Origin: Escherichia phage T4_ev151 | Sequence record: LR597660 | Length of the DNA stretch: 64,000 nt | Direction: 5' to 3' (one strand) | Shown: positions 1 to 64,000 of the stretch, piece by piece | How positions within the stretch are numbered: position 1 is the stretch's first letter | Layout of the letters: every line of letters begins with the position of its first letter | Position numbers and translations under genes: made by a program | The notes under the pieces: generated by a model | The model's database searches: none | What the model was told of the DNA's origin: nothing | What the model saw: only the letters and a program-made list of their open reading frames with translations

Positions 1-279
1 TCCTCTTTTGATATAGTATTTTTTCTCATCATATTCCATCCACAGTTCAACTAAAAGTTCTTTCTTATTTGTGCTGTTTATTAATTGACCTTTCTTTACA
101 TCACGAAATGGCTTGCCAAAAAGCCCAAATGTGATGGCTTCTAGCATAGTAGACTTACCACCGCCATTTCGTCCAGTAATAAGAGTTTTTTGAACCTTAT
201 CTAATTGAATGTCAATCCCATTTTGACCAACTGACATTATATTTTTATATTTTACTCTATTAAGTTTAAAATTCTTCAC
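1..279 (-). CDS. 46: Recombination exonuclease subunit gp46 (SbcC/Rad50-like), N-terminal fragment; gene continues past window start
   Basis: Minus-strand translation from 279 gives VKNFKLNRVKYKNIMSVGQNG...TGRNGGGKS (Walker A); start is GTG at 279-277 overlapping upstream stop, or ATG at 237. Confidence 0.85.
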   Translation of the reverse strand, partial: MKNFKLNRVKYKNIMSVGQNGIDIQLDKVQKTLITGRNGGGKSTMLEAITFGLFGKPFRDVKKGQLINSTNKKELLVELWMEYDEKKYYIKRG

Positions 280-491
280 AAAAGATTCCTTTTAATGTAT
301 CTTTTAGACCATTCTATCATATCATCATAATCTAAAAAGTATTCATCAAATTCAGCCATGCAAACAACGCCTTGTGCTGTTTTTGATGTAATATAAATTA
401 TTCCAACATATCTAGAATCTTCTTCGGTATAATCAATGTTTGCTATGAATTCATCATTAATGTCAAATGTCGAAAACTTCACAGTATGCAT
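276..491 (-). CDS. Hypothetical small protein (46.1-like position); start uncertain (track gives 539)
   Basis: ORF ending in TGA at 278-276; ATG at 491 or GTG at 482 avoids most overlap with upstream ORF. Confidence 0.4.
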   Translation of the reverse strand: MHTVKFSTFDINDEFIANIDYTEEDSRYVGIIYITSKTAQGVVCMAEFDEYFLDYDDMIEWSKRYIKRNLL

Positions 492-726
492 CCTTAATAC
501 AAGATACGGCCATATCTCGTAATGATTTAGGTGTGTCATTATCTAAAATGTTGAAGTTAAAGGATACAGCCCAGTCAGTGCAGACCGTAACCTTTTTAAT
601 ACAATTATCTTCAACCTCTAGCGGTTCAAACCAATATTCAATAATTTCTTTATGCCCAATATCATCTTTTACTTCGCATTCAAAATGCTGACTCATCATA
701 ACATTTTTAAATTCATCAAAAGTCAT
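463..726 (-). CDS. Hypothetical protein (46.2-like position)
   Basis: 87-aa ORF, ATG at 726 with AGAGG SD, ATGA overlap with gene 47 stop. Confidence 0.5.
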   Translation of the reverse strand: MTFDEFKNVMMSQHFECEVKDDIGHKEIIEYWFEPLEVEDNCIKKVTVCTDWAVSFNFNILDNDTPKSLRDMAVSCIKDAYCEVFDI

Positions 727-1742
727 TGTGTTGCCTCTACATATAGCTGATTTGCATATTGAATAAGTGCTTCACGGTCAGAATCGGTGATGTCTGGAAT
801 TGCATTAATGTATTCTTCCATCAACGTCTGAAGAGATTGAACTTCAACCTCTTCGCTGTCATCTGACTCGACAGAGTTATCAATCTTTGACACAACTCGT
901 AATGAATGCACAACTTTCTCTAGTTCAGATTCGAACTTCGTCAGATTTTTGTCTACTTCAGTTACTATAACACGTACTGATAGATTTGTAAAATCTTTAT
1001 AGTCAATTTTTCCTTTAAATGGATAATGAATTCTACGATGCCAGGTAGTATTATTTGGAATAAATTCCATTCGTTCTGTTTCTGTATCAAACATCCAGAA
1101 CCCACGAGGGTCATTCTCGTCACCTGCTGTTAGTGTCCATGGTGTCCCAATATATCTGACGTTAGCAGCCTCAGAAATAGTATGGAAGTGACCAGACCAC
1201 ACTTCTTTATAAGTCTTAAGGAAATCAGGTTCAAGACCATGAGATTTCATTCCTTTATAAAAATAAAATCCATTCAGTTCCCAGTGACCAACACAAAAAG
1301 AAGCAGATGAAGTTTTGATATGCTCAAGAATTTCACCAGTATTTTCTTCACACATCCAAGGAATTAAATCAATTAAACATCCTTCAAAATCTACTGTAGT
1401 AGGCTTATCATATACTTTAACATTAGGATATTTAGCCAAAAGCTCAGTAGAGGCATTTGGATGCATTACATTTTTATAGTGGAGATCGTGATTTCCTACA
1501 ATAGTATGTAATGTGATTCCAGCACCATCAAGCATTTGAACTATTTCACGGGCAAACTCCATAGTTTTATGCGTGATTGCTTTTCGCACATCAAAAATAT
1601 CACCATATTGAATCCATACAGTAATTCCATTTTTCTTAGAATATTCTATCGCTTGTTTAATTCCATCAATTTGAATACCGCGAATCCACTCATCATCAGC
1701 TTTAACGCCTAAATGCCAATCACCTAAATTTAAAATTTTCAT
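723..1742 (-). CDS. 47: Recombination endonuclease subunit gp47 (Mre11/SbcD-like)
   Basis: 339 aa; calcineurin-like phosphoesterase motifs GDWHLG, GDIFD, GNHD; T4 gene order. Confidence 0.95.
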   Translation of the reverse strand: MKILNLGDWHLGVKADDEWIRGIQIDGIKQAIEYSKKNGITVWIQYGDIFDVRKAITHKTMEFAREIVQMLDGAGITLHTIVGNHDLHYKNVMHPNASTELLAKYPNVKVYDKPTTVDFEGCLIDLIPWMCEENTGEILEHIKTSSASFCVGHWELNGFYFYKGMKSHGLEPDFLKTYKEVWSGHFHTISEAANVRYIGTPWTLTAGDENDPRGFWMFDTETERMEFIPNNTTWHRRIHYPFKGKIDYKDFTNLSVRVIVTEVDKNLTKFESELEKVVHSLRVVSKIDNSVESDDSEEVEVQSLQTLMEEYINAIPDITDSDREALIQYANQLYVEATQ

Positions 1743-1879
1743 ATATCAAGAACCGTCATTGAAATGCAAAATAAAATTATTGAAATAAACCCATCTGGTG
1801 TGCTAAAGAAACCAATCCAGCATGCTCTAGTGAATAGATAAAATGCAAGAAAAAGTATCACATATCCAAGAAATATCAT
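1739..1879 (-). CDS. Small hydrophobic protein (47.1 position), not in ORF track
   Basis: 46 codons MIFLGYVILFLAFYLFTRACWIGFFSTPDGFISIILFCISMTVLDI; GGAG SD 9 nt upstream; stop overlaps gene 47 ATG (ATGA). Confidence 0.45.
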   Translation of the reverse strand: MIFLGYVILFLAFYLFTRACWIGFFSTPDGFISIILFCISMTVLDI

Positions 1880-1902
1880 TATATCAAACTCCGTATAAAG
1901 CT

Positions 1903-1920
1903 AAAGGGCCGAAGCCCTTT
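1903..1920 (-). terminator. GGGC-UUCG-GCCC tetraloop hairpin just downstream of a-gt stop
   Basis: Inverted repeat aaagggc/gcccttt with CGAA/UUCG loop; U-rich flank is interrupted. Confidence 0.4.
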
Positions 1921-3121
1921 ATTTTGTAATAATGTCAAACTGTTCTTTAAAGCAGAAGCTTGAATCTTGATGCTGATACAAAAATTCATATGCTTTTTCT
2001 CGCTCACGGTCATAAAGAGCTCGGTCAGATGACAGTTCTTTAATACGTTCAAATGTTGATTCCATATCATTTTCATCAAACCAAATGATACCGCTATCAT
2101 GCGAGGTCAAAGGAGTATTATCAACACGGAATTTTAAATTTTCGCCAGTAGATTTCCAAAATACCGGAATTGTTCCACATGCACCAAGCTCGAGATGAGT
2201 ATATTCTAAAGAGCGCTGTAGATATTTTTTATCCAACTTACTCAGCTGATAACCAAATCCGGATTTACTCATGCGTTCAAGCATTTCGCTATTTACATAA
2301 CGGTCAAGAATTTGCGTTGGCAAATTAGGAGCAATTTTAATTTGGTCTACTTGATGAAGACGATAATACTCATATGGAATTCCTTTTTCTTTAATAGGAA
2401 TGAACGCTGGAGAACGTTCCAGACCTTCCATAATAGTACTTAGTCCTGCAGGTTTAAGATGTTTTTCGTGAAAATCAAACATCTGATAAAAACCTTTCCA
2501 TGTAGTCGTACGACCAATCCAACGGTTGATATTCATGTTAATTTCAGAAACATCTTTCCAGTAGGTTGATCGAACCTTCGCAATATCCATAGGAGGCTGA
2601 AAGTTATATACGGTCGGTGCTTCTTCAATATCATCAAACAGAGAAACAGTTTCCGGATACCATTCTTTCATCAGAACTTTATTAAAATCACCATTATCAG
2701 AATGGCTAAAAATAACATCAGCTCGACGAACAGTTTCTTCTAATCCCAAATTTCGACGCAAAGAAAGAGAAGAATGGTCATGTTGATAAACTACAACACG
2801 AACCGAAGGTTTAATGTTATCAATAATTTTTTTATAGTTATTAATAGTGTCTTCTTCAACCGAAGTAGCAGGAACTGAATTGATAATTAGAATATCACAA
2901 TCATTTACCAGCTTAAGTGTTTTATCATATTCTTTTGCCAATAAAACCGGAATTGAAAATGATTTATAATCATGCGCGCAATTACGAGTAAATGATTTAT
3001 CTTTAGCATAAACCAAAGTTACTTCATGACCATTCTTAATAAACCAATCACGTTGCTCAAGAGAAAATTTAGTTACACCACAACCTTCAAGACCTCGAGC
3101 CATAAAAATACATACTTTCAT
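1919..3121 (-). CDS. a-gt: DNA alpha-glucosyltransferase
   Basis: 400 aa, near-identical to recalled T4 AGT (MxxCIFMARGLEGCGVTKFSLEQRDWFIKNGHEVTLVYAKDKSF...). Confidence 0.95.
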   Translation of the reverse strand: MKVCIFMARGLEGCGVTKFSLEQRDWFIKNGHEVTLVYAKDKSFTRNCAHDYKSFSIPVLLAKEYDKTLKLVNDCDILIINSVPATSVEEDTINNYKKIIDNIKPSVRVVVYQHDHSSLSLRRNLGLEETVRRADVIFSHSDNGDFNKVLMKEWYPETVSLFDDIEEAPTVYNFQPPMDIAKVRSTYWKDVSEINMNINRWIGRTTTWKGFYQMFDFHEKHLKPAGLSTIMEGLERSPAFIPIKEKGIPYEYYRLHQVDQIKIAPNLPTQILDRYVNSEMLERMSKSGFGYQLSKLDKKYLQRSLEYTHLELGACGTIPVFWKSTGENLKFRVDNTPLTSHDSGIIWFDENDMESTFERIKELSSDRALYDREREKAYEFLYQHQDSSFCFKEQFDIITK

Positions 3122-3144
3122 TTAATATCCTCTTTGTTTTGGTT

Positions 3145-3169
3145 TATTTTACCAAAAATTTATAAAGCA
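3145..3169 (-). promoter_or_regulatory. Putative MotA-dependent middle promoter for a-gt
   Basis: Minus-strand TGCTTTA (MotA box) followed 11 nt later by TAAAAT, about 25 nt upstream of a-gt ATG. Confidence 0.35.
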
Positions 3170-3172
3170 ATA

Positions 3173-3190
3173 TAGGAGCCGAAGCTCCTA
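3173..3190 (-). terminator. UUCG-tetraloop hairpin (terminator-like)
   Basis: taggagc-cgaa-gctccta, 7-bp stem; contains the stop codon of the small ORF upstream. Confidence 0.35.
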
Positions 3191-3301
3191 TCCACATAAT
3201 ACGCCATACAGAGGCTCGTTAGAACTTTTAAATTTTATGCGCTTATATTTTATAGTTCCTTCTGCTTTAGCTTTATCATGAGACGCTTTAAAGAGTCTCA
3301 T
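3188..3301 (-). CDS. Small ORF (about 37 aa), not in ORF track
   Basis: ATG preceded by GAGGAA; MRLFKASHDKAKAEGTIKYKRIKFKSSNEPLYGVLCG; low confidence. Confidence 0.3.
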   Translation of the reverse strand: MRLFKASHDKAKAEGTIKYKRIKFKSSNEPLYGVLCG

Positions 3302-3364
3302 CATTTCCTCTTTAGAGGAACGAATTTTATTATAATCTATTTCAGAAGTCTGGGTGTTCATCTT

Positions 3365-3568
3365 TCACAGTTGCCACCATTTTTTGACTTGATAAGAATC
3401 AACCCACACTTTCATATTAGGGTCTGCTCTTACAATAGGAGGATTAACTTCTTTAATTGAACTATCATGGTATTCTTTTTCAGAAATTTTCACACAAAGA
3501 TGACCATTCAAAGATTCAGTAAATCCTGCATTAATTTTAAGACGCTTGAATTTTACGTGTGTAAGCAT
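3365..3568 (-). CDS. Hypothetical protein
   Basis: Track ORF trimmed to ATG at 3568 (track start 3571 is TTG); GAGGA SD. Confidence 0.5.
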   Translation of the reverse strand: MLTHVKFKRLKINAGFTESLNGHLCVKISEKEYHDSSIKEVNPPIVRADPNMKVWVDSYQVKKWWQL

Positions 3569-3854
3569 CAATCATATCCTCAATTTGCGATCTAGTAGTC
3601 TTCCAAAGAATACTGATGAGTTCATCGTTATATGGCTGTTTTAGAATATCCCGACTTTTCTTGATAGCATATTCGTATTGAGCAAAATTATTGTTTTCAG
3701 CTGCAATCTGAGCGTGCTTATAAAGACGATTCAGTTCGCGTTTGTTTTTAGACAATAACTTATTTGCTTTTCTTTCTGCTTCAAGACGGTTCTTTTCTTC
3801 AATAGAAGAAATAAGCTTTTCCACTTCATCATTAATTTCGGGTTTATCAGTCAT
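3537..3854 (-). CDS. Hypothetical coiled-coil protein
   Basis: 105-aa ORF, ATG start, charged helical composition. Confidence 0.55.
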   Translation of the reverse strand: MTDKPEINDEVEKLISSIEEKNRLEAERKANKLLSKNKRELNRLYKHAQIAAENNNFAQYEYAIKKSRDILKQPYNDELISILWKTTRSQIEDMIDAYTRKIQAS

Positions 3855-3855
3855 A

Positions 3856-4074
3856 TTATTTCTCTAATATAAAATAAAAATCATCATCTGTTAAATGATA
3901 CCGATAGTTTAATTCTACACCATTAGATTTAAAAGCGGTATCATACGGATTTTCTGGATCAATATCAATGTCAAGAGCTAAAACTTCCCTGAGATACATT
4001 TTAAGTAAATAGGGAATAGCTTCAACTTCAGGTATTTCTTCCAAGAATCCGGAGAGGTTAATCGTTAGCCTCAT
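3856..4074 (-). CDS. Hypothetical protein
   Basis: 72-aa ORF, ATG start, 17-nt overlap with gene 55 3' end. Confidence 0.5.
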
Positions 4075-4615
4075 ATAAAAAATCCAAACTAGGAGAATCG
4101 TCTACAACACTTTTCTTTTCAGCCCCCGGTGTTCTATAGGTTGATTCTTCGTAATGCGTCATTTTATCGTAGATGTCTTGAATAAAAGTTTCATCTACTA
4201 ACGCAACCATATCGTCGTCACGGCTGTCATAGACATTGTGAACGAAGTAACTATATTTCTTTGCAACTTCCTTACGTTCTTTTTTAATACGTTGGACGAA
4301 TGCATTAAAACAAGCTTGAGTTATATATGCATGTGGGTTTTTATATTTCGTTTCATCAAAATTATGAAGCCCCTTAATAGAAGCTTCTATACCATCTGCA
4401 ATCATTTCTTGTTTCCAAGACTGGGTGTATCCTGAAAAGTTGAAACGTTTAGATAAGCCTTCTGCAATAAGCATAATGGCTAATCCGATAGTATCATTCT
4501 GACGAACTACTTTATTTGGGTCTTTATTATTTGCTAATTCTGTTTTCCAATCAATAATAGCTTGTAAAAGCTCTTTATTGTTTACGTAATTATATTTAGG
4601 CTTAGTTTCTGACAT
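4058..4615 (-). CDS. 55: Late sigma factor gp55
   Basis: Begins [25 protein letters not shown] from ATG at 4615 (track start 4621 is GTG); 185 aa as T4 gp55; AGAGGTGA SD. Confidence 0.95.
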
Positions 4616-4693
4616 TTTCACCTCTTAGCTCAATTCATAGATCTATTATATCATAATATTTGAAGATCTATCTTAAAGCATAGAGGATATCAG

Positions 4694-4963
4694 TTATCTA
4701 AGTAAACAGTATGCTTGGAATACTTTTTCCATCATCTTTTTAAATTCATGAATATCTATATAATGACTAGTTAAATCAGCATGATATAAAAAGTCTAAAA
4801 ACTTTTCATGTGTATTAACATATTCACTTTCATTTAATTCAGAAACATGGCTTTCCCAATATCCAACACCAGTCTTATTTGGGAAAAATGAAATTTTCAT
4901 GTATTGGTCAACATAGAAAATGCCATAATTTTCAATAGTAATAGAAATATTAATAAATTTCAT
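4694..4963 (-). CDS. Hypothetical protein
   Basis: 89-aa ORF, ATG start, ATGA overlap with upstream gene. Confidence 0.5.
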   Translation of the reverse strand: MKFINISITIENYGIFYVDQYMKISFFPNKTGVGYWESHVSELNESEYVNTHEKFLDFLYHADLTSHYIDIHEFKKMMEKVFQAYCLLR

Positions 4964-5175
4964 ACATTCATCAACTTAGCCGCTTCAAGAGCTGCATCTA
5001 GTGAATCAAATTGGTCAACATATTCAATCAATTCGCCATAATTGGCATATAACCACCATTGGCTAAATTCATACTCAAGGATGAATCCGTTTCCTTCAAT
5101 TTGAGTTAAACCAATGCCATTTGTATTTACTTCATATCCAGCAAGACGTAAATCGTTAATAAGAGCTTCGTTCAT
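4960..5175 (-). CDS. Hypothetical protein
   Basis: 71-aa ORF, ATG start. Confidence 0.5.
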   Translation of the reverse strand: MNEALINDLRLAGYEVNTNGIGLTQIEGNGFILEYEFSQWWLYANYGELIEYVDQFDSLDAALEAAKLMNV

Positions 5176-5177
5176 AA

Positions 5178-5504
5178 TTATACCTTAGTAATTTTCAGGT
5201 CTGCAAATTTTTTCTTACGTTGATTTTTCATGCGACGAATAGTTTTATCGGAAATTTCATGCTTTTGATAAGCTTTAGATTCTACACCAAAAGCTTTAAC
5301 ATCAAATTCTGACAAGATATATTGAACCAGCAATTCACGGATAGTATTGCGTCCAATCTTCTGATCATTCTGTTTCATCGTCTGATGAAGCTCTTTTTCC
5401 CATTTATCCAAAATTTGAGGAGTTACAATATCGCCTTTTTCTAGCAAAGAAACTACTTTATCATATGCGTAAGAATTAATGACGTTTTTAATTTGAATAG
5501 TCAT
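5178..5504 (-). CDS. Hypothetical protein
   Basis: 108-aa ORF, ATG start with GAGGATAATG upstream. Confidence 0.55.
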   Translation of the reverse strand: MTIQIKNVINSYAYDKVVSLLEKGDIVTPQILDKWEKELHQTMKQNDQKIGRNTIRELLVQYILSEFDVKAFGVESKAYQKHEISDKTIRRMKNQRKKKFADLKITKV

Positions 5505-5539
5505 ACATTATCCTCAATTACGTTAAAATTTTATTATCC

Positions 5540-5556
5540 AAAAAGGGCCGAAGCCC
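5540..5556 (-). terminator. Rho-independent terminator (UUCG hairpin plus U5)
   Basis: Minus RNA reads GGGC-UUCG-GCCC-UUUUU right after the stop at 5557. Confidence 0.6.
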
Positions 5557-5757
5557 TTAGCTAAACTTTTTGGCACCCTTCCAGCCTTCATACATCATTG
5601 CGACTGATATTAATATTGCTCCTGAGCAACTTGAATATTTGTGGTTCCAAAACCAGTTTAGAAAAACTTCGTCATCAATACCTTGGGCTATCATATTTTC
5701 AAAGAACTGACGACGAGCTTCGGCAATTCGCTGCGATAATTTAGATTCAGGATTCAT
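5557..5757 (-). CDS. Hypothetical protein
   Basis: 66-aa ORF, ATG start. Confidence 0.5.
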   Translation of the reverse strand: MNPESKLSQRIAEARRQFFENMIAQGIDDEVFLNWFWNHKYSSCSGAILISVAMMYEGWKGAKKFS

Positions 5758-5889
5758 TTAAATTTCCCAATTACCATTTTCATCAATAAATTTAATCCAG
5801 TCATTTACTGACCACTTAGTTGTATCGCCTTTTGGAGTAGCATTTAAAGTATATAGCCCTTGCTTAAAAAGCATTCGTTTGATATTCAT
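5758..5889 (-). CDS. Hypothetical small protein (start trimmed from track 5973)
   Basis: ATG at 5889 with GAGGAAAAT SD; removes overlap with upstream ORF. Confidence 0.4.
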   Translation of the reverse strand: MNIKRMLFKQGLYTLNATPKGDTTKWSVNDWIKFIDENGNWEI

Positions 5890-5896
5890 ATTTTCC

Positions 5897-6190
5897 TCAG
5901 CTGTAACGATAACACTCGTTTGATTTGCGTTTAGCAACTCGTTGAGAAATATTATAATCAAAATCATCGTCAATGTAAACTGATTTTTTCAACTTTCTTA
6001 CTTCACCACGTAATTGGTGGTTCAATTCATTCTTAACCTCTGAATCAACACCTCGCATACGTCGCCATTTATCTGAGCGAAAAATGTTTTCAACCATATC
6101 TTTATGACTTACACCGTCTGGAGCTTTACGCTTTCCGAAATAGTCATAATCACGCACTTTTAAGTCTTTACGACGATACGTTTTACCCAT
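5897..6190 (-). CDS. Hypothetical basic protein
   Basis: Track ORF trimmed to ATG 6190 (MGKTYRRKDLKVRDY...); Arg/Lys-rich. Confidence 0.45.
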   Translation of the reverse strand: MGKTYRRKDLKVRDYDYFGKRKAPDGVSHKDMVENIFRSDKWRRMRGVDSEVKNELNHQLRGEVRKLKKSVYIDDDFDYNISQRVAKRKSNECYRYS

Positions 6191-6246
6191 GGAGTTTAAT
6201 TTCCTTAGCAACTGAACTAAATGTAGCACGATCGCAAATCATGCGT

Positions 6247-6366
6247 TTATGTAACTTGAGTAATAATATAGCAAACTTCAAAACTATTTACATGAGTAAC
6301 ACGAACAGCATTACCATTAATAAAATAATATTGTCCCTTTTTAATTTCTTTATCAACCACAACCAT
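6247..6366 (-). CDS. Small ORF (39 aa), not in ORF track
   Basis: ATG with GAGGAA SD; MVVVDKEIKKGQYYFINGNAVRVTHVNSFEVCYIITQVT; just downstream of an early promoter. Confidence 0.35.
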   Translation of the reverse strand: MVVVDKEIKKGQYYFINGNAVRVTHVNSFEVCYIITQVT

Positions 6367-6406
6367 ATTAATTCCTCAAAGGCAATTCATATGTTAATAA
6401 TACCAC

Positions 6407-6436
6407 AGTTTGAACTTGTTGTAAACAACTTTGTGA
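6407..6436 (-). promoter_or_regulatory. T4-type early promoter
   Basis: Minus strand GTTTACA, 18-nt spacer, TGGTATTAT extended -10. Confidence 0.5.
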
Positions 6437-6500
6437 AAAATATTTTAGGGAATGATAAGAAAGGAACGATAGCTTAGAATGGTAATATACAGAATGTGAG

Positions 6501-6521
6501 AAAGAAAGGCCCAGAGGGCCC
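6501..6521 (-). terminator. Rho-independent terminator after nrdH
   Basis: Minus RNA GGGCC-UCU-GGGCC hairpin followed by UUUCUUU. Confidence 0.55.
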
Positions 6522-6524
6522 GTC

Positions 6525-6833
6525 TTAATCTTCTATGATATCTCTATCATATCCAAGTGAAATGAGAGTTTCTTTGAAGTGTTTAATGTTCTTTTGTCTA
6601 GAATCATTAATGAAAATGACTGGATAACGAATGTTAAGAGATGTGAATCCAGCGCGTTTAGCAAGAGATACAATCAGCGGACGATCATACTCAATCTTAC
6701 CATTATTTGTAAGAACTTTATAGAAAGTAAAAGGAGCATTAAGCTCCTTTAGAAGTTTTGTAACTGATTGACATCCAGGACAACGACCTACTTCATCTGG
6801 AATTCCATAGACTTCAATCTTATTTTGTTTCAC
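6525..6833 (-). CDS. nrdH: Glutaredoxin-like protein NrdH
   Basis: 102 aa with CPGC redox motif; T4 synteny next to nrdG/nrdD; apparent GTG start with AAGGAA SD. Confidence 0.85.
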   Translation of the reverse strand: MKQNKIEVYGIPDEVGRCPGCQSVTKLLKELNAPFTFYKVLTNNGKIEYDRPLIVSLAKRAGFTSLNIRYPVIFINDSRQKNIKHFKETLISLGYDRDIIED

Positions 6834-6835
6834 AA

Positions 6836-7048
6836 CTATTCCTTACTAAGAGCAGCATTCAGCTTGTTAGTAATTTTATCCAGACGCTCATTGAACTCAC
6901 TGGAAGATAAGCCCTTTTCTGGAGAAATTAAACTAATCACGAAAAATATAGCAATAAAAGGAATAAGGAAAATAGCTCCAACTGCCATAAACAGAAAGAA
7001 TGTTACAGTTGTAAGAAAATCAGCCAAACCTTTACGAAATTTATACAT
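6836..7048 (-). CDS. Small membrane protein (one TM helix)
   Basis: 70-aa ORF, ATG start, hydrophobic core FLFMAVGAIFLIPFIAIFFVISLI. Confidence 0.55.
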   Translation of the reverse strand: MYKFRKGLADFLTTVTFFLFMAVGAIFLIPFIAIFFVISLISPEKGLSSSEFNERLDKITNKLNAALSKE

Positions 7049-7163
7049 ATTTTACCCTTAATTGATTAACCAAGCATTGATAAGCACTAAACTATACTGC
7101 GAATAAAATTCTGGACCAAAATGAAAAATCATATCATTTATAGTATCCATAATGTAATTCAAT

Positions 7164-7634
7164 TTAATCATGTTTCCACACCCCATCGGTATTTGACCAA
7201 AGTCGCTGATTATCTGATCCTCGCCACAGCTTTTTAGTCGGAAGATTTTTCTCATACTTCCCATCAATAATAACATCAACATATTTAAGCATTTCTAGTT
7301 GTTTAATATCTTCAAACTTATATCCTGTCCACAACCAAATGCTTTTATTGGGATAAAGATTTTTTACTGTTTGAACAATGCAATGAATAACATCTCGATT
7401 GTCAGGATAGAGAGGGTCTCCTCCAGTTATAGTCAATCCTTCTATATAATCATTATTCAAACATTCAATTAATTGCTCTAGTGTTTCGCCAGTGAATGGA
7501 ATACCATTTCTAGCATTCCATGTTGATTTATTATAACACCCTTCACATTTATGCAAACAACCTGTAACGAAAAGAACGACCCTGCAACCAGGGCCATTCA
7601 CAAAATCGCAAGGATAAAATCTATCATAATTCAT
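7164..7634 (-). CDS. nrdG: Anaerobic ribonucleotide reductase activating protein (radical SAM)
   Basis: 156 aa; CxxxCxxC cluster motif GCLHKCEGCYNK; ATGA coupling to nrdD. Confidence 0.9.
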   Translation of the reverse strand: MNYDRFYPCDFVNGPGCRVVLFVTGCLHKCEGCYNKSTWNARNGIPFTGETLEQLIECLNNDYIEGLTITGGDPLYPDNRDVIHCIVQTVKNLYPNKSIWLWTGYKFEDIKQLEMLKYVDVIIDGKYEKNLPTKKLWRGSDNQRLWSNTDGVWKHD

Positions 7635-9448
7635 TGGTGTTTAACCCTATGCATGATTTCTTTGTTTTTACCGAGATTAAATCCGCGTTCGTTCGGATTT
7701 CCCAAATAACCACATGTTCTTCTTATGGTATTCATCTTTTTAGGATCAGTTTCTCCACAAATAGAACAAACAAATCCGTTTTCAGTAGGAGTCATTTCAT
7801 GGGTACTTCCACATGTAAAACATTTATCTACCGGCATGTTAACACCAAAATAATCTAAATGTTGTGCAGCATAATCCCATACGGCCTCAAGGCCTTTTAA
7901 GTTATTTTTCATATCAGGAAGTTCAACATAAGAAATGTGACCACCTGTCGCAATGAAATGATATGGCGCTTCACGAGAAATCTTTTCAAACGGAGTAATA
8001 TTTTCTTCTACTGAAACATGGAAACTGTTAGTGTACCAACCTTTATCGGTAACATCTTTTACGCTTCCATATTTTTCTGTATCTAGTTTACAGAAGCGAT
8101 AACAAAGGTTTTCAGCAGGAGTCGAATATAAACTAAAAGCAAATCCGGTTCTTTCAGTCCACTGTTTAAGATGAGCATTCATTTTAGTTAAAATTTCCTG
8201 TCCAATATCACGACCGACAAGAATATTCAATTCGTGAATACCAATGTATCCTAAAGACACTGAACTTCTGCCGTTTTTAAATAACTCAATTATATCGTCA
8301 TCAGGTTTAAGACGAACCCCGAATGCACCTTCTTGGTAAAGAATAGGAGCAACAGTCGCTTTAACTCCTTTTAAGGAACTAATTCTACACATCAAAGCTT
8401 CAAAACATAAATCCATTCGTTCATTGAACAATTCAACAAATTTCTGTTCATTGAACTGTGTTCCAATATAAGAATCTAACGCGATGCGAGGAAGATTCAG
8501 TGTTACAACACCAAGATTATTACGTCCATCAAGAATTTCATTACCAGTCGAATCTTTCCATACGCTCAAGAAACTACGGCAACCCATTGGAGAAACAGGA
8601 ACAGATGAACCAGTGATAGCTTTATTGTTCTTAGCTGAAATAATATCAGGATACATCCTTTTGCTTGCACACTCTAGAGCAAGCTGCTTAATATCATAGT
8701 TCGGATCGTCTTTGTAAAGATTAACGCCTTCTTCGACGAACATAACAAGCTTAGGAAAAATAGGAGTTATCCCATCACGACCGAGACCTTTAATACGATT
8801 TTTCAGAATTGCTTTCTGAATCATTCGTTCAGTCCAGTCAGTTCCCGTACCAAATGTAATTGTTACAAAAGGAGTTTGTCCGTTTGAACTAAAGAGAGTA
8901 TTTACTTCATATTCATAAGCTTGGAATGCATCGTATACGTCTTTTTCTGTTTTAGATTGAGCATAATTCAACGCATCGGCGATTTGCCATTTTTCTGCAT
9001 CCTCAATATGTTTTGCATAGGTGCGTTTAACATAAGGAGAAAGTACTTTATCTACATTAGCAAAAGTCGTTCCGCCATATTGGTGAGAAGCAACCTGTGC
9101 AGTAATTTGTGCCATAATTGCAGTAGCAACACCGATTGATTTAGGAGTTTCAATCTGCGCATTACCAAGCTTAAATCCGTTCTCAAGCATTCCTTTTAAA
9201 TCTACTAAACAGCAATTAGTAAATGGAAGAGCAGGGGAATAATCAATATCATGGAAATGGATAATTCCGCTTTCATGCGCTTTCATAATAAAAGACGGGA
9301 CCATATTTTTGGCAATGTGTTTAGACACAATACCAGCCATAAGGTCCCGTTGAGTTGGAAAAACACGAGAATCTTTATTAGCATTCTCGTTTAAAAGGTC
9401 TTTATTAGTTTTATGAATCAATCCTTCAATTTCTTTTTCAATTGTCAT
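7631..9448 (-). CDS. nrdD: Anaerobic ribonucleoside-triphosphate reductase (glycyl radical), uninterrupted
   Basis: 605 aa continuous ORF; C-terminal glycyl-radical motif RRTCGYLG; C-terminal Cys cluster. Confidence 0.95.
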   Translation of the reverse strand: MTIEKEIEGLIHKTNKDLLNENANKDSRVFPTQRDLMAGIVSKHIAKNMVPSFIMKAHESGIIHFHDIDYSPALPFTNCCLVDLKGMLENGFKLGNAQIETPKSIGVATAIMAQITAQVASHQYGGTTFANVDKVLSPYVKRTYAKHIEDAEKWQIADALNYAQSKTEKDVYDAFQAYEYEVNTLFSSNGQTPFVTITFGTGTDWTERMIQKAILKNRIKGLGRDGITPIFPKLVMFVEEGVNLYKDDPNYDIKQLALECASKRMYPDIISAKNNKAITGSSVPVSPMGCRSFLSVWKDSTGNEILDGRNNLGVVTLNLPRIALDSYIGTQFNEQKFVELFNERMDLCFEALMCRISSLKGVKATVAPILYQEGAFGVRLKPDDDIIELFKNGRSSVSLGYIGIHELNILVGRDIGQEILTKMNAHLKQWTERTGFAFSLYSTPAENLCYRFCKLDTEKYGSVKDVTDKGWYTNSFHVSVEENITPFEKISREAPYHFIATGGHISYVELPDMKNNLKGLEAVWDYAAQHLDYFGVNMPVDKCFTCGSTHEMTPTENGFVCSICGETDPKKMNTIRRTCGYLGNPNERGFNLGKNKEIMHRVKHQ

Positions 9449-9918
9449 TTTAAACTCTTTCTAAGCTGCTTCTTAAATGAAGCTATTAACTGTGTTTTGG
9501 TGTCAGATTCATTATATTCAAATCCTCTTTGAAGCATCTCGGCCATCATTTCCTCTTTTCCTAAACGAGAAAATTCCTTTGATTTATCTCCAACAAAGTT
9601 AGGGTGAATATTATTTTGGGTGTAATCGGATTTTAAGTAAGTAAGTAAATTTTCTAACCATTCAAGATAATCAACACCCTGTCCCTTTAAGCCAGAACGA
9701 TTAAATTTATGCTTCATTTGACCTTCTGCGGCATTGCAGAGATTACAAAGCAATCCACGTACCTTTCCTGCTTTTGGTCCATTTAATTCATGGTCATGAT
9801 CAAGGTGATTAGCTTGAACATCAGGATTTAGTTCTCGTTGGCAAATTAAGCATTTACCGTTTTGTGCATCATAAAATTTCTGTTTTTCTTCTTTATATAA
9901 TTTGCCAGTCAATAACAT
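9445..9918 (-). CDS. 49: Endonuclease VII (Holliday junction resolvase) gp49
   Basis: 157 aa, matches recalled T4 endo VII (MLLTGKLYKEEKQKFYDAQNGKCLICQREL...). Confidence 0.95.
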   Translation of the reverse strand: MLLTGKLYKEEKQKFYDAQNGKCLICQRELNPDVQANHLDHDHELNGPKAGKVRGLLCNLCNAAEGQMKHKFNRSGLKGQGVDYLEWLENLLTYLKSDYTQNNIHPNFVGDKSKEFSRLGKEEMMAEMLQRGFEYNESDTKTQLIASFKKQLRKSLK

Positions 9919-9924
9919 AATAAA

Positions 9925-9947
9925 CCCTTACCTTAAATAGATAAGGG
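9925..9947 (-). promoter_or_regulatory. Stem-loop sequestering the gene 49 ribosome-binding site
   Basis: Inverted repeat ccctta/taaggg 7 nt upstream of gene 49 ATG; the SD (UAAGGG) lies in the 3' arm. Confidence 0.45.
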
Positions 9948-9959
9948 TATTTATTATTT

Positions 9960-10445
9960 TCAAGTATTGTAAAACATTTGATTCAATCGCTTATATTGCC
10001 GAATCTTTTGGTCAGAAAAAGAAATTTGGGTTTCAAGCCATTCAATATATTCTGCCGCAGCTTGCATCAAATTTCCTTCATAGCCATCGTTATTTTCTTG
10101 TGCAGCTAATTTAGCTAATGCGTATGAAATACGTTCACCTTGAAAATCGGCTTTAGGCTTCTGAACAACTTGATTAGTTCGCTCTACAACTTCTTCAATT
10201 TCGCCATTTTCAACGGATTCAGTATTCCATAAGCACCAATACGTAATTGGCTTATCATAGATATTAATAATCTTTCCGTCGGAAAGTTCAATTTCAATAA
10301 TTCCAGTATCAGGTTCTATATCATCTTCACATTCTTTTGCAAGTTCACGAACTTTAAAGACAGTACCTGCACTAAGTTCCGGCCAGTAATTACACAGCCC
10401 TGTATCAACACGATTAATTCTAAACCACTTATCTACTGTAATCAT
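9960..10445 (-). CDS. pin: Pin-like protein (Lon protease inhibitor position)
   Basis: 161 aa from ATG 10445 (track start 10463 is TTG); GGAG SD; size and position match T4 pin. Confidence 0.55.
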   Translation of the reverse strand: MITVDKWFRINRVDTGLCNYWPELSAGTVFKVRELAKECEDDIEPDTGIIEIELSDGKIINIYDKPITYWCLWNTESVENGEIEEVVERTNQVVQKPKADFQGERISYALAKLAAQENNDGYEGNLMQAAAEYIEWLETQISFSDQKIRQYKRLNQMFYNT

Positions 10446-10485
10446 GTCCCATCTCCATATCAATTAAGTCATTTATCGTTGGTTC

Positions 10486-10515
10486 ATTATATACTGTTTC
10501 TTCATCAGTGTAAAC
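10486..10515 (-). promoter_or_regulatory. T4-type early promoter upstream of pin
   Basis: Minus strand GTTTAC, 18-nt spacer, TATATAAT. Confidence 0.5.
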
Positions 10516-10568
10516 CGGTTCTTCCGGCTCTGGCTCTACAGTTTCCCATCTAGCCGCCCACCAAGGTT

Positions 10569-10889
10569 TTATAGCGTAATCCATTCTCGTACTATCTGAG
10601 TTACTACACGTTCTCGAAGCTCAACCAGTTCAACGGTAGGAACTGCATAATACCAGTCAGAATGGTAAGAACCTGAGCGAGATTCATTTACAGCCACATG
10701 TACATTATGTTTTGGACTAAAATAAACACACTGACGATATTGGCATTTACCATCTTGCACCCAGTCTTCTATTTCGATAGGTTTAAGATAGTCGGAAAAA
10801 TCGAAATCATAGTTTTCCGAAAATGCATCATGGTCTTCGATGATTTCACTCAGAACTGCATCAACATCTAATTTATTTTCAATAGTCAT
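10569..10889 (-). CDS. Hypothetical protein (49.1 position)
   Basis: 106-aa ORF, ATG with GGTGA SD. Confidence 0.55.
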   Translation of the reverse strand: MTIENKLDVDAVLSEIIEDHDAFSENYDFDFSDYLKPIEIEDWVQDGKCQYRQCVYFSPKHNVHVAVNESRSGSYHSDWYYAVPTVELVELRERVVTQIVREWITL

Positions 10890-10900
10890 TTTTTCACCAA

Positions 10901-11071
10901 TTAATTTCGCAATTTATTAAGTTCTTCATAATCAATCCAGGATTCTAATCCTGATGGCAAATCAGATTCAATTTCCCACAGAAGTTCTTCAATTTTATGA
11001 AGACGATCTAATTCTTCAACAGGAATAGTAACCATTGATGGAGCTCTTGCTGCACTAATATCGTATATCAT
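10901..11071 (-). CDS. Hypothetical small protein
   Basis: Track ORF (GTG at 11110) trimmed to ATG 11071. Confidence 0.4.
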   Translation of the reverse strand: MIYDISAARAPSMVTIPVEELDRLHKIEELLWEIESDLPSGLESWIDYEELNKLRN

Positions 11072-11073
11072 AT

Positions 11074-11289
11074 TTACCCCAGTTTGACCATGCAATCGCC
11101 GTATTTCCACTTAGAAATAGACTTTTCACCATTAGAATAATAAACTTCGAGTTTAGCACGATTATTTTTAATTTGAATAACCTTGGCTGTCATCAAAGTT
11201 CCATACCCATAATAAACTGCAACCTCATCACCTACATATACCGCGCTTCCGCGGTAATCATGGATATAATCAGTTCCTTCGAGAATCAT
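11074..11289 (-). CDS. Hypothetical protein
   Basis: 71-aa ORF, ATG start, ATGA overlap with nrdC stop. Confidence 0.5.
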   Translation of the reverse strand: MILEGTDYIHDYRGSAVYVGDEVAVYYGYGTLMTAKVIQIKNNRAKLEVYYSNGEKSISKWKYGDCMVKLG

Positions 11290-11549
11290 TTAAAGTATTC
11301 TCGCAATTGGTCAAATCCACCAATATGACTTCCATCAGGAGCAAATACCTGAGGCATTGTTAAGCCGATTTGAGTATCACGACCTAGTTTCGTCAGAAGC
11401 TCAGCGATTTTCTCATCATCAAAAACACCTTTTTCCGGCATAATATTGATAAATTCAAACGGTTGTTTCTTAACAGTCAAAAGACGTTTTGCATTATCGC
11501 AATACACACATTTGTGGATGTTGCTATCATAACCATATACTTTAAACAT
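11286..11549 (-). CDS. nrdC: Thioredoxin NrdC
   Basis: 87 aa, CVYC active site, matches recalled T4 thioredoxin. Confidence 0.9.
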   Translation of the reverse strand: MFKVYGYDSNIHKCVYCDNAKRLLTVKKQPFEFINIMPEKGVFDDEKIAELLTKLGRDTQIGLTMPQVFAPDGSHIGGFDQLREYFK

Positions 11550-11550
11550 A

Positions 11551-11793
11551 TTATTCCTTAATTCCTAGTACTTGTTTAAAAGTCTCGTCGTAATCAAGAC
11601 TTTGGCCCGTTTGTTCTTTATGTTTGTATATAATATCACTTACTTCTGATAGCATATTTTTATATGAACGAGTTAAAGCAGATTTAAGCACGCTGTATCT
11701 ATCAGGAAATTTACCATGTTCATTATAATAAGCTATTGCTAATTCACGGACTGCCTTTTCAGCAGTCTCCATATATTCTTTACGCTTTGTCAT
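11551..11793 (-). CDS. Hypothetical protein (nrdC.1 position)
   Basis: ATG at 11793 with GAGAAGAA SD (track start is TTG). Confidence 0.5.
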
Positions 11794-12094
11794 TTTCTTC
11801 TCGGTCAAATCGGTGTTTACAATGGCGACATTTATAACGAAGAATACTAGTCTGCCAATGAATCAATTGAACCTGTTCAGTTCCACATTCAGGGCAATTA
11901 GGAACGTTTTTAGAAGCCCTTTCACGACGTTCAACCATGACCATTACAGAATCCCAATTAACAGGAGGGCTATAATCATCACAACCATAAATCTTTCCAC
12001 GCATTTCCAAATTGTCTTCTTCACCAGCCATAATAATTTTAATTAGACTAGAATTACTTGAAGCTACAATGTCTTCTAATAGACGCTTTTTCAT
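11780..12094 (-). CDS. Hypothetical zinc-ribbon protein
   Basis: 104 aa; CPECG...CRHCKH Cys pairs at C-terminus. Confidence 0.5.
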
Positions 12095-13020
12095 TTCAAT
12101 ACCTCAATAGCATTGCGTAAACCATTTGCTTTTGCATTAAGAGCTTTTAACAATTTGGTGTGTTCTGCAATTTGGGCTTCAACTTCAATCAAACGAGCAT
12201 TGAGATATTCGCGTTCTTCGCTCAAGTTATCAACCTTTTCTACTTTAGGCTCTTTTACAACTGTCTTATATGTATTAGGGTTCTTCAGTTTAATTAGAAT
12301 GCGTGAACTGTATAACATTGAACCATTATCTTCGGTTTCGTCATACATTTCCACTACGTCCATCATCTCCACCATCGTGCAGAGTTTATAAGACAACGAA
12401 CGAATAATTTTGTTGTGCTTATTAATTTCTCTAGCTGTCATGGTGCCGAGATTACGTGAGTAATAATAAGGAACCTGGATATTAATTAATACTGATGAAC
12501 CACCTGGCTTGTGTGTTACTTCATCAGCAATAACCCAATCCTTAACATGAACTGTATTTGTACGGTCATCGCCCGCGGTAAATAGTTTACGAGCATGCTT
12601 AAAAAGCATATTCACTTGGTCATTGAATTGACAAGCGAATTTATCAGCAAATTTAGTTTCGGGAATGGTAGATAACCAATCAGCCAAATGGGTCTTTTTA
12701 ACATCGTTAACAATAGTAAATTCAACCAAATCGGTTATAGATGTCGCAGTTTTAATGAATCTCGGCTTCATAAAGTTTTTAATGTTATCGCGAGCTACAG
12801 TAGAAGATAACATACGAGAACGTTTAAACCATTCAAGTAAATTGCCTAACGAATGAGAATAAGCGTTCTGAGTATCTTTACAGATATGATTTTCCTGGCC
12901 AACATACTGAAGGAAATCACGAAGAATATTATTGATTACTGCTCTGTGTCCTATCTGATAATCACGATGTTTAGTAATAAGACTGTCAAAATAATCAATA
13001 TAATGTTTACGAGTTTTCAT
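12091..13020 (-). CDS. Hypothetical protein with C-terminal coiled coil
   Basis: 309-aa ORF, ATG start; C-terminal heptad-rich region. Confidence 0.6.
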   Translation of the reverse strand: MKTRKHYIDYFDSLITKHRDYQIGHRAVINNILRDFLQYVGQENHICKDTQNAYSHSLGNLLEWFKRSRMLSSTVARDNIKNFMKPRFIKTATSITDLVEFTIVNDVKKTHLADWLSTIPETKFADKFACQFNDQVNMLFKHARKLFTAGDDRTNTVHVKDWVIADEVTHKPGGSSVLINIQVPYYYSRNLGTMTAREINKHNKIIRSLSYKLCTMVEMMDVVEMYDETEDNGSMLYSSRILIKLKNPNTYKTVVKEPKVEKVDNLSEEREYLNARLIEVEAQIAEHTKLLKALNAKANGLRNAIEVLK

Positions 13021-13074
13021 GTTCTTCTCACTTGGTTAATGGTTTATACTCCGAGCCATCCTTGGCTTTAAATT

Positions 13075-14076
13075 TTACTTAATTAACTGTAAAGCTTGTT
13101 CAAGACGATCCAGGCGATTAACAGATTCTTCCCAAATCCTTTTAGCCTGCTCATATTCTTTCTGTGCTTTATTAGAAATTTCTAGAACTTCTTTATAAGC
13201 TTTTTCTAATGCAATAACTTCTGGACGAATTTCTACCGGTTCAGGTGAATCATCAAGATTATCCATTAGTTCCTCAAGGGTAGTTTCTTCTTTAGGAGTA
13301 TTCACAATTTCATCACATTTTTGTTGGTAAATTTCTTTATCAGTCGGTGAGTACGCACACTTTACTTCACGAAGACTAACTACAATTTTATATCCTTCCC
13401 AACCGCATATATTCTTAAAAGGATAAGTATGAATATTTTCTACCGTTTCCATACAAAGTAATGCAGTCTCTAACTGACGAGTTGTATCACTAGCAATTGA
13501 GAAAAATTTATTAATGTTCTTTTGATTAGCTTCTGGTGTAAAAAATTCGTAATTCACAAAAACAGCTGCTTTATTTTTATCAAGTTCATATTCTTTTATG
13601 ATAATCATATCAGAAGCCAAAGGATGAATTTGACGATAATCGCCATAACATAATTTAGAAGCTGATTTTAGAATTTGCTTCTTGAAAAGTCTAAAATTAC
13701 TAATCCAACGACGAGTAAAAATATTCTCAGGGTCTTCTTTATTATTAAGATGATAAGAATTAACATCACCGAACCAACTGTATCCTACTACATCTTTGGT
13801 TCGTTTAATTTCTTTCCCAAAATTACTAAGAATATCTTGATTAACTAAATATGAAAGAAGACGAGACCCTTTAAAGGTTTCCTTAATATCATCTTTATCT
13901 ACACGACTAGAAATTTTATGAACTTCATGAATAAATTTGCTGGAAGAAACAATACTTGCATCAGTATTGTTGAGCCACTGATTGATAATAGAAAGAACAC
14001 TATTCTGACTAGACATAGGTTTAACTTTATCATCAATAACGCTATTGAATGATTTGATATATTCGTTACGAGTCAT
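13075..14076 (-). CDS. Hypothetical protein with C-terminal coiled coil (paralog family)
   Basis: Start moved to ATG 14076 (GAGGAG SD); track extension overlaps promoter; motif RRWISNFRLFKKQILKSASKL. Confidence 0.6.
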   Translation of the reverse strand: MTRNEYIKSFNSVIDDKVKPMSSQNSVLSIINQWLNNTDASIVSSSKFIHEVHKISSRVDKDDIKETFKGSRLLSYLVNQDILSNFGKEIKRTKDVVGYSWFGDVNSYHLNNKEDPENIFTRRWISNFRLFKKQILKSASKLCYGDYRQIHPLASDMIIIKEYELDKNKAAVFVNYEFFTPEANQKNINKFFSIASDTTRQLETALLCMETVENIHTYPFKNICGWEGYKIVVSLREVKCAYSPTDKEIYQQKCDEIVNTPKEETTLEELMDNLDDSPEPVEIRPEVIALEKAYKEVLEISNKAQKEYEQAKRIWEESVNRLDRLEQALQLIK

Positions 14077-14105
14077 ATTAATCTCCTCAGTAGAAAGTAA
14101 GAACA

Positions 14106-14134
14106 TTATACCACATCCTTGTGGCAAAGTAAAC
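14106..14134 (-). promoter_or_regulatory. T4-type early promoter
   Basis: Minus strand GTTTAC, spacer, TGGTATAATG. Confidence 0.55.
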
Positions 14135-15156
14135 TAGTTCAGTGCATTTAGTGCATTGTTCAATTTAGAACGTTGCTTCGTGAGATTTTTGACTTTTTCT
14201 TGAGCTTTTTCTAGCATCTTTTCAGCTTCTAGCACTTCATTAGTTGCTTTAACGAGTTCATCATCTACTGCCTTGATAGACTTCTCAATCGCATCCGCGT
14301 GCCATTTTTCAACAGGTTTAAGACTCGGATTTTCAGTAGGAAGAAAATTCACTTTATTGAATTTCCATGCATCTTTATTACCTGAGCTATACATCCAAAA
14401 TTTAGGATCGTTTGATGAGCAATTAGATAAATTTAAGTTATCTTGCACTTCCTGCTTTTTCTCTTGCGGGACTTCATCCTTTCTCAAAAAATCGTATTTA
14501 AATGAAACGATCATATCAAGTTCATACGTTGTTGTATGTTCCCAATTTCGCTCAAAATGAGGTAAAATCTTAGACTGAACAGCGGCAACAACATCCATAT
14601 ACTTAAATGCTTCTGTCAACTGTGATTTAAGGCATTCACAAATTGAAAGAGAATTTTTTGTATTAGGTTTAAAGCTAATTCGTGCAGTTCTATTATTTTC
14701 TTTTAATGGTCTTACTTCCATCTGAAGAGTATAACCATCAAATTTCAGGTTCTTTAAGTTAATATCAGAGCCTTTTAATCGACTAGCAGTAGACAAAATT
14801 TGCTTTAATTGTCTACGGAACAGAGCAATAAATCTCCATTCAATACGATAATGATTTGGATTGAAAAATCCAGATGATAAATCGACCTTACTTTGACCAA
14901 CGCCTTGAACAAATAGAGGATTTTTATAATCAATAGTTTTACAGAAATCGGTGAGCTGCTCACGAGCAGTCATTTGTGTAATATACCCTGCTTCATTAAA
15001 ATTACGCACCCATTCACTGCTATTCTTATACTTAAAGTGATGAATAGCATGATTAACTTTACCAAGGTCTAAATTATTTTCACACAAAAATGTCATAACA
15101 TCACGAGTATAGCTGGCATTACGAACCATATCTTCAATTTGAGAACGAGTTTTCAT
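14134..15156 (-). CDS. Hypothetical protein with C-terminal coiled coil (paralog family)
   Basis: 340 aa; motif RIEWRFIALFRRQLKQILSTASRL shared with neighbour; AAGGAA SD. Confidence 0.6.
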   Translation of the reverse strand: MKTRSQIEDMVRNASYTRDVMTFLCENNLDLGKVNHAIHHFKYKNSSEWVRNFNEAGYITQMTAREQLTDFCKTIDYKNPLFVQGVGQSKVDLSSGFFNPNHYRIEWRFIALFRRQLKQILSTASRLKGSDINLKNLKFDGYTLQMEVRPLKENNRTARISFKPNTKNSLSICECLKSQLTEAFKYMDVVAAVQSKILPHFERNWEHTTTYELDMIVSFKYDFLRKDEVPQEKKQEVQDNLNLSNCSSNDPKFWMYSSGNKDAWKFNKVNFLPTENPSLKPVEKWHADAIEKSIKAVDDELVKATNEVLEAEKMLEKAQEKVKNLTKQRSKLNNALNALN

Positions 15157-15164
15157 GGTGTTCC

Positions 15165-16052
15165 TTAAGATTTAAGTAAATCAACAATTTTAATTAACTT
15201 TTCACGCTCAGATTTAGCTTTACTACTCAGTCCAGATAGTCTGAAAATTTCATCATCATATTGTTGAATAGAAATATTCAGCTCTTCAATTTGCTTATTA
15301 AAATAATCAATTTGCTCAGAATGTTTTTCATTACTACGAACTGGTACAGGTTTTGTAGGCAATTTAGTTGAACTGGATTCATCCGGGCGATAAATTAAAA
15401 TACAACTTGAACCAATAGGGCATTTTGCACCAGATGAATATTCTAATGTTCCGGATTCTTTTAAAACTTCAAAAGCTAAACAGAGATGATGCCCCATATT
15501 AACATAATCTGTAGAGTGAGCTCTGATATAATAATCATCGCCACGAATACTAAATTTAAAGCATTTAAGGTCTTCTGTATTATTGGTCTTAAAAATCATT
15601 TGTTTATCTAGACCTTTAGCTAATCGAGCGCCTAATGCTAATAATCGTCGTTGATTTTCCCACAAATCTGCGATCATTTGGTCAAATGATAATTTCGGCA
15701 TTAGTCGACCATAAAGGTCATATCCTTTATTATAATTGCGAAGGATTTCACTCGCATTAATACGAGACAACGCTCCAATTTTATTAAGGGCTTTCATGAT
15801 GCGATTAGATAAACCCATTCCAGACCCATTTGTTCGTTGTAAATGTTTTTCTAATCCAAATCCAATATCAACTTTAAATTTATCTAAAATTTCAGCATGA
15901 ACATCTCTGTCAATAACATTCAAATCCAAAGTTGGGTTAAATCTATGAAAAAATTTATCTGGCTCTCCACGACGAAGTACAGTCCATTCATTTAATTTTT
16001 TATTAACTAAAGATTTAATTACTGCATTGACATTATTAATTACTACTGACAT
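15165..16052 (-). CDS. Hypothetical protein (possible third paralog)
   Basis: ATG at 16052 (track TTG at 16067); motif WENQRRLLALGARL. Confidence 0.55.
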   Translation of the reverse strand: MSVVINNVNAVIKSLVNKKLNEWTVLRRGEPDKFFHRFNPTLDLNVIDRDVHAEILDKFKVDIGFGLEKHLQRTNGSGMGLSNRIMKALNKIGALSRINASEILRNYNKGYDLYGRLMPKLSFDQMIADLWENQRRLLALGARLAKGLDKQMIFKTNNTEDLKCFKFSIRGDDYYIRAHSTDYVNMGHHLCLAFEVLKESGTLEYSSGAKCPIGSSCILIYRPDESSSTKLPTKPVPVRSNEKHSEQIDYFNKQIEELNISIQQYDDEIFRLSGLSSKAKSEREKLIKIVDLLKS

Positions 16053-16063
16053 ATTTTTCTCAC

Positions 16064-16468
16064 TCAATTTTCAATTTTACTAAATACACAGAATATGATG
16101 GAAAAGACTATATAAGCACCGCATACAGATTGAACTAATACCATTCCAAAGAACCAAACAATATTATCAAACAATGTCTGTTTTACGTCGAAAGGACGTA
16201 AACTTACAGTAATATTATCGCCTTTTTCTATTGATGAATACATCTCTGGTGAAATATATTCACTAAATCTATAACCGTCTTTGAGTTCATATACAGCAAT
16301 AAACGATAAACTAGACCCCTTTCCTTGAGTTCCTGTAAAGGTATTAACTACAGTAACATCATAATCTTTATAATGCATATAATCATTAATAGCATAATAA
16401 CCATATGCAATTATTATACATAAACAACATATCAATAAATTCAATCTTTTAATTATCAACTGTTTCAT
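16064..16468 (-). CDS. Membrane protein (two predicted TM helices)
   Basis: 134 aa; N- and C-terminal hydrophobic segments; ATG start. Confidence 0.55.
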   Translation of the reverse strand: MKQLIIKRLNLLICCLCIIIAYGYYAINDYMHYKDYDVTVVNTFTGTQGKGSSLSFIAVYELKDGYRFSEYISPEMYSSIEKGDNITVSLRPFDVKQTLFDNIVWFFGMVLVQSVCGAYIVFSIIFCVFSKIEN

Positions 16469-16495
16469 AATAATCTCAATTAAAAGGGCTTAGAA

Positions 16496-16520
16496 CCATT
16501 ATACCATCCTTGGTATAAAG
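16496..16520 (-). promoter_or_regulatory. Putative early promoter (extended -10)
   Basis: Minus strand TGGTATAATGG; -35 weak. Confidence 0.4.
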
Positions 16521-16523
16521 CGG

Positions 16524-17051
16524 TTATGCGAGTACCGTCTTTAACCGTTCTTCAAACTTCCGAAGAGTATTTTGGCGTTCAGCTCTTTGCTTTTTGTAAG
16601 TTTCAATACGCTCTGAAATGAGAGTGTATCGTTCATTTACTGATTCTTTCATAAAATCAGGAATTTCACGAGAAGCTTTAATCTCGTCAAATTTATCAAT
16701 AACAGCTTGCTCTTCAGCAATTAAGTTATCATACATCAAAATATCTTTCTTGATGAACTCAATATCTTCTTGAGTTACACGAGATAATTTAGATGCTTTA
16801 TCCTTTTTGTACTGTTCGTTAGTATCACGAGACCAGTGTAATGTACGATTTTTATTCGTATTTTTGTAAATTTCTACAATACCAATCTCATCGATAATAA
16901 CGATCCAATTCCAACGAGATTTGTAAATTTGTCCTCCATCAACCGTGATTTCACCTCCGATTGAGATGTCATTAAAGAACTTGCTTTGTGCTTCTGATTT
17001 AAATTTACCATCATTGTAATTTACCAGGTTGAAAATATCTTTAGCGTTCAT
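16524..17051 (-). CDS. Hypothetical protein
   Basis: ATG at 17051 with GGAGGAACAGAAA SD; track N-terminal extension translates the promoter. Confidence 0.55.
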   Translation of the reverse strand: MNAKDIFNLVNYNDGKFKSEAQSKFFNDISIGGEITVDGGQIYKSRWNWIVIIDEIGIVEIYKNTNKNRTLHWSRDTNEQYKKDKASKLSRVTQEDIEFIKKDILMYDNLIAEEQAVIDKFDEIKASREIPDFMKESVNERYTLISERIETYKKQRAERQNTLRKFEERLKTVLA

Positions 17052-17079
17052 TTTCTGTTCCTCCGTAGTTGATAGTTGT

Positions 17080-17109
17080 ATAGTACCACAGAGGAACGGT
17101 CTTGTAAAC
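17080..17109 (-). promoter_or_regulatory. T4-type early promoter with conserved leader
   Basis: Minus strand GTTTACA, 18 nt, TGGTACTAT, then conserved ACAACTATCAACTAC leader. Confidence 0.55.
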
Positions 17110-17111
17110 AA

Positions 17112-17414
17112 CTAAAAGAAACTTCTTTCACAATTTTTTCCACTGAACCACGCGCTCACTGCTTTCTTAGTCTCAGGAGCAGTGTTATCCATAAACCATT
17201 CAAAGGCAGCCTTTTTATGATTCTGGAGGGCTTCTCGGGCTTTAATCTGCTCACGGTCTATTAACACTAACATATGAGCCTTTCTTGTCACCATGGGCTT
17301 CTTATGATTCTTGGAGTATTCCCAGTCATTTGTCCAACGCATTGTCGTTGCGAACTGATGAACCGCGTCTTTAATTTTAGTTTCGTAAATTTCACGAGCC
17401 TTTGAGTATAACAT
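17112..17414 (-). CDS. Hypothetical protein
   Basis: ATG at 17414 after GGAGG; track 17426 possible. Confidence 0.5.
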   Translation of the reverse strand: MLYSKAREIYETKIKDAVHQFATTMRWTNDWEYSKNHKKPMVTRKAHMLVLIDREQIKAREALQNHKKAAFEWFMDNTAPETKKAVSAWFSGKNCERSFF

Positions 17415-17496
17415 CATTACCTCCATTTACCAGTTTAATTCTAGTCATCTTTTTGATGGCAGTCCATATAATCTATTTCTGAACTGCCTTTTTGTC

Positions 17497-18216
17497 TTAG
17501 GATTCTTCTAAATGTCTTTTCTGAAAAGTTGATACCATACTACGATACGGTTCATTTGGATACCCGTGTTTTATAGCTTCCTTTGTAAATTTTCTCCATC
17601 CATATTTAGTTTCTTTCCAAAGCTCGAATAATTCATCTTCATATTGCCATATAGTTAAATGAGAACGCTTTGCAGCTTTAATTCCATTAATATGCTTTTC
17701 TTTTACTACAGGATTGCTTAGTTTCTTTTTAATAATATTACTAACTTTTCTAACAAAAACTGGGTCCTTATATCGTTGCGAAGTTTTTATTGAAGTGTTT
17801 AATTTAGCTTCCGGCGTGGATGTGACCTCTTTCATCTTTTTCTTCATATGCTGTATATGATTAGGATTTTTCCATAAATTTATAGAATGCTTTTTGCATT
17901 TTATCCTAGTTTCATCTGCAACCTTTCCTCCTTCACCCCCGTATGACAGGTTAACACAGTTTTTTCCATATTTCAATTTACCTGCCATGATATATAATAT
18001 TTCAGCTTGTACCATTTTATCATAATTATCAAAAACTTCTAAAACCGTTTTTGATAATATGTGGTCATTTGACACTTTTACACGTTCTATATAATTTCCA
18101 CTACCAACATACGAATCATTGATGTTATTAGTTATATGTCGACCATAATAATATTTCTTAATACCTGTCTTTAAATTTAATATTTCAGTTTTATAGATAG
18201 TAAAATATTTTTTCAT
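17497..18216 (-). CDS. GIY-YIG homing endonuclease (Seg-like)
   Basis: 239 aa; KKYYYGRH...SYVGSG GIY-YIG core near N-terminus; lysine-rich C-terminal region. Confidence 0.75.
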   Translation of the reverse strand: MKKYFTIYKTEILNLKTGIKKYYYGRHITNNINDSYVGSGNYIERVKVSNDHILSKTVLEVFDNYDKMVQAEILYIMAGKLKYGKNCVNLSYGGEGGKVADETRIKCKKHSINLWKNPNHIQHMKKKMKEVTSTPEAKLNTSIKTSQRYKDPVFVRKVSNIIKKKLSNPVVKEKHINGIKAAKRSHLTIWQYEDELFELWKETKYGWRKFTKEAIKHGYPNEPYRSMVSTFQKRHLEES

Positions 18217-19181
18217 TTTAATAATACCGTTTCAGCGATTTCTTCCCAACCGTTTTTGTCGGTCATAATAAAGTCAGCAAGATAAAGAGCAGTACGCAGT
18301 GAAACATTACGTAAACGATTAACATTGACTTTCATCCATGATAATGCTTTATAAGTTTCTTCATCAGAAAGACCGCGCTTTTGCATCATGTCAGTTGAAA
18401 GAATAACATCTTCAACCCTGACCATAATTTCTTCATTAGTGTGAACACCCAAATCCAAATAAACTGAGCGGGACACTAATGCTTGTAAATGTGGAGCAAG
18501 TTTAGTACCACGGTCTAATTCGCGGTCAATGTCAACGTTTGTGATAAAAACAATCGTTCCTTTAAATTCAAACTCACGCTCAATGCCTTTTTCTTCTAAG
18601 TAAGAAGATGCGGTGCTCCAGCAGACTTTACGGGTCTCTCCAGTGTCCAGAGCAGCTTTCAGAAGATTAAGAATGTCCATATCAGAGAAAACATCCACAT
18701 CATCAATCAAAAGGACAGAATTCTCTTCACGATTATTCCAAAGCTGCTCATAAAGACCAATACCAGAGATTTTACCATTAATGCTTTTATACTCAATGTA
18801 TCCAATATCATTTGCTTTATTTAAAGCTTTATCTAAAGAATACGTTTTACCAATACCCGCCGCACCAGAGATAATTAATGAACGAATATTTCCGTTAATA
18901 ATACCGTTCGTCATCATTCCCATAACATTAAATCTTTTATTAATGCGGGTTTTCATATCTTCATATGATTCTTTAACTTCTTCAACTTTTACACCATCAT
19001 ATGAAATGTCTGATTTGTAAACCCAAACACCGCGACGCTTACCGTCAATTTCAACAAAAACTTTACCATCTCCTTGTGCATCTATCGGAGCATTATCTGG
19101 GAACCATTCGCCCAAGAGTTCAAAAGTTCCAGAGATTTCTTTACCGAAGTAGATACCCTTATTGATAGTTACAGTTTTCAT
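18213..19181 (-). CDS. P-loop NTPase
   Basis: Walker A GAAGIGKT, Walker B LLIDDVD; ATG 19181 with GGAGAATAAA SD (track TTG 19193). Confidence 0.65.
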   Translation of the reverse strand: MKTVTINKGIYFGKEISGTFELLGEWFPDNAPIDAQGDGKVFVEIDGKRRGVWVYKSDISYDGVKVEEVKESYEDMKTRINKRFNVMGMMTNGIINGNIRSLIISGAAGIGKTYSLDKALNKANDIGYIEYKSINGKISGIGLYEQLWNNREENSVLLIDDVDVFSDMDILNLLKAALDTGETRKVCWSTASSYLEEKGIEREFEFKGTIVFITNVDIDRELDRGTKLAPHLQALVSRSVYLDLGVHTNEEIMVRVEDVILSTDMMQKRGLSDEETYKALSWMKVNVNRLRNVSLRTALYLADFIMTDKNGWEEIAETVLLK

Positions 19182-19215
19182 TTTATTCTCCAAATCCGTA
19201 TCAGTTGATAGTTGT

Positions 19216-19245
19216 ATAGTACCATAAAGCTTTATGCTTGTAAAC
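19216..19245 (-). promoter_or_regulatory. T4-type early promoter with conserved leader
   Basis: Minus strand GTTTACA, 18 nt, TGGTACTAT plus CAACTATCAACTG leader. Confidence 0.55.
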
Positions 19246-19269
19246 AGTTTTGTGAAAAATTTTTGAAAT

Positions 19270-19293
19270 AAAAAAGGAAGCCCGAAGGCTCCC
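19270..19293 (-). terminator. Rho-independent terminator
   Basis: Minus RNA GGGAGCC-UUCG-GGCUUCC then U7, right after the stop at 19296. Confidence 0.65.
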
Positions 19294-19295
19294 TA

Positions 19296-20309
19296 TCATT
19301 TATAATAACTTCGGTGGTTTTCAAGATAGACCTTCTCAAGGAAGTCATCCCAGAAACTCATGTCTACTTTTTGCTGCATACCGTTCTTAGAAGCTTCAGT
19401 AGATGCTGCTTCTACTTGATCGACCACATCTTCCAAAAACTCTTGAACCGTTTTAAATGGATGTTTACCCAACTTCACGTCGAGAATAAATGGAGCATCT
19501 TGGAGTGGATAAACCAAGTCACCAGTTTTGTAAATTTCCAATAGTTGGAGTCCACCACGACAAGCATGACTCTGTGCTTTCCAGTCAATGCCCTCATTCG
19601 CTTCAGCCTTACGAGCGCGTTCACCGTATTCAGCATCTAATTTGTTCAGTGACTGCTTAAGCTCAATAAGAGAAAGCGTTGTCTGATATTTACGACCCAA
19701 CACTGTGTAAAACGTTTGTGGGCCTGTTTTCTCATGATTATGGAACACCCATTCACAGAATTCGTTTTCTGGAAGACGATGCTTAATATCTTCAACTTTA
19801 GTGCGACGCTGCTTAATAGAACCATCTTCTTGGTAATCAACCCATTGCTCGGGGATTTGATTAACTACTTTCAATACATCACGTAATGCAGCCAAACGAG
19901 AACCCTTGACACCGTATTTAGAAGCTTGCTTGCGGACATATCCTAAATAGGATTTCATGTTAGTCGTATAAAAACGAGAACGATTGTCTTGAATAAACTT
20001 CCACACATCAGGCAAATCAGATTTAACCACTAACTCAGGTGGAGTATGAAGCATATCTAATGCTACGGTTTCACCATCTGCTGCTAATTTAAAGAAATAC
20101 TTAAGACTGTATAGTTCATGGTCAATATCATCTTTAGTGTTTTTAGATGATGTGTTGTTGGTGTTTTTACTCATGTGCTCTTTGACGTTTCCGATAAGAA
20201 TATCGCGAGCAGGAGGAACAAAGATTTCTTTAAAATCTACATCAGATTCTGGGGTAGAAGTTCCATAAAGATGACTACCAAAATAGCTTTTCATTACTGT
20301 TTTCATCAT
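19296..20309 (-). CDS. Putative nucleotidyltransferase (Pol-beta superfamily fold)
   Basis: 337 aa; N-terminal GSHLYGTSTPESDVDF (G[GS]x9-13Dx[DE]) and downstream DMLH. Confidence 0.55.
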   Translation of the reverse strand: MMKTVMKSYFGSHLYGTSTPESDVDFKEIFVPPARDILIGNVKEHMSKNTNNTSSKNTKDDIDHELYSLKYFFKLAADGETVALDMLHTPPELVVKSDLPDVWKFIQDNRSRFYTTNMKSYLGYVRKQASKYGVKGSRLAALRDVLKVVNQIPEQWVDYQEDGSIKQRRTKVEDIKHRLPENEFCEWVFHNHEKTGPQTFYTVLGRKYQTTLSLIELKQSLNKLDAEYGERARKAEANEGIDWKAQSHACRGGLQLLEIYKTGDLVYPLQDAPFILDVKLGKHPFKTVQEFLEDVVDQVEAASTEASKNGMQQKVDMSFWDDFLEKVYLENHRSYYK

Positions 20310-20767
20310 TCAACCTTATATTCAATAACAGGACATACTTTAGCTTTACGAGCTTTTAAAAATTCAACAATAATCGATTTCTTGGGTTGAATAGGAGGTA
20401 AACCTTTATACGCCCTATCAATATTTTCTACGTGTAAAGCATAATCCTTTTTCCATTTATAATCTTTATATTTTTCACGCAAATGTGCAGGAATAACAAA
20501 TGAACCGATAATAAGTAAAACAACCAAAAGCGCAAGTATAAATGCCGATGGAAGAAGAGTCCATAAACTACCGAAAATAAGCCAACGTTGTAGGCTTTCT
20601 GCACAAATAATTGTTAGCCCTACGAGTATAGCACACCCAAAAATAGAAACGAAAAATGTAGGAATGGCAATAGACCAAAAATATGCGCATAGTGTCTTAG
20701 GTCGTTGCCATTCATCGTTAAACAATTTGAATAATTTATAGTGCCAAGAGTTTTCATTAATAATCAT
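20306..20767 (-). CDS. Integral membrane protein
   Basis: 153 aa, three or four hydrophobic helices. Confidence 0.55.
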   Translation of the reverse strand: MIINENSWHYKLFKLFNDEWQRPKTLCAYFWSIAIPTFFVSIFGCAILVGLTIICAESLQRWLIFGSLWTLLPSAFILALLVVLLIIGSFVIPAHLREKYKDYKWKKDYALHVENIDRAYKGLPPIQPKKSIIVEFLKARKAKVCPVIEYKVE

Positions 20768-20769
20768 AA

Positions 20770-21291
20770 CTATCCTTTCATTGAAGGCGTAACAGTTGTT
20801 AAATACTTAATCATAGCTTCAGCTTCTGATTTTGATAGTGAAATTTCTCCATTGTTTTGACGAATAGAAATAAAATCCGGATGACGGTCACCACCAGCTT
20901 TTAAAACACACATATAAGTATCAGTTTCATCTTCAATATCTGAAATGATTGAAGCAGTTCCACATGAATGTGGTTTTTGATAAATCAATACAGCTTTTCT
21001 TCCACCGTTTGACTGTTCATAAACTTTTAACACATCAAACAAATCACTTCTTTTATCAATAGCTAAAATGTTATTTTCATCTTCAATGTTAAATCCTTCG
21101 GATACTTCATAAAGTGTCACCCATAAATCGCCAATATCAATAACAGCGTTCACTTTTCCATGACTTTCAAGAGAATGACAAATTTTCTTGATTTCGTCAT
21201 AACTCATTTTAATAATATCATCTCCTTGAATAAGAAAGATGTCATTTTTAAATTCAACACGAATTAAACCACTTCCACTTGAAATAAACAT
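20770..21291 (-). CDS. Hypothetical protein (tandem paralog A)
   Basis: 173 aa; C-terminus SEAEAMIKYLTTVTPSMKG resembles neighbour. Confidence 0.55.
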   Translation of the reverse strand: MFISSGSGLIRVEFKNDIFLIQGDDIIKMSYDEIKKICHSLESHGKVNAVIDIGDLWVTLYEVSEGFNIEDENNILAIDKRSDLFDVLKVYEQSNGGRKAVLIYQKPHSCGTASIISDIEDETDTYMCVLKAGGDRHPDFISIRQNNGEISLSKSEAEAMIKYLTTVTPSMKG

Positions 21292-21297
21292 ATTTCC

Positions 21298-21855
21298 TCA
21301 CTTTGAAATCATAGTTGGAATGACAGAATCAAGATAAGTCTTTAGCGCAATAGCTTCGTCTTTGGTAAATGTGACAATATGTGATCGAAAATCGTCGATT
21401 TGGCGAATAGTTAAGACATCTCCCTCTTCATAACATTTTGATACATTTAAAAGAGTTTCATCATTCTGATTGCAAGAGTTAGTAATAATAGCATTGCAAT
21501 TTTTGAGCCATTTTAAACTATGTTTTCTTTCATTAGAATAATAAAAATATTTAATCTTAGCTATAAAACTATCCCAATGGATAACTGATAAACACATTGA
21601 CTCACTTTGAATATTAAATCCTGGGCATGAAGAATAAAAATGAATTTTGTGCTCATCATTGATGCTTACTATTTTATCAGTATAAGGATATTCAATTTGG
21701 GTTAAATGAATGATTTCACTAGGCGTAAAATATAGCATATCGTCTTCTTGCGTCAAACGATACATGTTATTTACTTTTTCTATAGCCAATTCACCAAAAA
21801 GCGGACTAACTTCTAATACTAATCGTTTCATATTGATTCTCTTCGACTCACTCAC
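21298..21855 (-). CDS. Hypothetical protein (tandem paralog B)
   Basis: 185 aa; C-terminus DEAIALKTYLDSVIPTMISK; GTG start with strong AAGGAG SD. Confidence 0.55.
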   Translation of the reverse strand: MSESKRINMKRLVLEVSPLFGELAIEKVNNMYRLTQEDDMLYFTPSEIIHLTQIEYPYTDKIVSINDEHKIHFYSSCPGFNIQSESMCLSVIHWDSFIAKIKYFYYSNERKHSLKWLKNCNAIITNSCNQNDETLLNVSKCYEEGDVLTIRQIDDFRSHIVTFTKDEAIALKTYLDSVIPTMISK

Positions 21856-21990
21856 AATTACATACTCCTTTGAATAATATCAATAATGTTGTTCACCAGA
21901 TTATAAGTAAACATTGGGTAATTATATTGAATCATTACATACACAACAAACAAAACTTTCATTCTCTTCTCCTTGACAGTTGACAAGATT

Positions 21991-22020
21991 ACTATACCAT
22001 AACCTTGCCAACTTGTAAAC
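21991..22020 (-). promoter_or_regulatory. T4-type early promoter
   Basis: Minus strand GTTTACA, 18 nt, TGGTATAGT. Confidence 0.5.
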
Positions 22021-22185
22021 CGTTAAATGTTGTTTTCAATAAAATTTTGAAGCTTTGTGTGAGCATCAACCATGATTTTCATTTCTTCTTTGGCGAAAGC
22101 TGTACCTCTTTCCCGAGCAGAATACTCATAGTCAGAAACTGCATTAGCATATTCTTCAATTAGCTTCATTAAAAACATCTGCTTT

Positions 22186-22380
22186 TCAGTTTTCATTATT
22201 CCACCTAATCATTTCAAGATATTGAACTAACTTAGCTTTAGATTTATCCAAATCCCTTTTAGCTGATTCTATACCATCGTATGAATATCCTTCACAATGC
22301 TCAACTGCTAATTGGTATGAATCTATTTCAATATCATGCGCTAATTTAATGATTTTTTCAAACTGTTCGCGTGTTAGCAT
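22186..22380 (-). CDS. Hypothetical protein
   Basis: 64-aa ORF, ATG start. Confidence 0.5.
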   Translation of the reverse strand: MLTREQFEKIIKLAHDIEIDSYQLAVEHCEGYSYDGIESAKRDLDKSKAKLVQYLEMIRWNNEN

Positions 22381-22382
22381 AA

Positions 22383-22586
22383 TTAAACTCTCGTATTATG
22401 ATCGATAATTTCATCAAGAAACATATCTAACGCTTCTAAAGCATTATCAACTTTAGTTTCAAGTTCATCAATGCCTTTATTTGCAATGCCTGATGAAAAC
22501 CAAGCAAAGTCACTAAGTTCCTCGTCTGCTTTACGAATTAAAGCTACCAATTCCTTAATTTTATCAGCTTGTTCGATACTAATCAT
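22383..22586 (-). CDS. Hypothetical protein
   Basis: ATG 22586 with GGTGGAATA SD (track GTG 22622). Confidence 0.45.
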   Translation of the reverse strand: MISIEQADKIKELVALIRKADEELSDFAWFSSGIANKGIDELETKVDNALEALDMFLDEIIDHNTRV

Positions 22587-22774
22587 TATTCCACCACATA
22601 TGAAAGAGAGAATATTGCACACGCCATGTGAGTTGCAGCTTCATCACACATATTATAACGTTTCTTAAGAAATTCTACAAGTTCTTCACTAGTAACTTCA
22701 TCCATGTCGACGAAAAAATCACCATTAATGATGACGTAGATATTTCCTTCTTGATTGAGTGCTTCAATTTTCAT
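22586..22774 (-). CDS. Hypothetical small protein
   Basis: ATG 22774 with GAGGAG SD; track extension translates promoter. Confidence 0.5.
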
Positions 22775-22802
22775 GATGTTCTCCTCTTTATCCGATAGTT
22801 GT

Positions 22803-22832
22803 ATAGTACCACAGCTCAAACGTAAAGTAAAC
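22803..22832 (-). promoter_or_regulatory. T4-type early promoter with conserved leader
   Basis: Minus strand GTTTAC, 18 nt, TGGTACTAT plus ACAACTATCGG. Confidence 0.55.
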
Positions 22833-22842
22833 CGGTAAAATG

Positions 22843-22864
22843 AAAAAAGTCTCCCGAAGGAGAC
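22843..22864 (-). terminator. Rho-independent terminator
   Basis: Minus RNA GUCUCC-UUCG-GGAGAC then U6, after the stop at 22870. Confidence 0.65.
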
Positions 22865-22869
22865 TAACG

Positions 22870-23256
22870 TTATTCGAGGGAAAGAAGATATTTACTCTGG
22901 TAAAACATCCCAGTAATATCATCTATCGTGCTTTGAATGGCTGGAGGCATTTCTTTATAAATGCTGTTAGATTGGTCTAGTATGCGATCAATCATTTTAA
23001 TTGTGTCGGTAGGAAGTTTACTGGCATCTGGAATAGAAGGCGTGTATTTTCTACCAGAATACCCCAAATATTGCTCACCAAATTTATCAATCAAATCTGG
23101 CAACTCAGAGAAAATAAAATCGTATGCTTTGTGTCTAGCATAACTTTTAGTTTCAAAATGCGCAGAATGAAAATAAGCTTGTGCAGCCATTAATAAACCT
23201 AAGTATTCATCTGCCTTTGAAGGTTTTCCACTTTGTGAAAAGTCGCTGAATTTCAT
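22870..23256 (-). CDS. Hypothetical protein
   Basis: 128-aa ORF, ATG start. Confidence 0.55.
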
Positions 23257-23546
23257 TCAGTCTCCAATTTAATGTTCATAATTCTAGCGTATGATTGTGC
23301 CATCTCCGCGCCTCGTTCTATACATTCAAAATCAGAAGAGCACGGGTCATTTTTATAGGTCGTTCTCATAAAACTATAGAACTGTTCAGACGATTCTACG
23401 CTTTTATTTTCAAAAAGCATATAAACGTGCCTAATACCAGATTCCATAAATTTATCAAAATGAGGATCGACATTCGCTTCAATCGATGGAGATAAAACAA
23501 ACGACAATCCTAGCATGGCAAATAGTGCCGTTGCTTTTAAGGCCAT
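23253..23546 (-). CDS. Secreted/periplasmic small protein (signal peptide)
   Basis: 97 aa; N-terminal MALKATALFAMLGLSFVLSPSIEA; AGGAGG SD. Confidence 0.55.
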   Translation of the reverse strand: MALKATALFAMLGLSFVLSPSIEANVDPHFDKFMESGIRHVYMLFENKSVESSEQFYSFMRTTYKNDPCSSDFECIERGAEMAQSYARIMNIKLETE

Positions 23547-23558
23547 AAAGGCCTCCTA

Positions 23559-23771
23559 TCATTTTTGTCCTGTATTTACTTTATGCCGATGCACGGCCTT
23601 AACTTTATCAAGGTATTTTTCAAAATTTCGCAATCTAGTATAGTCTGCCGGAGATTGGTTGAGTGATACTTCTCGACGCAAAGCTGAAATGATATTTCCA
23701 ACTTCCCTACGAATTTCATCTAATTGAAGCACAGTAAGATTGCGAAGTTGCTTTTCAGTTAATTGTAGCAT
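23559..23771 (-). CDS. Hypothetical basic protein
   Basis: 70-aa ORF, ATG start. Confidence 0.5.
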
Positions 23772-23813
23772 ATATACCCCTTTAGTTAGATAAACCTATT
23801 TATAACTTTTGCA

Positions 23814-24395
23814 CTAACCGAGCTTTTTAGTTAATTCGTTCCAATGTTTTCTACACAAAGAAACATAAATTTCATCACCAATACAGATTTGATTACCTTC
23901 TTTAACTGGTGTTCCATCTTCCATTAATCGAGCTGTCATAATAGCTTTTTTACCACAATGACAAACTGCCTTTAGTTCAATAAGTTTATCTGCAATCGCC
24001 AAAAGTTCTTTAGAACCTTCAAATAATTTTCCAGCGAAATCAGTCCTTAGCCCATAAGCCATAACAGGAACATTATATGTATCAACAATTCGACTTAATT
24101 GATGCACCTGTTCAGTTTTTAAAAACTGAGCTTCATCTACAAATACACAATGAATATCTTTTTGTGCTTCAGCCCATTTATAGAACTCAAAAATATCCAT
24201 ATCATCCGTAATAATATTCGCTTCCTGCTTAATTCCAATGCGAGAAACGACTTCACAGACAGAATCGCGAGTATCAATAGCAGGCTTAAGAACTAATACA
24301 CCCATTCCGCGTTCTTTATAATTATGTGCAGCAGTCAAAAGAGAAGCAGATTTTCCAGCATTCATTGCTGCGTAAGTAAAAATTAAACTCGCCAT
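23814..24395 (-). CDS. tk: Thymidine kinase
   Basis: 193 aa; P-loop AMNAGKS; C-terminal Cys pairs; matches recalled T4 Tk. Confidence 0.95.
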   Translation of the reverse strand: MASLIFTYAAMNAGKSASLLTAAHNYKERGMGVLVLKPAIDTRDSVCEVVSRIGIKQEANIITDDMDIFEFYKWAEAQKDIHCVFVDEAQFLKTEQVHQLSRIVDTYNVPVMAYGLRTDFAGKLFEGSKELLAIADKLIELKAVCHCGKKAIMTARLMEDGTPVKEGNQICIGDEIYVSLCRKHWNELTKKLG

Positions 24396-24404
24396 ATCAC
24401 CTTC

Positions 24405-24590
24405 TTAAAGCATATTCACATAAGCTATTAATTCGTTTTCTTTCTTATCAAACCGATCAGCAAATTCTTCTTGCTGTTCTGGAGATAGCGGGCCGTATTC
24501 ATCATAAAAGGTGTTTGCTTCTGTATGCTCATCTAGAAGTTCATGGATAAGCTCAAACAATTTATCTTTTTGTTCTTTACTCAGACTCAT
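24405..24590 (-). CDS. Hypothetical acidic small protein (tk.1 position)
   Basis: 61-aa ORF, ATG start. Confidence 0.5.
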   Translation of the reverse strand: MSLSKEQKDKLFELIHELLDEHTEANTFYDEYGPLSPEQQEEFADRFDKKENELIAYVNML

Positions 24591-24760
24591 ATATTAATTT
24601 CCAGGAGTTTTAAAATAATTCGCTTTTGCTTAAATATTTCCATAGTTAAATGACCAGTATCTTTTTGACCGATTCCAATGGCAAAACCTTTATTGACAGC
24701 GAGTTCAATTAAATTATCAAGCTCACGTAACACTTCATACTGTAACTCAAAACTATTCAT
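24587..24760 (-). CDS. Small ORF (57 aa), not in ORF track
   Basis: MNSFELQYEVLRELDNLIELAVNKGFAIGIGQKD...; ATGA overlaps on both sides. Confidence 0.4.
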   Translation of the reverse strand: MNSFELQYEVLRELDNLIELAVNKGFAIGIGQKDTGHLTMEIFKQKRIILKLLEINI

Positions 24761-24969
24761 TTCGGTTTACCTTCTTTAACGAAATCTGGATAAGGATAAA
24801 ATCCCGAATAAAATCCTTCACCTTTATGATTGATGCATCCTTTATTAGAACAATAGCACCAATAATCGAAATCACAAGCCATTTCATCGTTGCATAAAGC
24901 AAAAACAACTGGCCATTTACACTTTTCACAATGGGCATTTTTAAGAATACTAGTTTGGCTCATAACCAT
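24757..24969 (-). CDS. Cys-rich small protein
   Basis: 70 aa with several CxxC/CxC pairs. Confidence 0.5.
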   Translation of the reverse strand: MVMSQTSILKNAHCEKCKWPVVFALCNDEMACDFDYWCYCSNKGCINHKGEGFYSGFYPYPDFVKEGKPK

Positions 24970-25172
24970 GTAACCTTTAAGCAGTATTCTTCTACATGCT
25001 GTTTACGACCTTTCTTATCAATAAAGGTATATTCAACGAATGTTCCAATGTAGTCTTTATCTACATCATGCGGACTATTAATTGGACATTTAGTACGGCA
25101 AATGCGTTCCCATTGACGAATAATTACTGCCTTATTCTTTGGGTCATATGGATGTGGATAATGTATATTCAT
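24960..25172 (-). CDS. Hypothetical small protein
   Basis: ATG 25172 (track TTG 25187); ATGA overlap with upstream stop. Confidence 0.45.
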   Translation of the reverse strand: MNIHYPHPYDPKNKAVIIRQWERICRTKCPINSPHDVDKDYIGTFVEYTFIDKKGRKQHVEEYCLKVTWL

Positions 25173-25636
25173 AATAACGGTTCCCAATCAACAATCACAA
25201 TTTCTAATTTAGAGGAATATGTATCTAAAATCCCCTCAATAATATCCCAGTTCCCTTTACCTATGCCTGCACCAATCCTAGGCATATAGATTGTAGGTTT
25301 AATCAGTTTATTTTCACCAAACTCATTTAATTCTAACATACAATTCATTAAAGCGGAATACTCAAAATTTGGCCCTGGTTGAAATTGAGTATAAAGGTTG
25401 AAGCAATACGCTTTATGAGTCCTAAAGTATTTTTCATAGACTGAGTAAGAACCGAGTTTAGTTACATCACCCCATTCAGTCTGTAATTTATCAGCTTCCA
25501 AAATTTTAGGGAAAGCTTTGGTTAATTGACCCGCTACGCCTGAACCCATAGTATGAAAACAATTGCATCCATGCGCAATAATATTACCTTGAAGAAATAG
25601 GGCGACAATATCGCCCTTGATATATTTTACAATCAT
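25169..25636 (-). CDS. Macrodomain protein, TARG1/OARD1-like
   Basis: 155 aa; YIKGDIV...IIAHGCNCFHTMGSGVAGQL and IYMPRIGAGIGKGNWD match recalled TARG1 motifs. Confidence 0.6.
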   Translation of the reverse strand: MIVKYIKGDIVALFLQGNIIAHGCNCFHTMGSGVAGQLTKAFPKILEADKLQTEWGDVTKLGSYSVYEKYFRTHKAYCFNLYTQFQPGPNFEYSALMNCMLELNEFGENKLIKPTIYMPRIGAGIGKGNWDIIEGILDTYSSKLEIVIVDWEPLL

Positions 25637-25974
25637 CTAGTACTCAATCCTCGATTATAAGAATCTACCAAACGGTCAACCATTGAATGACAAGCGGCTT
25701 TATCTTTCTCCTCCGCAACTGAACATTCTAAGGTATTCCACTTTTTAGCATATCGTTTTAACAATGTATCATTTTTGTATCTGCTTGATTTATCTCTTTC
25801 TCCGTCTTTATATGCATATATTAATTTCTGCGCAAATTCAGCTTGGCATGCTTTATTTTTCCCGCAATAATCCGCTGCAGTACGGTTTACATACTCTCTA
25901 ATTTCAGTATATGATGTATCTGCTAACGCAGAAAATGAAATTAATCCTATACATAAAACCAAAATTTTAGTCAT
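25633..25974 (-). CDS. Secreted small protein (signal peptide; vs position)
   Basis: 113 aa; N-terminal MTKILVLCIGLISFSALA; several Cys. Confidence 0.5.
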   Translation of the reverse strand: MTKILVLCIGLISFSALADTSYTEIREYVNRTAADYCGKNKACQAEFAQKLIYAYKDGERDKSSRYKNDTLLKRYAKKWNTLECSVAEEKDKAACHSMVDRLVDSYNRGLSTR

Positions 25975-26512
25975 TTACTATTTCCAAAAGTTTATTATTT
26001 TTAAGGTAATTAGCCTTTTCTAGGACTTCAGAAGCATATTTAGAACCTGCTTTAACATTCCATCCCGAATTATAAGAGGATATTGCTTTTCTTATATCGC
26101 CCTTATGTATATTTAACCAATAAGAAAGTTCAATGTACGCCCAGGAAGCTGAATTGGATCGTTTATTCAACATTCTTTTTATTTCAGCATCGGTCATATT
26201 ATAACCAAGTTCCTTAACTCTTGCTCGCATAGTAGGCAAATAATTTTGGAACATTCCATAAGCGTGATGCTTTGGTTTAGATTTTAAATTAACTCCGCCA
26301 GAGCTTTCTTGCCATAAAATGGCTGCCATTATATGGCCTAATCCGCTCTTGTGGATGTTTTTGTGTGTTTTATATTTTCCATCCTTAGAAAATTGTTCCC
26401 CGAATTGATACGCGTAACGCATGTTATCGAGTTGGACATTACTGAAAGTATGCTCGGAGCTATGTGCCATCATTGAAATGGCCAATAGACCAGCGAGTAG
26501 TGCTTTTCTCAT
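25967..26512 (-). CDS. Secreted protein, possible lytic transglycosylase-like (vs.1 position)
   Basis: 181 aa; signal peptide MRKALLAGLLAISMMAHS; LWQESSGG motif. Confidence 0.5.
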   Translation of the reverse strand: MRKALLAGLLAISMMAHSSEHTFSNVQLDNMRYAYQFGEQFSKDGKYKTHKNIHKSGLGHIMAAILWQESSGGVNLKSKPKHHAYGMFQNYLPTMRARVKELGYNMTDAEIKRMLNKRSNSASWAYIELSYWLNIHKGDIRKAISSYNSGWNVKAGSKYASEVLEKANYLKNNKLLEIVND

Positions 26513-26519
26513 GCTTACC

Positions 26520-26981
26520 TCATTGAGTTTTAATTACTGCTTTAGAAGCCTTTCCTGGTAAACGACGACTGTTGATAATTGCCATCCTGCATTGAAGTGA
26601 CGGGTTTTTGAACTTCTCATTAGGCTTACAAACCGTAAATCCAAGCCAAAGATTTCCATCTGTGATTTCTAAACGTCCAGGACGATATTCAACCCCATCA
26701 ATAAAATCCTCGTCAATGTCAGGACGCGGAGGCATACTCAGGAATTCATTAACTTCTAAAACATGGTCTTTTATTTTATGGAATAATTCAAAAACATATG
26801 TCTCATCAATCTCCCGTTGAATTGCACGATCAAGAAGATGTTGAGAATATTTTAGATGAAACGATGAGACTCCTGCTGCTTTTGATGCCTCACGAATCTC
26901 ATTGTTAATTTGACGAAACTCCGACTCAAAATGACGACGAAGCTTATTTCGACGGATAAAAACTTCTGTATTGATAGTCAT
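26520..26981 (-). CDS. regB: Endoribonuclease RegB
   Basis: 153 aa, size and position as T4 RegB; early promoter immediately upstream. Confidence 0.8.
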   Translation of the reverse strand: MTINTEVFIRRNKLRRHFESEFRQINNEIREASKAAGVSSFHLKYSQHLLDRAIQREIDETYVFELFHKIKDHVLEVNEFLSMPPRPDIDEDFIDGVEYRPGRLEITDGNLWLGFTVCKPNEKFKNPSLQCRMAIINSRRLPGKASKAVIKTQ

Positions 26982-27009
26982 GTTGTTCTCCTCTTAACTG
27001 ATAGAAAAA

Positions 27010-27038
27010 TTATACCACAGTCAAGAGGAAAAGTAAAC
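27010..27038 (-). promoter_or_regulatory. T4-type early promoter upstream of regB
   Basis: Minus strand GTTTAC, 17 nt, TGGTATAAT. Confidence 0.6.
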
Positions 27039-27040
27039 AG

Positions 27041-27319
27041 TTATTCTTTAAATCTAATCAATTTATTCATAGACTTTGAAACTTCTGCACGGACCTCATG
27101 TAGATTTTTGAGCTGTTCAAGACGCTGCGTATAGTAAGCAATTTCATCTTCTTCGAGACAGTCCTGCGAATCTTCTTTAAGATAACGTGCATAGTCCTGG
27201 AAAGCGTTACGGACTACTTCCTGGAAGTCATCAAGACTTTGAATTTTCTTAGGAGCAGTAGATACACGACGAGGGGCAGTATAATACTCATAACCAAACC
27301 CTGCGCTTAATTGAGCCAT
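27041..27319 (-). CDS. Hypothetical protein (vs.3 position)
   Basis: ATG 27319 (track GTG 27361). Confidence 0.45.
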
Positions 27320-27585
27320 TAGTATTTTTCCTCTGGTTGGAACACTGCGCGACAAGCCCACATACTGGCTTCTTTGAGTTTCGTTTTAGCAATAGTTAAC
27401 TGATCGAGGCTTTCAGCATAATTCTTCGCGAATTCACAGTCTTCGCAATTATCTAGTGCTTCCCAGAATTCATCGTATAAAGCATCAAAGATAAGTCCTA
27501 AACGAACTTCAGCGTCTTTGATAGCATTCACTTTACCGATTTTCTCTTCAGTATGCGGCTTATAACCTTTAATGTCTTCAATCAT
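27319..27585 (-). CDS. vs.4: Acb2-like cyclic-oligonucleotide sponge (vs.4 position)
   Basis: ATG 27585 with AGGAAG SD (alt ATG 27615, track TTG 27621); small helical protein; identity rests on synteny. Confidence 0.55.
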
Positions 27586-27799
27586 ATTTGACTTCCTCAC
27601 CAGTACATAAATCATATTCAACTAAACGAATAGGTTCATGAATGCCATATCCCTGAACAGAAATTTCTGTCGTAGGATAAATTCCACTAATATCACCCAT
27701 ATTCCACGCTTCATTAAATTGCTGTTCGCCTGAATTACTAAACCATTCTGCGAAAGCATTTAGCACATCTTTAGAACCTTCAATAATTATCTTTGCCAT
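27578..27799 (-). CDS. Hypothetical protein (vs.5 position)
   Basis: 73-aa ORF, ATG start. Confidence 0.5.
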   Translation of the reverse strand: MAKIIIEGSKDVLNAFAEWFSNSGEQQFNEAWNMGDISGIYPTTEISVQGYGIHEPIRLVEYDLCTGEEVKYD

Positions 27800-28161
27800 T
27801 ACAGACTCTCAGTAAAGGTACGAGCGATAACGTCGCGCTGCTGTTCCGGAGTCAGAGAGTTAAAGCGAACTGCATAACCTGATACACGGATGGTCAGCTG
27901 CGGATATTTTTCCGGATGCTTAACTGCATCTTCCAGAGTTTCACGACGCAGAACGTTAACGTTCAGGTGCTGACCACCTTCAATTTTAACTGTAGGTTGT
28001 GGCTCAATTTCAATTTCACGGGCATGCAAACCATAGAAAATTTCTGGGTCTACAAAAGAGTCCTCTTTAAAGGTTTTAGAAACAATAATTCGTGCTTGAA
28101 TACCATCTTCAAAATAAATAGTACCTTTATGCGTGCCTTCAAGAATTTGATATGCTTTCAT
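27799..28161 (-). CDS. Autonomous glycyl radical cofactor (GrcA/YfiD homolog)
   Basis: 120 aa; C-terminal half matches recalled E. coli GrcA incl. RVSGYAVRF glycyl-radical motif. Confidence 0.85.
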
Positions 28162-28168
28162 ATAAACC

Positions 28169-28498
28169 TCAATTAGAAAATAAATTTATCCAAGATTGTT
28201 CTTTAATTAAAAATGGCTCAGAATCATATGCCATTAAACTTTGCGTAATTAATCCTTTAAAAGGTCCATCAATAAATTCCATGGTAAAATATGGAATTTT
28301 ATTCATTAGCCGTGCATTAGGAGCAGTGCACAAAACTCTGCATCCTTTGAATACACCTTTTTGTAATTTGTATTGCTTGGGATAAAATTCGCTTAAAATG
28401 TTGTTATTTGCCAAAATTTCAAAATGATTCACCAATTTATTTTTAATAGTTTTTGGCGAAAAATAAAGATATTCGAAAAGCTGAGTGTCTGTCATCAT
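28169..28498 (-). CDS. Hypothetical protein (vs.7 position); start uncertain
   Basis: ATG at 28498/28495 or 28549. Confidence 0.45.
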
Positions 28499-29031
28499 TG
28501 CATTCCGATTACGAAAAACTGTGGACGAGTAATACCACCAATACAACATTTAATATTACAGCAGTAGTGTACAGTGTCAATATGGACGCTATAAATCTTA
28601 TCCATATCAGGAGATTTGACAGGCTCATCAATTATATACAAAATTCGCGAAAGCGATAAACCTCTGAACTTGCTTCCTTTATTACCAATAAAACTGCGCA
28701 CAGAATCAGTAAATAAACGAAAACGTATATCATTAGAATAACGCGAAAATTCCTTTTTAATGTTATTTGCAGAAATTTTAGCGTAAGCTGAAGTATTAGA
28801 AAGAACAATAACTGTTCCGCCATCATACAACCAATTAGCGGCAAAATTAGTTACTGCGGTTGATTTACCGGATTGACGTCCACCATCTAGTCGAAGTGTG
28901 CAATACTGCTTAAGTAAGTCTTCAAATGGTGGGATATATTCGTTTTTACAAATTTCTTCTACTCTAGCATCAGAATGGTGTGTAAAAGCATTCATCAGGG
29001 ATAGATAAGGACCAGTTAAAAATGTTCTCAT
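28495..29031 (-). CDS. Small P-loop NTPase (vs.8 position)
   Basis: Walker A GGRQSGKST, Walker B ILYIIDEP; start ATG 29031 preferred (track 29079). Confidence 0.5.
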   Translation of the reverse strand: MRTFLTGPYLSLMNAFTHHSDARVEEICKNEYIPPFEDLLKQYCTLRLDGGRQSGKSTAVTNFAANWLYDGGTVIVLSNTSAYAKISANNIKKEFSRYSNDIRFRLFTDSVRSFIGNKGSKFRGLSLSRILYIIDEPVKSPDMDKIYSVHIDTVHYCCNIKCCIGGITRPQFFVIGMQ

Positions 29032-29184
29032 TTTATTCTCTCTAAATTTGGGCCATTCCATGGCGCATGAATTGTCCATTTCTGTATTTACCCATTACCG
29101 CACTTGGGCTCGACCTTATTACAGGTTGGCGGGAATCCCTCATAGAATCATGAGGTCCAGCTTGTTCCCATATTTCTTATTTGC

Positions 29185-29658
29185 TTATTTGAATGATTTG
29201 ACGTACTGAATAGAGCCTTTGCTATTCACAAAGGCAATTTTACCATTTTTATTATACATGGTAGCAGTACGCTGATAACCATAAGTTTGTTTACCAGATT
29301 GATAACCAACTAATGCAAAATTATCTTCGCCCATTTTATTCTGTTTAGCGCGGATGCGTTCATGGCCATGTGCCATAAGAACCTTAGCATCACCAGTTGC
29401 AATGGATCGACGAGTTTTTTCATCTTCAACTGTATTAACAAAGTCGTCAAATGAATCAAATTTAGCATGAGATTTATTATACAGTTTTCCATCTACTGCA
29501 TAATTATATCCCTGTACATCCATCTCAACTTCTGTACCATCATCCAATACAGCAGTGATTTTTTGACCTTTTTTAAATTTCAAAAGATCAGTAAAAGATT
29601 CAGCAATAATTTGAGAATTAATAGCTGCTTCAGTAATAAATTCTTGATATGTTTTCAT
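29185..29658 (-). CDS. Internal protein family member (capsid-targeting sequence MKTYQEFITE)
   Basis: 157 aa; N-terminus MKTYQEFITEAA with LxE gp21-protease site; AAAGGAAA SD. Confidence 0.65.
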   Translation of the reverse strand: MKTYQEFITEAAINSQIIAESFTDLLKFKKGQKITAVLDDGTEVEMDVQGYNYAVDGKLYNKSHAKFDSFDDFVNTVEDEKTRRSIATGDAKVLMAHGHERIRAKQNKMGEDNFALVGYQSGKQTYGYQRTATMYNKNGKIAFVNSKGSIQYVKSFK

Positions 29659-29667
29659 ATGTTTCCT

Positions 29668-30084
29668 TTAAATGTAAATATTTTTGCCGTAATACTTGTA
29701 CCAGTGTGGCTTCATTAAAATTTTTTCATCAAGTCGTTGTTGACTCAATTTAATAGCTGATTTGCATGGATTATAATCATTTTTCCATTCTGCTGGAATA
29801 TCGCTGATGTCAGGAACTTCAGTATCTTTTATACTGAACCCGCGTTTTAAGCATTCCGTTATAATGTCTGATTGACGCTTTCGCAAAAATTCTAACTTAT
29901 CGTAAAAGAAAGTAACATGACCAGAACCTAAAATAAACTCGGAAGATATTTTAAAATCTTTAACCCGCTTACCATTTGCAACATGTTTACGAACTATACC
30001 AAAAACACGCGGCAATTCACGGTATTCTGCGATTAAATGTTGATCAGCAAGTTCAGATACTAAAGTCAAATTAATACGAGTCAT
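29668..30084 (-). CDS. denV: Endonuclease V (pyrimidine dimer glycosylase)
   Basis: 138 aa, [17 protein letters not shown]...; diverged from recalled T4 DenV; GGAGGG SD. Confidence 0.9.
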
Positions 30085-30109
30085 TTTATCCCTCCAAGTA
30101 ACTGTGAAT

Positions 30110-30139
30110 ATACTATCACAATTCTAGGAGAAAGTAAAC
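30110..30139 (-). promoter_or_regulatory. T4-type early promoter upstream of denV
   Basis: Minus strand GTTTAC, 18 nt, TGTGATAGTATA. Confidence 0.5.
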
Positions 30140-30143
30140 AACT

Positions 30144-30674
<531 letters not shown>

Positions 30675-31115
30675 TTAAAAGAGGTTGTTCATTATTCGGT
30701 AAAGTGAAGGACCCATCACATATTGCCACTGAGTACGAGGAATAAGAGCAAAAGCATCCATCTCTGGAATCATAACGCCATCTTTATTTTCAAAATAAGA
30801 CTCACAATAGCAATTTCTGAACATCTCATGCTCTACTGGAATCGTATAATAAAATAACTGTAAGTCTTTATTACTAGAATATTTAAATACACCTAGGTCT
30901 TCTAGAAGGTCTGGATTATAATTGCTAAAACCAGTCTCTTCTAAGCATTCTCTTCGTGCTGCATCTAGTGCGCTTAAATCAGAATTTTCTACACGGCCCT
31001 TTGGAATATCCCAGCGATGTGCCATCATTCCAGGCTTACGAGAACCAGTAACACGACCCATAAATAAATCTTTATCTTCTGTCATAAAGATAATACCAGC
31101 TGATAGTGTTTTCAT
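30675..31115 (-). CDS. nudE: Nudix hydrolase NudE
   Basis: Nudix box GRVENSDLSALDAARRECLEETG; ATG 31115 with AGGAAA SD (track TTG 31130 gives 151 aa). Confidence 0.85.
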   Translation of the reverse strand: MKTLSAGIIFMTEDKDLFMGRVTGSRKPGMMAHRWDIPKGRVENSDLSALDAARRECLEETGFSNYNPDLLEDLGVFKYSSNKDLQLFYYTIPVEHEMFRNCYCESYFENKDGVMIPEMDAFALIPRTQWQYVMGPSLYRIMNNLF

Positions 31116-31474
31116 TTTAATTTCCTGCAATCACTCACAAACTCTTTCATTGACTCATTTTCAATATAAGACATGTAGCTATTATATTCCTTTAATTGTA
31201 TTTTGTAATCCTTTTTTCTTTGCCAATTTATTTTAAAATTATCATAATGAAAATATAAAATGATACCAAAGAATGAAAACAATGAAATAATTTTAGTATA
31301 ACAAAGCTCACTCCAAACTTCTGTTATATTTACTGTGCCGTCGATGTTTAAAATAAGACAGTCAATTAACAATCCAAAAAGACTACCCGCAAGAGCTGCA
31401 GCCAACGCCACAGCAAAAATTAAAAATGACTCAGGAAACGAATATTTGACTTTATTTAGTTTTGGCTTTTGCAT
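31112..31474 (-). CDS. Membrane protein
   Basis: 120 aa, two hydrophobic helices. Confidence 0.55.
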   Translation of the reverse strand: MQKPKLNKVKYSFPESFLIFAVALAAALAGSLFGLLIDCLILNIDGTVNITEVWSELCYTKIISLFSFFGIILYFHYDNFKINWQRKKDYKIQLKEYNSYMSYIENESMKEFVSDCRKLK

Positions 31475-31848
31475 CGTGATTCCTTAACAAATTTCATAAT
31501 TTCATTAAATTCATACGCAGCAAGTTTAAGCTGATGTTCCTTTTTAATCTTTTTACACTGAGCTTTCCATTCGCGTACGCGTTTACGATAGTGTCTTCCT
31601 TGATACCAGTATCCTACCCAATTTACAGGTACTAATAAAAATGGAACTACTAATGGAAGAATTAATACTAACAGAAATACTGCGTCTGATTCAATATCAG
31701 TAGTAACATCTATAACTATTCCAATAATCATTAGGATTATAAATGATACAGCTGTCACAGGACCTACTAATACATCAGTAGGAATTAGCTGGCGCTTTAA
31801 TTCATACTTCAACGGTTTACTTGGAAGGTATAGTGATGGTTTTGACAT
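31456..31848 (-). CDS. Membrane protein
   Basis: ATG 31848 (track TTG 31869); two TM helices, basic C-terminus. Confidence 0.5.
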   Translation of the reverse strand: MSKPSLYLPSKPLKYELKRQLIPTDVLVGPVTAVSFIILMIIGIVIDVTTDIESDAVFLLVLILPLVVPFLLVPVNWVGYWYQGRHYRKRVREWKAQCKKIKKEHQLKLAAYEFNEIMKFVKESRCKSQN

Positions 31849-32425
31849 ATTCTCTACATTCCTTAACAAATTTTTCTAGTAATAAATCGCTTTCAAAATT
31901 GGGATTTTCTACGAATTTATCAAAAAGATCATCAACAATAGTTAAGATATTCTTTTTACTAAGAATACGTTTATTTTCATGCTTCGTTTCAGAATCAACT
32001 ATAAGAGTAAAGAAATATTTCTTGCCCTGAAATTTTACCGTAGTATCAATATAAAATAAATTTGATTTTTGTAAATTACGTTTAAACCATGCATCACTTA
32101 AACTATAAACGCCAAGATAATCATAATCGTCGTTTAAATAACAGACCGTCCATTCAGGAGAAACAAAATCAGTAAATTCAACATCAAAATCGCATGTTAA
32201 TAAATGAATTGATTCAATACTGTTAATAAGTATTCCAGGACGTATTAAAGACTTTTTACCTCTAGAAAATCTTCCAGAAAGACTTTCATCAGTTTCATAT
32301 GAAGAACCCCAATAATAATTACGTCCTTCTGCCATACGTTTAAGAGCATTTAATAATTGGTCTGGAACATCAACTTGTCTTTGGAATTCTTCAAACATTG
32401 AATTGAAATCACTTTGCATTTTCAT
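31817..32425 (-). CDS. Hypothetical protein
   Basis: 202-aa ORF, ATG start. Confidence 0.55.
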   Translation of the reverse strand: MKMQSDFNSMFEEFQRQVDVPDQLLNALKRMAEGRNYYWGSSYETDESLSGRFSRGKKSLIRPGILINSIESIHLLTCDFDVEFTDFVSPEWTVCYLNDDYDYLGVYSLSDAWFKRNLQKSNLFYIDTTVKFQGKKYFFTLIVDSETKHENKRILSKKNILTIVDDLFDKFVENPNFESDLLLEKFVKECREYVKTITIPSK

Positions 32426-32446
32426 TCCTATTTACTCCAAGTAATA

Positions 32447-32460
32447 GGGGCCGAAGCCCC
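32447..32460 (-). terminator. UUCG-tetraloop hairpin (terminator-like)
   Basis: ggggc-cgaa-gcccc immediately after the stop at 32467; weak U tract. Confidence 0.4.
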
Positions 32461-32466
32461 TTATCA

Positions 32467-33060
32467 TTATTTCAGAGAATTAATGTATTCCTGAACATCG
32501 GCAGAGGTAGTTTCAACCCCAGAAATATTACCGTTAAAGGTTTCAACTCGAGCAAGGGTATCTTCAATATCAACCTTAGTCAGTGCTGCAATTTCAACTA
32601 CATCATCGGCAGTACTAATTCCAAGGGCATTTGCTGCACGAGTTTCACGGATATATTCCAATTTAACCGCAAGTTCTTGACGAGCATCATCTAACTCAAC
32701 TACTTTCTTGGCGATTTCAATTCGCATTTCAGCATAACCGTCAGCCTTAGTAGTCAACTGCTCAGCTGTTCGACGATATAGTAAACCGAGTTTAGCATGC
32801 ATTGTTACATCTTGGCCTTCGGAAAGAAGTTTACGAATTTCACGCTCTTTTGATTCGGCCTGTCGATTCTTTTCGATAACAAGTTCACGAATACGTTTTT
32901 CTTCGTTAATAGATTTAACAGAAGCAGTTTTTAGATCTTTAATTTTATCAAGTAGTTTTGCTGCTGCAGCAGTATACTGTTCTTCGACAGATAGATTTTT
33001 AGCCATAGCAGAACCAAGTTTAGTGCGAATAAACTCAACAATTTTCTTCAGTGTGTTCAT
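32467..33060 (-). CDS. Hypothetical alpha-helical coiled-coil protein
   Basis: 197 aa, AAGGAAA SD, heptad-rich. Confidence 0.55.
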
Positions 33061-33161
33061 AGTATTTCCTTAGGTTAATTGAGATTTAAAATCCGTAGGA
33101 GTATAATACTCTATCGTCAAATTATAGGCTCATAATATCTCAATCATGAGCCTGCGTAAAC

Positions 33162-33425
33162 TTATTTCATATTATTGAAATATTCTTCTGCGATTTCGTC
33201 GTTATCATGGTAAACTTTAGAAGACAGTTTAACATAACCTTCTGCTGTGAACATATTAATCACAACTTTTACAGTATACCACTGACCGTCTTCATTACCC
33301 ATTACTGCGTAAGTTTCAAACATCGGATGATCAGGACCGATAACTTTAATATCATTCACTGTACGACCGAAATCTTCTGAAACGCATTTCATAAAGAAGT
33401 TGAACAGTTCGCCGTAATTATCCAT
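33162..33425 (-). CDS. Hypothetical protein
   Basis: ATG 33425 with GGAG SD; track extension translates promoter/leader. Confidence 0.5.
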   Translation of the reverse strand: MDNYGELFNFFMKCVSEDFGRTVNDIKVIGPDHPMFETYAVMGNEDGQWYTVKVVINMFTAEGYVKLSSKVYHDNDEIAEEYFNNMK

Positions 33426-33468
33426 TTCATTCTCCAAGTTGTTTTCTGTATCAGTAGTTGATAGTTGT

Positions 33469-33499
33469 ATAGTACCATGGAAGAACAGAGATGTAAACA
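33469..33499 (-). promoter_or_regulatory. T4-type early promoter with conserved leader
   Basis: Minus strand GTTTACA, 19 nt, TGGTACTAT plus ACAACTATCAACTACTGATACAG. Confidence 0.55.
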
Positions 33500-33621
33500 G
33501 TTTTGTGAAAAAATTTTTAGGGAATTCTAGGGCAGGGATGGGCAATTAAAGGATAGGATAATATATTATAAAGGGTATAAACTAAATGATGCCTAGAGAG
33601 GTCCAGAAAGGCCTAGATACC

Positions 33622-33646
33622 AAAAAGCCCTATCATTTAGATAGGG
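33622..33646 (-). terminator. Rho-independent terminator
   Basis: Minus RNA CCCUAUC-UAAAU-GAUAGGG then CUUUUU, after the stop at 33655. Confidence 0.55.
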
Positions 33647-33654
33647 ATTTAAAA

Positions 33655-34218
33655 TTATTTACCTAGTTTAGTTATTATAGCTTCTGCAGCAGCTTTTAGC
33701 TTAGATGCAGTGTTAATACGATTTTTAATTTCAGTATACGCATCGCCAAGAACATCAAGGCTATCAGAATAAACACTTACACTATTGCGTTCGCTATTTG
33801 AAATAGAACCTTTAGTTTTACGATCAAAATCGGTGTACACGTCTTGAAGATCGCGGGCTGCCTTCTTTGCATCATCCAATGCATCAAGAGCTTTATTCAA
33901 AGCATTAACGTATTTTTTGGTGTCGAACATATTCTTAGAAATTTTAACAGGTGCACGTTCAGGAGTAGCTAATACAGATTTAGGAACCTGAGCGCCAGAT
34001 GCCAATTTCTTAGAAATTTTGAAAAATGCTTTATTGAATTTATTTTCTTGACTCATTGTAAAAGAACTATTATCGATGTTGTACATTTCAATAGCTTTAG
34101 CTTTCCACTTAAGAAAATCGCCGCGGTCTTTTGGGTCCAAGTGGAAGAATACTTTAGTAAGATCTGCTTCAGATGGTAATTTTGCTGCTTCGGTTAAAAA
34201 TTCTGCATAGGTTTTCAT
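33655..34218 (-). CDS. Internal protein family member (capsid-targeting sequence MKTYAEFLTE)
   Basis: 187 aa; N-terminus MKTYAEFLTEAA; AAGGA SD. Confidence 0.65.
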   Translation of the reverse strand: MKTYAEFLTEAAKLPSEADLTKVFFHLDPKDRGDFLKWKAKAIEMYNIDNSSFTMSQENKFNKAFFKISKKLASGAQVPKSVLATPERAPVKISKNMFDTKKYVNALNKALDALDDAKKAARDLQDVYTDFDRKTKGSISNSERNSVSVYSDSLDVLGDAYTEIKNRINTASKLKAAAEAIITKLGK

Positions 34219-34308
34219 TTAAAATCCTTGAAATAATCTATCGGTTGGTTATTAATTATTTATTACTTTGTTATTATCCGTAACAGCGTTATCCGAGTGA
34301 TTCAAACT

Positions 34309-34336
34309 AAAAAGCCCCAACCTTTCGGTCGGGGCT
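34309..34336 (-). terminator. Rho-independent terminator ending the tRNA/stable-RNA transcription unit
   Basis: Minus RNA AGCCCCGACC-GAAA-GGUUGGGGCU then U5. Confidence 0.65.
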
Positions 34337-34652
34337 AAGCCTTGCGGCAACCTTGTCGGGGTTCCACCTGCTAAGGCAAGTGTTTGTACGAAACGCCGGG
34401 ATTCGAACCCGGTTATCAAGCAGTTGACGCTACTCAATATTTTTAAAAGGCCATATCTCGACCATATCCGAACGTTCCGTCAAAAACGCTACTCGGCTTA
34501 CGGCAAAGATATTTCCTCGAATCGATAATTCGGTGCGCCGTTTCTGCTGTGATATAAGGGGGCATTAACAAAACATAAAGATTTATTAATGCCAGTCCTT
34601 AAACAGGGAACATCAGTCCGACGACTTGCCGGTAGCGACCCGGCTTCTTGTC
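34337..34652 (-). ncRNA. Stable small RNA region (T4 species 1/2 position), with a tRNA-like T-arm
   Basis: No ORF; between tRNA-Arg and terminator; GGTTCGAATCC T-arm at 34392-34410 without a full cloverleaf. Confidence 0.4.
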
Positions 34653-34729
34653 TGGTCGAGGCAGAAGGATTCTAACCTTCAACCTACGGATTAGAAATCC
34701 GTTGCTCTATACAATTGAGCTATGCCCCG
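34653..34729 (-). tRNA. tRNA-Arg (anticodon TCT), CCA encoded
   Basis: Cloverleaf read by eye: acceptor cggggca/tgcctcg, anticodon loop tTCTaa. Confidence 0.8.
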
Positions 34730-34732
34730 TAA

Positions 34733-35398
34733 TTAAAATTTCATTTTTCGACCTTTAAACCATCCTTCTGGAATTGGGTCAGTTTTCTTAATACGTTTAG
34801 AAACTTTTTCATCTAATGAATGAATCCACATCATACCAAATTGGGAATTCTTTTCGCCCTGTTGATGTTTATTTCTGGCGTGAGATTCTTTCATTTTATT
34901 AATAGTTTCAGGAGTATGGGTCTTACCCAAGAAAGATTTAGTATTTAAAAATTTCTCTCTATACTTAGGATTATCCCAAAGCCGTTTAAACCTTTCTGAA
35001 CCCATTTTACGATATTTTTCTTTAAGGTCTGGGTCGTTCTCAAATCTGGTTTTAAAAGCGGCAGCTCCTTTTAAGGAAGCTTCTTTCTTTTTATCCAAAT
35101 ATTCTTTAGTGTTTAAATGGTCCCAACCACCTTCACCACCTAATTTCAAATTATAAACATCAGGGCGCTTTAAAAACTCTTCAGTCACAATATTCTTTTC
35201 TGACTCAAACATAGAGGTTTTATCGTCAAAGAACTCTAATATTTCTTTAGAAAAATTTTCTATACCATACTTATCTTGGGCTCTTTTTAATAATTTACCA
35301 GAACCCATATATCCATCATCTAAATTTTCGGTAGAATGAGCGCCTATATAGATTTTATTATTAATTTTATTTGTTATTTTATAAATGTAATGGAACAT
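34733..35398 (-). CDS. segB: GIY-YIG homing endonuclease SegB
   Basis: 221 aa; MFHYIYKITNKINNKIYIGAHS GIY-YIG core; sits inside the tRNA cluster as in T4. Confidence 0.85.
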   Translation of the reverse strand: MFHYIYKITNKINNKIYIGAHSTENLDDGYMGSGKLLKRAQDKYGIENFSKEILEFFDDKTSMFESEKNIVTEEFLKRPDVYNLKLGGEGGWDHLNTKEYLDKKKEASLKGAAAFKTRFENDPDLKEKYRKMGSERFKRLWDNPKYREKFLNTKSFLGKTHTPETINKMKESHARNKHQQGEKNSQFGMMWIHSLDEKVSKRIKKTDPIPEGWFKGRKMKF

Positions 35399-35439
35399 AA
35401 ATATCTCCTATTTCTAAGAGTATTTATGTTCTCAAAATA

Positions 35440-35511
35440 TGGCCCTGGGTGGAATTGAACCACCATCTGGCGATTATGAGTCGCTTGCTTGAACCTTCCA
35501 GCTACAGGGCC
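35440..35511 (-). tRNA. tRNA-Ile (anticodon CAT, lysidine-type)
   Basis: Acceptor ggccctg/cagggcc, T-loop ggttcaattcc, anticodon loop cTCATaa; assignment by T4 order. Confidence 0.7.
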
Positions 35512-35517
35512 TTGATA

Positions 35518-35590
35518 TGCTGATTGACGGAATCGAACCGCCGACATCCTCATTACAAGTGAGGTGCTCTACCTACTGAGCTAAATCAGC
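35518..35590 (-). tRNA. tRNA-Thr (anticodon TGT)
   Basis: Acceptor gctgatt/aatcagc, anticodon loop cTTGTaa, T-loop ggttcgattcc. Confidence 0.8.
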
Positions 35591-35597
35591 GAAATTA

Positions 35598-35684
35598 CGG
35601 AGGCGATAGGATTTGAACCTATGAGTCGCCGGAGCGACTGCCGGTTTTCAAGACCGGTGCATTAAACCACTCTGCCACGCCTCC
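35598..35684 (-). tRNA. tRNA-Ser (anticodon TGA), long variable arm
   Basis: 87 nt; acceptor ggaggcg/cgcctcc, anticodon loop cTTGAaa. Confidence 0.8.
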
Positions 35685-35686
35685 AG

Positions 35687-35760
35687 TCTCCGTGGCAGGA
35701 TTTGAACCTACGACATTCTGCTCCCAAAGCAGACGCTCTACCAAACTGAGCTACACGGAG
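35687..35760 (-). tRNA. tRNA-Pro (anticodon TGG)
   Basis: Acceptor ctccgtg/cacggag, anticodon loop cTTTGGGa, T-loop ttcaaat. Confidence 0.8.
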
Positions 35761-35772
35761 TAAATTAAATTT

Positions 35773-35844
<72 letters not shown>

Positions 35845-35850
35845 AAACTT

Positions 35851-35937
35851 TGGTACGAGAAGTGGGACTCGAACCCACAAGGAAATCATTCCGCAGCATT
35901 TTAAGTGCTGTGCCTTTACCAATTTGACCATTCTCGC
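35851..35937 (-). tRNA. tRNA-Leu (anticodon TAA), long variable arm, CCA encoded
   Basis: 87 nt; acceptor gcgagaa/ttctcgt, anticodon loop cTTAAaa. Confidence 0.8.
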
Positions 35938-35943
35938 GCTATA

Positions 35944-36552
35944 TTATTTATTACGTGAAAAAGACTGTTCTATCAATTCTGGACACTTTCGTTCTATCCA
36001 TTTTCTAGCTTTTTGTGGGCTTATACCTATTATTTTAGCAGCTTTACTAACCCATCCAAATTTAGAATAATCGATTTTAACTAATTCTTCGTAAATTTCA
36101 TCAGTTAAAATCTTTTCATTAATATTTACCAGTAAATGATATAATTTATTATCATTAGCAATTTTAATGAATCTTTTATAGTTTCCGCCTTTACTTAAAC
36201 CTAATGAAGTAATTGCAGATGATATAGTAGCCGAATTTAATAGTGCGTTTAAAATTTCTTCATCACTAACATTATAACGCTTTCTATTATTTTTAATATT
36301 TTTACCAGCAAAAGTATCAGTTTGCGAATGGCAATTTGGGCATAATAATCTTAAATTTGATTTAAGATGATTTTTGTTATTTCCATCAATATGGTCTAAT
36401 TGTAGAACAATATGCTTATTTTGCCATTTTGAAATTTTACAAATTGCACACTCATATGGAAAAATATTTTCTTTTATTATTTTGTCTTTCAGCTTTCCTG
36501 TACTAAAATTTGGATGTTTTCCTTCAAAAATTTCAGCTAATTTAGTATCCAT
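35944..36552 (-). CDS. HNH homing endonuclease
   Basis: HNH motif LQLDHIDGNNKNHLKSNLRLLCPNCHSQTD; ATG 36552 (track TTG 36576); stop 6 nt from tRNA-Leu 5' end. Confidence 0.75.
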   Translation of the reverse strand: MDTKLAEIFEGKHPNFSTGKLKDKIIKENIFPYECAICKISKWQNKHIVLQLDHIDGNNKNHLKSNLRLLCPNCHSQTDTFAGKNIKNNRKRYNVSDEEILNALLNSATISSAITSLGLSKGGNYKRFIKIANDNKLYHLLVNINEKILTDEIYEELVKIDYSKFGWVSKAAKIIGISPQKARKWIERKCPELIEQSFSRNK

Positions 36553-36634
36553 AATATGATTCCCAATTATTAACAAAGGCTCTCAAACAAGAACCCTTGA
36601 TGATAGAGGGTATTAATCAGTGCGGTATGAGTTA

Positions 36635-36660
36635 ATAATAACAAATAATTCTTAAAGCAT
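36635..36660 (-). promoter_or_regulatory. Putative MotA-dependent middle promoter driving the HNH gene and tRNA array
   Basis: Minus strand TGCTTTA, 12 nt, TATTAT; early-type -10 TGATTAATACCC just downstream. Confidence 0.4.
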
Positions 36661-36662
36661 AT

Positions 36663-36950
36663 TTACCATTTATGATGATACATACTTACGATGCATTCAA
36701 GACCCAAAGAATTCTTGAAAATATCATATTCAAGAGGACCTTTTTCTGTTTCAATAAAGAAATCAAAATTTACTGTGTTAAATTTACGGTCTTCCTTCAC
36801 CAATTTAACTTGAGAAGATGAACGGTCAATATAAACCTTTTCAACTTCAAAATATGTTAAAATGCCATAATCATCAATCAAGGCTTTAGCTGCTTCTTGA
36901 TCATATTTATATCCATTTTCAATGGACGATACTTTAGCATAAAGAATCAT
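36663..36950 (-). CDS. Hypothetical protein
   Basis: 95-aa ORF, ATG start. Confidence 0.5.
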   Translation of the reverse strand: MILYAKVSSIENGYKYDQEAAKALIDDYGILTYFEVEKVYIDRSSSQVKLVKEDRKFNTVNFDFFIETEKGPLEYDIFKNSLGLECIVSMYHHKW

Positions 36951-36952
36951 TA

Positions 36953-37336
36953 TCAGCCTTCATCAACAATAGTATGAGTGTGGGCATTTACAATTTGCCA
37001 CCAATCAAAGCGATTAGAACCATACATCGGTTTGTTTTCATTTTCTTTGATAATATCACGGAGTTCATCTTCAGTAGCGGCTTTCGCGATTAAATCAGCA
37101 TATCCACCACAAGGATAATAATTATCACCTGCAAAAAGTAAAAAATTTGGTGTAATATTATTGAACTCTTCAAGAGTAATAACTGTTCCTGATGGTAGTT
37201 GAACAATCTCTACATAGTTATATCCTAATTTTTGAGCAGCATCTACTGCTTCAAGCAGGGTATCATGAGCCCGTCCTATTTGGCAATTTGGCTTTTTAGA
37301 TGGATTAGCCTGATAATCCGCGTACACTTTATACAT
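36953..37336 (-). CDS. Hypothetical protein
   Basis: ATG 37336 with AAGGTGA SD (track TTG 37369). Confidence 0.5.
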   Translation of the reverse strand: MYKVYADYQANPSKKPNCQIGRAHDTLLEAVDAAQKLGYNYVEIVQLPSGTVITLEEFNNITPNFLLFAGDNYYPCGGYADLIAKAATEDELRDIIKENENKPMYGSNRFDWWQIVNAHTHTIVDEG

Positions 37337-37337
37337 T

Positions 37338-37523
37338 CTATTCACCTTTAGAAATTTTATCCATAACAATAGCGATTAAACCAATTAAAAATGCTACTAC
37401 AAGTGAAAACACATTTTCTGCTGTAGTCAATAATCCACATATAAATCCAACAAACATTGAAAAACTAAAAGCGGAAGCAGAAATTGCAATAGCAACATTT
37501 CGAATTAATTCACAACGTTTCAT
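37338..37523 (-). CDS. Small membrane protein
   Basis: 61 aa, two hydrophobic segments, GAGGAG SD, own early promoter. Confidence 0.55.
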   Translation of the reverse strand: MKRCELIRNVAIAISASAFSFSMFVGFICGLLTTAENVFSLVVAFLIGLIAIVMDKISKGE

Positions 37524-37551
37524 TTTATTCTCCTCAGTAGTTGATAGGGTA

Positions 37552-37581
37552 ATAATATCACCACCCTATCTAAAAGTAAAC
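37552..37581 (-). promoter_or_regulatory. T4-type early promoter
   Basis: Minus strand GTTTAC, 18 nt, GGTGATATTATT; -10 flanked by 8-bp inverted repeat gatagggt/accctatc. Confidence 0.5.
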
Positions 37582-37815
37582 TTATTTTTTACGAAAAATT
37601 GATTTATATTTATCAGCCCATTTCTCGATGACTTTTTCTGGTCCATAGATAACAAAATAATCACCAAACTCTTCACCACCGAGCTGACCGAAATTATCTA
37701 ATGCATCACGAAGAACTCCATGAGGCATTTCGCCCATTTTATCTTTCTTACCAATGTAAATAAACTCAACTTTTACATCAGCAGCTTCAGCAATAAATTC
37801 TTGATACGTTTTCAT
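37582..37815 (-). CDS. Internal protein family member at the ipI locus (capsid-targeting sequence MKTYQEFIAE)
   Basis: 77 aa from ATG 37815 (GGAG SD); N-terminus MKTYQEFIAEAA; adjacent to 57B as T4 ipI. Confidence 0.65.
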   Translation of the reverse strand: MKTYQEFIAEAADVKVEFIYIGKKDKMGEMPHGVLRDALDNFGQLGGEEFGDYFVIYGPEKVIEKWADKYKSIFRKK

Positions 37816-37851
37816 TTTATTCTCCAATTTCACATTTGTTTTGATAGGGTA

Positions 37852-37881
37852 ATAGTATCACTACTAAAACCCCGTGTAAAC
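37852..37881 (-). promoter_or_regulatory. T4-type early promoter
   Basis: Minus strand GTTTACA, 18 nt, GTGATACTATT. Confidence 0.5.
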
Positions 37882-37893
37882 AACTTTGTGAAA

Positions 37894-38578
<685 letters not shown>

Positions 38579-38579
<1 letters not shown>

Positions 38580-39304
38580 TATAGTACCTTTAGTGTATTT
38601 TTAATTTTAGAAAAAAGTTCTTCAAGAGAACCATCGTTTGTAATTACTAAATCGCCATCACGAATTGGCAATCCAGCTTCTGTAATATGTGTATCATTGG
38701 ATTTTTGACCAGGACGAACTACATGAATTACTGTAGCACCCATCGCCCTAGCCGCATCCATTTCATGATCTTGACGAGTATCAGGAACGATATAATAATC
38801 ATAACCTGAGTTAAATTTATCAAGATAATCTAAAGCAAATAATTTTACCCAATACATGCGGTCGAAGTTATTAACAATCAAATCCGTACCTAGGGCTTGC
38901 ATCAGACGACGGACTGACCATTGATCTTCAATATTATTTATAACGTCAATAATCTTGTTAAATGCTACGGAATTAACTGATTCTTGTCCTTCGTCATCAA
39001 AAACAAACACATCCTTAATTGGGCTTTTACCATTAAGATAGCAAAATGCTTGTTCCATAATCGTGATTACTTCTGATTTAGTCAGATTTAAATTAGTCTC
39101 ACGATCATAGTCAATTCCTTCAAACTCTTTACGAGTTAAGCAAGGATAGTCAGTGTTTGCTGCAAATACTCCCCATGCATAAGCCAATGCATCCTTAATA
39201 GGACCAGCAAGTTGGTATTTAACTGCAGAATAATTGCTCATGATAAAATCAGCAGTAGTATCTTTTCCACTACGCTTTACACCGCTTAAAAAGATTAGTT
39301 TCAT
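38579..39304 (-). CDS. 1: Deoxynucleoside monophosphate kinase gp1
   Basis: 241 aa from ATG 39304; MKLIFLSGVKRSGKDTTADF P-loop; matches recalled T4 gp1. Confidence 0.95.
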
Positions 39305-39353
39305 GTGTTTCTCCTCAAATTTAATTAAGATTATAACACACAAAACTGAAGCA

Positions 39354-39884
39354 TTAAACTTCTGCTATAATTTTTCCATCTTTTTCTACTTGAAAATAGG
39401 TGTAAGGAATCGTTGCTGTACATACTAAAGCCGGATCTGAATCTTCTGTGTAGCTAAATTCTACTTCAGATAGGTCAGAAACCCAAGGCTTATAAAAATT
39501 TATTGACATCACGATTTCAGTTTTGCTATTATCTAAAATGTAAAGCGTAATGTACTCAGGACCTGTTTTTTGGGCAGTATTTTCACCTGTAAGATAGTTA
39601 CTAGTTCCTAGCATCCATTCATACATTCCTATCCATGATTTAAGTTCTTCATCAACTATAAATCTCACAATGAGTGGATCATACTCGAATGTAACACCTG
39701 GACGTTGTGCTCGGCCCAGTCCAAACGGCCCAGTCACGGTATCAGTAACAGGTATTCTAATTCCTGGAATAGGAACTGACTGAGCATTTAAAGTAAAAGC
39801 AGATGTAGTATTACTATGTGGTATTGATACTACAAAGTTAGTTGTATTTGCTTGGTTAAAAATTTGTTGCAGAGCTTGCGACAT
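39354..39884 (-). CDS. 3: Tail completion / sheath stabilizer gp3
   Basis: 176 aa from ATG 39884 (MSQALQQIFNQANTTNF...); GAGGAA SD; track TTG extension rejected. Confidence 0.9.
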   Translation of the reverse strand: MSQALQQIFNQANTTNFVVSIPHSNTTSAFTLNAQSVPIPGIRIPVTDTVTGPFGLGRAQRPGVTFEYDPLIVRFIVDEELKSWIGMYEWMLGTSNYLTGENTAQKTGPEYITLYILDNSKTEIVMSINFYKPWVSDLSEVEFSYTEDSDPALVCTATIPYTYFQVEKDGKIIAEV

Positions 39885-39990
39885 ATATTCCTCATAATGC
39901 TTTATAACTGTTAGTGGTATAATGGGTCTAAGTCCCTTCCATTCAATTCCATTTAGAACAAACAACAGAAAAGAATGGAAGATAATAGAA

Positions 39991-40815
39991 TTAGATATTT
40001 GACCAGACTTTGTTTGCAGAGAAACGTTTTCCTTTTGAGTAGAAGCTTTGGAGTGGCATCAACACAACGTTCGCCCAGTCTTTCGGGGCGATTTCAACAA
40101 GGCTACCCATAATATTACCAGGTATATATGCCTTAATCATTTGGTCTGCACCCCTAAATCCTTTCACTTGACTCCAATCAATTTTTAATTTCGTTTTATT
40201 AGTAATAGTAGGTGTATTTGCATATTGCTTTAAAAGCTCTTCTAGAAACTGTTGACGAGCTTTAGGTGGAATATAGTGCAAGTTTAATCCGTACATTAAA
40301 TTATGCTTACCTAAACCAAGGTAAATTATCAAAGGAAATTTATCCCAGTAAGGAAGAGTTTCCTTGTGTTTAGCATCATAAGCAAAAGCATATATTCGTC
40401 CCGGCTGCGGGCGAACAACTTTATGTCCTTTTACTTGCTTAATAGTTTCAGCAAACCACTTTCTGGTTTTATTATTAATTGCTGCACCTTCATTACGAAT
40501 TTTATCACGCAATGTTTGTCTGAATGAATTTATCATAAGCAGTTGTCTTTCTTGCTTATTGAGTTTATTCATTGGTTTTGATTCAAGCTTTTGAATCTTT
40601 TCAGCTGTTTTAATTCCTGAAGCATATTTTGACATTGCTGAAGTAAACGTAGAGTATTTGATTCCTCTTTCTTCAGCAAATTGCTTTCCTGTCATTCCTT
40701 TTGCTTTGGCCTTTTTATATTCAAGACCTATCTGAATCCATTTCTTTTCGTTTAATGATTGCTTAACCTTTGGAACTTGGGGAGTGCTTTCATTAATTAT
40801 TTGAAAAATAGCCAT
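39991..40815 (-). CDS. 2: DNA end protector gp2
   Basis: 274 aa, size and position as T4 gp2. Confidence 0.9.
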
Positions 40816-41267
40816 TATGCCCCCTTAAAGCCAAGAGCTCGTAATCCATCTTCTGTTAGAATTCTAAATTTTATTCCACGCTTTTCAGCTAAAGATTGCG
40901 CTGCTTTCCATTTGTCAGTATTAACTGAATATGTATAAATTTCATTCATAAATCTTTTCTTCGCTGCGGTTGTTAGATGTGCTGGTTTAACTGGTGGTTG
41001 TGTTTCTTTTTTAGGTTTTATTTCAATAAAAAATTCTTGTCCAGAAGAATCTTTCATCCAAATATCCATGAAGTATCTACGTTTTTTCCCTTCTGCATTA
41101 CAAAAATAAGGAATTACTGCTGTTTCACTACCCCATGCAATAATTTCTGGATTTTTATCTAACCATTCAAAAAAGAATTTTTCCCAATTTGATCTATACG
41201 TAATTTTTTTAGGGTCACCTCTATACTTTGATATATTTTTAGGAACCCATTTTCCAGAATATGCCAT
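40815..41267 (-). CDS. 4: Head completion protein gp4
   Basis: 150 aa, AAGGAGAATCCA SD, position as T4 gp4. Confidence 0.9.
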
Positions 41268-41278
41268 TGGATTCTCCT

Positions 41279-41286
41279 TATAAATA
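41279..41286 (+). promoter_or_regulatory. Late promoter (TATAAATA) for gene 53
   Basis: Exact TATAAATA 28 nt upstream of gene 53 ATG. Confidence 0.65.
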
Positions 41287-41293
41287 GATAATA

Positions 41294-41301
41294 TATTTAT
41301 A
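41294..41301 (-). promoter_or_regulatory. Late promoter (TATAAATA) for genes 4-2-3, divergent from P53
   Basis: Exact TATAAATA on minus strand 27 nt upstream of gene 4 ATG. Confidence 0.65.
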
Positions 41302-41314
41302 AACAGGAGGGACC

Positions 41315-41905
41315 ATGCTCTTTACATTTTTTGATCCGATTGAATATGCGGCCAAAACGGTGAATAAAAACGCGCCGACTATTCCTATGACAGATATTTT
41401 TAGAAACTATAAAGACTATTTTAAACGCGCTCTTGCGGGATACCGCTTACGTACTTATTATATCAAAGGTTCACCACGTCCGGAAGAATTAGCAAATACT
41501 ATATATGGAAATCCACAGCTGTATTGGGTTTTATTGATGTGTAATGATAATTATGATCCATATTATGGATGGATTACTTCACAAGAAGCTGCTTATCAAG
41601 CATCTATACAAAAATACAAAAATGTGGGTGGAGACCAAATAGTATATCATGTGAATGAGAACGGTGAAAAATTTTATAATTTAATATCATACGATGATAA
41701 TCCATATGTTTGGTATGATAAAGGCGATAAAGCTAGAAAATATCCTCAATATGAAGGAGCACTTGCTGCGGTCGATACGTATGAAGCTGCTGTTCTTGAA
41801 AATGAAAAACTTCGTCAAATAAAAATAATAGCAAAATCAGACATCAATTCATTTATGAACGACCTTATACGTATAATGGAGAAATCTTATGGAAATGATA
41901 AGTAA
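41315..41905 (+). CDS. 53: Baseplate wedge protein gp53
   Basis: 196 aa, size and synteny as T4 gp53. Confidence 0.9.
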   Translation: MLFTFFDPIEYAAKTVNKNAPTIPMTDIFRNYKDYFKRALAGYRLRTYYIKGSPRPEELANTIYGNPQLYWVLLMCNDNYDPYYGWITSQEAAYQASIQKYKNVGGDQIVYHVNENGEKFYNLISYDDNPYVWYDKGDKARKYPQYEGALAAVDTYEAAVLENEKLRQIKIIAKSDINSFMNDLIRIMEKSYGNDK

Positions 41906-43619
41906 TAACCTTAATTGGTTTGTTGGTGTTGTTGAAGATAGAATGGACCCATTAAAATTAGGTCGTGTTCGCGTTCGTGTGGTTGGTCTGCATCCACCAC
42001 AAAGAGCACAAGGTGATGTAATGGGTATTCCAACTGAAAAATTACCATGGATGTCAGTTATTCAACCTATAACTTCTGCAGCAATGTCAGGAATTGGAGG
42101 TTCTGTTACAGGGCCAGTAGAAGGAACTAGAGTTTATGGTCATTTTTTAGACAAATGGAAAACTAACGGAATTGTCCTTGGCACGTATGGTGGAATAGTT
42201 CGCGAAAAACCTAATAGACTTGAAGGATTTTCTGACCCAACTGGGCAATATCCTAGACGTTTAGGAAATGATACTAACGTATTAAACCAAGGCGGAGAAG
42301 TAGGATATGATTCCTCTTCTAACGTTATTCAAGATAGTAACTTAGACACTGCAATAAATCCCGATGATAGACCACTATCAGAGATTCCAACCGATGATAA
42401 TCCAAATATGTCAATGGCTGAAATGCTTCGCCGTGATGAAGGATTAAGACTAAAAGTTTATTGGGATACCGAAGGATATCCGACAATTGGTATTGGTCAT
42501 CTTATCATGAAACAGCCAGTTCGTGATATGGCTCAAATTAATAAAGTTTTATCAAAACAAGTTGGTCGTGAAATTACTGGAAACCCAGGTTCTATTACAA
42601 TGGAAGAGGCGACGACTTTATTTGAGCGTGATTTGGCTGATATGCAACGGGACATTAAATCACATTCTAAAGTAGGACCAGTCTGGCAAGCTGTCAACCG
42701 TTCTCGTCAAATGGCGTTAGAAAATATGGCATTTCAAATGGGTGTTGGTGGTGTAGCTAAATTTAACACAATGTTAACTGCTATGTTAGCCGGAGATTGG
42801 GAAAAAGCATATAAAGCCGGTCGTGATTCATTGTGGTATCAACAAACAAAAGGCCGTGCATCCCGTGTTACCATGATTATTCTTACCGGAAATTTGGAAT
42901 CATATGGTATTGAAGTTAAAACACCAGCTAGGTCTTTGTCGGCAATGGCTGCTACTGTGGCGAAGTCTTCTGATCCAGCTGACCCTCCTATTCCAAATGA
43001 CTCGAGAATTTTATTCAAAGAACCAGTTTCTTCATATAAAGGTGAGTATCCTTATGTGCATACGATGGAAACTGAAAGTGGGCATATCCAAGAATTTGAT
43101 GATACTCCTGGGCAAGAACGATATAGATTAGTTCATCCAACTGGAACTTATGAAGAAGTATCACCATCAGGAAGAAGAACAAGAAAAACTGTTGATAATT
43201 TGTATGATATAACCAACGCTGATGGTAATTTTTTGGTAGCCGGTGATAAAAAGACTAACGTCGGTGGATCAGAAATTTATTACAACATGGATAATCGTCT
43301 TCACCAGATAGATGGAAGTAATACAATATTTGTACGTGGCGATGAAACTAAGACAGTTGAAGGTAATGGAACTATCTTAGTTAAAGGTAATGTTACTATT
43401 ATAGTTGAAGGTAATGCTGACATTACAGTTAAAGGAGATGCTACCACTTTAGTTGAAGGAAATCAAACCAATACAGTAAATGGAAATCTTTCTTGGAAAG
43501 TTGCCGGGACAGTTGATTGGGACGTTGGTGGTGATTGGACAGAAAAAATGGCATCTATGAGTTCTATTTCATCTGGTCAATACACAATTGATGGTAGCCG
43601 TATAGACGTAGGTTTATAA
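41889..43619 (+). CDS. 5: Baseplate hub / tail lysozyme gp5
   Basis: 576 aa; central T4-lysozyme-like domain (MAEMLRRDEGLRLKVYWDTEGYPTIGIGHL) and C-terminal VxGxxxxx beta-helix repeats. Confidence 0.95.
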   Translation: MEMISNNLNWFVGVVEDRMDPLKLGRVRVRVVGLHPPQRAQGDVMGIPTEKLPWMSVIQPITSAAMSGIGGSVTGPVEGTRVYGHFLDKWKTNGIVLGTYGGIVREKPNRLEGFSDPTGQYPRRLGNDTNVLNQGGEVGYDSSSNVIQDSNLDTAINPDDRPLSEIPTDDNPNMSMAEMLRRDEGLRLKVYWDTEGYPTIGIGHLIMKQPVRDMAQINKVLSKQVGREITGNPGSITMEEATTLFERDLADMQRDIKSHSKVGPVWQAVNRSRQMALENMAFQMGVGGVAKFNTMLTAMLAGDWEKAYKAGRDSLWYQQTKGRASRVTMIILTGNLESYGIEVKTPARSLSAMAATVAKSSDPADPPIPNDSRILFKEPVSSYKGEYPYVHTMETESGHIQEFDDTPGQERYRLVHPTGTYEEVSPSGRRTRKTVDNLYDITNADGNFLVAGDKKTNVGGSEIYYNMDNRLHQIDGSNTIFVRGDETKTVEGNGTILVKGNVTIIVEGNADITVKGDATTLVEGNQTNTVNGNLSWKVAGTVDWDVGGDWTEKMASMSSISSGQYTIDGSRIDVGL

Positions 43620-43622
43620 ATA
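43615..43622 (+). promoter_or_regulatory. Late promoter (TATAAATA) overlapping gene 5 stop
   Basis: Exact TATAAATA 17 nt upstream of the Seg-like gene ATG. Confidence 0.55.
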
Positions 43623-43638
43623 ATTCCAGAGGTGAATT

Positions 43639-44505
43639 ATGAAAAAATCTAACACAGTTCAATTTAGATACATATATAAAACAACCGTTACTAATCCGAA
43701 AGGATTAGTACGGGTTTATATTGGTAAACATGAATCTAGATATTTTGATTTAGAAAATGATAAGTATAGAGGTTCCGGTGATTATATTAAAAAGATACGT
43801 AATAAACCTGGTTATAAAATAGATTTTGAAATAATTGAATTTGTTTCTACTTATGAAATTCTCAATTCAAGAGAAAGATATTGGATTTCGAAATATAAAT
43901 CATCTGATATTCTATGTACCAATATAAAATCCGGCGGTGATGGTTTTTCATCCGAAGATTTGAAGAGAATGTGGTCTAATCCTGAATATAGGAAAGCTCA
44001 ATTGAAGGCATTAGCTAAATCAACGTCAACTAAAGAATTTTCAGAGAAAATATCTAAAATAAACAAAGAAAGATGCGCATCGCCAGAATATCGAAAGAAA
44101 ATGAGTAATGCGATGAAAACTGCTTTTGAAAATGATCCAACATTAAAAATTCGTATTTCTAATACCGTTAAATCTTTATGGAAATCCGATGAATATAGAA
44201 ACAAATTAATCAATCATCCAGGAAAAATAGAAGGAACGAAACAATCATGGAATGATCCTTTGATAAGAAAATCGAGATTAGATGCTAGAAATAAAAAACT
44301 AAGATCAGTTGAACCTTGGATTAGTATAGAAAAAGTCAAAAAACTTTGGGAGGATTTGGGAAAACCACATCCACAGAAATACAAATGGTTTAGAGAAAAA
44401 GCAATTGAACACGACCTCCCGGATGTAAGTTATAACGCAATTTTAAAAGCGTTGAAAAAATGTGATTATAAATTTACATCATTAGAGAATTCAACAATTG
44501 GCTAA
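43639..44505 (+). CDS. GIY-YIG homing endonuclease (Seg-like) with NUMOD-type repeats
   Basis: 288 aa; FRYIYKTTV...VRVYIGKH core; repeats WSNPEYRK, ASPEYRKK, WKSDEYRN. Confidence 0.75.
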   Translation: MKKSNTVQFRYIYKTTVTNPKGLVRVYIGKHESRYFDLENDKYRGSGDYIKKIRNKPGYKIDFEIIEFVSTYEILNSRERYWISKYKSSDILCTNIKSGGDGFSSEDLKRMWSNPEYRKAQLKALAKSTSTKEFSEKISKINKERCASPEYRKKMSNAMKTAFENDPTLKIRISNTVKSLWKSDEYRNKLINHPGKIEGTKQSWNDPLIRKSRLDARNKKLRSVEPWISIEKVKKLWEDLGKPHPQKYKWFREKAIEHDLPDVSYNAILKALKKCDYKFTSLENSTIG

Positions 44506-44539
44506 TATACTTCCAATGAGCGCTGATTTAGGAGAATCC

Positions 44540-45034
44540 ATGGAAGGTTCTTCTATCGACGTCACCTTTACCGCTCAATTAGAAACAGGTGAAACGTTAG
44601 TATCTATAAATATAACTAGTTACGAAGAAACTCCTGGGGTTTTAGTAGAAGAAAATCGCTTATATGGAACATATGAATCTGTATTTGGTTTCGGAAATGA
44701 CGCGTTGAAATATCGTTTAGGCGATGAATTTAAAACTGCTGCTTCATGGGAAGAACTTCCTACTGATTCTGATACTCAGTTGTATTTGTGGAAAGCTCCT
44801 CAAAATCTCCAGAAGACATTCACTTACGAAGTAACATTAATATATGACTACCAAGAACAAAGTGAATCTGGAGGTTCTGGCAGTAATTCTAGGTCATCTT
44901 CTGATACTACTGAACCAACGGATCCTCCTGCTCCAGTAAGAAAAACTCTCGTTAAAAATTATACTAAAACTATAGTTGGAAATTGGAGTCGTTGGGCTAA
45001 TAAGCTGAGAGAATATGTCTATGCAAGACCATAA
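44540..45034 (+). CDS. Hypothetical acidic Ser/Thr-rich protein
   Basis: ATG 44540 with GGAG SD (track TTG 44498). Confidence 0.5.
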   Translation: MEGSSIDVTFTAQLETGETLVSINITSYEETPGVLVEENRLYGTYESVFGFGNDALKYRLGDEFKTAASWEELPTDSDTQLYLWKAPQNLQKTFTYEVTLIYDYQEQSESGGSGSNSRSSSDTTEPTDPPAPVRKTLVKNYTKTIVGNWSRWANKLREYVYARP

Positions 45035-45611
45035 ATATTTTTATTTGTATTCAATAACTAATAAAACAACAGGAAAAATTTATGTAGGCGTCCACAAAAC
45101 TTCAAATTTGGATGATGGGTATATGGGTTCTGGCGTTGCCATTAAAAATGCCATTAAAAAATATGGCATAGATAATTTTTATAAGCATATTATAAAATTC
45201 TTTGAATCTGAAAAAGCTATGTATGACGCAGAGGCAGAAATAGTCACAGAGGAATTTGTTAAATCTAAGAAAACTTATAATATGAAACTAGGCGGTATCG
45301 GTGGCTTCCCAAAACATAACACAGCGGGTGCTAAAAATGGATTTTACGGTAAATCTCATTCGCGTGAAACTAGATTGAAAATTAGCATTAAATCGTCTAG
45401 AAAAAGAGGGCCTAGAGGGCCTAGAGGTAAAACTCTGAAGATGTGTGGCGCCAATAACCCAAGGTATGGCAAAATAGCCCCTAATGCTAAATCTGTTATT
45501 ATCAACGGCGTTTTATATAAAAGTATTAAAATCGCAGCTAAAGCTCTTAATATAAATTATAGTACCTTAAAGGGGCGAGTTAAAGCGGGGTATTATAAAT
45601 GTCAGGATTGA
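45015..45611 (+). CDS. GIY-YIG homing endonuclease (Seg-like)
   Basis: 198 aa; [21 protein letters not shown] and NGFYGKSHS motifs. Confidence 0.75.
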
Positions 45612-45892
45612 GTTATGATAAGTGTGTTACTGCTGGCCATGAAGCGTGGCCTCCAACAGTTGTGAATGCTACGCAAAGTAAAGTATTCACTGGAGGAATT
45701 GCTGTTCTAGTAGCAGGCGATCCAATTACAGAACATACAGAAATTAAAAAGCCATATGAAACACATGGCGGAGTGACACAACCTAGAACTTCTAAGGTAT
45801 ATGTCACTGGAAAGAAAGCTGTTCAAATGGCTGATCCAATATCATGCGGTGATACTGTGGCTCAGGCATCATCTAAAGTATTCATTAAATAG
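45599..45892 (+). CDS. 5.4: gp5.4 PAAR-like spike tip protein
   Basis: 97 aa, Gly/Val-rich beta repeats with conserved His/Cys; position before gene 6. Confidence 0.8.
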
Positions 45893-45900
45893 GATTTAAA

Positions 45901-47883
45901 ATGGCAAATACCCCTGTAAATTATCAATTAACAAGAACAGCAAATGCTATTCCCGAGATATTCGTCGGGGGTACGTTTGCTGAAATAAAACAAAACCTCA
46001 TTGAATGGCTTAATGGCCAAAATGAATTTTTGGATTATGATTTTGAAGGCTCAAGATTAAACGTTCTGTGCGACCTTTTGGCTTATAATACATTATACAT
46101 TCAGCAGTTTGGTAATGCTGCTGTGTATGAAAGCTTTATGCGTACTGCTAACTTACGAAGTTCAGTTGTTCAAGCTGCACAAGATAATGGATATTTACCT
46201 ACTTCAAAATCCGCTGCGCAGACCGAAATTATGTTAACATGCACCGACGCATTGAATAGGAATTACATTACTATTCCTCGCGGAACTCGCTTTTTAGCAT
46301 ATGCAAAAGATACTTCTGTTAATCCATATAACTTCGTTTCTACCGAAGACGTTATTGCTATTCGTGATAAAAATAACCAATATTTTCCGCGTTTAAAATT
46401 GGCCCAGGGACGTATAGTAAGAACTGAAATCATTTATGATAAATTAACACCTATTATCATTTATGATAAAAATATTGATAGAAACCAGGTTAAATTATAC
46501 GTTGATGGAGCAGAATGGATTAACTGGACAAGAAAGTCAATGGTTCATGCTGGTTCTACATCGACAATTTACTACATGCGTGAAACTATTGATGGAAATA
46601 CTGAATTCTATTTTGGTGAAGGTGAAATTTCTGTTAATGCTTCTGAAGGAGCTTTGACCGCTAATTATATCGGAGGTCTTAAACCTACTCAGAACTCTAC
46701 GATTGTTATTGAGTACATCAGTACTAATGGTGCTGACGCGAACGGAGCAGTCGGATTTTCATACGCAGATACATTAACAAATATAACTGTCATCAATATT
46801 AATGAAAATCCAAACGATGACCCAGATTTTGTTGGGGCAGATGGTGGCGGTGATCCAGAAGATATTGAGCGTATTCGCGAATTGGGTACTATTAAACGCG
46901 AAACCCAGCAACGCTGCGTAACTGCGACTGACTATGATACATTCGTTTCAGAGAGATTCGGTTCTATTATTCAGGCAGTTCAAACTTTCACTGATTCTAC
47001 TAAACCTGGGTATGCATTTATTGCTGCTAAACCTAAATCAGGTCTGTATTTAACTACTGTACAACGTGAAGATATTAAAAATTATCTCAAAGACTATAAT
47101 TTAGCTCCTATTACGCCATCAATTATTTCTCCTAATTATCTTTTTATTAAGACTAATTTAAAAGTCACATATGCTTTAAATAAACTGCAAGAATCCGAGC
47201 AGTGGCTTGAAGGTCAAATAATTGATAAAATTGATCGCTATTATACCGAAGACGTAGAAATTTTTAACTCGTCTTTCGCTAAATCTAAGATGTTGACATA
47301 TGTAGATGATGCAGATCATTCTGTCATTGGTTCATCAGCGACTATTCAAATGGTTCGTGAAGTACAAAACTTCTATAAAACGCCTGAAGCGGGTATTAAA
47401 TACAATAATCAAATAAAAGATCGTTCTATGGAATCTAATACGTTTTCATTTAATTCTGGACGAAAGGTTGTAAATCCTGATACTGGTTTAGAAGAAGATG
47501 TATTATATGATGTTCGTATAGTATCAACAGACCGAGATTCTAAAGGAATTGGTAAAGTTATTATTGGTCCATTTGCTTCTGGCGATGTTACAGAAAATGA
47601 AAACATTCAGCCATATACAGGCAATGATTTTAATAAATTAGCAAATTCTGATGGACGCGACAAATACTATGTTATCGGTGAAATAAATTATCCGGCTGAC
47701 ATGATTTATTGGAATATCGCTAAAATTAATTTAACATCTGAAAAATTTGAGGTTCAGACTATTGAATTATATTCTGACCCAACCGATGATGTTATCTTTA
47801 CCCGTGATGGTTCACTGATTGTATTTGAAAATGATTTACGTCCGCAATACTTAACTATCGATTTGGAGCCTATATCACAATGA
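45901..47883 (+). CDS. 6: Baseplate wedge protein gp6
   Basis: 660 aa as T4 gp6; ATGA coupling to gene 7. Confidence 0.95.
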   Translation: MANTPVNYQLTRTANAIPEIFVGGTFAEIKQNLIEWLNGQNEFLDYDFEGSRLNVLCDLLAYNTLYIQQFGNAAVYESFMRTANLRSSVVQAAQDNGYLPTSKSAAQTEIMLTCTDALNRNYITIPRGTRFLAYAKDTSVNPYNFVSTEDVIAIRDKNNQYFPRLKLAQGRIVRTEIIYDKLTPIIIYDKNIDRNQVKLYVDGAEWINWTRKSMVHAGSTSTIYYMRETIDGNTEFYFGEGEISVNASEGALTANYIGGLKPTQNSTIVIEYISTNGADANGAVGFSYADTLTNITVININENPNDDPDFVGADGGGDPEDIERIRELGTIKRETQQRCVTATDYDTFVSERFGSIIQAVQTFTDSTKPGYAFIAAKPKSGLYLTTVQREDIKNYLKDYNLAPITPSIISPNYLFIKTNLKVTYALNKLQESEQWLEGQIIDKIDRYYTEDVEIFNSSFAKSKMLTYVDDADHSVIGSSATIQMVREVQNFYKTPEAGIKYNNQIKDRSMESNTFSFNSGRKVVNPDTGLEEDVLYDVRIVSTDRDSKGIGKVIIGPFASGDVTENENIQPYTGNDFNKLANSDGRDKYYVIGEINYPADMIYWNIAKINLTSEKFEVQTIELYSDPTDDVIFTRDGSLIVFENDLRPQYLTIDLEPISQ

Positions 47884-50800
47884 CAGTAAAAGCACCTTCA
47901 GTCACTAGTCTCAGAATTTCCAAGTTATCCGCAAATCAGGTGCAAGTACGCTGGGATGACGTTGGTGCTAATTTCTACAAAATAGTAGAAATCGCTGAGA
48001 CAAAAACAGACTCGGGGGAAAATCTCCCGAGTGATCAATATCGTTGGATTAATTTAGGATATACAGCAAACAATAGTTTCTTTTTTGATGATGCTGATCC
48101 ACTAACATCATACATCATTAGAGTAGCTACAGCTGCACAAGATTTTGAGCAATCTGATTGGGTTTATACGGAAGAGTTTGAAACTTTTGCTACGAATGCT
48201 TACACATTTCAAAACATGATTGAAATGCAATTAGCCAATAAATTCATTCAGGAAAAATTTACTCTTAACAATTCTAATTATGTCAATTTTAATAATGACA
48301 CTATAATGGCTGCATTGATGAATGAATCGTTCCAATTCAGCCCATCATATGTTGATGTTTCATCAATCAGTAATTTTATTATTGGTGAAAATGAGTATCA
48401 TGAAATACAAGGTTCTATTCAACAGGTATGTAAGGATATTAACCGAGTTTATTTGATGGAATCAGAAGGGATTCTATATCTTTTTGAGCGTTATCAACCC
48501 GTAGTTAAAGTATCTAATGATAAAGGACAAACCTGGAAAGCTGTGAAGCTCTTCAATGACCGTGTAGGATATCCTTTATCTAGGACAGTATATTACCAAT
48601 CTGCAAACACAACATACGTTCTAGGATACGACAAGATTTTCTACGGCCGCAAATCTACTGATGTTAGATGGTCAGCTGATGATGTGAGATTTAGTTCACA
48701 GGATATAACATTCGCTAAACTTGGTGACCAATTGCATCTAGGATTTGATGTAGAAATTTTTGCCACTTACGCGACTTTACCAGCTAATGTATACCGCATT
48801 GCAGAAGCTATTACTTGCACCGATGATTACATTTACGTTGTCGCCAGAGACAAAGTTAGATACATAAAAACGAGTAATGCACCTATAGATTCTGATCCAT
48901 TATCTCCAACATATTCGGAAAGACTTTTTGAACCTGATACCATGACTATAACTGGAAATCCTAAAGCAGTATGCTATAAAATGGATTCTATCGATGATAA
49001 AGTTTTTGCTCTTATTATTGGAGAAGTTGAAACATTAAATGCCAATCCGAGAACTTCAAAAATAATTGATTCTGCTGATAAAGGAATATATGTTTTAAAT
49101 CATGACGAAAAAACATGGAAAAGAGTTTTCGGTAATACCGAAGAAGAAAGAAGACGTATTCAACCCGGATATGCGAATATGTCAACTGACGGTAAATTAG
49201 TTTCTCTGTCTTCGAGTAATTTTAAATTTTTAAGTGATAACATTGTTAATGACCCTGAAACTGCAGCAAAATATCAGTTAATCGGTGCTGTTAAATATGA
49301 ATTTCCTCGTGAATGGTTAGCTGATAAGCATTATCATATGATGGCATTTATAGCGGATGAAAAATCTGATTGGGAGACTTTTACTCCTCAACCAATGAAA
49401 TACTACGCAGAACCGTTCTTTAACTGGTCTAAAAAATCTAACACACGTTGTTGGATAAACAACTCTGATAGAGCTGTAGTAGTTTATGCTGATTTAAAAT
49501 ACACCAAAGTTATAGAAAATATTCCGGAAACATCACCAGATAGATTAGTTCATGAATATTGGGATGATGGTGATTGCACTATAGTAATGCCAAATGTTAA
49601 ATTCACTGGATTTAAAAAATATGCGTCTGGGATGCTTTTCTACAAAGCCTCCGGTGAAATAATTTCTTACTATGATTTTAACTATCGTGTGAGAGATACA
49701 GTAGAAATTATTTGGAAGCCGACTGGAGTATTTTTAAAAGCATTTTTACAAAACCAAGAGCATGAGACTCCTTGGTCACCAGAAGAAGAGCATGGATTAG
49801 CTGATCCTGATTTAAGACCATTAATTGGCACAATGATGCCTGATTCTTATTTGTTGCAGGATTCGAATTTTGAGGCATTTTGCGAAGCATATATTCAGTA
49901 TCTTTCTGATGGATATGGAACTCAGTATAACAATTTACGAAATTTAATTCGTAATCAGTATCCACGAGAAGAGCATGCATGGGAATATTTGTGGTCAGAG
50001 ATATATAAAAGAAACATTTATTTGAACGCGGATAAGCGAGATGCTGTTGCAAGATTTTTTGAATCACGTAGCTATGATTTTTATTCTACTAAAGGAATTG
50101 AAGCATCATACAAGTTTCTTTTTAAAGTTCTTTATAATGAAGAAGTTGAAATTGAAATTGAATCTGGGGCTGGTACTGAATATGACATAATCGTTCAATC
50201 TGATTCTTTGACTGAAGATTTAGTAGGACAAACGATTTATACGGCAACAGGAAGATGTAATGTTACTTATATAGAAAGAAGCTATTCTAATGGTAAATTG
50301 CAATGGACCGTAACTATTCATAATCTTTTGGGACGATTAATTGCTGGTCAAGAAGTTAAAGCAGAAAGACTCCCTAGTTTTGAAGGCGAAATTATTCGTG
50401 GCGTTAAAGGAAAGGATTTGCTTCAAAACAATATAGACTATATTAATAGAAGTAGATCATACTATGTAATGAAAATTAAATCCAATTTACCTTCTTCCCG
50501 TTGGAAATCTGACGTTATTCGTTTTGTTCATCCAGTAGGATTTGGATTTATAGCAATTACCCTTTTAACGATGTTTATTAATGTTGGTTTAACTCTTAAA
50601 CATACAGAGACTATAATTAATAAATACAAAAACTATAAATGGGATTCTGGATTGCCTACTGAATATGCTGATAGAGTAGCTAAATTAACTCCAACCGGTG
50701 AAATTGAACATGATTCAGTAACAGGCGAAGCAATTTATGAGCCTGGCCCAATGGCTGGTGTAGAATATCCTCTTCCTGATGACTATAATGCTGAAAATAA

Positions 50801-50978
50801 TAATTCAATATTTCAAGGTCAATTGCCGTCTGAACGACGTAAATTAATGAGTCCTTTATTTGATGCATCTGGAACAACATTTGCGCAATTTAGAGATTTA
50901 GTTAATAAACGTCTAAAAGATAATATAGGAAATCCAAGAGACCCTGAAAATCCAACACAGGTTAAAATAGATGAATGA
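47880..50978 (+). CDS. 7: Baseplate wedge protein gp7
   Basis: 1032 aa as T4 gp7. Confidence 0.95.
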   Translation: MTVKAPSVTSLRISKLSANQVQVRWDDVGANFYKIVEIAETKTDSGENLPSDQYRWINLGYTANNSFFFDDADPLTSYIIRVATAAQDFEQSDWVYTEEFETFATNAYTFQNMIEMQLANKFIQEKFTLNNSNYVNFNNDTIMAALMNESFQFSPSYVDVSSISNFIIGENEYHEIQGSIQQVCKDINRVYLMESEGILYLFERYQPVVKVSNDKGQTWKAVKLFNDRVGYPLSRTVYYQSANTTYVLGYDKIFYGRKSTDVRWSADDVRFSSQDITFAKLGDQLHLGFDVEIFATYATLPANVYRIAEAITCTDDYIYVVARDKVRYIKTSNAPIDSDPLSPTYSERLFEPDTMTITGNPKAVCYKMDSIDDKVFALIIGEVETLNANPRTSKIIDSADKGIYVLNHDEKTWKRVFGNTEEERRRIQPGYANMSTDGKLVSLSSSNFKFLSDNIVNDPETAAKYQLIGAVKYEFPREWLADKHYHMMAFIADEKSDWETFTPQPMKYYAEPFFNWSKKSNTRCWINNSDRAVVVYADLKYTKVIENIPETSPDRLVHEYWDDGDCTIVMPNVKFTGFKKYASGMLFYKASGEIISYYDFNYRVRDTVEIIWKPTGVFLKAFLQNQEHETPWSPEEEHGLADPDLRPLIGTMMPDSYLLQDSNFEAFCEAYIQYLSDGYGTQYNNLRNLIRNQYPREEHAWEYLWSEIYKRNIYLNADKRDAVARFFESRSYDFYSTKGIEASYKFLFKVLYNEEVEIEIESGAGTEYDIIVQSDSLTEDLVGQTIYTATGRCNVTYIERSYSNGKLQWTVTIHNLLGRLIAGQEVKAERLPSFEGEIIRGVKGKDLLQNNIDYINRSRSYYVMKIKSNLPSSRWKSDVIRFVHPVGFGFIAITLLTMFINVGLTLKHTETIINKYKNYKWDSGLPTEYADRVAKLTPTGEIEHDSVTGEAIYEPGPMAGVEYPLPDDYNAENNNSIFQGQLPSERRKLMSPLFDASGTTFAQFRDLVNKRLKDNIGNPRDPENPTQVKIDE

Positions 50979-51975
50979 TTCAAGTGTTATCTATCGTGCG
51001 ATAGTTACTTCAAAATTTAGAACAGAAAAAATGTTGAATTTTTATAATTCAATTGGGAGTGGTCCGGATAAAAACACTATCTTTATCACATTTGGAAGAT
51101 CAGAACCGTGGTCATCAAATGAAAATGAGGTGGGCTTTGCCCCACCTTATCCAACCGATTCTGTATTAGGCGTAACTGACATGTGGACGCATATGATGGG
51201 AACAGTAAAAGTTCTTCCATCAATGCTTGATGCAGTTATTCCTCGTCGAGATTGGGGAGATACTAGATATCCGGATCCGTATACATTTAGAATTAACGAT
51301 ATTGTAGTGTGTAACTCAGCTCCTTACAATGCTACTGAATCAGGCGCAGGCTGGTTAGTATATCGTTGTTTAGATGTTCCTGATACTGGAATGTGTTCAA
51401 TAACATCTTTAACTGATAAGGATGAATGCCTCAAATTAGGTGGAAAATGGACACCTTCTGTTAGGTCAATGACTCCTCCTGAAGGCCGAGGAGATGCTGA
51501 AGGAACAATTGAACCTGGAGACGGATATGTTTGGGAATATCTATTTGAGATTCCGCCTGATGTATCTATAAATAGATGCACAAATGAATATATCGTGGTT
51601 CCTTGGCCTGAGGAATTAAAAGAAGACCCGACTAGATGGGGGTATGAAGATAATCTCACTTGGCAGCAAGATGATTTTGGATTGATTTACCGAGTTAAGG
51701 CAAATACTATCCGTTTTAAAGCATATTTAGATTCAGTTTATTTTCCTGAAGCTGCATTGCCAGGAAATAAAGGATTTAGACAAATATCAATAATCACGAA
51801 TCCTCTTGAAGCTAAAGTTCATCCAAATGACCCAAACGTTAAAGCTGAAAAGGATTATTATGACCCAGAAGATTTAATGAGGCATTCGGGCGAAATGATT
51901 TATATGGAAAATAGGCCACCTATTATTATGGCAATGGATCAAACAGAAGAAATCAATATTCTGTTTACATTTTAA
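50971..51975 (+). CDS. 8: Baseplate wedge protein gp8
   Basis: 334 aa as T4 gp8. Confidence 0.95.
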   Translation: MNDSSVIYRAIVTSKFRTEKMLNFYNSIGSGPDKNTIFITFGRSEPWSSNENEVGFAPPYPTDSVLGVTDMWTHMMGTVKVLPSMLDAVIPRRDWGDTRYPDPYTFRINDIVVCNSAPYNATESGAGWLVYRCLDVPDTGMCSITSLTDKDECLKLGGKWTPSVRSMTPPEGRGDAEGTIEPGDGYVWEYLFEIPPDVSINRCTNEYIVVPWPEELKEDPTRWGYEDNLTWQQDDFGLIYRVKANTIRFKAYLDSVYFPEAALPGNKGFRQISIITNPLEAKVHPNDPNVKAEKDYYDPEDLMRHSGEMIYMENRPPIIMAMDQTEEINILFTF

Positions 51976-51980
51976 ATTAA

Positions 51981-52003
51981 GGGAGCCCATGGGCTCCCTT
52001 TTT
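51981..52003 (+). terminator. Rho-independent terminator after gene 8
   Basis: GGGAGCC-CAUG-GGCUCCC hairpin followed by UUUUU. Confidence 0.75.
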
Positions 52004-52006
52004 CTT

Positions 52007-52014
52007 TATAAATA
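52007..52014 (+). promoter_or_regulatory. Late promoter (TATAAATA) for gene 9
   Basis: Exact TATAAATA 25 nt upstream of gene 9 ATG. Confidence 0.65.
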
Positions 52015-52038
52015 TTATAAACTCATAAGGAAACCGCT

Positions 52039-52905
52039 ATGTTCATTCAAGAACCAAAGAAATTGATTGATACCGGCGAAATTGGTAACGCTTCTACTGG
52101 TGATATCTTATTCGACGGTGGTAATAAAATTAATAGTGATTTTAACGCAATTTATAATGCGTTTGGCGATCAGCGTAAAATGGCAGTAGCAAATGGCACT
52201 GGAGCTGATGGTCAAATTATCCATGCTACTGGATATTATCAAAAACACTCTATTGCTGAGTATGCAACTCCAGTAAAAGTTGGCACTAGACATGATATTG
52301 ATACCTCTACTGTAGGTGTTAAAGTTATCATTGAAAGAGGAGAACTTGGCGATTGTGTTGAATTCATTAACTCTAATGGATCAATATCAGTTACTAATCC
52401 TTTAACGATTCAGGCTATTGATTCAATTAAAGGTGTTTCAGGTAATTTGGTAGTAACTACTCCATATAGTAAAGTTACTTTACGCTGTATTTCATCTGAT
52501 AATTCTACGTCGGTTTGGAATTATTCTATTGAAAGCATGTTTGGTCAAAAGGAATCACCGGTTGAAGGTACGTGGAATATTTCTACATCTGGATCAGTTG
52601 ACATTCCATTGTTTCATCGCACTGAATATAACATGGCTAAATTGTTAGTTACATGCCAGTCAGCAGATGGAAGAAAAATTAAAACAGCAGAAATAAATAT
52701 TCTTGTGGATATTGTTAATTCAGAGGTCATTTCTTCTGAATATGCTGTCATGCGAGTTGGGAATGAAACCGAAGAAGACGAAATCGCTAATATTGCATTT
52801 AGTATTAAAGAAAATTATGTAACGGCGACTATAAGTTCTTCAACTGTCGGTATGAGAGCAGCAGTTAAAGTTATCGCTACGCAGAAAATCGGGGTGGCTC
52901 AATAA
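52039..52905 (+). CDS. 9: Baseplate wedge protein gp9 (long tail fiber socket)
   Basis: 288 aa as T4 gp9. Confidence 0.95.
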   Translation: MFIQEPKKLIDTGEIGNASTGDILFDGGNKINSDFNAIYNAFGDQRKMAVANGTGADGQIIHATGYYQKHSIAEYATPVKVGTRHDIDTSTVGVKVIIERGELGDCVEFINSNGSISVTNPLTIQAIDSIKGVSGNLVVTTPYSKVTLRCISSDNSTSVWNYSIESMFGQKESPVEGTWNISTSGSVDIPLFHRTEYNMAKLLVTCQSADGRKIKTAEINILVDIVNSEVISSEYAVMRVGNETEEDEIANIAFSIKENYVTATISSSTVGMRAAVKVIATQKIGVAQ

Positions 52906-54710
52906 TGAAACAAAATATTAATATCGGTAATGCTGTAGATGATGGTACCGGTGACTACCTGCGTAAAGGTGGTATAAAAATAAATGAAAACTTTGATGAG
53001 CTTTATTACGAGCTTGGTGACGGTGATGTTCCATATTCAGCTGGTGCCTGGAAAACTTATAATGCTTCATCAGGACAAACACTAACAGCAGAATGGGGAA
53101 AATCATATGCCATTAACACTTCATCTGGAAGAGTAACTCTACAACTTCCTAAAGGAACCGTTAATGATTATAATAAAGTAATTAAAGCTAGGGATGTATT
53201 TGCAACATGGAATGTTAATCCAGTTACTCTAGTAGCCGCTTCTGGTGATACTATTAAAGGATCATCGTCATCAGTTGAAATTAATGTTCAATTTAGCGAT
53301 TTAGAATTAGTTTATTGTGCTCCAGGACGTTGGGAATATGTCAAAAACAAACAAATTGACAAAATTATTAGTTCAGATATTAGTAATGTAGCACGTAAAG
53401 AATTTTTAGTCGAAGTTCAAGGACAAACAGACTTTTTAGATGTTTTCCGTGGAACTAGCTATAATGTTAATAACATCCGAGTAAAACACCGCGGTAATGA
53501 ATTATATTATGGCGATGTATTTAGTGAAAACAGTGACTTTGGTTCTCCTGGGGAAAATGAAGGCGAATTAGTTCCTCTTGATGGATTTAACATTCGATTA
53601 AGACAGCCTTGTAATATTGGTGACACTGTTCAAATTGAAACATTTATGGATGGTGTATCACAATGGAGAAGTTCATATACAAGACGCCAAATAAAAGTAC
53701 TGGATTCAAAACTAACATCAAAGACTTCTTTAGAAGGAAGCATTTATGTTACTGATTTATCAGCGATGAAATCAATTCCATTCTCTGCATTTGGATTAAT
53801 TCCTGGTGAACCCATTAATCCTAACTCTCTTGAGGTTCGTTTTAATGGAATTTTACAGCAGCAGGCTGGAACAGCTGGATATCCTCTGTTTTTGTGTGAA
53901 GGCGCTAATTCAGATACGCAAGCAGGATGTATATCTCTTGGTGGTGAATGGAAAGAATCAAACACCGATTATTCTATAGAATATGAAGACGGAAAACCTA
54001 TCAGTCTTTTATTTGATAGAAAATTTGAATCCGGTGACATTATCGTTATAACATGGTTCAATAATGATTTAGGAACTCTTTTAGAAAAAGATGACATCAT
54101 TGAATTGACTAATGACCGTTATGTTAGTAAAGGATCATCTACTGAAGTTACTGGTGATGTAGCCTTAACAGATTTTGATAAAATCGGTTGGCCAAATGTT
54201 GAAAAAGTTGATTCTTATACTAGAACGTATAATTCAATATCATCTATTTTCGACAGCATTTATCCTGTTGGTTCAATTTATGAAAATGCTATAAATCCGA
54301 ATAATCCAGCGACTTATATGGGATTTGGTTCATGGAAATTATTTGGTAAAGGGCAGGTTTTAGTAGGATGGAATGATGATGTTACAGATCCAAACTTTGC
54401 ATTAAACAATAATGATTTAGATTCTAGCGGAAATCCTTCACATACCGCCGGTGGAACAGTTGGTACAACATCAGTAACGCTTGAAAACGCAAATCTTCCT
54501 GCGACTAAAACTGATGAAAGAGTTTTAATTGAAGACGAAAATGGATCGGTTATTATTGGAGGTTGCCAATATGACCCAGATGAAACTGGTCCTATATATA
54601 CAAAATATCGTGAAGACTACGCAATAACAAACTCTTCACATACTCCTCCTGCTAATATTAGTAATATTCAACCGTCTATTACTGTATACCGTTGGATAAG
54701 GATTGCATAA
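52905..54710 (+). CDS. 10: Baseplate wedge protein gp10
   Basis: 601 aa (T4 gp10 is 602 aa). Confidence 0.95.
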
Positions 54711-55369
54711 TGAGTTTACTTAATAATAAAGCGGGAGTTATTTCCCGCTTAGCAGATTTTCTTGGTTTTAGAACTAAGAAAAATGATATTTCGGTTATGA
54801 ATAATCAGCCAGTAGGTGCTGTAACAATTTCACAAATAGCAAAAGGTTTTTATGACCCAAATGTAGAATCTGCTATTAATGATGTTAGAAATATGGCAGA
54901 GCAACAGGTTGGAGCTGTATTAGTTAATATAAGTGGCGTATCTCCTACTGGCGTGCAGCAAACAGACTATTGGTCATTTGAAGGAACTGTTACTGATACT
55001 TCAGCCAAACCAGGTGACCCAGTTATTGTTAATATGTTTGGCATTCCTGTTAAAGCTACTAATGGAATGACTTCAATCGAATTTACCAGTGCCGTTAGAA
55101 CAGCTCTGCAGGAAATGGTTGCAAAATTTATTGCAATTGATTCATTTGAAGACCATCCTACTATAGGGAATAAAATACAAGTTAAGTATTTAGATAACCA
55201 AGAACATATCTTAGAGCAATACTCTGATAAAGGAATTACTTTCAAACAAGAAATAATTTCTCCTTCTAAACCTGGATATGGAACTTGGCAATTATTAGGT
55301 GCGCAAACTGTCACGTTAGATAGTCACACACAACCTACAGTATTTTATTATTTTGAGAGAATAGCATGA
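54710..55369 (+). CDS. 11: Baseplate wedge protein gp11
   Basis: 219 aa from ATG 54710 ([20 protein letters not shown]); track TTG extension rejected. Confidence 0.95.
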
Positions 55370-56916
55370 GTAATAATACATATCAGCACGTATCAAATGA
55401 ATCAAAATATGTTAAATTCGATCCAGTGGGATCGAATTTTCCTGACACTGTTACGACGGTGCAGTCTGCATTATCAAAAATAAGTAATATCGGCGTAAAT
55501 GGTATTCCTGATGCAACTATGGAAGTTAAAGGAATAGCAATGATTGCATCAGAGCAAGAGGTTTTAGATGGAACAAATAATTCTAAAATCGTTACACCAG
55601 CTACATTAGCAACAAGATTATTGTATCCAAATGCTACTGAAACTAAATATGGTTTAACGCGCTATTCAACAAATGAAGAAACATTAGAAGGCTCAGATAA
55701 TAATTCATCAATAACACCGCAAAAACTGAAATACCATACTGATGATGTGTTCCAAAATAGATATTCGTCTGAGTCATCAAACGGGGTTATTAAAATATCA
55801 TCTACGCCTGCAGCTTTGGCTGGTGTCGATGATACTACAGCGATGACTCCGCTGAAAACCCAAAAACTTGCAATAAAATTAATTTCACAAATAGCTCCTT
55901 CAGAAGACACTGCAACAGAATCTGTGAGAGGAGTAGTTCAATTATCTACTGTTGCACAAACTCGTCAAGGAACTCTCCGCGAAGGATATGCAATTTCCCC
56001 GTATACCTTTATGAATTCTGTTGCAACACAAGAATATAAGGGTGTTATACGTCTAGGAACACAAGCAGAAATTAATAATAATTTGGGGGATGTTGCAGTA
56101 ACAGGTGAAACACTAAATGGTCGAGGAGCTACCGGTTCTATGCGTGGGGTAGTAAAATTAACGACGCAAGCTGGTATTGCTCCTGAAGGTGATAGCTCTG
56201 GGGCATTAGCCTGGAACGCAGATGTAATTAATACTCGTGGTGGACAAACTATTAATGGTTCTTTAAATTTAGATCATCTCACAGCAAATGGAATTTGGTC
56301 GCGCGGCGGAATGTGGAAAAATGGCGATCAACCTGTTGCCACTGAAAGATATGCGTCCGAAAGGGTTCCGGTTGGAACTATTATGATGTTTGCGGGAGAT
56401 TCAGCACCTCCGGGTTGGATTATGTGCCACGGTGGAACAGTGTCAGGAGATCAATATCCTGATTATAGAAACACAGTTGGAACAAGATTTGGTGGTGATT
56501 GGAATAACCCTGGCATTCCTGATATGAGAGGTCTTTTTGTTAGAGGAGCTGGCACGGGCGGTCATATTTTAAATCAACGTGGACAAGATGGTTATGGGAA
56601 GGATAGACTTGGTGTAGGATGTGACGGAATGCATGTTGGTGGTGTTCAAGCGCAACAAATGTCATACCATAAACATGCTGGTGGTTGGGGAGAATATAAC
56701 AGAAGTGAAGGTCCATTTGGCGCGTCTGTTTATCAAGGATATCTTGGAACTAGAAAATATGCCGACTGGGATAACGCTTCATACTTCACCAATGATGGAT
56801 TTGAATTAGGTGGACCGAGAGATGCCCTTGGTACACTTAATCGTGAAGGATTAATTGGTTATGAAACTAGACCATGGAATATATCATTAAACTATATTAT
56901 TAAAATTCATTACTAA
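55366..56916 (+). CDS. 12: Short tail fiber gp12
   Basis: 516 aa; ATGA coupling with gene 11. Confidence 0.95.
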
Positions 56917-58383
<1,467 letters not shown>

Positions 58384-58386
58384 CAT

Positions 58387-58402
58387 GGGGCCGCAAGGCC
58401 CC
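58387..58402 (+). terminator. GC hairpin after wac (weak terminator or stability element)
   Basis: ggggcc-gcaa-ggcccc; poor U tract. Confidence 0.4.
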
Positions 58403-58414
58403 AAAGGATTTTAA

Positions 58415-60923
<2,509 letters not shown>

Positions 60924-60925
<2 letters not shown>

Positions 60926-60939
60926 TAAATATTATAAAC
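60924..60939 (+). promoter_or_regulatory. Probable late promoter for gene 15 (near-consensus)
   Basis: AATAAATAttATAAACT; one mismatch from TATAAATA in each half. Confidence 0.4.
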
Positions 60940-60966
60940 TAATTAAAGCCCAGATTAGGAGAAGTC

Positions 60967-64000
<3,034 letters not shown>

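Follow-up and report, generated by a model that had tools for sequence, protein, structure and literature searches.

Translation of gene 46 in Escherichia phage T4_ev151 (sequence record LR597660) very probably starts at a GUG codon, at positions 279-277 on the minus strand of the window (the whole 64,000-nucleotide stretch of DNA that was analysed), and yields a full-length Rad50-type ATPase of 560 amino acids; the probability assigned to this reading is about 0.93. Use of the GUG in vivo is suggested by the sequence anatomy of the site, its identity with phage T4, the conservation of a start codon among relatives, the constraint on codons 2-14 and the overlap architecture of the locus.

Gene 46 encodes a Rad50/SbcC-like recombination nuclease subunit and leaves the window at its left edge, with codons 1-93, including the Walker A motif, inside (1..279, minus strand). 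Read from the GTG (277..279, minus strand), the translation is V(fMet)KNFKLNRVKYKNIMSVGQ.... The first-pass annotation, made from the DNA letters and their open reading frames, had placed the start at this GTG, in a GTGA overlap with the stop of the preceding ORF, with AAGGAA 7 nt upstream and the first ATG 14 codons in, and these details are borne out by the sequence. The TGA stop of ORF 46.1 (276..278, minus strand) overlaps the GTG, and the two reading frames share 4 nt (GTGA). The Shine-Dalgarno (SD)-like AAGGAA is located within the 3' end of ORF 46.1 (286..291, minus strand). Its last A is at -7, its GGA core ends at -8 (about 7 nt upstream of the GTG) and the spacer between the element and the GTG is 6 nt (285-280, TCTTTT). 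The minus strand reads ...ATT AAA AGG AAT CTT TTG TGA in the frame of 46.1 and TAA AAG GAA TCT TTT GTG AAG AAT TTT AAA CTT... in the frame of gene 46. In the latter frame, a TAA stop (294-292, minus strand) lies upstream of the GTG, which is the sole ATG, GTG or TTG codon between this stop and the first in-frame ATG (235..237, minus strand). This internal ATG is codon 15 (Met15) and is the rival start in some automated annotations; the translation in question is that of codons 2-14 (KNFKLNRVKYKNI; 238..276, minus strand), the residues of which are conserved and align with Rad50 and Pfam domains. No plus-strand ORF of 30 aa or longer overlaps positions 237-279.

The start site is the same as that of T4 gene 46 (gp46, T4 Rad50; NP_049669.1) in its GTG, its AAGGAA element and its GTGA overlap with 46.1. 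In the T4 reference genome (NC_000866), gene 46 is annotated as complement 33302..34984 (560 aa) with the same GTG as first codon (34984), and 46.1 ends at 34981. No base differs between the window and T4 over the first 130 bases of gene 46, counted from the GTG, or over the 110 bases before it; the three differences in the 411-nt alignment all lie farther upstream. All 93 gene 46 codons of the window encode the T4 gp46 residues, with three synonymous nucleotide differences in the first 279 nt. The match noted between the translation and the N-terminus of gp46 is sound, as 'MKNFKL...' is the GTG decoded as initiator Met. The first-pass annotation had also left a choice between a non-ATG start and a protein N-terminally shorter than that of T4, and had proposed the T4 gene 46 start for comparison. 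That comparison returned the same annotated GTG. The shorter protein rested on a false premise, the T4 DNA being identical here including the GTG, and the choice dissolves because T4 carries the same codon. The GTG start of gene 46 is an ordinary finding, already present in the T4 reference annotation. Of the 20 complete T4 genes between 22 and 38 kb, 46 and 46.1 alone have an annotated GTG start.

The SD match belongs to the GTG only and not to the internal ATG. The duplex of AAGGA with the anti-SD sequence at the 16S rRNA 3' end is predicted at -5.6 kcal/mol, the strongest in the interval -60 to +70 of the GTG, whereas the best duplex before ATG 237 is -2.4 kcal/mol and is counted as no SD match. 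T4 genes b-gt, 43 and 45 have a similar element at a similar spacing, and the spacing at gene 46 fits the optimum of 6-9 nt reported for T4 (PMC2988022). The site has the features of a canonical GUG start: no other candidate codon separates the GTG from the preceding in-frame stop, and AAGGA ends 7 nt upstream, within the 5-9 nt expected of an SD element. Local RNA structure near the gene 46 start is weak (-6 to -12 kcal/mol per 60-100 nt); thus, no structural claim is made for the site. A sigma-70 promoter scan of window positions 1-2000 gave 12 sites, no excess over shuffled sequence (9.7 +/- 3.1), and an Rfam scan of the same positions gave chance-level matches only, with no family at gathering score.

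These signals bear on an alternative in which translation starts only at ATG 237-235, to give a 546-aa protein from Met15, and the 14 upstream codons are an untranslated leader that is open by chance. ATG is the commonest start codon, the region upstream of ATG 237 is A/U-rich and weakly structured, and at least one deposited genome (PQ871103) annotates gene 46 in this way. Yet the ATG is without an SD match (-2.4 kcal/mol), and the T4 reference annotation is the GTG. Together with the coding signature, domain boundary and residue 15 data given below, this makes initiation at the ATG alone extremely unlikely.

The codons downstream of the GTG are under protein-level constraint. Among 28 distinct sequences (31 loci from a first IMG/VR scan with T4 gp46 as the query, plus the window; 56-100% identity), seven residues of the segment are invariant (K2, F4, K5, L6, Y11, N13 and I14). 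Six of the seven (all except F4) show synonymous codon variation, at third positions and, for Leu, at the first position as well. The ratio of synonymous to nonsynonymous codon differences is similar in codons 2-14 (1565:1149) and codons 16-31 (2205:1670). Because no other gene overlaps codons 2-14, with 46.1 ending at the fourth base, the constraint can only act on the gene 46 product. This in-frame constraint argues against a start at Met15 alone.

The N-terminal segment is also where the similarity to Rad50 begins. By single-sequence and profile alignment, gp46 residues 5-92 match residues 2-86 of several Pyrococcus furiosus Rad50 crystal chains, with gp46 residues 5-14 corresponding to chain residues 2-11. 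Pfam matches in the 93-aa fragment (AAA_23, 1.8e-14; SMC_N, 4.7e-8) likewise start early, with SMC_N position 2 falling on gp46 residue 6 and AAA_23 position 1 on residue 8. The Walker A motif (GxxGxGKS/T) is present as GRNGGGKST at residues 36-44. The closest solved structures are the Rad50/SbcC ABC-ATPase heads of P. furiosus (1F2T and 3QKR) and T. maritima (3QF7); the segment and the Walker A motif align from chain residue 2 of the P. furiosus crystals, and sequence identity to these heads is low (E about 1e-5 to 1e-14). In Rad50 and ABC heads, the N-terminal segment is the first strand of the ATPase lobe; a protein that starts at Met15 would lack this strand, and the product of an ATG-only start would be without the residues that align to the Rad50 chain N-terminus and to the first AAA_23 and SMC_N positions. 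The PDB copy searched held no T4 Rad50 structure, and a single-sequence AlphaFold2 model of the 93-aa fragment was unusable (mean pLDDT 37). Beyond the window edge, Cys288 and Cys291 of the putative CxxC zinc hook are invariant in the T4 orthologue and 11 relatives, while the Pfam Rad50_zn_hook match in gp46 is below the cut-off (16.7 vs 24.3 bits); the C-terminal lobe of T4 gp46, also beyond the window edge, weakly matches Rad50 chains.

Residue numbering in the T4 literature is in agreement with the GTG. A 2026 T4 Rad50 paper numbers Arg154/Arg155/Lys156 and Asp479, and these residues fit gp46 only in the numbering that starts at the GTG; recombinant T4 Rad50, made as a C-terminal intein fusion, is reported to be active. 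In the literature covered, which was partial, no native gp46 N-terminus determined by Edman degradation, mass spectrometry or initiation-site ribosome profiling was found, and a full-text search returned no stated GUG start of gene 46 and no relevant T4 ribosome profiling. The two starts differ in their predicted peptides. The tryptic peptide of residues 13-28, NIMSVGQNGIDIQLDK, would require initiation upstream of Met15, whereas an ATG start predicts (f)MSVGQNGIDIQLDK or SVGQNGIDIQLDK.

A start codon at the position of the GTG is conserved across the family. A second IMG/VR scan, with a 12-sequence profile, identified 80 gp46 loci (35-100% identity), and in all 80 the homologous codon is a start codon (ATG in 57, GTG in 17 and TTG in 6), with this position displaced by a few codons in the most divergent loci. 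Within the 28 distinct sequences, codon 1 varies at its first base only. Start codons also toggle within the same upstream context: GTG in L076 and L078 vs ATG in L077, GTG in L111 and L114 vs ATG in L112 and L113, and TTG in L121 vs ATG in L122. On these alignments, toggling among ATG, GTG and TTG marks the position as a start codon and not as a sense codon for Val, Met or Leu. In all 80 loci (L055-L134), the start codon is followed by an A (NTGA), because the second codon is AAR (Lys) or ATH (Ile) in nearly every case.

By contrast with codon 1, the internal ATG is not conserved in the wider family. About 25 of the 80 relatives have Leu in place of Met15 (e.g., ...KNILSIG, ...QNILSVG and ...KNLLSTG), and most of these are without another start codon downstream, which again speaks against an ATG-only start. 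The same observation weighs on the possibility that both starts are used, with the GUG giving the full-length protein and minor initiation at AUG 237 giving a truncated isoform whose role would be separate or regulatory. AUG 237 does reside in an unstructured, A/U-rich stretch, and the idea rests on precedent, in that T4 makes internal-initiation products from several genes. However, AUG 237 has no SD match and is poorly kept among relatives, and the isoform would be without the residues that align to the start of the Rad50 ATPase domain. A second, minor start is, thus, considered very unlikely.

The GTG is common among deposited phage genomes. Counts of 32-mers in INPHARED, made by megablast with a 28-nt exact word, are lower bounds. 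The 32-mer that spans the 46.1 tail, the GTG and five codons is found in at least 498 records, and its counterpart carrying ATG instead of GTG in 0 records. The GTG leads directly into gene 46 in at least 407 of the 498 (72 records with T4-type codons and 335 with RB-type codons) and heads an inserted homing endonuclease of the T2 type in 19. In 71 records, gene 46 starts as ATG AAA TCA TTT AAA CTT behind a different upstream sequence, and this ATG again occupies the homologous position. That the GTG is invariant in about 500 genomes was considered as a sign of selection and rejected, as these genomes share 95-99% identity and no base of the 32-mer varies among them.

Annotation of the start is not uniform among these genomes. 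Phage vB_Eco_ZCEC15 (PQ871103; L052, 348 vs 306) has gene 46 annotated from the internal ATG (codon 15), and its GTG, SD element and codons 2-14 are intact despite this call. The comparative data show that the internal-ATG call is wrong. In the record of phage ECML-123-2 (OL631480; L053), the stretch examined has no annotated CDS across genes 46 or 47.

The GUG start is proposed to operate as follows. GUG 279-277 would be read by initiator tRNA as fMet to give MKNFKLNRVKYKNIM.... Ribosomes may bind de novo via the AAGGA SD element, or, having terminated 46.1 at the UGA of the GUGA overlap, they may step back one base and initiate again, i.e., by translational coupling. One or both of these routes, independent and coupled initiation, may be used. 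Overlapping stop and start codons in T4 are viewed as suggestive of translational coupling (review, PMC2988022). In T4 coupled cistrons, such as the clamp-loader genes 44/62 and mobE/nrdA (PMC2988022), the upstream stop overlaps or abuts the downstream start, as it does in the chain of genes found in the window. The putative 46.1/46 coupling differs in its restart codon, which is GUG vs AUG in the T4 coupled cistrons.

The neighbourhood is that of T4, and the window comes from a Tequatrovirus closely related to it. Window positions 1-1800 match 633 phage records, almost all Tequatrovirus, with Shigella phage JK23 as the best match (99.9%). The minus-strand gene order is a-gt, 47.1, 47, 46.2, 46.1 and 46, as in T4, and gene 46 is the last cistron of an overlapping chain, 47.1-47-46.2-46.1-46. 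Genes 47.1, 47 and 46.2 occupy 463..1879 (minus strand), with ATGA overlaps at 47.1/47 (1742-1739) and 47/46.2 (726-723) and a 20-nt overlap at 46.2/46.1. Gene 47, the Mre11/SbcD-type partner (339 aa; 723-1742, minus strand), is upstream on the same strand, in an order that matches T4 and JK23. ORF 46.1 (DUF5487, 68 aa; 276..482, minus strand) is the immediate upstream partner of gene 46 and is also annotated from a GTG in T4 (482-480 in the window). This GTG sits behind an AAGGA. The same-strand stop/start overlap at gene 46 is kept among relatives, as expected of a coupled pair. Each of the 80 loci has an upstream ORF, 40 codons or longer, whose stop falls between -2 and +25 nt from the start. 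The arrangement is NTGA in 63 of these, and the other 17 stop between -2 and +25 nt.

ORF 46.1 itself has the appearance of an inserted gene whose two junctions each fall at an (A/G)TGAAG start, because in phages without 46.1 the tail of 46.2 (ATCAAGGATGCTTA..ACG; 46.2 is at 463-726, minus strand, in the window) runs directly into the ATG AAG of gene 46 (L013, L014, L017, L018, L024 and L027, around 1480-1515). A weak similarity (pairwise E = 1e-4) links the N-terminus of 46.1 (FDINDEF) to that of the homing endonuclease of T2. Between 46.1 and 46, T2-type phages carry a gene for an HNH homing endonuclease (phrog_655) that is absent from the window (915-1795 in L051, from T2, PV958097 70687-72518; 1023-1769 in L050, from PV390659). 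The T2-type HNH ORF takes over the GTG and with it the opening six codons of gene 46 (VKNFKL), beyond which its sequence diverges, and gene 46 restarts 868 nt downstream as ATG AAA TCA TTT AAA CTT (MKSFKL). The HNH junction is noted in at least 19 records and the ATG-type restart in 71. The HNH gene of T2 itself appears to be broken into two ORFs (204 and 85 aa). Farther upstream in the window, a hairpin with a C(UUCG)G tetraloop (AAAGGGC-UUCG-GCCCUUU; 1902-1921, minus strand) is found directly after the a-gt stop (TAA, 1921-1919) and about 20 nt before the ATG (1879) at which 47.1 starts; a terminator scan flagged this hairpin only on the plus strand.

Initiation at GUG is generally weaker than at AUG, and the weaker codon might keep gp46 output low. 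Non-AUG starts are present in 23 of the 80 family loci, in at least four distinct upstream contexts. In T4-type phages, the G-to-A change that would make the start ATG is silent in 46.1 (TTG to TTA, both Leu), and it is seen in 0 of the 498 records. Whether selection, as opposed to neutral drift, has favoured a deliberately weak, coupling-dependent start for gene 46 is doubtful on these data; if it has, the weak start would hold the Rad50 subunit low and tie it to upstream translation. The start assigned here adds little new biology, as the GTG is already in the reference annotation and is assumed in the numbering used by T4 Rad50 biochemists. Its practical value is in annotation quality, where internal-ATG calls drop 14 conserved residues of the ATPase head.

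Follow-up and report, generated by a model that had tools for sequence, protein, structure and literature searches.

Known small genes beneath a 60-codon cutoff in a T4-like phage: gene 47.1 and its putative coupling to the gene 47 nuclease subunit

Introduction

Immediately upstream of gene 47 in Escherichia phage T4_ev151, a frame of only 46 codons runs into the start codon of the nuclease gene. Is this frame a gene, is it a new one, and does its position reflect a link to gene 47? It lies at 1739-1879 on the minus strand of the 64,000-nucleotide stretch of record LR597660 analysed here (the window). A first-pass annotation singled it out together with three further frames, at 3188-3301, 6247-6366 and 24587-24760, as small genes, several of them translationally coupled, that had been missed and that might act in host takeover. 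All four open reading frames (ORFs) are present in the sequence at these ends, on the minus strand, and they had been overlooked because the first-stage ORF track began at 60 codons.

Length offers little guidance here. The first 7 kb of the window are AT-rich and hold 70 listed ORFs of at least 25 aa, and we estimate the chance of 46 stop-free codons at the composition of the window at about 3%. ORF size alone is therefore within chance, so the case for small genes must rest on conservation.

Relatives with which to assess conservation are numerous. A search with the DNA at 1400-2300 gives 554 matching phage records, the top match reaching 99.7% identity, and nearly all of these are Tequatrovirus (T4-like) phages from Escherichia, Shigella and Yersinia. 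The window reads in the same direction as the T4 reference (NC_000866), with early genes on the minus strand. Its local gene order, which runs from 47 through the 46-aa ORF, a-gt, several small ORFs and 55 towards nrdH, mirrors that of T4: 47, 47.1, a-gt, (mobB), a-gt.2 to a-gt.5, 55, 55.1 to 55.6 and nrdH. Judged by sequence comparison, all four frames correspond to known genes and none is new: they represent 47.1, a-gt.2, a broken copy of 55.6, and RB32ORF110c.

Identity of the frame upstream of gene 47

The minus-strand frame at 1739-1879 translates as MIFLGYVILFLAFYLFTRACWIGFFSTPDGFISIILFCISMTVLDI. All 46 of its 46 residues are identical to those of the T4 gene 47.1 product (gp47.1; NP_813808.1), a record labelled "hypothetical predicted membrane protein", and residues 1-46 align with positions 2-47 of the 47-position profile phrog_6693 (E=1.5e-31). 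In T4, as in the window, the gene lies between a-gt and gene 47. The two copies differ at four nucleotides, all of them silent, which leaves the protein without any difference.

The frame had been described as hydrophobic, preceded by a Shine-Dalgarno site and joined to gene 47 through an ATGA overlap, and each of these properties can be read from the DNA. It begins with ATG, its product has a GRAVY of 1.73, a GGAG motif stands 9 nt before the ATG (1889..1892, minus strand), and its stop codon shares the four bases ATGA with the start of gene 47 (1739..1742, minus strand). Further upstream, directly at the a-gt stop codon, is a stable hairpin, UAAAGGGC-UUCG-GCCCUUUA (1902..1921, minus strand). 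The overlap, the hairpin and the Shine-Dalgarno site are all found in T4 as well.

Scans for transcription signals yielded little else in this region. Promoter-like sites, sought with a consensus, were no commoner than in shuffled sequences, and the sole terminator-like site was the UUCG hairpin itself, read on the opposite strand. The possibility that the locus encodes a structured RNA instead of a protein was considered and rejected. Folding of 1700-1930 on the minus strand was no better than that of shuffles (z = 0.55), with only the UUCG hairpin stable; this hairpin is the sole pairing kept in the centroid structure and is identical in T4 and phage L14. A search of positions 1-8000 against Rfam returned no match. 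We consider it very probable that 1739-1879 is T4 gene 47.1, already annotated and genuinely protein-coding, and that this identity, together with the putative coupling and the predicted membrane hairpin described below, is the best explanation of the locus.

The three other small frames

The frame first called at 3188-3301 is the 3' two-thirds (37 aa) of a longer gene. An AGAGGA motif resembling a Shine-Dalgarno site does precede the ATG at 3301, as had been claimed, but that ATG is an internal methionine codon and the ORF extends to an ATG at 3361. The full ORF (3188..3361, minus strand) is a 57-aa allele of a-gt.2, a DUF5486 protein. It matches Pfam PF17588 over positions 1-53 of 53 (128.5 bits; gathering cutoff 27) and phrog_2140 over positions 1-57 of 57. 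T4, U115, JS10, MX01 and the longer Winklervirus homologues all conserve the protein sequence encoded upstream of the ATG at 3301, and the 37-aa version is therefore an under-call. A second product started internally at AUGAUG is nevertheless conceivable, since AGAGGA precedes that site.

As in T4, a-gt.2 lies downstream of a-gt.3, but its start differs between phages. The T4 and U115 proteins (63 and 59 aa) have their starts within the end of a-gt.3, upstream of the position used here, whereas one C that T4 and U115 lack shifts the start in the window to 3361, 3 nt past the a-gt.3 stop. A sequencing error was ruled out as the source of this base: at least 116 phage records match the start region with 100% identity along 71 nt, and the allele is a natural variant. 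A further difference from T4 is that the homing-endonuclease gene mobB, which T4 carries between a-gt.2 and a-gt, is absent from the window.

The frame at 6247-6366 (minus strand) has a different status. It is a 39-codon ORF with GAGGA upstream, as first described, yet it is the remnant of a frameshifted 55.6 and no small gene in itself. T4 55.6 (NP_049685.1, 60 aa, PHROG 2283) has homology in the window to both its N-terminal ~35 and its C-terminal 25 residues, and its position between 55.5 and nrdH is kept. Alignment with T4, PP01 and UTI-E4 places a one-base insertion, an extra T, near 6263 (TATATTATTACTC against TATATTATACTC), a base that T4 does not have. The 39-aa ORF thus consists of the first ~35 codons of 55.6 followed by out-of-frame codons, and it covers only positions 1-36 of 60 in phrog_2283. 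The 3' part, at 6183-6262 (minus strand) in a reading frame that covers 6183-6281, is out of frame with the start and ends in ...LKLHKRMICDRATFSSVAKEIKLHG and a stop codon, which matches the C-terminus of T4 gp55.6. A full-length 55.6 frame is lacking. When the extra T was sought in 175 related records, it was present in none (0/175), the best match being 70/71 with a gap. The insertion reflects a frameshift mutation of recent origin or else an error in the sequencing.

The last frame, at 24587-24760 (minus strand), is a 57-aa ORF whose ATGA overlaps with both neighbours are confirmed in the sequence. Residues 1-57 match positions 1-58 of the 58-position profile phrog_3452 (E=1.6e-33). It had been placed within the tk.1-tk.4 chain, an assignment that does not hold: the ORF is a homologue of RB32ORF110c, which is not among T4 tk.1-tk.4 and has no counterpart at the T4 position, where T4 has tk.1 instead. 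Matches to RB32ORF110c come from 438 phage records, among them RB32 and RB51, where it is annotated; T2 and T6 also match at the protein level. The RB51 copy is likewise 57 aa long and is 98% identical to that in the window. RB51 also shares the gene order tk.4-tk.3-RB32ORF111c-RB32ORF110c-tk.2-tk and the pattern of overlapping stop and start codons.

Three of the four frames can therefore be regarded as real, coupled small genes, the frameshift remnant at 6247-6366 being the exception. This supports the placement of the small genes within chains of translationally overlapping early genes. They were missed in the limited sense that the 60-codon track did not contain them; records of T4, JS10 and RB51 already annotate them.

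Coding sequence or chance frame

Given the abundance of short ORFs in the first 7 kb, one might still argue that the four are untranslated and stand open by chance in AT-rich DNA between genes. They rise above that background through conservation across hundreds of genomes of related phages and through matches to PHROG and Pfam families. Reading frame and protein sequence are conserved for 47.1, a-gt.2 and RB32ORF110c, as the first-pass annotation had asked of related phages, and all four ORFs match a PHROG, a-gt.2 also matching Pfam. Only 6247-6366 is abnormal, its frame being broken, yet it too is what is left of a real gene.

Published time courses of T4 infection point the same way for two of the genes. 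Both a-gt.2 and 55.6 have early RNA, and their proteins were detected, as late and early, respectively (PMC9697503, supplementary files 4 and 6). The RNA of T4 47.1 was also classed as early (PMC9697503, supplementary file 4), whereas its protein was not detected in the proteome time course and has class NA (PMC9697503 supplement). Taken alone, this last result would suit an untranslated frame. A hydrophobic peptide of 46 aa with a single Arg is, for these very reasons, a poor target for mass spectrometry. Overall, we regard it as extremely unlikely that these frames arose by chance.

Distribution and selection of gene 47.1

Using tblastn, 47.1 was found in 601 phage records, all with at least 80% query coverage. 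Homologues were seen in four named genera (Tequatro-, Dhaka-, Winkler- and Gelderlandvirus) and the unclassified phage Mizar. When 5.8 billion proteins were searched with a gp47.1 profile, no more than 11 clusters were recovered, every one from T4-like phages. The gene is thus confined to some of the T4-like phages of enterobacteria. Gene 47, which is present in about 2480 records, is far commoner, indicating that the peptide is accessory and no general partner of the nuclease. Searches for more distant relatives were negative: gp47.1 has no Pfam family, and homology searching yielded no functional lead.

Within this subset the peptide is under purifying selection. Twenty-four alignment columns are invariant among the homologues, including every position except [IV] of a core that reads RACW[IV]GFFSTPDGFIS. 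In Nei-Gojobori comparisons between genera, pS reaches 0.6-0.8, which is near saturation, while pN remains at 0.14-0.25. The resulting dN/dS of 0.06-0.3 can be set against about 0.04-0.08 for gene 47. Despite this conservation, the gene is often absent from annotations, as roughly half of the sampled records that match 47.1 have gene 47 alone annotated beneath the match.

Linkage and putative coupling to gene 47

Gene 47 (723..1742, minus strand) encodes an Mre11/SbcD-like nuclease subunit and lacks an independent Shine-Dalgarno site, its anti-Shine-Dalgarno (anti-SD) duplex amounting to only -2.5 kcal/mol. The corresponding duplex of 47.1 is -6.1 kcal/mol in the window and -6.0 to -9.2 kcal/mol in the homologues. 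In Winklervirus, Dhakavirus, Gelderlandvirus and Mizar, the homologues are 46-47 aa long, have a good Shine-Dalgarno site and overlap gene 47 by ATGA. This overlap was seen in six phages besides the one studied here, covering the four named genera and Mizar. The gene on the other side is far less constant, and may be a-gt, a-gt.2 or another.

The start of gene 47 itself was compared in 14 phages, seven with 47.1 and seven without, the latter comprising members of Jiaodavirus, Krischvirus, Pseudotevenvirus, Hadassahvirus and Cinqassovirus as well as Shewanella phage Thanatos-2 and Vibrio phage D486. The gene 47 anti-SD duplex lies between -1.7 and -3.0 kcal/mol in all seven carriers and between -3.9 and -9.3 kcal/mol in all seven phages without 47.1, a contrast that may reflect very few evolutionary events, since the 47.1-bearing phages are interrelated. 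In the phages without 47.1, gene 47 is preceded by GAGGT, AAGGAG or AGGA-type sites at normal spacing. Among the sampled carriers, then, the ATGA linkage is fixed and the Shine-Dalgarno site of gene 47 is absent.

No analogous small hydrophobic ORF was found upstream of gene 47 in phages that do not carry 47.1. In five of them the upstream gap measures about 30-90 nt. Aeromonas phage Ah1 has a gap of 206 nt with stops in all three forward frames, and in Vibrio phage D486 a larger gene overlaps the start of gene 47.

Termination-reinitiation at overlapping AUGA stop/start codons is common in the early gene chains of T4. Known pairs of this type combine a four-base overlap, a downstream gene without a Shine-Dalgarno site and a good upstream Shine-Dalgarno site, all of which are seen in 47.1 and 47. 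The stop/start overlap and the lack of an independent ribosome-binding site downstream, by which coupled pairs are recognised, suggest that gene 47 is coupled to 47.1 through termination and reinitiation. Ribosomes would load at the good Shine-Dalgarno site of 47.1, terminate at the ATGA, which is a putative termination-reinitiation site, and reinitiate on gene 47. Since gene 47 has no site of its own, reinitiation would mean that 47.1 also sets the translation of gp47.

Where 47.1/47 departs from known AUGA-coupled pairs is in the knock-down data, which give no clear support for strict dependence. The data of the T4 CRISPRi-ART screen are noisy (PMC11879866, supplementary file 15): guides at the 47.1 start scored -0.69 +/- 0.98, a 'Not Fit' call, against 0.83 ('Semi-Fit') for gene 47, and 'Not Fit' was also the call for gene 46. 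If gp47 depended strictly on translation of 47.1, similar scores would be predicted for the two genes; the scores differ, with the same caveat about noise.

An arrangement of this kind might also arise if 47.1 were a mere translational leader that delivers ribosomes to gene 47, its peptide having no function. The conserved overlap, the missing gene 47 Shine-Dalgarno site in every sampled carrier and the lack of a fitness effect on 47.1 knock-down would all fit such a role. So would phage L14, in which a pair of deletions (-1 and -2) scrambles the conserved core and restores the frame, which leaves the ATGA as the end of the ORF. This case comes from the L14 record alone, though, and one of the two deletions falls in a T run, which makes a sequencing error plausible. 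Selection on the peptide also argues against a leader: it is comparable to that on gene 47, and the 16-residue core is nearly invariant across four genera whose synonymous sites are saturated, whereas a pure leader would not conserve its peptide. A functionless leader is, in our view, very unlikely, and a genuine protein-coding 47.1 with putative coupling to gene 47 is preferred.

Predicted membrane topology and possible roles

What, then, might the conserved peptide do? Its hydrophobic stretches lie at about residues 1-16 and 31-44. An AlphaFold2 model built with 12 sequences (database homologues) predicts helices at 2-22 and 28-44 joined by a GFFST turn, with a mean pLDDT of 86, and the annotation of the 47.1 homologue in phage Mizar records two transmembrane domains. 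Taken together, these features suggest that gp47.1 forms a two-helix hairpin inserted in the inner membrane. When the model was searched against PDB folds, nothing meaningful was returned (best E=8.3), and a search of the available literature for a function of gp47.1 found no paper.

The first-pass annotation had suggested host takeover for small genes of this kind, a role that receives no backing from homology or knock-down. None of the four ORFs matches a family of known function: searches found no Pfam family with a known function, all four PHROGs are classed as 'unknown function', and gp47.1 has no PDB fold match. In addition, a-gt.2, like 47.1, was 'Not Fit' in T4 CRISPRi-ART (PMC11879866, supplementary file 15).

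For gp47.1 specifically, a role as an early host-takeover or envelope factor independent of gp47 could take the form of membrane perturbation, superinfection exclusion or a counter to membrane-based defence. Early RNA, the predicted membrane hairpin and a restricted, accessory-like distribution among T4-like phages are in keeping with such a factor, and 47.1 can be spared in a laboratory host, a frequent property of accessory host-interaction genes. Against it, the peptide resembles no characterised factor, and its constant association with gene 47, whatever the upstream neighbour, points to a tie with that gene and not to an independent module. We see this role as unlikely.

A more speculative idea is that gp47.1 tethers or modulates the gp46/gp47 nuclease at the membrane. 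In its fuller form, gp47.1 would partner the Mre11/Rad50-type gp46/gp47 as a small membrane protein specific to its lineage, made in fixed proportion to gp47 through ATGA coupling and anchoring or restraining the nuclease at the inner membrane. The sole motivation for the tether is the title of a 1981 paper by Mickelson and Wiberg, as cited in PMC3016280. As a specific proposal, this partnership is quite unlikely.

Implications

As a discovery, the set of four frames carries little weight; the main lesson is that real T4 genes go unseen under a cutoff of 60 codons. Many deposited T4-like genomes omit 47.1, and the conservation statistics justify calling it systematically. The frameshift private to the 55.6 copy in the window is useful for annotation or for sequence quality control.

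For the biology of these phages, the loss of the gene 47 Shine-Dalgarno site where 47.1 is present offers a testable hypothesis on how expression of a recombination nuclease subunit is set. The same contrast between phages with and without 47.1 raises the possibility that a tiny, predicted membrane peptide and an Mre11-like nuclease are functionally connected.

Gene content of the tk region

In the tk region, the window carries a small ORF on the minus strand at 24757-24969, between tk.3 and the 57-aa ORF RB32ORF110c. It encodes a 70-aa cysteine-rich product (CEKC...CNDEMAC...CYC...GC) that may be a small zinc-binding protein. By position, this ORF corresponds to RB32ORF111c of phage RB51, where it is annotated as similar to RB49ORF089c; in T4 this locus holds no gene. 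The surrounding gene complement also differs between the window and T4. T4 encodes two small acidic paralogues, tk.1 and tk.2 (4347-4717 of the T4 locus compared here, L003), while the window has a single tk.2-like copy adjoining tk (24405-24590), with the tk.1 slot filled by the pair RB32ORF110c and RB32ORF111c.

The a-gt/a-gt.2 neighbourhood

A second difference from T4 lies next to a-gt. In T4, the homing-endonuclease gene mobB is located between a-gt and a-gt.2 (4386-5180 of locus L001). The window lacks mobB at the corresponding position (3122-3187), and a-gt.2 immediately precedes a-gt. In Winklervirus phages, the a-gt.2-like domain makes up the C-terminal part of a protein of 86 residues whose N-terminal half is cysteine-rich. 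In Erwinia phage Gravdalen, where this gene lies at 373-633 of the locus compared (L004), the small ORF adjoining it (207-392) is labelled 'head maturation protease'. This label is probably wrong and seems to have been carried over from the annotation of phrog_17354, a family of 62 residues.

Genes 55.4 and 55.6

Alignment of gene 55.6 (6183-6366) with its counterparts in phages T4, PP01 and UTI-E4 identified a one-base insertion, an extra T near position 6263. The extra T was absent from these three phages and from all 175 matching phage records. The C-terminal part of the window's 55.6, although out of frame, is nearly identical to that of T4, indicating that the event is either recent or artefactual; the extra T is a frameshift mutation private to this genome or else an error of assembly.

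A further annotated T4 gene under the 60-aa cutoff, missing from the small ORFs listed in the first-pass annotation, is present on the minus strand at 5758-5889. Its 43-aa product is a gp55.4 homologue (42 of 43 residues identical), and the gene lies inside a longer, TTG-started ORF of the mechanical ORF list.

Upstream region and reading frame of 47.1

The 46-aa gene 47.1 is preceded on the minus strand by a hairpin, UAAAGGGC-UUCG-GCCCUUUA (1902-1921), that has an 8-bp stem and a UUCG tetraloop and contains the a-gt stop codon. In T4, hairpins of the C(UUCG)G type are a well-known element of intercistronic regions. The hairpin seen in the window has the same sequence in T4 and in Escherichia phage L14, and in phage JB75 it carries a terminator annotation. 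Its probable role is to stabilise the mRNA or to cause partial termination upstream of 47.1. Further upstream, about 70 nt from 47.1, the 3' end of a-gt contains TGCTTTA (1948-1954, minus strand), which resembles a MotA box, the -30 element of T4 middle promoters; no convincing -10 hexamer was seen at the expected spacing from it.

The L14 copy of 47.1 (701-838 of locus L008) has lost one nucleotide (-1) within a T run and two more (-2) 60 nt further on. Together, these deletions scramble the conserved core of 47.1 and restore the frame, with the ORF still ending at the ATGA shared with gene 47. Either they come from sequencing error, or they hint that it matters to preserve the coupled frame.

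Follow-up and report, generated by a model that had tools for sequence, protein, structure and literature searches.

We analyzed 64,000 nucleotides of DNA from Escherichia phage T4_ev151 (LR597660; hereafter, the window), which correspond to approximately 34.7-98.4 kb of the phage T4 genome, and found that the intron position of T4 nrdD is unoccupied in the window nrdD gene. This gene is most probably (a probability of about 0.9 in our estimate) an ordinary, functional intron-less allele of a T-even-type phage (Tequatrovirus) with the standard unoccupied insertion site, a reading that draws on the sequence of the gene, its insertion site and its relatives. Intron-free nrdD is already known in such phages.

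The nrdD gene and the unoccupied intron position

The window nrdD (7631..9448, minus strand), annotated as the large subunit of class III (anaerobic) ribonucleoside-triphosphate reductase, is an uninterrupted ORF of 605 codons with an ATG start, comprising 1818 nt with no break in frame in the ORF list. Both this list and the gap-free alignment with T4 agree with the coordinates and length reported in the first-pass annotation, which had been made from the sequence alone. In Pfam searches, the product matched NRDD (PF13597, E=1.7e-171) with residues 21-604, covering positions 1-562 of the 562 in the profile, as well as Gly_radical (PF01228, E=1.2e-25). In a PDB search, residues 1-605 aligned with residues 1-605 of T4 NrdD (1H78) at 1405 bits. 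The glycyl-radical motif RRTCGYLG (7700..7723, minus strand), with the codon of G580 at 7709..7711, is the same as in T4, in agreement with the earlier description of this motif as intact. Cys79, Cys290 and Cys543/546/561/564 (T4 numbering) are all kept in the window protein; from the literature on the T4 NrdD structure, we take C79 and C290 to be the active-site cysteines and C543/C546/C561/C564 to be the C-terminal Cys4 metal site. Judging from these matches, the gene encodes a full-length class III ribonucleotide reductase NrdD, a glycyl-radical enzyme. The function is assigned on the basis of 99.7% identity to the solved and characterized T4 enzyme: the protein would act as an NTP reductase supplying dNTPs during anaerobic infection and would be switched on by the product of the adjoining nrdG gene.

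In T4 (NC_000866), nrdD is annotated as two joined pieces, with the I-TevII gene located inside the intervening sequence. The T4 gene is longer than the window gene by 1033 nt, and local alignment places the extra block after nucleotide 538 of the CDS. When this block is removed, the T4 gene measures 1818 nt and is co-linear with the window nrdD, with zero indels. The exons are 97.2% identical; the 50 nucleotide differences between the window gene and spliced T4 nrdD comprise 44 synonymous codons and two non-synonymous changes, V65 of T4 being F65 and R417 being Q417 in the window, and the two proteins are identical at 603/605 residues. The T4 exon junction falls between positions 8911 and 8910 of the window, and the alignment runs across it without a gap, in line with the claim made from the sequence alone that the T4 intron site is empty here. 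No group I intron was detected by Rfam at the gathering score anywhere in the 64-kb window (in the positive control, the Intron_gpI match in the T4 locus scored 105 bits), and tblastn searches of the window with T4 I-TevII and its homolog from phage JK45 as queries returned no match at E<=1e-3.

The first-pass annotation was right that T4 nrdD contains a group I intron, which spans 1033 nt, but misnamed its endonuclease as I-TevIII. Table 1 of PMC2988022 lists I-TevII as the enzyme of the T4 nrdD intron and I-TevIII as that of the nrdB intron, and I-TevIII is described as an HNH enzyme, complete in RB3 but truncated in T4 (PMC2988022; PMC1865063). The suggested check for an I-TevIII recognition sequence, carried out with up to three mismatches (<=3), gave no match in the window, a result of little meaning given that the target gene, nrdB, lies outside the window, as do td and nrdA.

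The insertion site, intron lineages and exon flanks

The empty insertion site, delimited as positions -10 to +20 around the T4 exon junction, is located at 8891..8920 (minus strand) and reads GCTTATGAAT before and ATGAAGTAAATACTCTCTTT after the junction. The same 30 bp in T4 read GCTTATGAGT and ATGAAGTGAACACGTTATTC, which together we take to be the listed I-TevII recognition sequence in its 30-bp extent (REBASE / Belfort & Roberts 1997). The window site and the T4 junction are identical at 23/30 positions and differ at -2, +8, +11, +14, +15, +17 and +20, with all seven differences being silent; the base at -2 is G in T4 and A in the window. Thus, 7/50 of the nrdD differences lie inside the 30-bp site, compared with 0.8 expected at the gene-wide rate of 2.75%, and this clustering is significant both by the hypergeometric test (P=1e-5) and in a scan-statistic permutation (p=0.003). 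A search of the window for the T4 I-TevII site, allowing <=3 mismatches, found no match.

The 30-bp site is the same in the window, T2, T6 and RB3. Across 21 tabulated uninterrupted alleles (20 IMG/VR contigs and the window), the window-type site is one of the two commonest variants, each accounting for 7/21. Furthermore, the window states at -2, +11, +14 and +15 are also present in distant (~73% identical) intron-less relatives, and for this reason the window haplotype looks ancestral rather than like an escape variant.

A second nrdD intron lineage came to light through JK45 and 235Ecol030PP, for which the match to the junction query was confined to its exon-I half. This JK45-type intron occupies exactly the T4 insertion point, is 1044-1045 nt long (1045 nt in JK45) and is ~66% identical to the T4 intron, with an endonuclease that has 56% identity to I-TevII. 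Rfam Intron_gpI stays below the gathering score on this sequence; we call it an intron because it is homologous to the T4 intron, has the identical insertion point and, on removal, leaves a restored 605-codon ORF. The JK45-type intron is carried by Shigella phage JK45, 235Ecol030PP, Lv5cm, F27 and about 40 more records, and is absent from the window.

The exons of EC128, fPS-2, G8 and Manna, which carry the T4-type intron, are 91-95% identical to those of T4, and yet these phages have the exact T4 flank, with perfect identity to T4 for 46-154 nt on the left side of the junction and 31-34 nt on its right side. Similarly, four JK45-type phages, one of which is filed under Mosigvirus, have in common an invariant flank, GCGTATGAGT before and ATGAAGTAAATACACTTTTC after the junction, that is unlike that of T4. 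At the population level, nine intron-bearing genes thus suggest that each intron lineage travels with its own exon flank on diverse backbones. Because each lineage keeps its own invariant flank, we assign the cluster of seven differences to the intron-bearing alleles and not to the window.

The proposed mechanism is co-conversion, in which double-strand-break repair would copy the exon flank along with the intron, giving rise to lineage-specific flanks. Were an intron-bearing phage to infect the same cell, I-TevII would be predicted to cut the window site about 13-15 nt 3' of the junction; I-TevII cleavage at 13-15 nt 3' of the insertion site was reportedly described by Bell-Pedersen and co-workers in 1990. 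Repair following the predicted cut would bring in the intron and the exon flank together. Flanks specific to each lineage are as expected from double-strand-break repair with co-conversion, a mechanism that is described in PMC2988022.

The base at -2 follows the presence of the intron: it is G in 9/9 intron-bearing alleles read, and A in 20/20 uninterrupted IMG/VR alleles as well as in the window, T2, T6 and RB3. In both lineages, nucleotides 14-19 of the intron (GCUCAU) are able to pair with the exon end AUGAGU, forming P1 with a terminal U.G pair. The computed energy of this duplex is -5.1 kcal/mol with G at -2 and -1.5 kcal/mol with the A of the window. Given that the P1 pairing weakens with A, a splicing constraint plausibly keeps G at this position.

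Salmonella phage SG1 is intron-less, yet has G at -2 and a T4-type exon-II flank. Hence, the flank and the intron are not perfectly linked, and the SG1 flank may be a footprint of intron loss.

Frequency of the intron and alternative explanations

A 120-nt query across the window junction matched 683 records in the phage collection, ~618 of which are uninterrupted; an intron of either lineage is present at the nrdD junction in ~69 records, that is, roughly 10%. Megablast with the T4 intron sequence yielded 27 matching records in all, 25 of these at 97-100% coverage, so that a search with this intron alone underestimates the number of intron-bearing phages. The records with the T4 intron include many T4 isolates, and the others are T4T, RB55, RB59, PST, Manna, G8, RPN226, fPS-2, U5 and EC128. 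In IMG/VR, 20 contigs contained a back-translated pattern of the uninterrupted junction, versus a single contig with the exon-I/intron pattern. Intron-free nrdD is the majority state in sequenced relatives, at about nine in ten, and the T4 intron is the exception.

This distribution fits the published record. T4 is described as an outlier in its endonuclease load, with its three introns being variably present among T-even phages (PMC2988022; PMC2993671), and the variability of the T4 introns was already being documented in the late 1980s (Pedersen-Lane & Belfort 1987 and Quirk et al. 1989, as cited in PMC2988022). Variable T4 introns are also documented by Sandegren & Sjoberg 2004 (as cited in PMC2993671), whose nrdD sequences AY262143/145/146 were among the matches to our intron and junction queries.

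An alternative that we consider unlikely is that the window-type site is an allele refractory to I-TevII, in which silent changes at +8 to +20, around the cleavage position, were selected to block recognition or cleavage. Such an allele would account for the ~90% of these phages that stay intron-free. Moreover, the differences between the window and T4 take in all third-codon positions from +8 to +20, together with the first base of a Leu codon at +15; the 7/30 differences within the site stand out against the gene-wide 2.75%; the window holds no T4 site within three mismatches; and among intron-less records, SG1 comes closest to a T4-type junction, at 94.4%, with none at >=95% over the whole query. 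However, intron-linked flanks explain the hypervariable tract equally well, both lineages having an invariant flank on diverged backbones, and a refractory allele is the less parsimonious of the two. The sharing of four window states with distant intron-less relatives, outlined above, also gives the site an ancestral look, which is not that of derived escapes. Two points of background further count against a refractory allele: I-TevI, I-TevII and other enzymes of the GIY-YIG type are tolerant of many substitutions, and Sandegren and Sjoberg are said to have reported, in 2004, that related intron-less phages can be targets of homing, the efficiency of which is limited by flanking homology. If the site were refractory after all, about 90% of T-even-type phages would owe their protection against the nrdD intron to synonymous changes at the cleavage site, and the A/G difference at -2 would further penalize the splicing of an intron arriving without co-conversion.

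Precise intron loss in the window lineage, for example, through recombination with either spliced cDNA or a co-infecting phage that has no intron, appears very improbable. SG1, with its intron-type flank and no intron, indicates that precise loss is apparently possible. In contrast, the window is without a loss footprint, its base at -2 being A and its flank the common intron-minus one, and from 538 nt left of the junction to 473 nt right of it, its sequence shows no difference from that of RB3. Its closest records, RB27, T2, G2133 and RB3, are all intron-less, and thus there is no intron-bearing close relative; replacement of the region by recombination with an intron-less phage would, in turn, be indistinguishable from never having had the intron. 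As for a cryptic or degenerate intron remnant kept in frame inside the ORF, the case that the first-pass annotation had named as contrary to its claim, the gap-free alignment and the Rfam search rule it out, leaving it a negligible probability: the gene has exactly the 1818 nt of spliced T4 nrdD, with no indels, its product shares 603/605 residues with the crystallized T4 protein, and none was found by Rfam.

Our preferred reading remains that of an ordinary intron-less allele, which matters little for the window itself, an uninterrupted nrdD being the T-even-type default. Its value is for annotation: nrdD is to be recorded as a single intact gene rather than a split CDS, it contains no intron endonuclease, and I-TevII is the endonuclease that goes with this site. 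The existence of two intron lineages with their own flanks, the G/A state at -2 that tracks occupancy and the apparent loss footprint in SG1 might be of interest to homing research, but these are population-level by-products and not properties of the window.

Endonuclease genes and the nrdD locus in comparison with other phages

Using synteny with T4 combined with Pfam, PHROGs and tblastn, we identified six free-standing homing-endonuclease-like genes (seg/mob-like and HNH) in the window. Two are seg-like homing endonuclease genes that match phrog_314: one encodes 239 aa (17497..18216, minus strand; 1.8e-30) and is an insertion relative to T4, between T4 positions 54334 and 54373, and the other encodes 288 aa (43639..44505, plus strand; 1.2e-25) and is inserted after gene 5 relative to T4. 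The tRNA cluster contains a segB homolog (34733..35398, minus strand), the 221-aa GIY-YIG product of which has 83% aa identity to T4 SegB, and, at its end, a gene for a 202-aa HNH endonuclease (35944..36552, minus strand; phrog_14736, 5e-124). The remaining genes are a segC homolog (45015..45611, plus strand; 198 aa), combining GIY-YIG, NUMOD3 and an I-TevI-type DNA-binding domain, and a mob-like HNH homing endonuclease gene (59341..60153, plus strand; 270 aa), which, by comparison with T4, is an insertion between genes 13 and 14 and has 46% aa identity to the N-terminus of T4 MobD. T4 mobB, mobC, mobD and I-TevII were not found in the window.

Therefore, the earlier observation that the empty intron site coexists with endonuclease genes elsewhere in the DNA is correct, but the contrast it drew is not noteworthy, the intron-free state being that of the majority and the genes being unrelated to the intron. 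None of the six is related to I-TevII or sited at the nrdD locus, and because they are unrelated to the nrdD intron, with no tblastn match to I-TevII, they tell nothing about the empty nrdD site.

On one side of nrdD lies nrdG (7164..7634, minus strand), encoding the radical SAM activase (Fer4_12, 2.3e-48, and Radical_SAM in Pfam). The start of nrdG and the stop of nrdD overlap by the four bases ATGA, so that there is no mobC- or seg-type gene between the two. On the other side is gene 49 (9445..9918, minus strand), the product of which, endonuclease VII, is a Holliday-junction resolvase and not a homing endonuclease. Here it is the stop of gene 49 that overlaps the start of nrdD, again by the four bases ATGA, so that the two genes have no endonuclease gene between them. 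The 49-nrdD-nrdG block of the window is thus without any of the optional insertions found in relatives, namely, the intron, mobC and other endonuclease genes.

Several known phages differ from the window in this respect. T4 nrdD (sunY) contains the group I intron with the GIY-YIG gene I-TevII, both absent from the window, and T4 additionally has mobC between nrdD and nrdG (NC_000866), which the window lacks. In RB3 and T6, nrdD and nrdG are separated by an extra homing-endonuclease gene, and in fPS-2, G8 and Lv5cm an endonuclease gene lies between 49 and nrdD, neither of which is present in the window; in Manna, unnamed ORFs are located between 49 and nrdD. The window has no exact counterpart among deposited records, the nearest being ~97% identical over 25 kb; in the 3-kb region around nrdD, identity is ~98% to many Tequatrovirus genomes, RB27, T2 and vB_EcoM_G2133 among them. 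The closest likeness is to T2, T6, RB3 and RB27, in which nrdD (sunY) is a 1818-nt uninterrupted ORF in the same order, 49-nrdD-nrdG, with 96-98% nucleotide identity to the window gene, from which it differs only by scattered, mostly silent substitutions.

Intron-bearing and uninterrupted nrdD alleles in relatives

Among the related phages, we identified a second lineage of group I intron in nrdD, typified by Shigella phage JK45 (locus L002, 3061-4105) and also found in the loci L003, L031 and L032, which is inserted at exactly the same point as the T4 intron. The JK45-type intron is 1044-1045 nt long and approximately 66% identical to the T4 nrdD intron, and the endonuclease it encodes shares 56% identity with I-TevII. 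It occurs in about 44 phage records, one of which, F27, is filed as Mosigvirus, and nrdD in these phages is annotated as split CDSs. The match of this intron to the Rfam Intron_gpI model fell below the gathering score.

Salmonella phage SG1 nrdD (L033, 1007-2824) contains no intron, yet its exon-II flank is of the T4 type and its base at position -2 is G (GCGTATGAGT before the junction and ATGAAGTGAACACGTTATTC after it). SG1 is the only one of the uninterrupted alleles seen with an intron-type flank, which may be the footprint of precise intron loss or, alternatively, a fully susceptible homing site.

Optional insertions around nrdD

In the relatives, the 49-nrdD-nrdG block harbors several alternative endonuclease insertions (loci L001, L028-L031, L034 and L036). 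T4 carries mobC in this block, RB3 and T6 encode a homing endonuclease between nrdD and nrdG, and fPS-2, G8 and Lv5cm possess a different endonuclease gene between 49 and nrdD; all of these are absent from the window, where genes 49, nrdD and nrdG abut via ATGA overlaps (7600-7640 and 9440-9450), with no endonuclease insertion. In Manna, unnamed ORFs lie between 49 and nrdD.

Endonuclease genes and variable regions compared with T4

Elsewhere in the window, a mob-like HNH gene (59341-60153, 270 aa), with an N-terminus 46% identical to T4 MobD, is inserted between the head-completion genes 13 and 14, where T4 has no gene. Another insertion relative to T4, in the nrdC.9/nrdC.10 region, is a 239-aa seg-like gene (17497-18216) that matches PHROG 314 (homing endonuclease; 1.8e-30), with no Pfam match at 0.01. 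Downstream of gene 5 (43639-45611), two GIY-YIG seg-type genes are located close together. The 288-aa seg-type gene in this region has no T4 counterpart. The window segC homologue, with NUMOD3 and I-TevI-type DNA-binding domains, spans 198 aa, whereas T4 segC is annotated as only 140 aa, the first 135 of which are 98.5% identical to the window protein; T4 segC therefore looks like a truncated copy.

Window regions 20306-21291 and 29185-30095 are typical hypervariable cassettes. In place of T4 mobD, the window has two unrelated ORFs, one of which is y05I-like. It also lacks the T4 internal-protein genes ipII and ipIII, and its denV, which has diverged to 78% nucleotide identity with T4 denV, is adjoined by a DUF7412 gene (29185..29658). 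Finally, ARAGORN and Rfam identified seven tRNA genes (Arg, Met-CAU, Thr, Ser, Pro, Gly and Leu), compared with eight in T4, where tRNA-Gln adjoins tRNA-Leu; in the window, the tRNA-Gln position (region 35851-36559) is occupied by a gene for a 202-aa HNH endonuclease (35944..36552).

Follow-up and report, generated by a model that had tools for sequence, protein, structure and literature searches.

On the long early transcripts of bacteriophage T4, the first ribosome-binding site (RBS) of gene 49 is reportedly sequestered, and the late transcripts are said to start just upstream, as described by Barth and colleagues (Barth, Powell, Trupin & Mosig, Genetics 120:329). For this sequestering mechanism, Edgell et al. 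(2010) refer to Barth et al. (1988); their text prints '39' at this point, and judging by the reference 49 seems to be meant (PMC2988022). According to the same authors, the RBS-sequestered genes are all late genes situated on long early or middle polycistronic transcripts (PMC2988022). A passage of another T4 review names 'T4 genes e, soc, 49, and I-TevI' as cases in which an RNA helix formed on long transcripts sequesters the Shine-Dalgarno sequence (SD) and/or the AUG, and within that passage the bypass by means of a late promoter is described in detail for gene e (PMC3014915). In the leader of this lysozyme gene, a helix sequesters the RBS on early read-through transcripts, and one or more late promoters either directly precede its 5′ strand or lie inside it (McPheeters et al., 1986; PMC3014915), much as in the gene 49 leader studied here. 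The gene e leader differs in having two exact TATAAATA promoters and another stem sequence; moreover, the part of the review that deals with its structure limits the conservation to close T-even relatives (PMC3014915), whereas the gene 49 module is found in many genera. The T-even homing endonuclease genes (I-TevI, I-TevII, I-TevIII, segB and Aeh1 mobE; PMC2988022) likewise combine a late promoter with a hairpin and place a nuclease gene inside early or middle transcription units; these, however, are mobile and selfish, whereas gene 49 belongs to the core genes of recombination and packaging. The masking mechanism of gene 49 is already known, having been described for T4 in 1988, and the sequence of the element in the present genome is identical to that of T4. 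What our analysis adds is the breadth of its conservation and the covariation support for the helix.

The window (the whole stretch of 64,000 nucleotides analysed here) comes from a phage that, judging by its sequence, is a Tequatrovirus, a relative of T4 at about 97% identity and not T4 itself. A 1.1-kb region of the locus matched 693 phage records, almost all of them T-even (Tequatrovirus), with 96.8% identity to a T4 record and the best value, 99.3%, to phage teqdroes; over 25 kb the best match was about 97%. The genes and sites that frame the element are the following:

9445..9918, minus strand: gene 49, encoding the recombination/packaging endonuclease VII, 157 aa (ORF; protein identity to T4 gp49)
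9916..9918, minus strand: AUG start codon of gene 49 (its A and U, at 9918 and 9917, are paired in the outer helix)
9960..10445, minus strand: pin, encoding an inhibitor of the host Lon protease (ORF; PHROG match 3.4e-66; T4 annotation)
10486..10514, minus strand: sigma-70/T4-early-type promoter-like site TTTACA-17-TATAAT, upstream of pin (11/12 consensus matches; hexamers conserved in T4)

The gp49 protein is identical to that of T4, and many Tequatrovirus entries with an endonuclease VII annotation match it at 100% identity. Its co-oriented upstream gene is pin, and the 41-nt spacer between the two holds the element. Since the pin stop codon (UGA, 9962-9960) lies 2 nt ahead of the outer helix, the full hairpin is carried by read-through transcripts, and the early-type promoter-like site before pin could be a candidate source of such long transcripts. 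The initiation region shares with that of T4 the gene itself, the upstream pin, the hairpin, the SD and AATAAATA, and positions 9918-9960, comprising the whole element, match the T4 record AF158101 base for base, although the genome is that of another Tequatrovirus, about 97% identical locally.

For this spacer, the original prediction had proposed an inverted repeat (ccctta...taaggg) that places the SD of gene 49 inside a stem 7 nt from the ATG. We found the repeat as claimed, at 9925-9930 and 9942-9947 of the plus strand, and in the predicted fold UAAGG at 9930-9926 is buried in the 3′ arm at the distance given; the strand of gene 49, which had been left out, is minus (CDS 9445-9918, ATG 9918-9916). 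Read 5′ to 3′ along the gene 49 mRNA, the features are:

9951..9957, minus strand: 5′ strand of the outer A-U helix (fold; overlaps the promoter; not conserved in Mosigvirus)
9948..9955, minus strand: late-promoter-like octamer AATAAATA, one mismatch to TATAAATA (motif search; conserved TAAATA core)
9939..9948, minus strand: 5′ arm of the inner stem, ACCCUUAUCU (fold; contains the predicted late start at about 9942)
9934..9938, minus strand: loop AUUUA (fold; length and sequence variable among relatives)
9930..9934, minus strand: second SD-like sequence AAGGU, 11 nt before the AUG
9924..9933, minus strand: 3′ arm of the inner stem, AGGUAAGGGU (fold; covarying columns 28-36 of alignment A2)
9926..9930, minus strand: Shine-Dalgarno sequence UAAGG, inside the 3′ arm and 7 nt before the AUG
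9917..9923, minus strand: 3′ strand of the outer A-U helix (fold; includes the A and U of the AUG)

The inner stem pairs 9948-9939 with 9933-9924 over 10 bp, one G.U included, and is joined past a 2-nt bulge (9950-9949) to an outer helix of 7 A-U bp (9957-9951 with 9923-9917). Besides the SD, the first two bases of the AUG (A and U) are paired in the predicted structure; the AUG is separated from the 3′ arm by UUUAUU. The calculation of fold energies bore out a stable stem: the minimum free energy (MFE) of a 66-nt segment is -16.4 kcal/mol (z = -3.3), as against -8.3 +/- 2.4 kcal/mol in dinucleotide shuffles, 0 of 200 of which equalled the native stability. Equally good folds are found in 0.3% of the 45-nt windows on that strand of the 64 kb, amounting to 23 distinct sites, and opening the gene 49 RBS costs 16.5 kcal/mol, the third highest value among the 81 candidate gene starts with an SD (median 5.5). 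When 9700-10200 was compared with Rfam under a permissive E-value, there were 12 hits, all of them sub-threshold, the best being ohsC_RNA with 26.7 bits against a gathering threshold of 50. The genome is AT-rich, and the outer A-U helix and AATAAATA are each unremarkable when taken alone, as might be expected if the hairpin were a functionless inverted repeat arisen by chance in AT-rich intergenic DNA; both the shuffles and the position of the fold in the top 0.3% of 45-nt windows argue against such an origin, and the comparative evidence given below bears on it still more directly.

T4 late promoters have TATAAATA at -13 to -6. The near-consensus late promoter that had been predicted within the structure is present as AATAAATA; it lies, however, outside the main stem, adjoining the 5′ arm with its last base, which is the first base of that arm (9948), and overlapping only the weaker, non-conserved outer A-U helix. 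From the usual late-promoter geometry, a late start would be expected about 6 nt past the octamer, near 9942 and inside the 5′ arm, and a transcript begun there would have the inhibitory 5′ arm removed. We found no enrichment of either octamer in the window: there are 7 copies of AATAAATA, where shuffles predict 15.9 +/- 3.8, and 11 copies of TATAAATA, where 12.3 would be expected. As the octamer alone is not above chance, the promoter call cannot stand on the motif only; its significance comes from its conserved position together with the T4 experiments. The record of phage ASO78A labels this site 'T4-late promoter with 1bp mismatch', and the Mosigviruses have an exact TATAAATA at the corresponding site. 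As a separate observation, the window-wide under-representation of AATAAATA evident from these counts could reflect selection against spurious late-promoter-like sites.

The arrangement suggests a mechanism in which transcripts begun upstream, for instance at the early-type promoter before pin, would pass through pin and contain both hairpin arms; the 5′ arm (9948-9939) and its A-U extension would then hold the SD, together with part of the AUG, in a paired state, and 30S binding would be poor. Late in infection, gp55-directed RNA polymerase would instead initiate about 6 nt downstream of the AATAAATA promoter, near 9942; the 24-nt late leader would then retain only AUCU of the 5′ arm, no helix could form, and the SD and AUG would be free. 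In our calculations, 16.5 kcal/mol is needed to open positions -14 to +3 of the long transcript and 2.8 to open those of the predicted late transcript, the latter (from 9942) having an MFE of -2.0 kcal/mol, and the probability that the SD is unpaired is 0.00 in a 181-nt read-through RNA versus 0.32-0.94 in the predicted late RNA. We accordingly place at roughly 0.9 the probability that the element is a cis-acting RNA switch confining the synthesis of full-length endonuclease VII to late infection. Such a T4-type switch, with poor translation from long early transcripts and efficient translation from a short late one, had been part of the original prediction, and it is supported by the identity to the T4 element, the T4 literature, the difference in opening costs and the covariation across genera. 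For the early and late 5′ ends and for the difference in translation, which the T4 reviews report, we draw on the T4 literature or on inference, with the sequence identity to T4 as the bridge. Translational coupling from the pin stop was also considered as the main mechanism and set aside: with its usual footprint, a terminating ribosome would probably reach the outer A-U helix and not the inner stem.

For comparison across the Straboviridae, we combined 20 annotated phage loci from GenBank with 79 from IMG/VR and obtained 93 usable leaders, sampling Tequatro-, Mosig-, Dhaka-, Gapriver-, Winkler-, Marfa-, Slopek-, Krisch-, Tulane-, Angel- and Lazarusvirus, among other genera. A TAAATA core is located 12-34 nt before the ATG in 90/93 gene 49 leaders (46 distinct sequences). 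On folding, the 3′ arm covers the SD/AUG and the 5′ arm lies mostly upstream of the predicted late start in 45 of the 46 distinct leaders; in the single exception (L075) the 5′ arm is situated upstream of the promoter, which preserves the switch logic. The sequences of the arms diverge among relatives, with pairs such as CCCUUAUCU/AGGUAAGGG, AGUUCAUCU/GAGGUGAACU, GAUUCAUC/GAGGUGAAUC, CUCUUAUC/GAGGUAAGAG, CUAUCAUC/GAGGUGAUAG, GAGUCAU/AUGACUC and AAGAGCAU/AUGCUCUU. In alignment A2, an unguided MAFFT alignment of 23 distinct sequences in which a 9-bp helix was scored, the TAAATA core is invariant and 99% of the cells of the helix pair, versus 40-55% with the partners slid. Double changes were seen in 44 cells, as opposed to 13 +/- 3.6 in shuffles, the covariation score was 0.51 (0.14 in shuffles), and compensatory changes occur at four pairs, which show as many as four types of pair apiece. 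The same helix was recovered independently by RNAalifold, along with an extra pairing of the last three promoter bases (AUA) with a UAU overlapping the AUG. Read from these alignments, the cross-genus covariation shows that the helix is maintained by selection, and it serves as an independent, non-experimental proof of the helix. With 99% pairing held by compensatory changes over 23 divergent sequences, the covariation effectively refutes an origin of the repeat by chance, to which we give next to no credence.

The repeat is a near-perfect palindrome as DNA too, and endonuclease VII cleaves cruciform and branched DNA, both of which would suit an element acting at the DNA level, such as a cruciform or a protein-binding palindrome that is a substrate or operator of the enzyme or of some other protein that binds DNA. 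We nevertheless hold this to be extremely improbable. A U.G pair (A2 columns 15-30) is invariant, and it is valid only in the sense-strand RNA, since in DNA it would give a T.G mismatch on one strand and A.C on the other; this argues for an RNA-level and not a DNA-level element. Likewise, the loop and arms vary freely so long as the pairing of the RBS persists, and in some lineages (AS-gz) the pairing partner has become the AUG together with the codons that follow it, a shift that is sensible only for an mRNA.

The comparison also bears on the genomic setting of the RNA switch. Gene 49 of the Vibrio Schizotequatrovirus is preceded by divergently oriented genes, with no co-oriented gene upstream, and its leaders lack both a TAAATA core and a fold that strongly occludes the RBS, which takes 7.4 kcal/mol to open; this group constitutes a natural control whose state fits the switch model. 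Even where ORFs are inserted, the promoter-hairpin module stays directly before gene 49. We consider it likely, if with somewhat less assurance than the switch itself, that the module of promoter, hairpin and RBS is an ancient, selectively maintained unit across most Straboviridae, with its arms rewritten by compensation and its target shifting between SD and AUG, and that it is missing where gene 49 has no co-oriented genes upstream (Schizotequatrovirus).

Several observations concern the variation around this module. Many relatives have extra ORFs, of about 59 aa or of other kinds, between pin and gene 49 (L002, L003, L004, L007, L008 and L020), and in distant genera the upstream neighbour has been replaced (by nrdC, a mom-like gene or pin fragments) and the module kept. 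In the non-T-even genera, the SD is a GAGG that tops the 3′ arm and is spaced 7 nt from the AUG (A2 columns 27-45). The T-even-type phages have an extra UUUAU(U) between the stem and the AUG (9919-9934 in the window), with the aligned AAGG at 11-12 nt and the UAAGG of the lower stem at 7 nt. The working SD thus seems to have moved within one helix between lineages.

Conservation across genera likewise helps to weigh another role for the hairpin, namely that it is mainly a Rho-independent terminator or a 3′-end stabiliser of the pin unit and that the masking of the RBS is incidental. It resembles such terminators in being a stem-loop followed by a U-rich stretch: a loose pattern scan matched it with 10 pairs, 4 of them G-C, and the tail TTATTATGTT with at least 5 T, and a terminator label is found in some relatives, namely phages OE5505, G2285 and G53, where ARNOLD predicts it at -10.7 to -11 kcal/mol. 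However, the stem is weak and A/U-rich (G-C in 4/10 pairs), the U tract is interrupted, and the element overlaps a promoter and an RBS. The U-rich tail is, moreover, not conserved where the helix is, just 1-3 of 8 positions being U in Slopekvirus, Angelvirus, L056, L062 and others, and it is partly dictated by the conserved Met-Leu-Leu N-terminus. In contrast, what the genera have kept is the helix, the TAAATA that adjoins it and its overlap with the SD/AUG, and a terminator leaves unexplained why the late-promoter core always adjoins the 5′ arm and the RBS is always in the 3′ arm. Further, T4 reviews, in the passages that deal with the gene, place gene 49 on read-through transcripts (PMC2988022, PMC3014915). 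Hence, we judge termination or stabilisation as the principal role to be unlikely, a side function being more likely than a main one. For annotation, recognising the RNA switch would be a gain, as several GenBank records label the element merely as a predicted terminator.

Given its T4 precedent, the element serves as a positive control, indicating that a scan of sequence can recover a genuine regulatory RNA. Its distribution suggests that delaying the synthesis of a junction-cleaving nuclease to late infection has been widely selected in T4-like phages and, if true, would argue that premature synthesis of endonuclease VII is generally harmful. If this breadth is unpublished for gene 49, the module would count as one of the more widely conserved cis-regulatory RNA structures of T4-like phages.

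Beyond the element, the locus departs from that of T4 in the nested product of gene 49 and in the downstream gene. Codon 53 of gene 49 (9760-9762, minus strand) is GUA, as opposed to the GUG that in T4 is the annotated start of the nested 12-kDa gp49′ (AF158101 46699), and the annotated nested product therefore cannot begin at that codon here; an in-frame UUG is left at codon 56 (9753). In nearly all sampled relatives this codon is GUU, GUC, GUA, AUU or AUA, GUG being found among the close relatives only in T4 and L022, and the nested start does not look conserved in the sequences compared. The nrdD gene (7631-9448, minus strand) is a single unbroken ORF of 605 aa, without the group I intron bearing I-TevII that is present in T4. 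The record of phage ASO78A (L002 984-1008) has an annotated T4 middle-promoter-like site, GCTT-N13-15-TATAAT, in the 3′ part of gene 49 and upstream of nrdD; with such a site inside gene 49, the expression of nrdD need not rely on read-through of the hairpin.

Finally, the six most occluded RBSs among the 81 candidate gene starts of the window are all on the minus strand, and belong to genes for a RegB-like endoribonuclease (ATG 26981), a 175-aa protein (17051), endonuclease VII (9918), lysozyme e (30638), a SegB-like homing endonuclease (35398) and endonuclease V (denV; 30084), so that the set comprises the lysozyme and four nucleases. The lysozyme e homologue has the same design as gene 49, with an opening cost of 15.6 kcal/mol, and the segB-like gene (CATAAATA) the same late-promoter/hairpin arrangement; both are documented T4 cases, and late-promoter octamers are present at the RBS hairpins of both. 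In the hairpins of regB, the gene at 17051 and denV, the loop contains instead a -10 element that resembles TATAAT, TATACA or TATAT, which suggests that these three genes may bypass their hairpins in the same way from a non-late promoter.

Follow-up and report, generated by a model that had tools for sequence, protein, structure and literature searches.

The closest described system is the nrdC.5 gene of phage T4 (UniProt Y05A; PF23882), which was described as anti-Dsr1 by Srikant, Guegler and Laub (eLife 2022). Dsr1 is a SIR2-NADase (sirtuin) defence that T4 nrdC.5 overcomes: supplied in trans from a plasmid, the gene allows a T4 deletion clone to plate again on cells that carry Dsr1 (PMC9391042). 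The window analysed here (the whole stretch of 64,000 nucleotides from Escherichia phage T4_ev151, LR597660) carries the nrdC.5 ortholog at 14134–15156; the rescue was performed with the T4 protein (PMC9391042), to which the window ortholog is 92% identical. Other genes of the block have been assigned to different systems: nrdC.1 counters Septu, and Druantia III is countered by bas37_0203, whose position and length identify it as the nrdC.8 ortholog (bioRxiv 10.1101/2025.11.20.689424); gp49.2 is anti-OLD (PMC13096335). The HIDEN-SEQ screen names, in its main text, nrdC.1 and bas37_0203 as the only new anti-defence factors from this block. None of the genes nrdC.3 to nrdC.6 is essential in T4 or Bas37.

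The window belongs to a Tequatrovirus (T4-like) genome, and the region has 97.8% nucleotide identity to Tequatrovirus genomes. Four consecutive minus-strand ORFs of 295–340 aa at 12091–16052, whose span and sizes in the preliminary description agree with the ORF calls, are orthologs of T4 nrdC.3, nrdC.4, nrdC.5 and nrdC.6; the ORFs bear these names because of synteny (with NC_054914 for nrdC.3). These are already-known T4 genes, each present in 553–741 phage records, and uniting them is a modest new step. Their features are presented in Table 1. Concerning the individual assignments, nrdC.3 and nrdC.4 match phrog_1435 (E 1e-115 and 2e-166, respectively), nrdC.5 matches PF23882 over profile positions 1–307 of 307 (417.9 bits with a cut-off of 30, E 3.7e-125) and nrdC.6 matches phrog_2257 with 1–295 covered (E 4e-153). 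PF26897 is precomputed on nrdC.4 homologs (95% identical) and on an nrdC.5::nrdC.3 fusion protein, and PF26899 on nrdC.6 homologs which are 97–99% identical. The nrdC.5 protein is equal in length to T4 nrdC.5, shares 92.4% amino acid identity with it over 340 aa and has the same neighbours, nrdC.6 and nrdC.4; nrdC.6 is the most divergent member of the array.

Table 1. Features of the nrdC.3–nrdC.6 array, with positions in the window
Feature	Position	Strand	Basis
nrdC.3 ortholog CDS, 309 aa	12091..13020	-	ORF; member of Pfam Phage_T4_Y04OP and phrog_1435
nrdC.3 heptad helix, aa 259-309, end LRNAIEVLK	12094..12246	-	Heptad register
nrdC.3 basic helix and GD turn, aa 128-154, FACQFNDQVNMLFKHARKLFTAGDDRT	12559..12639	-	Aligned with the other three
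nrdC.3 conserved motif 1, aa 61-83, LLEWFKRSRMLSSTVARDNIKNF	12772..12840	-	Family alignment, hhalign
nrdC.4 ortholog CDS, 333 aa from ATG	13075..14076	-	ORF; closest paralog nrdC.3
nrdC.4 heptad helix, aa 283-333, end LEQALQLIK	13078..13230	-	Heptad register
21-nt microhomology, QQKCDEI of nrdC.4	13306..13326	.	Direct repeat D4, 81% identity
nrdC.4 basic helix and GD turn, aa 122-149, RRWISNFRLFKKQILKSASKLCYGDYRQ	13630..13713	-	Profile/family alignment
nrdC.4 motif 1 equivalent	13819-13887		Family alignment, hhalign
T4 early-type promoter-like site, TTTACT / 17 nt spacer / TGgTATAAT	14105..14133	-	Consensus match
nrdC.5 ortholog CDS, 340 aa	14134..15156	-	Pfam DUF7235
nrdC.5 heptad helix, aa 284-340, end LNNALNALN	14137..14307	-	Heptad register, AF2
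nrdC.5 basic helix, aa 106-133, EWRFIALFRRQLKQILSTASRLKGSDIN	14758..14841	-	Alignment; AF2 helix 105-128
nrdC.5 motif 1 equivalent	14944-15012		Family alignment, hhalign
nrdC.6 ortholog CDS, 295 aa	15165..16052	-	Pfam Phage_T4_Y05B, phrog_2257
nrdC.6 heptad helices, aa 242-295, end LIKIVDLLKS	15168..15329	-	Heptad register, AF2
21-nt microhomology, QQYDDEI of nrdC.6	15246..15266	.	Direct repeat D4, second copy
nrdC.6 basic helix, aa 128-152, ADLWENQRRLLALGARLAKGLDKQM	15597..15671	-	Alignment
nrdC.6 motif 1 equivalent	15732-15800		Family alignment, hhalign

A GAGGAG ribosome-binding site accompanies the nrdC.4 ATG at 14076, and the promoter-like site lies upstream; two further in-frame starts, at 14106 and 14127, would lengthen the protein but are unlikely. 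The promoter-like site lies in the gap between nrdC.5 and nrdC.4, directly upstream of nrdC.4, and shows 10 of 12 matches and an extended -10 in a consensus scan, by which similar sites are found upstream of nrdC.8 and nrdC.10. These sites, together with the designation of nrdC.5 as an early gene (PMC9391042), are consistent with the earlier description of the ORFs as early genes. Many orthologs are labelled thioredoxin or glutaredoxin in GenBank because the locus name ‘nrdC.x’ was carried over; this identity was rejected, as none of the four proteins has a thioredoxin-family Pfam match and the models of nrdC.5 and nrdC.6 are helical/hairpin. No solved structure in the PDB is matched by sequence or by fold.

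Looking at the four proteins together, the only significant BLASTP pair is nrdC.3/nrdC.4 (E 2e-7, 26% identity over 226 aa), which hhalign joins with a probability of 98% (E 1e-13). The preliminary description had proposed that at least three of the ORFs are paralogous, listing nrdC.4, nrdC.5 and nrdC.6 as the related ones: paralogy extends to all four by iterative HMM searches without the tails, whereas the closest pair is actually nrdC.3/nrdC.4, and the pairwise similarity sought by BLASTP exists for that pair but not for the others, which profile methods join. In direct hhalign comparisons nrdC.3/nrdC.4 align with nrdC.5 over 176–230 collinear columns (P ~5e-4 to 1e-3); the direct profile–profile values for nrdC.6 are weak (P 0.003–0.01), and its alignment to the family profile is limited to residues 79–168. 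The iterative searches covered 1131 ORFs from 71 related loci, with each of the four proteins as a seed. The nrdC.6, nrdC.4 and nrdC.3 seeds lead to 79, 91 and 80 sequences, respectively, and each set holds all four window proteins; the bridging E-values are 1e-5 to 1e-19, except for the recruitment of nrdC.5 at ~1e-4 in the nrdC.6- and nrdC.3-seeded runs, and the nrdC.4 seed recruits nrdC.5 orthologs at 1.4e-5. Across the same ORFs and loci the nrdC.5-seeded search did not expand, and no minus-strand decoy ORF was recruited by any search. In its own locus, each of the 91 family members is encoded downstream of nrdC.10 and on the coding strand. Independent PHROG profiles give the same homology network: phrog_1435, phrog_2351 (nrdC.5), phrog_2257 (nrdC.6) and at least six others (23608, 31182, 12512, 26858, 33957 and 25705) fall into one family.

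At the level of sequence comparison, these searches show that nrdC.3, nrdC.4, nrdC.5 and nrdC.6 share common ancestry and form one family of 91 proteins, which is restricted to T4-like phages (Straboviridae). Repeated tandem duplication within one gene family is the best explanation for the array. The AF2 models of nrdC.5 (pLDDT 58.6) and nrdC.6 (pLDDT 78.2) agree in the order of helices and hairpins. In BFVD, the nrdC.6 model matches uncharacterised proteins of ~304–374 aa from other T4-like phages (E 7e-8 to 2e-3); the nrdC.5 model, which is poor overall, has no match there.

The layout of the proteins, starting from the N-terminus, is a poorly conserved helical part, a conserved core, a variable and largely disordered linker, a heptad helix and a terminal signature. 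The core runs from motif 1 through a basic amphipathic helix with a G-D turn to a beta-hairpin and helix, and these two motifs line up in all of the profile comparisons. A basic motif had been noticed in three of the ORFs; it is present as quoted in nrdC.4, nrdC.5 and nrdC.6, and the nrdC.3 segment FNDQVNMLFKHARKLFTAGDDRT, which occupies the same columns of the profile alignments, had been overlooked. Within the nrdC.6 family the basic helix ADLWENQRRLLALGARLAKGLDKQM is nearly invariant. A basic pI of about 9.1 is seen in three of the four proteins, and values of 9.2–9.4 are obtained when the nrdC.3, nrdC.5 and nrdC.6 bodies are taken alone; nrdC.4 is acidic (pI 5.75).

The heptad-rich C-termini described earlier are present in all four proteins, as one unbroken register over the final 49–56 residues; hydrophobic residues occupy 12 of 14 a/d positions in nrdC.3, 11 of 14 in nrdC.4, 15 of 16 in nrdC.5 and 12 of 15 in nrdC.6. 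A cruder sliding score also places the best heptad window of each protein at the C-terminus, and this score is matched by none of 200 shuffles for nrdC.5 and nrdC.6, by six for nrdC.3 and by 30 for nrdC.4, where it is weak. AlphaFold2 models a single 56-residue helix at 284–339 of nrdC.5 (block-mean pLDDT 81–91 for residues 291–340) and helices at 242–271 and 277–294 of nrdC.6. The terminal signature LxxA(L/I)xxL(K/N) is found in 62 of 88 members versus 4 of 764 non-members, and in 10 of 12 ortholog pairs conservation is higher in the tail than in the body. The tail is predicted to form an oligomerising coiled coil.

The number of copies in related phages, a comparison suggested beforehand, varies from zero to four over 46 loci: zero (10 loci), one (23), two (1), three (9) and four (3). 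The window lineage thus has the maximum, and a single copy is the commonest state (half of the loci). Of the four genes, nrdC.3 alone remains in Bas43 and nrdC.6 alone in ACG-C40; nrdC.4 is missing from Mosigvirus and nrdC.3 from phage C6. Natural deletions or chimeras are found in ACG-C40, Pinarejo and Manna. In Salmonella phage Manna there is a natural in-frame nrdC.6::nrdC.4 chimera (Manna_094), the junction of which coincides with the position of the D4 microhomology. The nrdC.3 protein has 59–61% amino acid identity to the T4 allele, and its dS against T4 is 1.1 versus 0.04–0.3 in the neighbours; judging from this divergence, nrdC.3 underwent allele replacement. Across the genes dN/dS against T4 is 0.08–0.29, with no sign of positive selection in the gene-wide values, and nrdC.3–nrdC.6 are shown, as far as their coding sequences tell, to be functional genes under purifying selection. 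Copy-number shifts, deletions and allele replacement are typical of genes that are accessory or engaged in an arms race.

We read the locus, with a probability of roughly 0.7, as a tandem array in which early counter-defence paralogs have diversified, each combining a variable body with a conserved, predicted oligomerising tail. Variable host targets had been suggested for such duplicated genes, and the suggestion holds for one copy, T4 nrdC.5 against Dsr1 (PMC9391042). For nrdC.3, nrdC.4 and nrdC.6 a host-target role is suggested by their homology to nrdC.5, by their location within the published anti-defence block, and by copy-number change, allele replacement and a body diverging faster than the tail. 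Because one family copy has published anti-immune activity, these three are good candidates for immune evasion, and they may also be anti-defence proteins. The genes are dispensable on laboratory E. coli and would be expressed early; the fast-evolving body of each copy would bind and neutralise a different host immune protein, and the slowly evolving tail would make the protein oligomeric via a coiled coil. In the case of nrdC.5, the protein may occupy Dsr1, for example its TPR sensor, ahead of the late capsid trigger.

Other readings account for part of these observations. That nrdC.6, and possibly nrdC.5, are unrelated to nrdC.3/nrdC.4, with a convergent tail and motif and a profile link produced by drift, is very improbable: BLAST is not significant for the nrdC.5 and nrdC.6 pairs, direct hhalign P-values are 5e-4 to 1e-2, Pfam and PHROGs hold separate families and the nrdC.5-seeded search fails to expand, but three independent tail-less seeds converge on the same 79–91 sequences, with bridging E-values of 1e-5 or lower at each step except the recruitment of nrdC.5 (~1e-4, nrdC.6 and nrdC.3 seeds). 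Moreover, all members lie within the locus and on the expected strand, the two motifs align in all comparisons, the nrdC.5 and nrdC.6 AF2 models match in secondary-structure order, and nrdC.6 scores higher with the ABC profile than any of the 18 control proteins.

Given common ancestry, the four proteins could still be subunits of one hetero-oligomeric complex, assembled through their similar coiled-coil tails and with a single joint function. We consider this decidedly unlikely: copies have been lost independently (Bas43, ACG-C40, Mosigvirus, phage C6), half of the surveyed T4-like loci have one copy only, and plasmid-borne nrdC.5 alone sufficed for plating on Dsr1 cells, although the genes are adjacent and co-oriented and the tails, which are the best-conserved part, share their register relative to the C-terminus and the terminal signature. 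Nucleic-acid binding would also fit the basic character of three of the four proteins, including the bodies of nrdC.3, nrdC.5 and nrdC.6; the basic amphipathic helix is the most conserved element and nrdC.5 has no published mechanism. A housekeeping-type accessory role outside immunity, such as this or the modulation of host transcription or metabolism early in infection, with an indirect anti-Dsr1 effect of nrdC.5, is nevertheless unlikely, as the genes are non-essential, often deleted or replaced and missing from 10 of 46 related loci, nrdC.4 is acidic, the sole known phenotype of any member is defence-specific and the neighbouring genes are anti-defence.

The counter-defence reading can be extended, tentatively and as a possibility short of probable, to a modular scaffold of T4-like phages, in which the tail would provide avidity through oligomerisation or dock onto a shared partner and the body, diversifying rapidly, would be retargeted after each duplication. 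If so, nrdC.3, nrdC.4 and nrdC.6 would each inhibit a different bacterial immune system, as would the single-copy relatives in Klebsiella, Enterobacter, Yersinia and Acinetobacter phages, and tail swaps such as the nrdC.6::nrdC.4 fusion of Manna would be a route to new inhibitors.

Compared with the described systems, the anti-Dsr1 activity belongs to the T4 NrdC.5 protein, and the window nrdC.3, nrdC.4 and nrdC.6 are remote paralogs with less than 25% identity. Pfam Phage_T4_Y04OP (PF26897)/phrog_1435 already unites T4 nrdC.3 and nrdC.4, and both window proteins belong to it; the databases keep nrdC.5 (PF23882, phrog_2351), nrdC.6 (PF26899, phrog_2257) and the further PHROGs listed above apart, whereas here they form one family. 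A functional analogue is DSAD1 of SPbeta-like phages, which is reported to silence the SIR2-NADase abortive-infection protein DSR2 by binding the sensor region; it is likened to nrdC.5 by function. Its source is another group of phages, and its target is DSR2, not Dsr1. By this analogy, a DSAD1-like binding mode of nrdC.5 may be conjectured. The T-even anti-defence clusters (the dmd-tifA-adfA ‘anti-TA island’, the gp49.2/nrdC.1/nrdC.8 block and the internal proteins IPI–III) consist, according to the available portions of the reports, of non-essential early genes which vary among close relatives and act on one host system each, and the array lies within one of them, the gp49.2/nrdC.1/nrdC.8 block. 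TifA, Dmd, AdfA, Gp49.2 and NrdC.1 are not described in those portions as mutual paralogs; unlike these clusters, nrdC.3–nrdC.6 are four large paralogs (about 300–340 aa) with a shared modular architecture.

Based on synteny with annotated relatives, the four ORFs of the array are orthologs of T4 nrdC.3, nrdC.4, nrdC.5 and nrdC.6 (see the table). The window belongs to a Tequatrovirus (T4-like) genome; over 12091-16067 its identity to Escherichia phage vB_EcoM-fHoEco02 is 97.8%, and this region matched 656 phage records. The genes nrdC.10 to nrdC.7 lie upstream of the array, and nrdC.2, nrdC.1 and the glutaredoxin gene nrdC lie downstream. The ATG at 14076 is favoured as the start of nrdC.4 because the gap between nrdC.5 and nrdC.4 contains both a promoter-like site and a GAGGAG ribosome-binding site. 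The product name 'thioredoxin', frequent on these ORFs in GenBank, was rejected as a carry-over from the locus name; none of the four proteins has a thioredoxin-family Pfam match. Also, many deposited genomes call nrdC.1 to nrdC.11 'thioredoxin', and one calls mobD.1 a molybdopterin biosynthesis protein; both labels are annotation errors propagated from locus names. Concerning the neighbours, the zinc-ribbon Pfam matches of nrdC.2 are weak, all under the gathering scores. The 239-aa ORF between nrdC.9 and nrdC.10 has no Pfam match at E 1e-3. It is missing from this position in NC_054914 and Bas43, and in T6 the adjacent match overlies a feature called 'putative site-specific intron-like DNA endonuclease'; the ORF is probably an inserted homing endonuclease of the Seg type.

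Coordinates of the array genes, promoter-like sites and neighbouring ORFs in the window
Feature	Position	Strand	Description
nrdC.2	11780-12094	-	104 aa, two CxxC pairs
nrdC.3 ortholog	12091-13020	-	ORF, 309 aa; name by synteny
nrdC.4 ortholog	13075-14076	-	ORF, 333 aa; name by synteny
nrdC.5 ortholog	14134-15156	-	ORF, 340 aa; name by synteny
nrdC.6 ortholog	15165-16052	-	ORF, 295 aa; name by synteny
Predicted T4 early-type promoter-like site	nrdC.5/nrdC.4 gap		TTTACT, 17 nt, TGgTATAAT
Early-type promoter-like site	17080-17108	-	TTTACA, 17 nt, TG-TACTAT; upstream of nrdC.8
Early-type promoter-like site	19216-19244	-	TTTACA, 17 nt, TG-TACTAT; upstream of nrdC.10
ORF between nrdC.9 and nrdC.10	17497-18216	-	239 aa

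In BLASTP of all ORFs of the block, nrdC.3 and nrdC.4 are the sole significant pair (E 2e-7, 26% over 226 aa); their profile alignment has a probability of 98% (hhalign), and both are already united in PHROGs and Pfam (Phage_T4_Y04OP). The other comparisons are suggestive only: hhalign of nrdC.3 and nrdC.4 against nrdC.5 gives P 5e-4 to 1.3e-3 over 176-230 collinear columns, and profile-profile comparisons of nrdC.6 give P 3e-3 to 1e-2. A first hhalign comparison with shallow families gave weak P-values throughout. A phmmer search of nrdC.5 against 1.84 billion representatives returned 12 matches, a narrow family, and no cross-family match. nrdC.8, which has a helical C-terminus, was considered as a truncated family member and rejected (hhalign P 0.06 or worse against every family).

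The four proteins are joined by iterative HMM searches in which the coiled-coil tails were cut from the seed alignments. The searches covered 1131 unique ORFs of at least 120 aa on both strands; 46 loci from IMG/VR, anchored on the conserved neighbour nrdC.10, had been added to the GenBank phage loci. The seeds nrdC.6, nrdC.4 and nrdC.3 reached 79, 91 and 80 sequences, respectively, essentially one set, and all four window proteins are found in each converged set. Starting at nrdC.6, the path reaches Karamvirus-type proteins first (5e-19), the Klebsiella-phage type next (1e-5), and after that nrdC.3 (6e-6) and then nrdC.4 (1e-6); nrdC.5 is recruited at 1e-5 to 4e-4 across the three seeds. No decoys were recruited from the 1131 ORFs, and iteration from nrdC.5 alone gave no expansion in the same set. 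All family members are on the coding strand and lie 2-8 kb downstream of nrdC.10, except one protein of fHe-Yen9-01, just upstream of it. Independent PHROG profiles give the same network (Roth19_324 matches phrog_31182, 33957, 26858 and 1435), and nrdC.5 matches phrog_12512. The family alignment contains two conserved elements, motif 1 (LLEWFKRSRMLSSTVARDNIKNF in nrdC.3) and a basic helix followed by a G-D turn.

The preliminary description had proposed at least three paralogs and a basic motif in three proteins. Both counts were low: the basic helix is found in all four proteins and the tail-less searches unite all four, with BLASTP significance confined to nrdC.3 and nrdC.4. We conclude that all four are paralogs, with a confidence of about 0.9; the case is weakest for nrdC.6, since its family-profile alignment is limited to residues 79-168. 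As a separate observation, nrdC.3 (13009-13027) and nrdC.5 (15145-15163) share a 19-nt stretch at the start codon (17/19, 89% identity), with identical first four codons, ATGAAAACTCGT (MKTR); nrdC.4 starts MTR. This similarity may be a trace of duplication.

All four proteins end in heptad-rich segments, as had been noticed from the sequence, with one unbroken register over the last 49-56 residues. The a/d positions are occupied by L/I/V/M/A/F/Y in 12/14 (nrdC.3), 11/14 (nrdC.4), 15/16 (nrdC.5) and 12/15 (nrdC.6) cases; counted from the C-terminus, the register is identical in nrdC.3, nrdC.4 and nrdC.5 and one residue off in nrdC.6. By a cruder sliding score the best heptad window is the C-terminus in every protein, a score attained by 0/200 shuffles for nrdC.5 and nrdC.6, 6/200 for nrdC.3 and 30/200 for nrdC.4. 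The tails share the terminal signature L-x-x-[A/I]-[L/I/V]-x-x-[L/I]-[K/N], found within the last 16 residues of 62/88 full-length family members vs 4/764 other ORFs of the same loci; this specificity is descriptive and not a test, because the pattern was written after the sequences were seen.

In the AlphaFold2 model of nrdC.5, a disordered linker (199-280) precedes one 56-residue tail helix (284-339; block-mean pLDDT 81-91 over 291-340), and nrdC.6 has tail helices at 242-271 and 277-294. In both models helices come first, followed by the basic helix, a beta-hairpin, a helix, a hairpin or an unmodelled stretch, the linker and the tail helix. A Foldseek search of BFVD with the nrdC.5 model gave no meaningful match, probably because of the poor quality of this model. 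The nrdC.6 model matches uncharacterised BFVD proteins of ~304-374 aa from T4-like phages of Acinetobacter, Klebsiella, Yersinia, Erwinia, Pectobacterium and Enterobacter.

Comparison of copy number in related phages had been proposed, and it varies: of the 46 loci anchored on nrdC.10, 10 have no full-length family member, 23 have one, 1 has two, 9 have three and 3 have four, the maximum being found only in close relatives of Escherichia phage T4_ev151. Mosigvirus Mizar contains nrdC.6-, nrdC.5- and nrdC.3-like genes, phage C6 nrdC.6-, nrdC.5- and nrdC.4-like genes, and in Bas43 (Tequatrovirus) nrdC.3 directly adjoins nrdC.8. In ACG-C40 a deletion runs from the N-terminus of nrdC.5 to the C-terminus of nrdC.3; this deletion product (locus L019, 4305-4716) and a second one, P0119 (299 aa, junction KFNKVN|MLFKHARKLF), both join nrdC.5 N-terminal to nrdC.3 C-terminal sequence. 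Of nrdC.6, Pinarejo retains no more than the final 47 codons. In Salmonella phage Manna (locus L020, 3715-4752) an in-frame nrdC.6(1-266)::nrdC.4(251-333) chimera combines the body of nrdC.6 with the linker and tail of nrdC.4; the two parts meet at a 21-nt microhomology (QQxxDEI) with copies in the window at 13306-13326 and 15246-15266. P0230, another N-terminus with the exact nrdC.5 tail, was set aside, as its 803-bp contig may be an assembly chimera. The nrdC.6 ortholog of Shigella phage Sf25 (gp220, P0120, 378 aa) contains an internal tandem duplication of ~83 residues (IRAHSTDYVNMGHH...NKQIEEL repeated). Also, in Karamvirus, Moonvirus and Klebsiella phage Roth19 the single family member has a conserved ~260-aa protein (L015 12811-13584, L017 11552-12340, L012 12630-13421, L014 12098-12886; phrog_4750 in Karamvirus annotation) directly upstream; in Tegunavirus (fHe-Yen9-01) the distance to it is ~1.5 kb and several small ORFs intervene.

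Gene-wide dN/dS vs T4 is 0.28, 0.20, 0.29 and 0.08 for nrdC.3 to nrdC.6, respectively, and therefore all four genes are maintained by selection. The tail is conserved above the body in 10/12 ortholog pairs. Within Tequatrovirus nrdC.3 has two alleles: that of the window has 59-61% protein identity to T4/T2 (T4 locus L008, 7001-7927) and ~75% identity to the Mosigvirus gene. Its dS is about 1.1 vs 0.04-0.3 in neighbouring genes, and the flanking genes are 91-100% identical; this dimorphism looks like mosaic allele replacement.

Dsr1 is a SIR2-NADase (sirtuin) defence. According to PMC9391042, a T4 clone with a deletion including nrdC.5 failed on E. coli ECOR17 and regained plating on a host without dsr1, and T4 nrdC.5 in trans restored its plating on MG1655 carrying dsr1. 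bioRxiv 10.1101/2025.11.20.689424 describes inhibition of Septu by nrdC.1 and of Druantia III by bas37_0203, and nrdC.3 to nrdC.6 are all non-essential in T4 and Bas37; inhibition of OLD by gp49.2 is described in PMC13096335. In the Bas37 annotation table bas37_0203 is a 175-aa gene at the nrdC.8 position. nrdC.8 also has 175 aa in the window and Bas43, and the best match in T4 strain GT7 (L008 2960-3289) has 109 aa (94% over 102 aa); the gene may be frameshifted or truncated in this T4 record.

The best explanation of the array is a set of tandem, diversified early counter-defence paralogs. For nrdC.5 this role rests on the published work; for nrdC.3, nrdC.4 and nrdC.6 we infer it on the grounds of homology, genomic context and the way the genes evolve. 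Target specificity would lie in the fast-changing body and oligomerisation in the conserved, predicted coiled-coil tail. We conjecture that early nrdC.5 protein occupies Dsr1 before capsid protein appears, which would be a sensible mechanism because the Dsr1 TPR sensor is reported to recognise phage major capsid proteins (2026 preprint, PMC12803255). A single hetero-oligomeric complex of the four proteins is disfavoured, since the genes are lost independently and nrdC.5 is sufficient by itself. Basic bodies would permit nucleic-acid binding or another non-immune role; however, the genes are dispensable and variable, and the sole known phenotype in the family is anti-Dsr1, so we disfavour this role too. 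That nrdC.6 or nrdC.5 is non-homologous to the rest fits poorly with the convergence of the tail-less profile searches.

Accessory genes like these restrict or widen host range and are relevant to the choice and engineering of therapeutic T4-like phages. T4 is the reference phage, and paralogy to the one member whose anti-defence phenotype is published yields a concrete testable list: three T4 candidates and ~90 relatives in T4-like phages of E. coli, Klebsiella, Enterobacter, Yersinia and Acinetobacter. The logic of variable body and conserved tail indicates which part to mutate or swap. The ORFs are long-known in T4, one with a published role and two grouped in databases. Three points appear new in the literature and libraries searched: the union of nrdC.3-6 and several other PHROG families as a single family sharing a tail signature, the pattern of copy numbers, and the chimeras found in nature. 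The finding reveals no novel type of system and is no surprise; it is a useful lead.

Follow-up and report, generated by a model that had tools for sequence, protein, structure and literature searches.

Four near-identical copies of a short repeat on the minus strand of Escherichia phage T4_ev151 are very probably sigma-70-dependent early promoters with short 5' untranslated regions, belonging to one high-identity subfamily of the approximately 35-40 early promoters. The architecture is already known: it is that of the T4 early promoters and of the promoter-early stem-loop elements (PeSLs) of Comeau et al. 2014, and the window, by which we mean the whole stretch of 64,000 nucleotides analysed here (record LR597660), represents a new isolate of a well-studied group. 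By megablast of positions 16000-24000 and 1-25000, the window is a Tequatrovirus (T-even) segment with 96-98% identity to hundreds of genomes, its closest relatives being AR1, RB32, RB33 and T6 (about 97-98% for AR1, RB32 and T6). Its GC content is about 34% and its genes lie on the minus strand up to approximately 41 kb. Synteny with RB32 and T4 places the four copies in the nrdC-mobD-rI-tk...e early region, where they span 16.4 kb of the nrdC-to-e interval.

The 22-mer TGGTACTATACAACTATCAACT occurs exactly on the minus strand at 17067-17088, 19203-19224 and 33456-33477 (copies 1, 2 and 4), and a further minus-strand copy at 22790-22811 (copy 3) carries three mismatches, all within the last four bases (...ATCGGAT). 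No copies were found on the plus strand of the window, and a chance repeat was ruled out, as the 22-mer had no match in any of 100 dinucleotide shuffles. GTTTAC stands 18 nt 5' of TACTAT in each of the four copies (four matches to the pattern against 0 expected), and scanning the window with GTTTAC-N18-TACTATACAAC returned the same four sites and no others. The original prediction of a promoter core repeated four times is thus borne out, with three exact copies and one with three mismatches, by the motif search proposed along with it, which we ran on the window and also on the T4 genome, where the subfamily has eight copies. The predicted sites were right, although their positions were off by 1-4 nt; the spacing to GTTTAC, put at 18-19 nt, is exactly 18 nt to TACTAT throughout; and of what had been called a promoter plus 5' leader core the promoter part holds, while the leader contributes only about 7 nt of the 22-mer.

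Numbering followed the T4 convention, in which GTTTAC occupies -36 to -31 of early promoters (Nolan 2006, PMC1524935), so that TACTAT falls at -12 to -7 and the 22-mer covers -15 to +7, from TGn through the -10 hexamer and the discriminator ACAACT to the seventh transcribed base. The geometry common to the copies is TTTACA-N17-TACTAT with TGn. The -35 region reads GTTTACA in three copies and GTTTACT in one, in agreement with the definition of T4 early promoters (Pe) as GTTTAC(A/T) at -36 to -30, and all four have TGG and TACTAT with a 17-bp spacer from TTTACA, in keeping with the TGn and TA(T/C)(T/A)AT of Pe. Further upstream, the UP-like A/T-rich tract of this class (A-rich at -40 to -44) is present, copies 2 and 4 having AAAAATTTTT(T)CACAAAACT, and the tracts of copies 1 and 3 being A/T-rich and less regular. 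Each copy also precedes an early-region gene and shares its orientation, as Pe do. T4 early promoters are composed of UP, -35, TGn and -10 elements with additional consensus regions, and are served immediately after infection by unmodified host sigma-70 polymerase, partly under stimulation by Alt (Hinton 2010, PMC2988021). Judged by their letters, the four copies carry every sequence feature of this class. They share with the extended -10 and UP promoters of E. coli sigma-70 a -35-like TTTACA, the 17-bp spacer, TGn, TAnnnT and an upstream A-tract; unlike those promoters, they have the phage-specific G at -36, T at -33 and conservation downstream of the -10.

Initiation is predicted at an A on the minus strand at 17073, 19209, 22796 and 33462 for copies 1 to 4, giving 5' untranslated regions of 22, 28, 22 and 37 nt, respectively. 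The genes that follow are, by synteny and PHROG matches, nrdC.8, nrdC.10, mobD.5 and e.8, all encoding conserved phage proteins of unknown function. Copy 1, the putative nrdC.8 early promoter and leader (17049..17109, minus; from the motif and synteny with RB32 and T4), consists of GTTTAC at 17104-17109, TGG at 17086-17088, TACTAT at 17080-17085 and an ATG at 17049-17051; its leader has the Shine-Dalgarno sequence GGAGG, and the downstream ORF matches phrog_2274. Because its GTTTAC starts 2 nt past the nrdC.9 stop codon (17112-17114), the upstream tract of copy 1 is coding sequence. Copy 2, the putative nrdC.10 early promoter and leader (19179..19245, minus; from the motif and the geometry scan), has GTTTAC at 19240-19245, the -10 at 19216-19221 and the ATG at 19179-19181, with the UP-like A/T-rich tract AAAAATTTTTCACAAAACT directly upstream at 19246-19264. 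Copy 3, assigned to mobD.5 in the same manner (promoter and leader 22772..22832, minus), has GTTTAC at 22827-22832, the -10 at 22803-22808 and the ATG at 22772-22774, and its leader departs from the others past +3 (ATCGGATAAAGAGGAGAAC). Copy 4, assigned likewise to e.8 (33423..33498, minus), has GTTTAC at 33493-33498, the -10 at 33469-33474 and the ATG at 33423-33425; its leader contains GGAGAATGAAA, and the UP-like tract AAAAATTTTTTCACAAAACT lies upstream.

Beyond the first transcribed bases, leader identity (ACTGATAC...GGAGAAT.AAATG) is common to some copies only. GGAG is nevertheless found in the Shine-Dalgarno region of all four leaders. The endonuclease RegB cuts GGAG within early Shine-Dalgarno regions, its strong sites having the consensus GGAGRAYARAA (PMC3014915); the Shine-Dalgarno sequence of copy 2 (GGAGAATAAAA) is a perfect match to this consensus, and copy 4 agrees with it at 10 of 11 positions. 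Structured leaders were ruled out, as the leaders fold no better than shuffles, and so was a known RNA family, since Rfam gives only tRNAs within 16000-38500.

The same promoters stand at the same places in T4, where the 22-mer recurs unchanged at nrdC.8, nrdC.10 and e.8 and nearly so at mobD.5 (-12 bases at T4 53919, 55360, 70672 and 58756, respectively). The T4 orthologues agree with the window in locus, orientation, GTTTAC/TGn/TACTAT geometry, UP-like tracts and GGAG leaders, and are almost unchanged: from -36 to about +7 the two phages are identical at three loci and differ by 1-2 substitutions at mobD.5, and otherwise they differ by a small number of substitutions in upstream tracts and leaders, and in the context 5' of the e.8 copy, where the window has an inserted ORF of 187 aa. 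Four further T4 members, at imm.1, frd.3, motA and ndd.6, bring the subfamily to eight, all in early regions. Sites orthologous to the four copies are present in T4, RB32, Lutter and e11/2; Lutter and e11/2 have features annotated as promoter or terminator at these sites, and annotation was also found in fPS-90. A 33-nt probe hit 3816 places in 579 phage records, with typically 5-9 copies per complete genome among the matches listed, all in T-even-like phages of enterobacteria (about 550 T-even genomes). Promoters of the GTTTAC type number about a dozen on the minus strand of the window's early region and 33 in intergenic positions of the whole T4 genome. Since promoter features are absent from the T4 GenBank record, save one note naming an early promoter 'Pe133295', the predicted promoter activity rests on sequence, orthology and reviews; our literature search found no Cappable-seq or transcription-start paper for T4. 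The T4 record AF158101 also has an N, at about 70346, inside the spacer of the early promoter 5' of e.7 (GTTTACATAGGCTNATG...), so pattern scans of that record miss this promoter.

Hairpins were assessed by a terminator scan and by folding. A predicted intrinsic terminator 3' of nrdC.11 (19269..19294, minus; hairpin 19275-19294) has the form AGGGAGCC-UUCG-GGCUUCCU followed by U6, with a folding energy of -13.5 kcal/mol, and its orthologous site is annotated as a terminator in phages Lutter and e11/2. Another, 3' of rI.-1 (22842..22865, minus; hairpin 22848-22865), reads AGUCUCC-UUCG-GGAGACU plus U6 (-10.8 kcal/mol). The distance from the U-run to the -35 is about 23-24 nt for copy 2 and about 9 nt for copy 3. 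A further hairpin, after the inserted 187-aa ORF (33620..33646, minus; stem-loop 33628-33646), has the form CCCUAUC-UAAAU-GAUAGGG plus CUUUUU and lies about 130 nt 5' of the -35 of copy 4. Upstream of copy 1, folding gave no terminator; the only fold there was a weak A/U hairpin, which shuffled sequences equalled. UUCG-tetraloop terminators had been predicted at three places, with several promoter copies just downstream of them. All three hairpins exist, two with the UUCG loop and the third with UAAAU, and the close terminator-promoter arrangement applies to copies 2 and 3 but not to the more distant copy 4 or to copy 1.

The inserted ORF (33655-34218, minus; 187 aa) matches phrog_2280, of unknown function; as compared with T4, the insertion separates the rnaC terminator from the e.8 promoter. 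The protein begins with MKTYAEFLTEA, similar to the sequence that targets the T4 internal proteins IPII and IPIII to the capsid (MKTYQEFIAEA), and on this likeness the ORF may encode an internal protein away from the two classical IP loci. In RB32 the same slot holds a different ORF, beginning MKSYAQFLNEA..., which is preceded by TATAAATA and has a duplicated hairpin on its flanks. In the tRNA cluster (34306-34650 and 34653-35937, minus), ARAGORN and Rfam identified seven tRNAs; the stretch homologous to T4 rnaC/rnaD had no Rfam family match. After tRNA-Leu, about 620 nt (35940-36559) are inserted relative to T4, which has tRNA-Gln there.

PeSLs were defined in RB49 and phi1 (Arbiol 2010, PMC2839356), where mini-circles were also shown, and were later extended to T4 and PST with the promoter form TTTACW-N17-TAYWAT (Comeau, Arbiol and Krisch 2014, PMC4122927). 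Copies 2 and 3 share with the PeSLs of RB49/phi1, PST/T4 and nt-1/KVP40 the order stem-loop terminator, A/T-rich tract, -35/-10, Shine-Dalgarno and ATG, and all four copies share the location in hyperplastic early regions and, as in T4/PST, TTTACW-N17-TAYWAT; they are also, like PeSLs, repeated in near-identical form in non-core parts of such regions. The set differs in that only copies 2 and 3 have a stem-loop directly upstream, and in that three of the four show no indel bounded by PeSLs. The RB49/phi1 PeSLs themselves, with TTGACA/TATAAT and polyG/polyC stems, are unlike the copies in the window. The original reading of the repeats as a PeSL architecture is supported by the promoter features, by orthology with T4, by the terminator-then-promoter layout of two of the four copies and by the form published for T4/PST.

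Arbiol 2010 attributes to Repoila 1994 the description, at the T-even IP loci, of elements that resemble PeSLs and are built on early promoters (PMC2839356). These share with the four copies the use of T4-type early promoters, and they bound hypervariable slots, the IP slots of the window (37582-37815 and 29185-29658) among them. The IP-locus promoters differ in belonging to other subfamilies (TACTAT or TATTAT, then TACCCTATCAA) and in having an inverted repeat straddling the -10 instead of an upstream GC-rich UUCG hairpin. Such repeats, of 6-12 nt and made of part of the spacer and the first transcribed bases (for example GATAGGGT...TATTAT...ACCCTATC), occur in many early promoters without ACAAC, both in the window (37552-37581, 37852-37881, 33132-33161, 21991-22020 and 30110-30139, minus) and in T4 (73915, 73548, 20588, 57966, 133307 and 129895), and are absent from the four copies. 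PMC2839356 mentions 'weaker stem-loops' in the IP-locus elements, and these repeats are probably what is meant.

What sets the four copies apart from other early promoters is less their first transcribed bases than the sequence before them. When 25 other T4 early promoters were tabulated position by position, +1 to +7 proved to be already biased towards A/T/C/A/A/(C or A)/T; A(+1)TCAA(C/A)T is thus a general early-promoter consensus, and the leader part of the repeat is not special. C at -5, in contrast, was found in 0 of the 25, and A-A-C at -4 to -2 was a minority choice there. On the absence of that C elsewhere, the copies with ACAAC form a distinct subfamily. Its members are mosaics: the spacers of nrdC.10 and frd.3 are 100% identical; those of imm.1, e.8 and nrdC.8 are 47-73% mutually identical without gaps, against 20-40% for most other pairs; the leaders of imm.1 and ndd.6 are 92% identical through the first codons; and the upstream tracts of frd.3 and motA are 87% identical. 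Moreover, the nrdC.8 locus of phage e11/2 holds the T4 ndd.4 promoter allele (TACTAT-TACCCTATC, with the ndd.4 spacer), and a T-even contig from IMG/VR has an allele of the nrdC.8 type at ndd.4 (sites at e11/2, L028, 4560-4640; L024, 1340-1445; T4 166783 and 53919). Read from sequence comparison, this swap indicates exchange between far-apart paralogous cassettes by gene conversion.

We attribute the near-identity of the copies to two causes combined: a strong general consensus, which includes ATCAACT around +1, and shared ancestry or gene conversion of the cassettes. The mosaic sharing of the ACAAC discriminator, of some spacers, and of UP tracts and leaders goes beyond what a promoter needs for its function. 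Pure convergence, with each promoter independently at the functional optimum for the host (or Alt-modified) polymerase and neither common descent nor recombination involved, would fit the observation that T4 early promoters outside the family also reach TGn, TA(T/C)(T/A)AT and A(+1)TCAA.T, and the extra consensus regions noted by Hinton 2010 (PMC2988021); we consider it improbable, given the lack of C at -5 in the 25 other promoters, spacers that hold no known recognition elements and yet are 73-100% identical between particular paralogues, and whole promoter alleles that differ between phages at one locus while matching a distant one. Still less credible is that the invariant -6 to +7 segment (ACAACTATCAACT, with CAACT twice) serves as an operator bound by some protein of the phage or the host, for instance in early shut-off. 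This segment does not vary among the 6-9 copies of each genome, over hundreds of genomes, and the mechanism of early shut-off has been stated to be unknown (PMC2988021), but we saw no sign of any binding factor, the other approximately 25 early promoters, which are also shut off, conserve the segment only loosely, and shared ancestry is the simpler explanation of the identity. We also think it very doubtful that the ACAAC subfamily, with its 6-9 copies per genome, its -15 to +7 invariant over hundreds of T-even genomes and the T4 motA promoter among its members, is a functionally distinct class of early promoters; if it were, its response to Alt/ModA, which ADP-ribosylate the alpha subunit of the polymerase, or to early shut-off might differ from that of the others.

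A more dynamic view makes the four copies active substrates of recombination, which excise or insert the intervening genes as PeSL mini-circles, and the main cause of local differences in gene content. As direct repeats, the copies follow one another at intervals of 2136, 3587 and 10666 bp, mini-circles are on record for RB49/phi1 (PMC2839356), and elsewhere in the window early promoters do flank variable slots: the ipI slot (37561-37794, from the promoter at 37881 to that at 37581), the e.7 slot (33076-33123, after a promoter at 33161) and the IP locus (30088). Synthetic junction queries run against 50,697 phage records, however, recovered the junction of a copy 2 to copy 1 deletion in 0 of 677 phage records and that of a copy 3 to copy 2 deletion in 0 of 510. 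A scan of IMG/VR with the 22-mer gave 20 stretches from a few T-even contigs; every copy with both flanks mappable had the same T4 locus on both sides. Among the 16 indel or replacement events that separate the first 41 kb of the window from T4, those between the four copies, a seg-like ORF at 17497-18216 and the replacement of mobD, are gains and losses of homing endonucleases with breakpoints 390-1500 bp from the cassettes. Three of the 16 events had breakpoints near early promoters, where a null of uniform positions predicts 0.98; the enrichment is weak (P about 0.07). We regard it as unlikely that the four copies are active recombination substrates of this kind.

Gene content between these four copies has been stable apart from homing-endonuclease traffic. 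An indel adjoins a cassette at copy 4 only, relative to T4, and is bounded by hairpins: the inserted 187-aa ORF has the rnaC terminator hairpin (34313-34336) on one side and that at 33628-33646 on the other, and in RB32 a different ORF fills the slot between two copies of the hairpin. Variation of cassette-flanked ORFs among relatives, which the original prediction had suggested checking, was thus seen at copy 4 and not as an adjoining indel at the other three. For its wider proposal that such cassettes drive modular gene shuffling, there is little evidence at these four copies, the copy 2/1 and copy 3/2 deletion junctions having been found in none of the records; even so, swapped promoter alleles and mosaic paralogues do show exchange between cassettes.

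The homing-endonuclease content of the window is itself unlike that of T4, with mobB, mobC, the nrdD intron with I-TevII, and mobD absent or replaced (3112-3137, 7614-7634, 8910-8913, 17497-18216 and 20317-21273); as in RB32, nrdC.10 and nrdC.9 are separated by a seg-like endonuclease ORF of 239 aa. The window also lacks the T4 gene e.7 (33045-33176, minus). Here e.8 is followed by an early promoter (33132-33161), about 60 nt with a lone -10-like TATTAT in a small inverted repeat, and then the ribosome-binding site of e.6, and RB32 has an unrelated ORF in the e.7 slot. From its sequence layout, the region looks like an emptied, promoter-bounded gene slot.

Drawing on orthology and the T4 literature, we infer how the four copies would act. 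Right after infection, the host RNA polymerase holoenzyme would bind the UP-like tract, GTTTAC(A/T) at -36 to -30, TGn and TACTAT, and would initiate at the A seven bases downstream of the -10. The GGAG Shine-Dalgarno sequences of the unstructured leaders would then drive translation of nrdC.8, nrdC.10, mobD.5 and e.8, until RegB cleaves the leader GGAG sites and so inactivates the early mRNA. Just 5' of two copies, the UUCG-tetraloop terminator would insulate the unit from the preceding transcript, and terminator, promoter and leader together would constitute the PeSL cassette.

In conclusion, both the promoters and the idea of a terminator-promoter cassette are established for T4 and its close relatives, and the discovery value of the four copies is accordingly small. 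Their value lies in annotation, as they place four predicted early transcription starts and three predicted terminators in the window. Within the T-even phages, exchange from cassette to cassette can be seen in the swapped promoter alleles and in the mosaic make-up of the paralogues.
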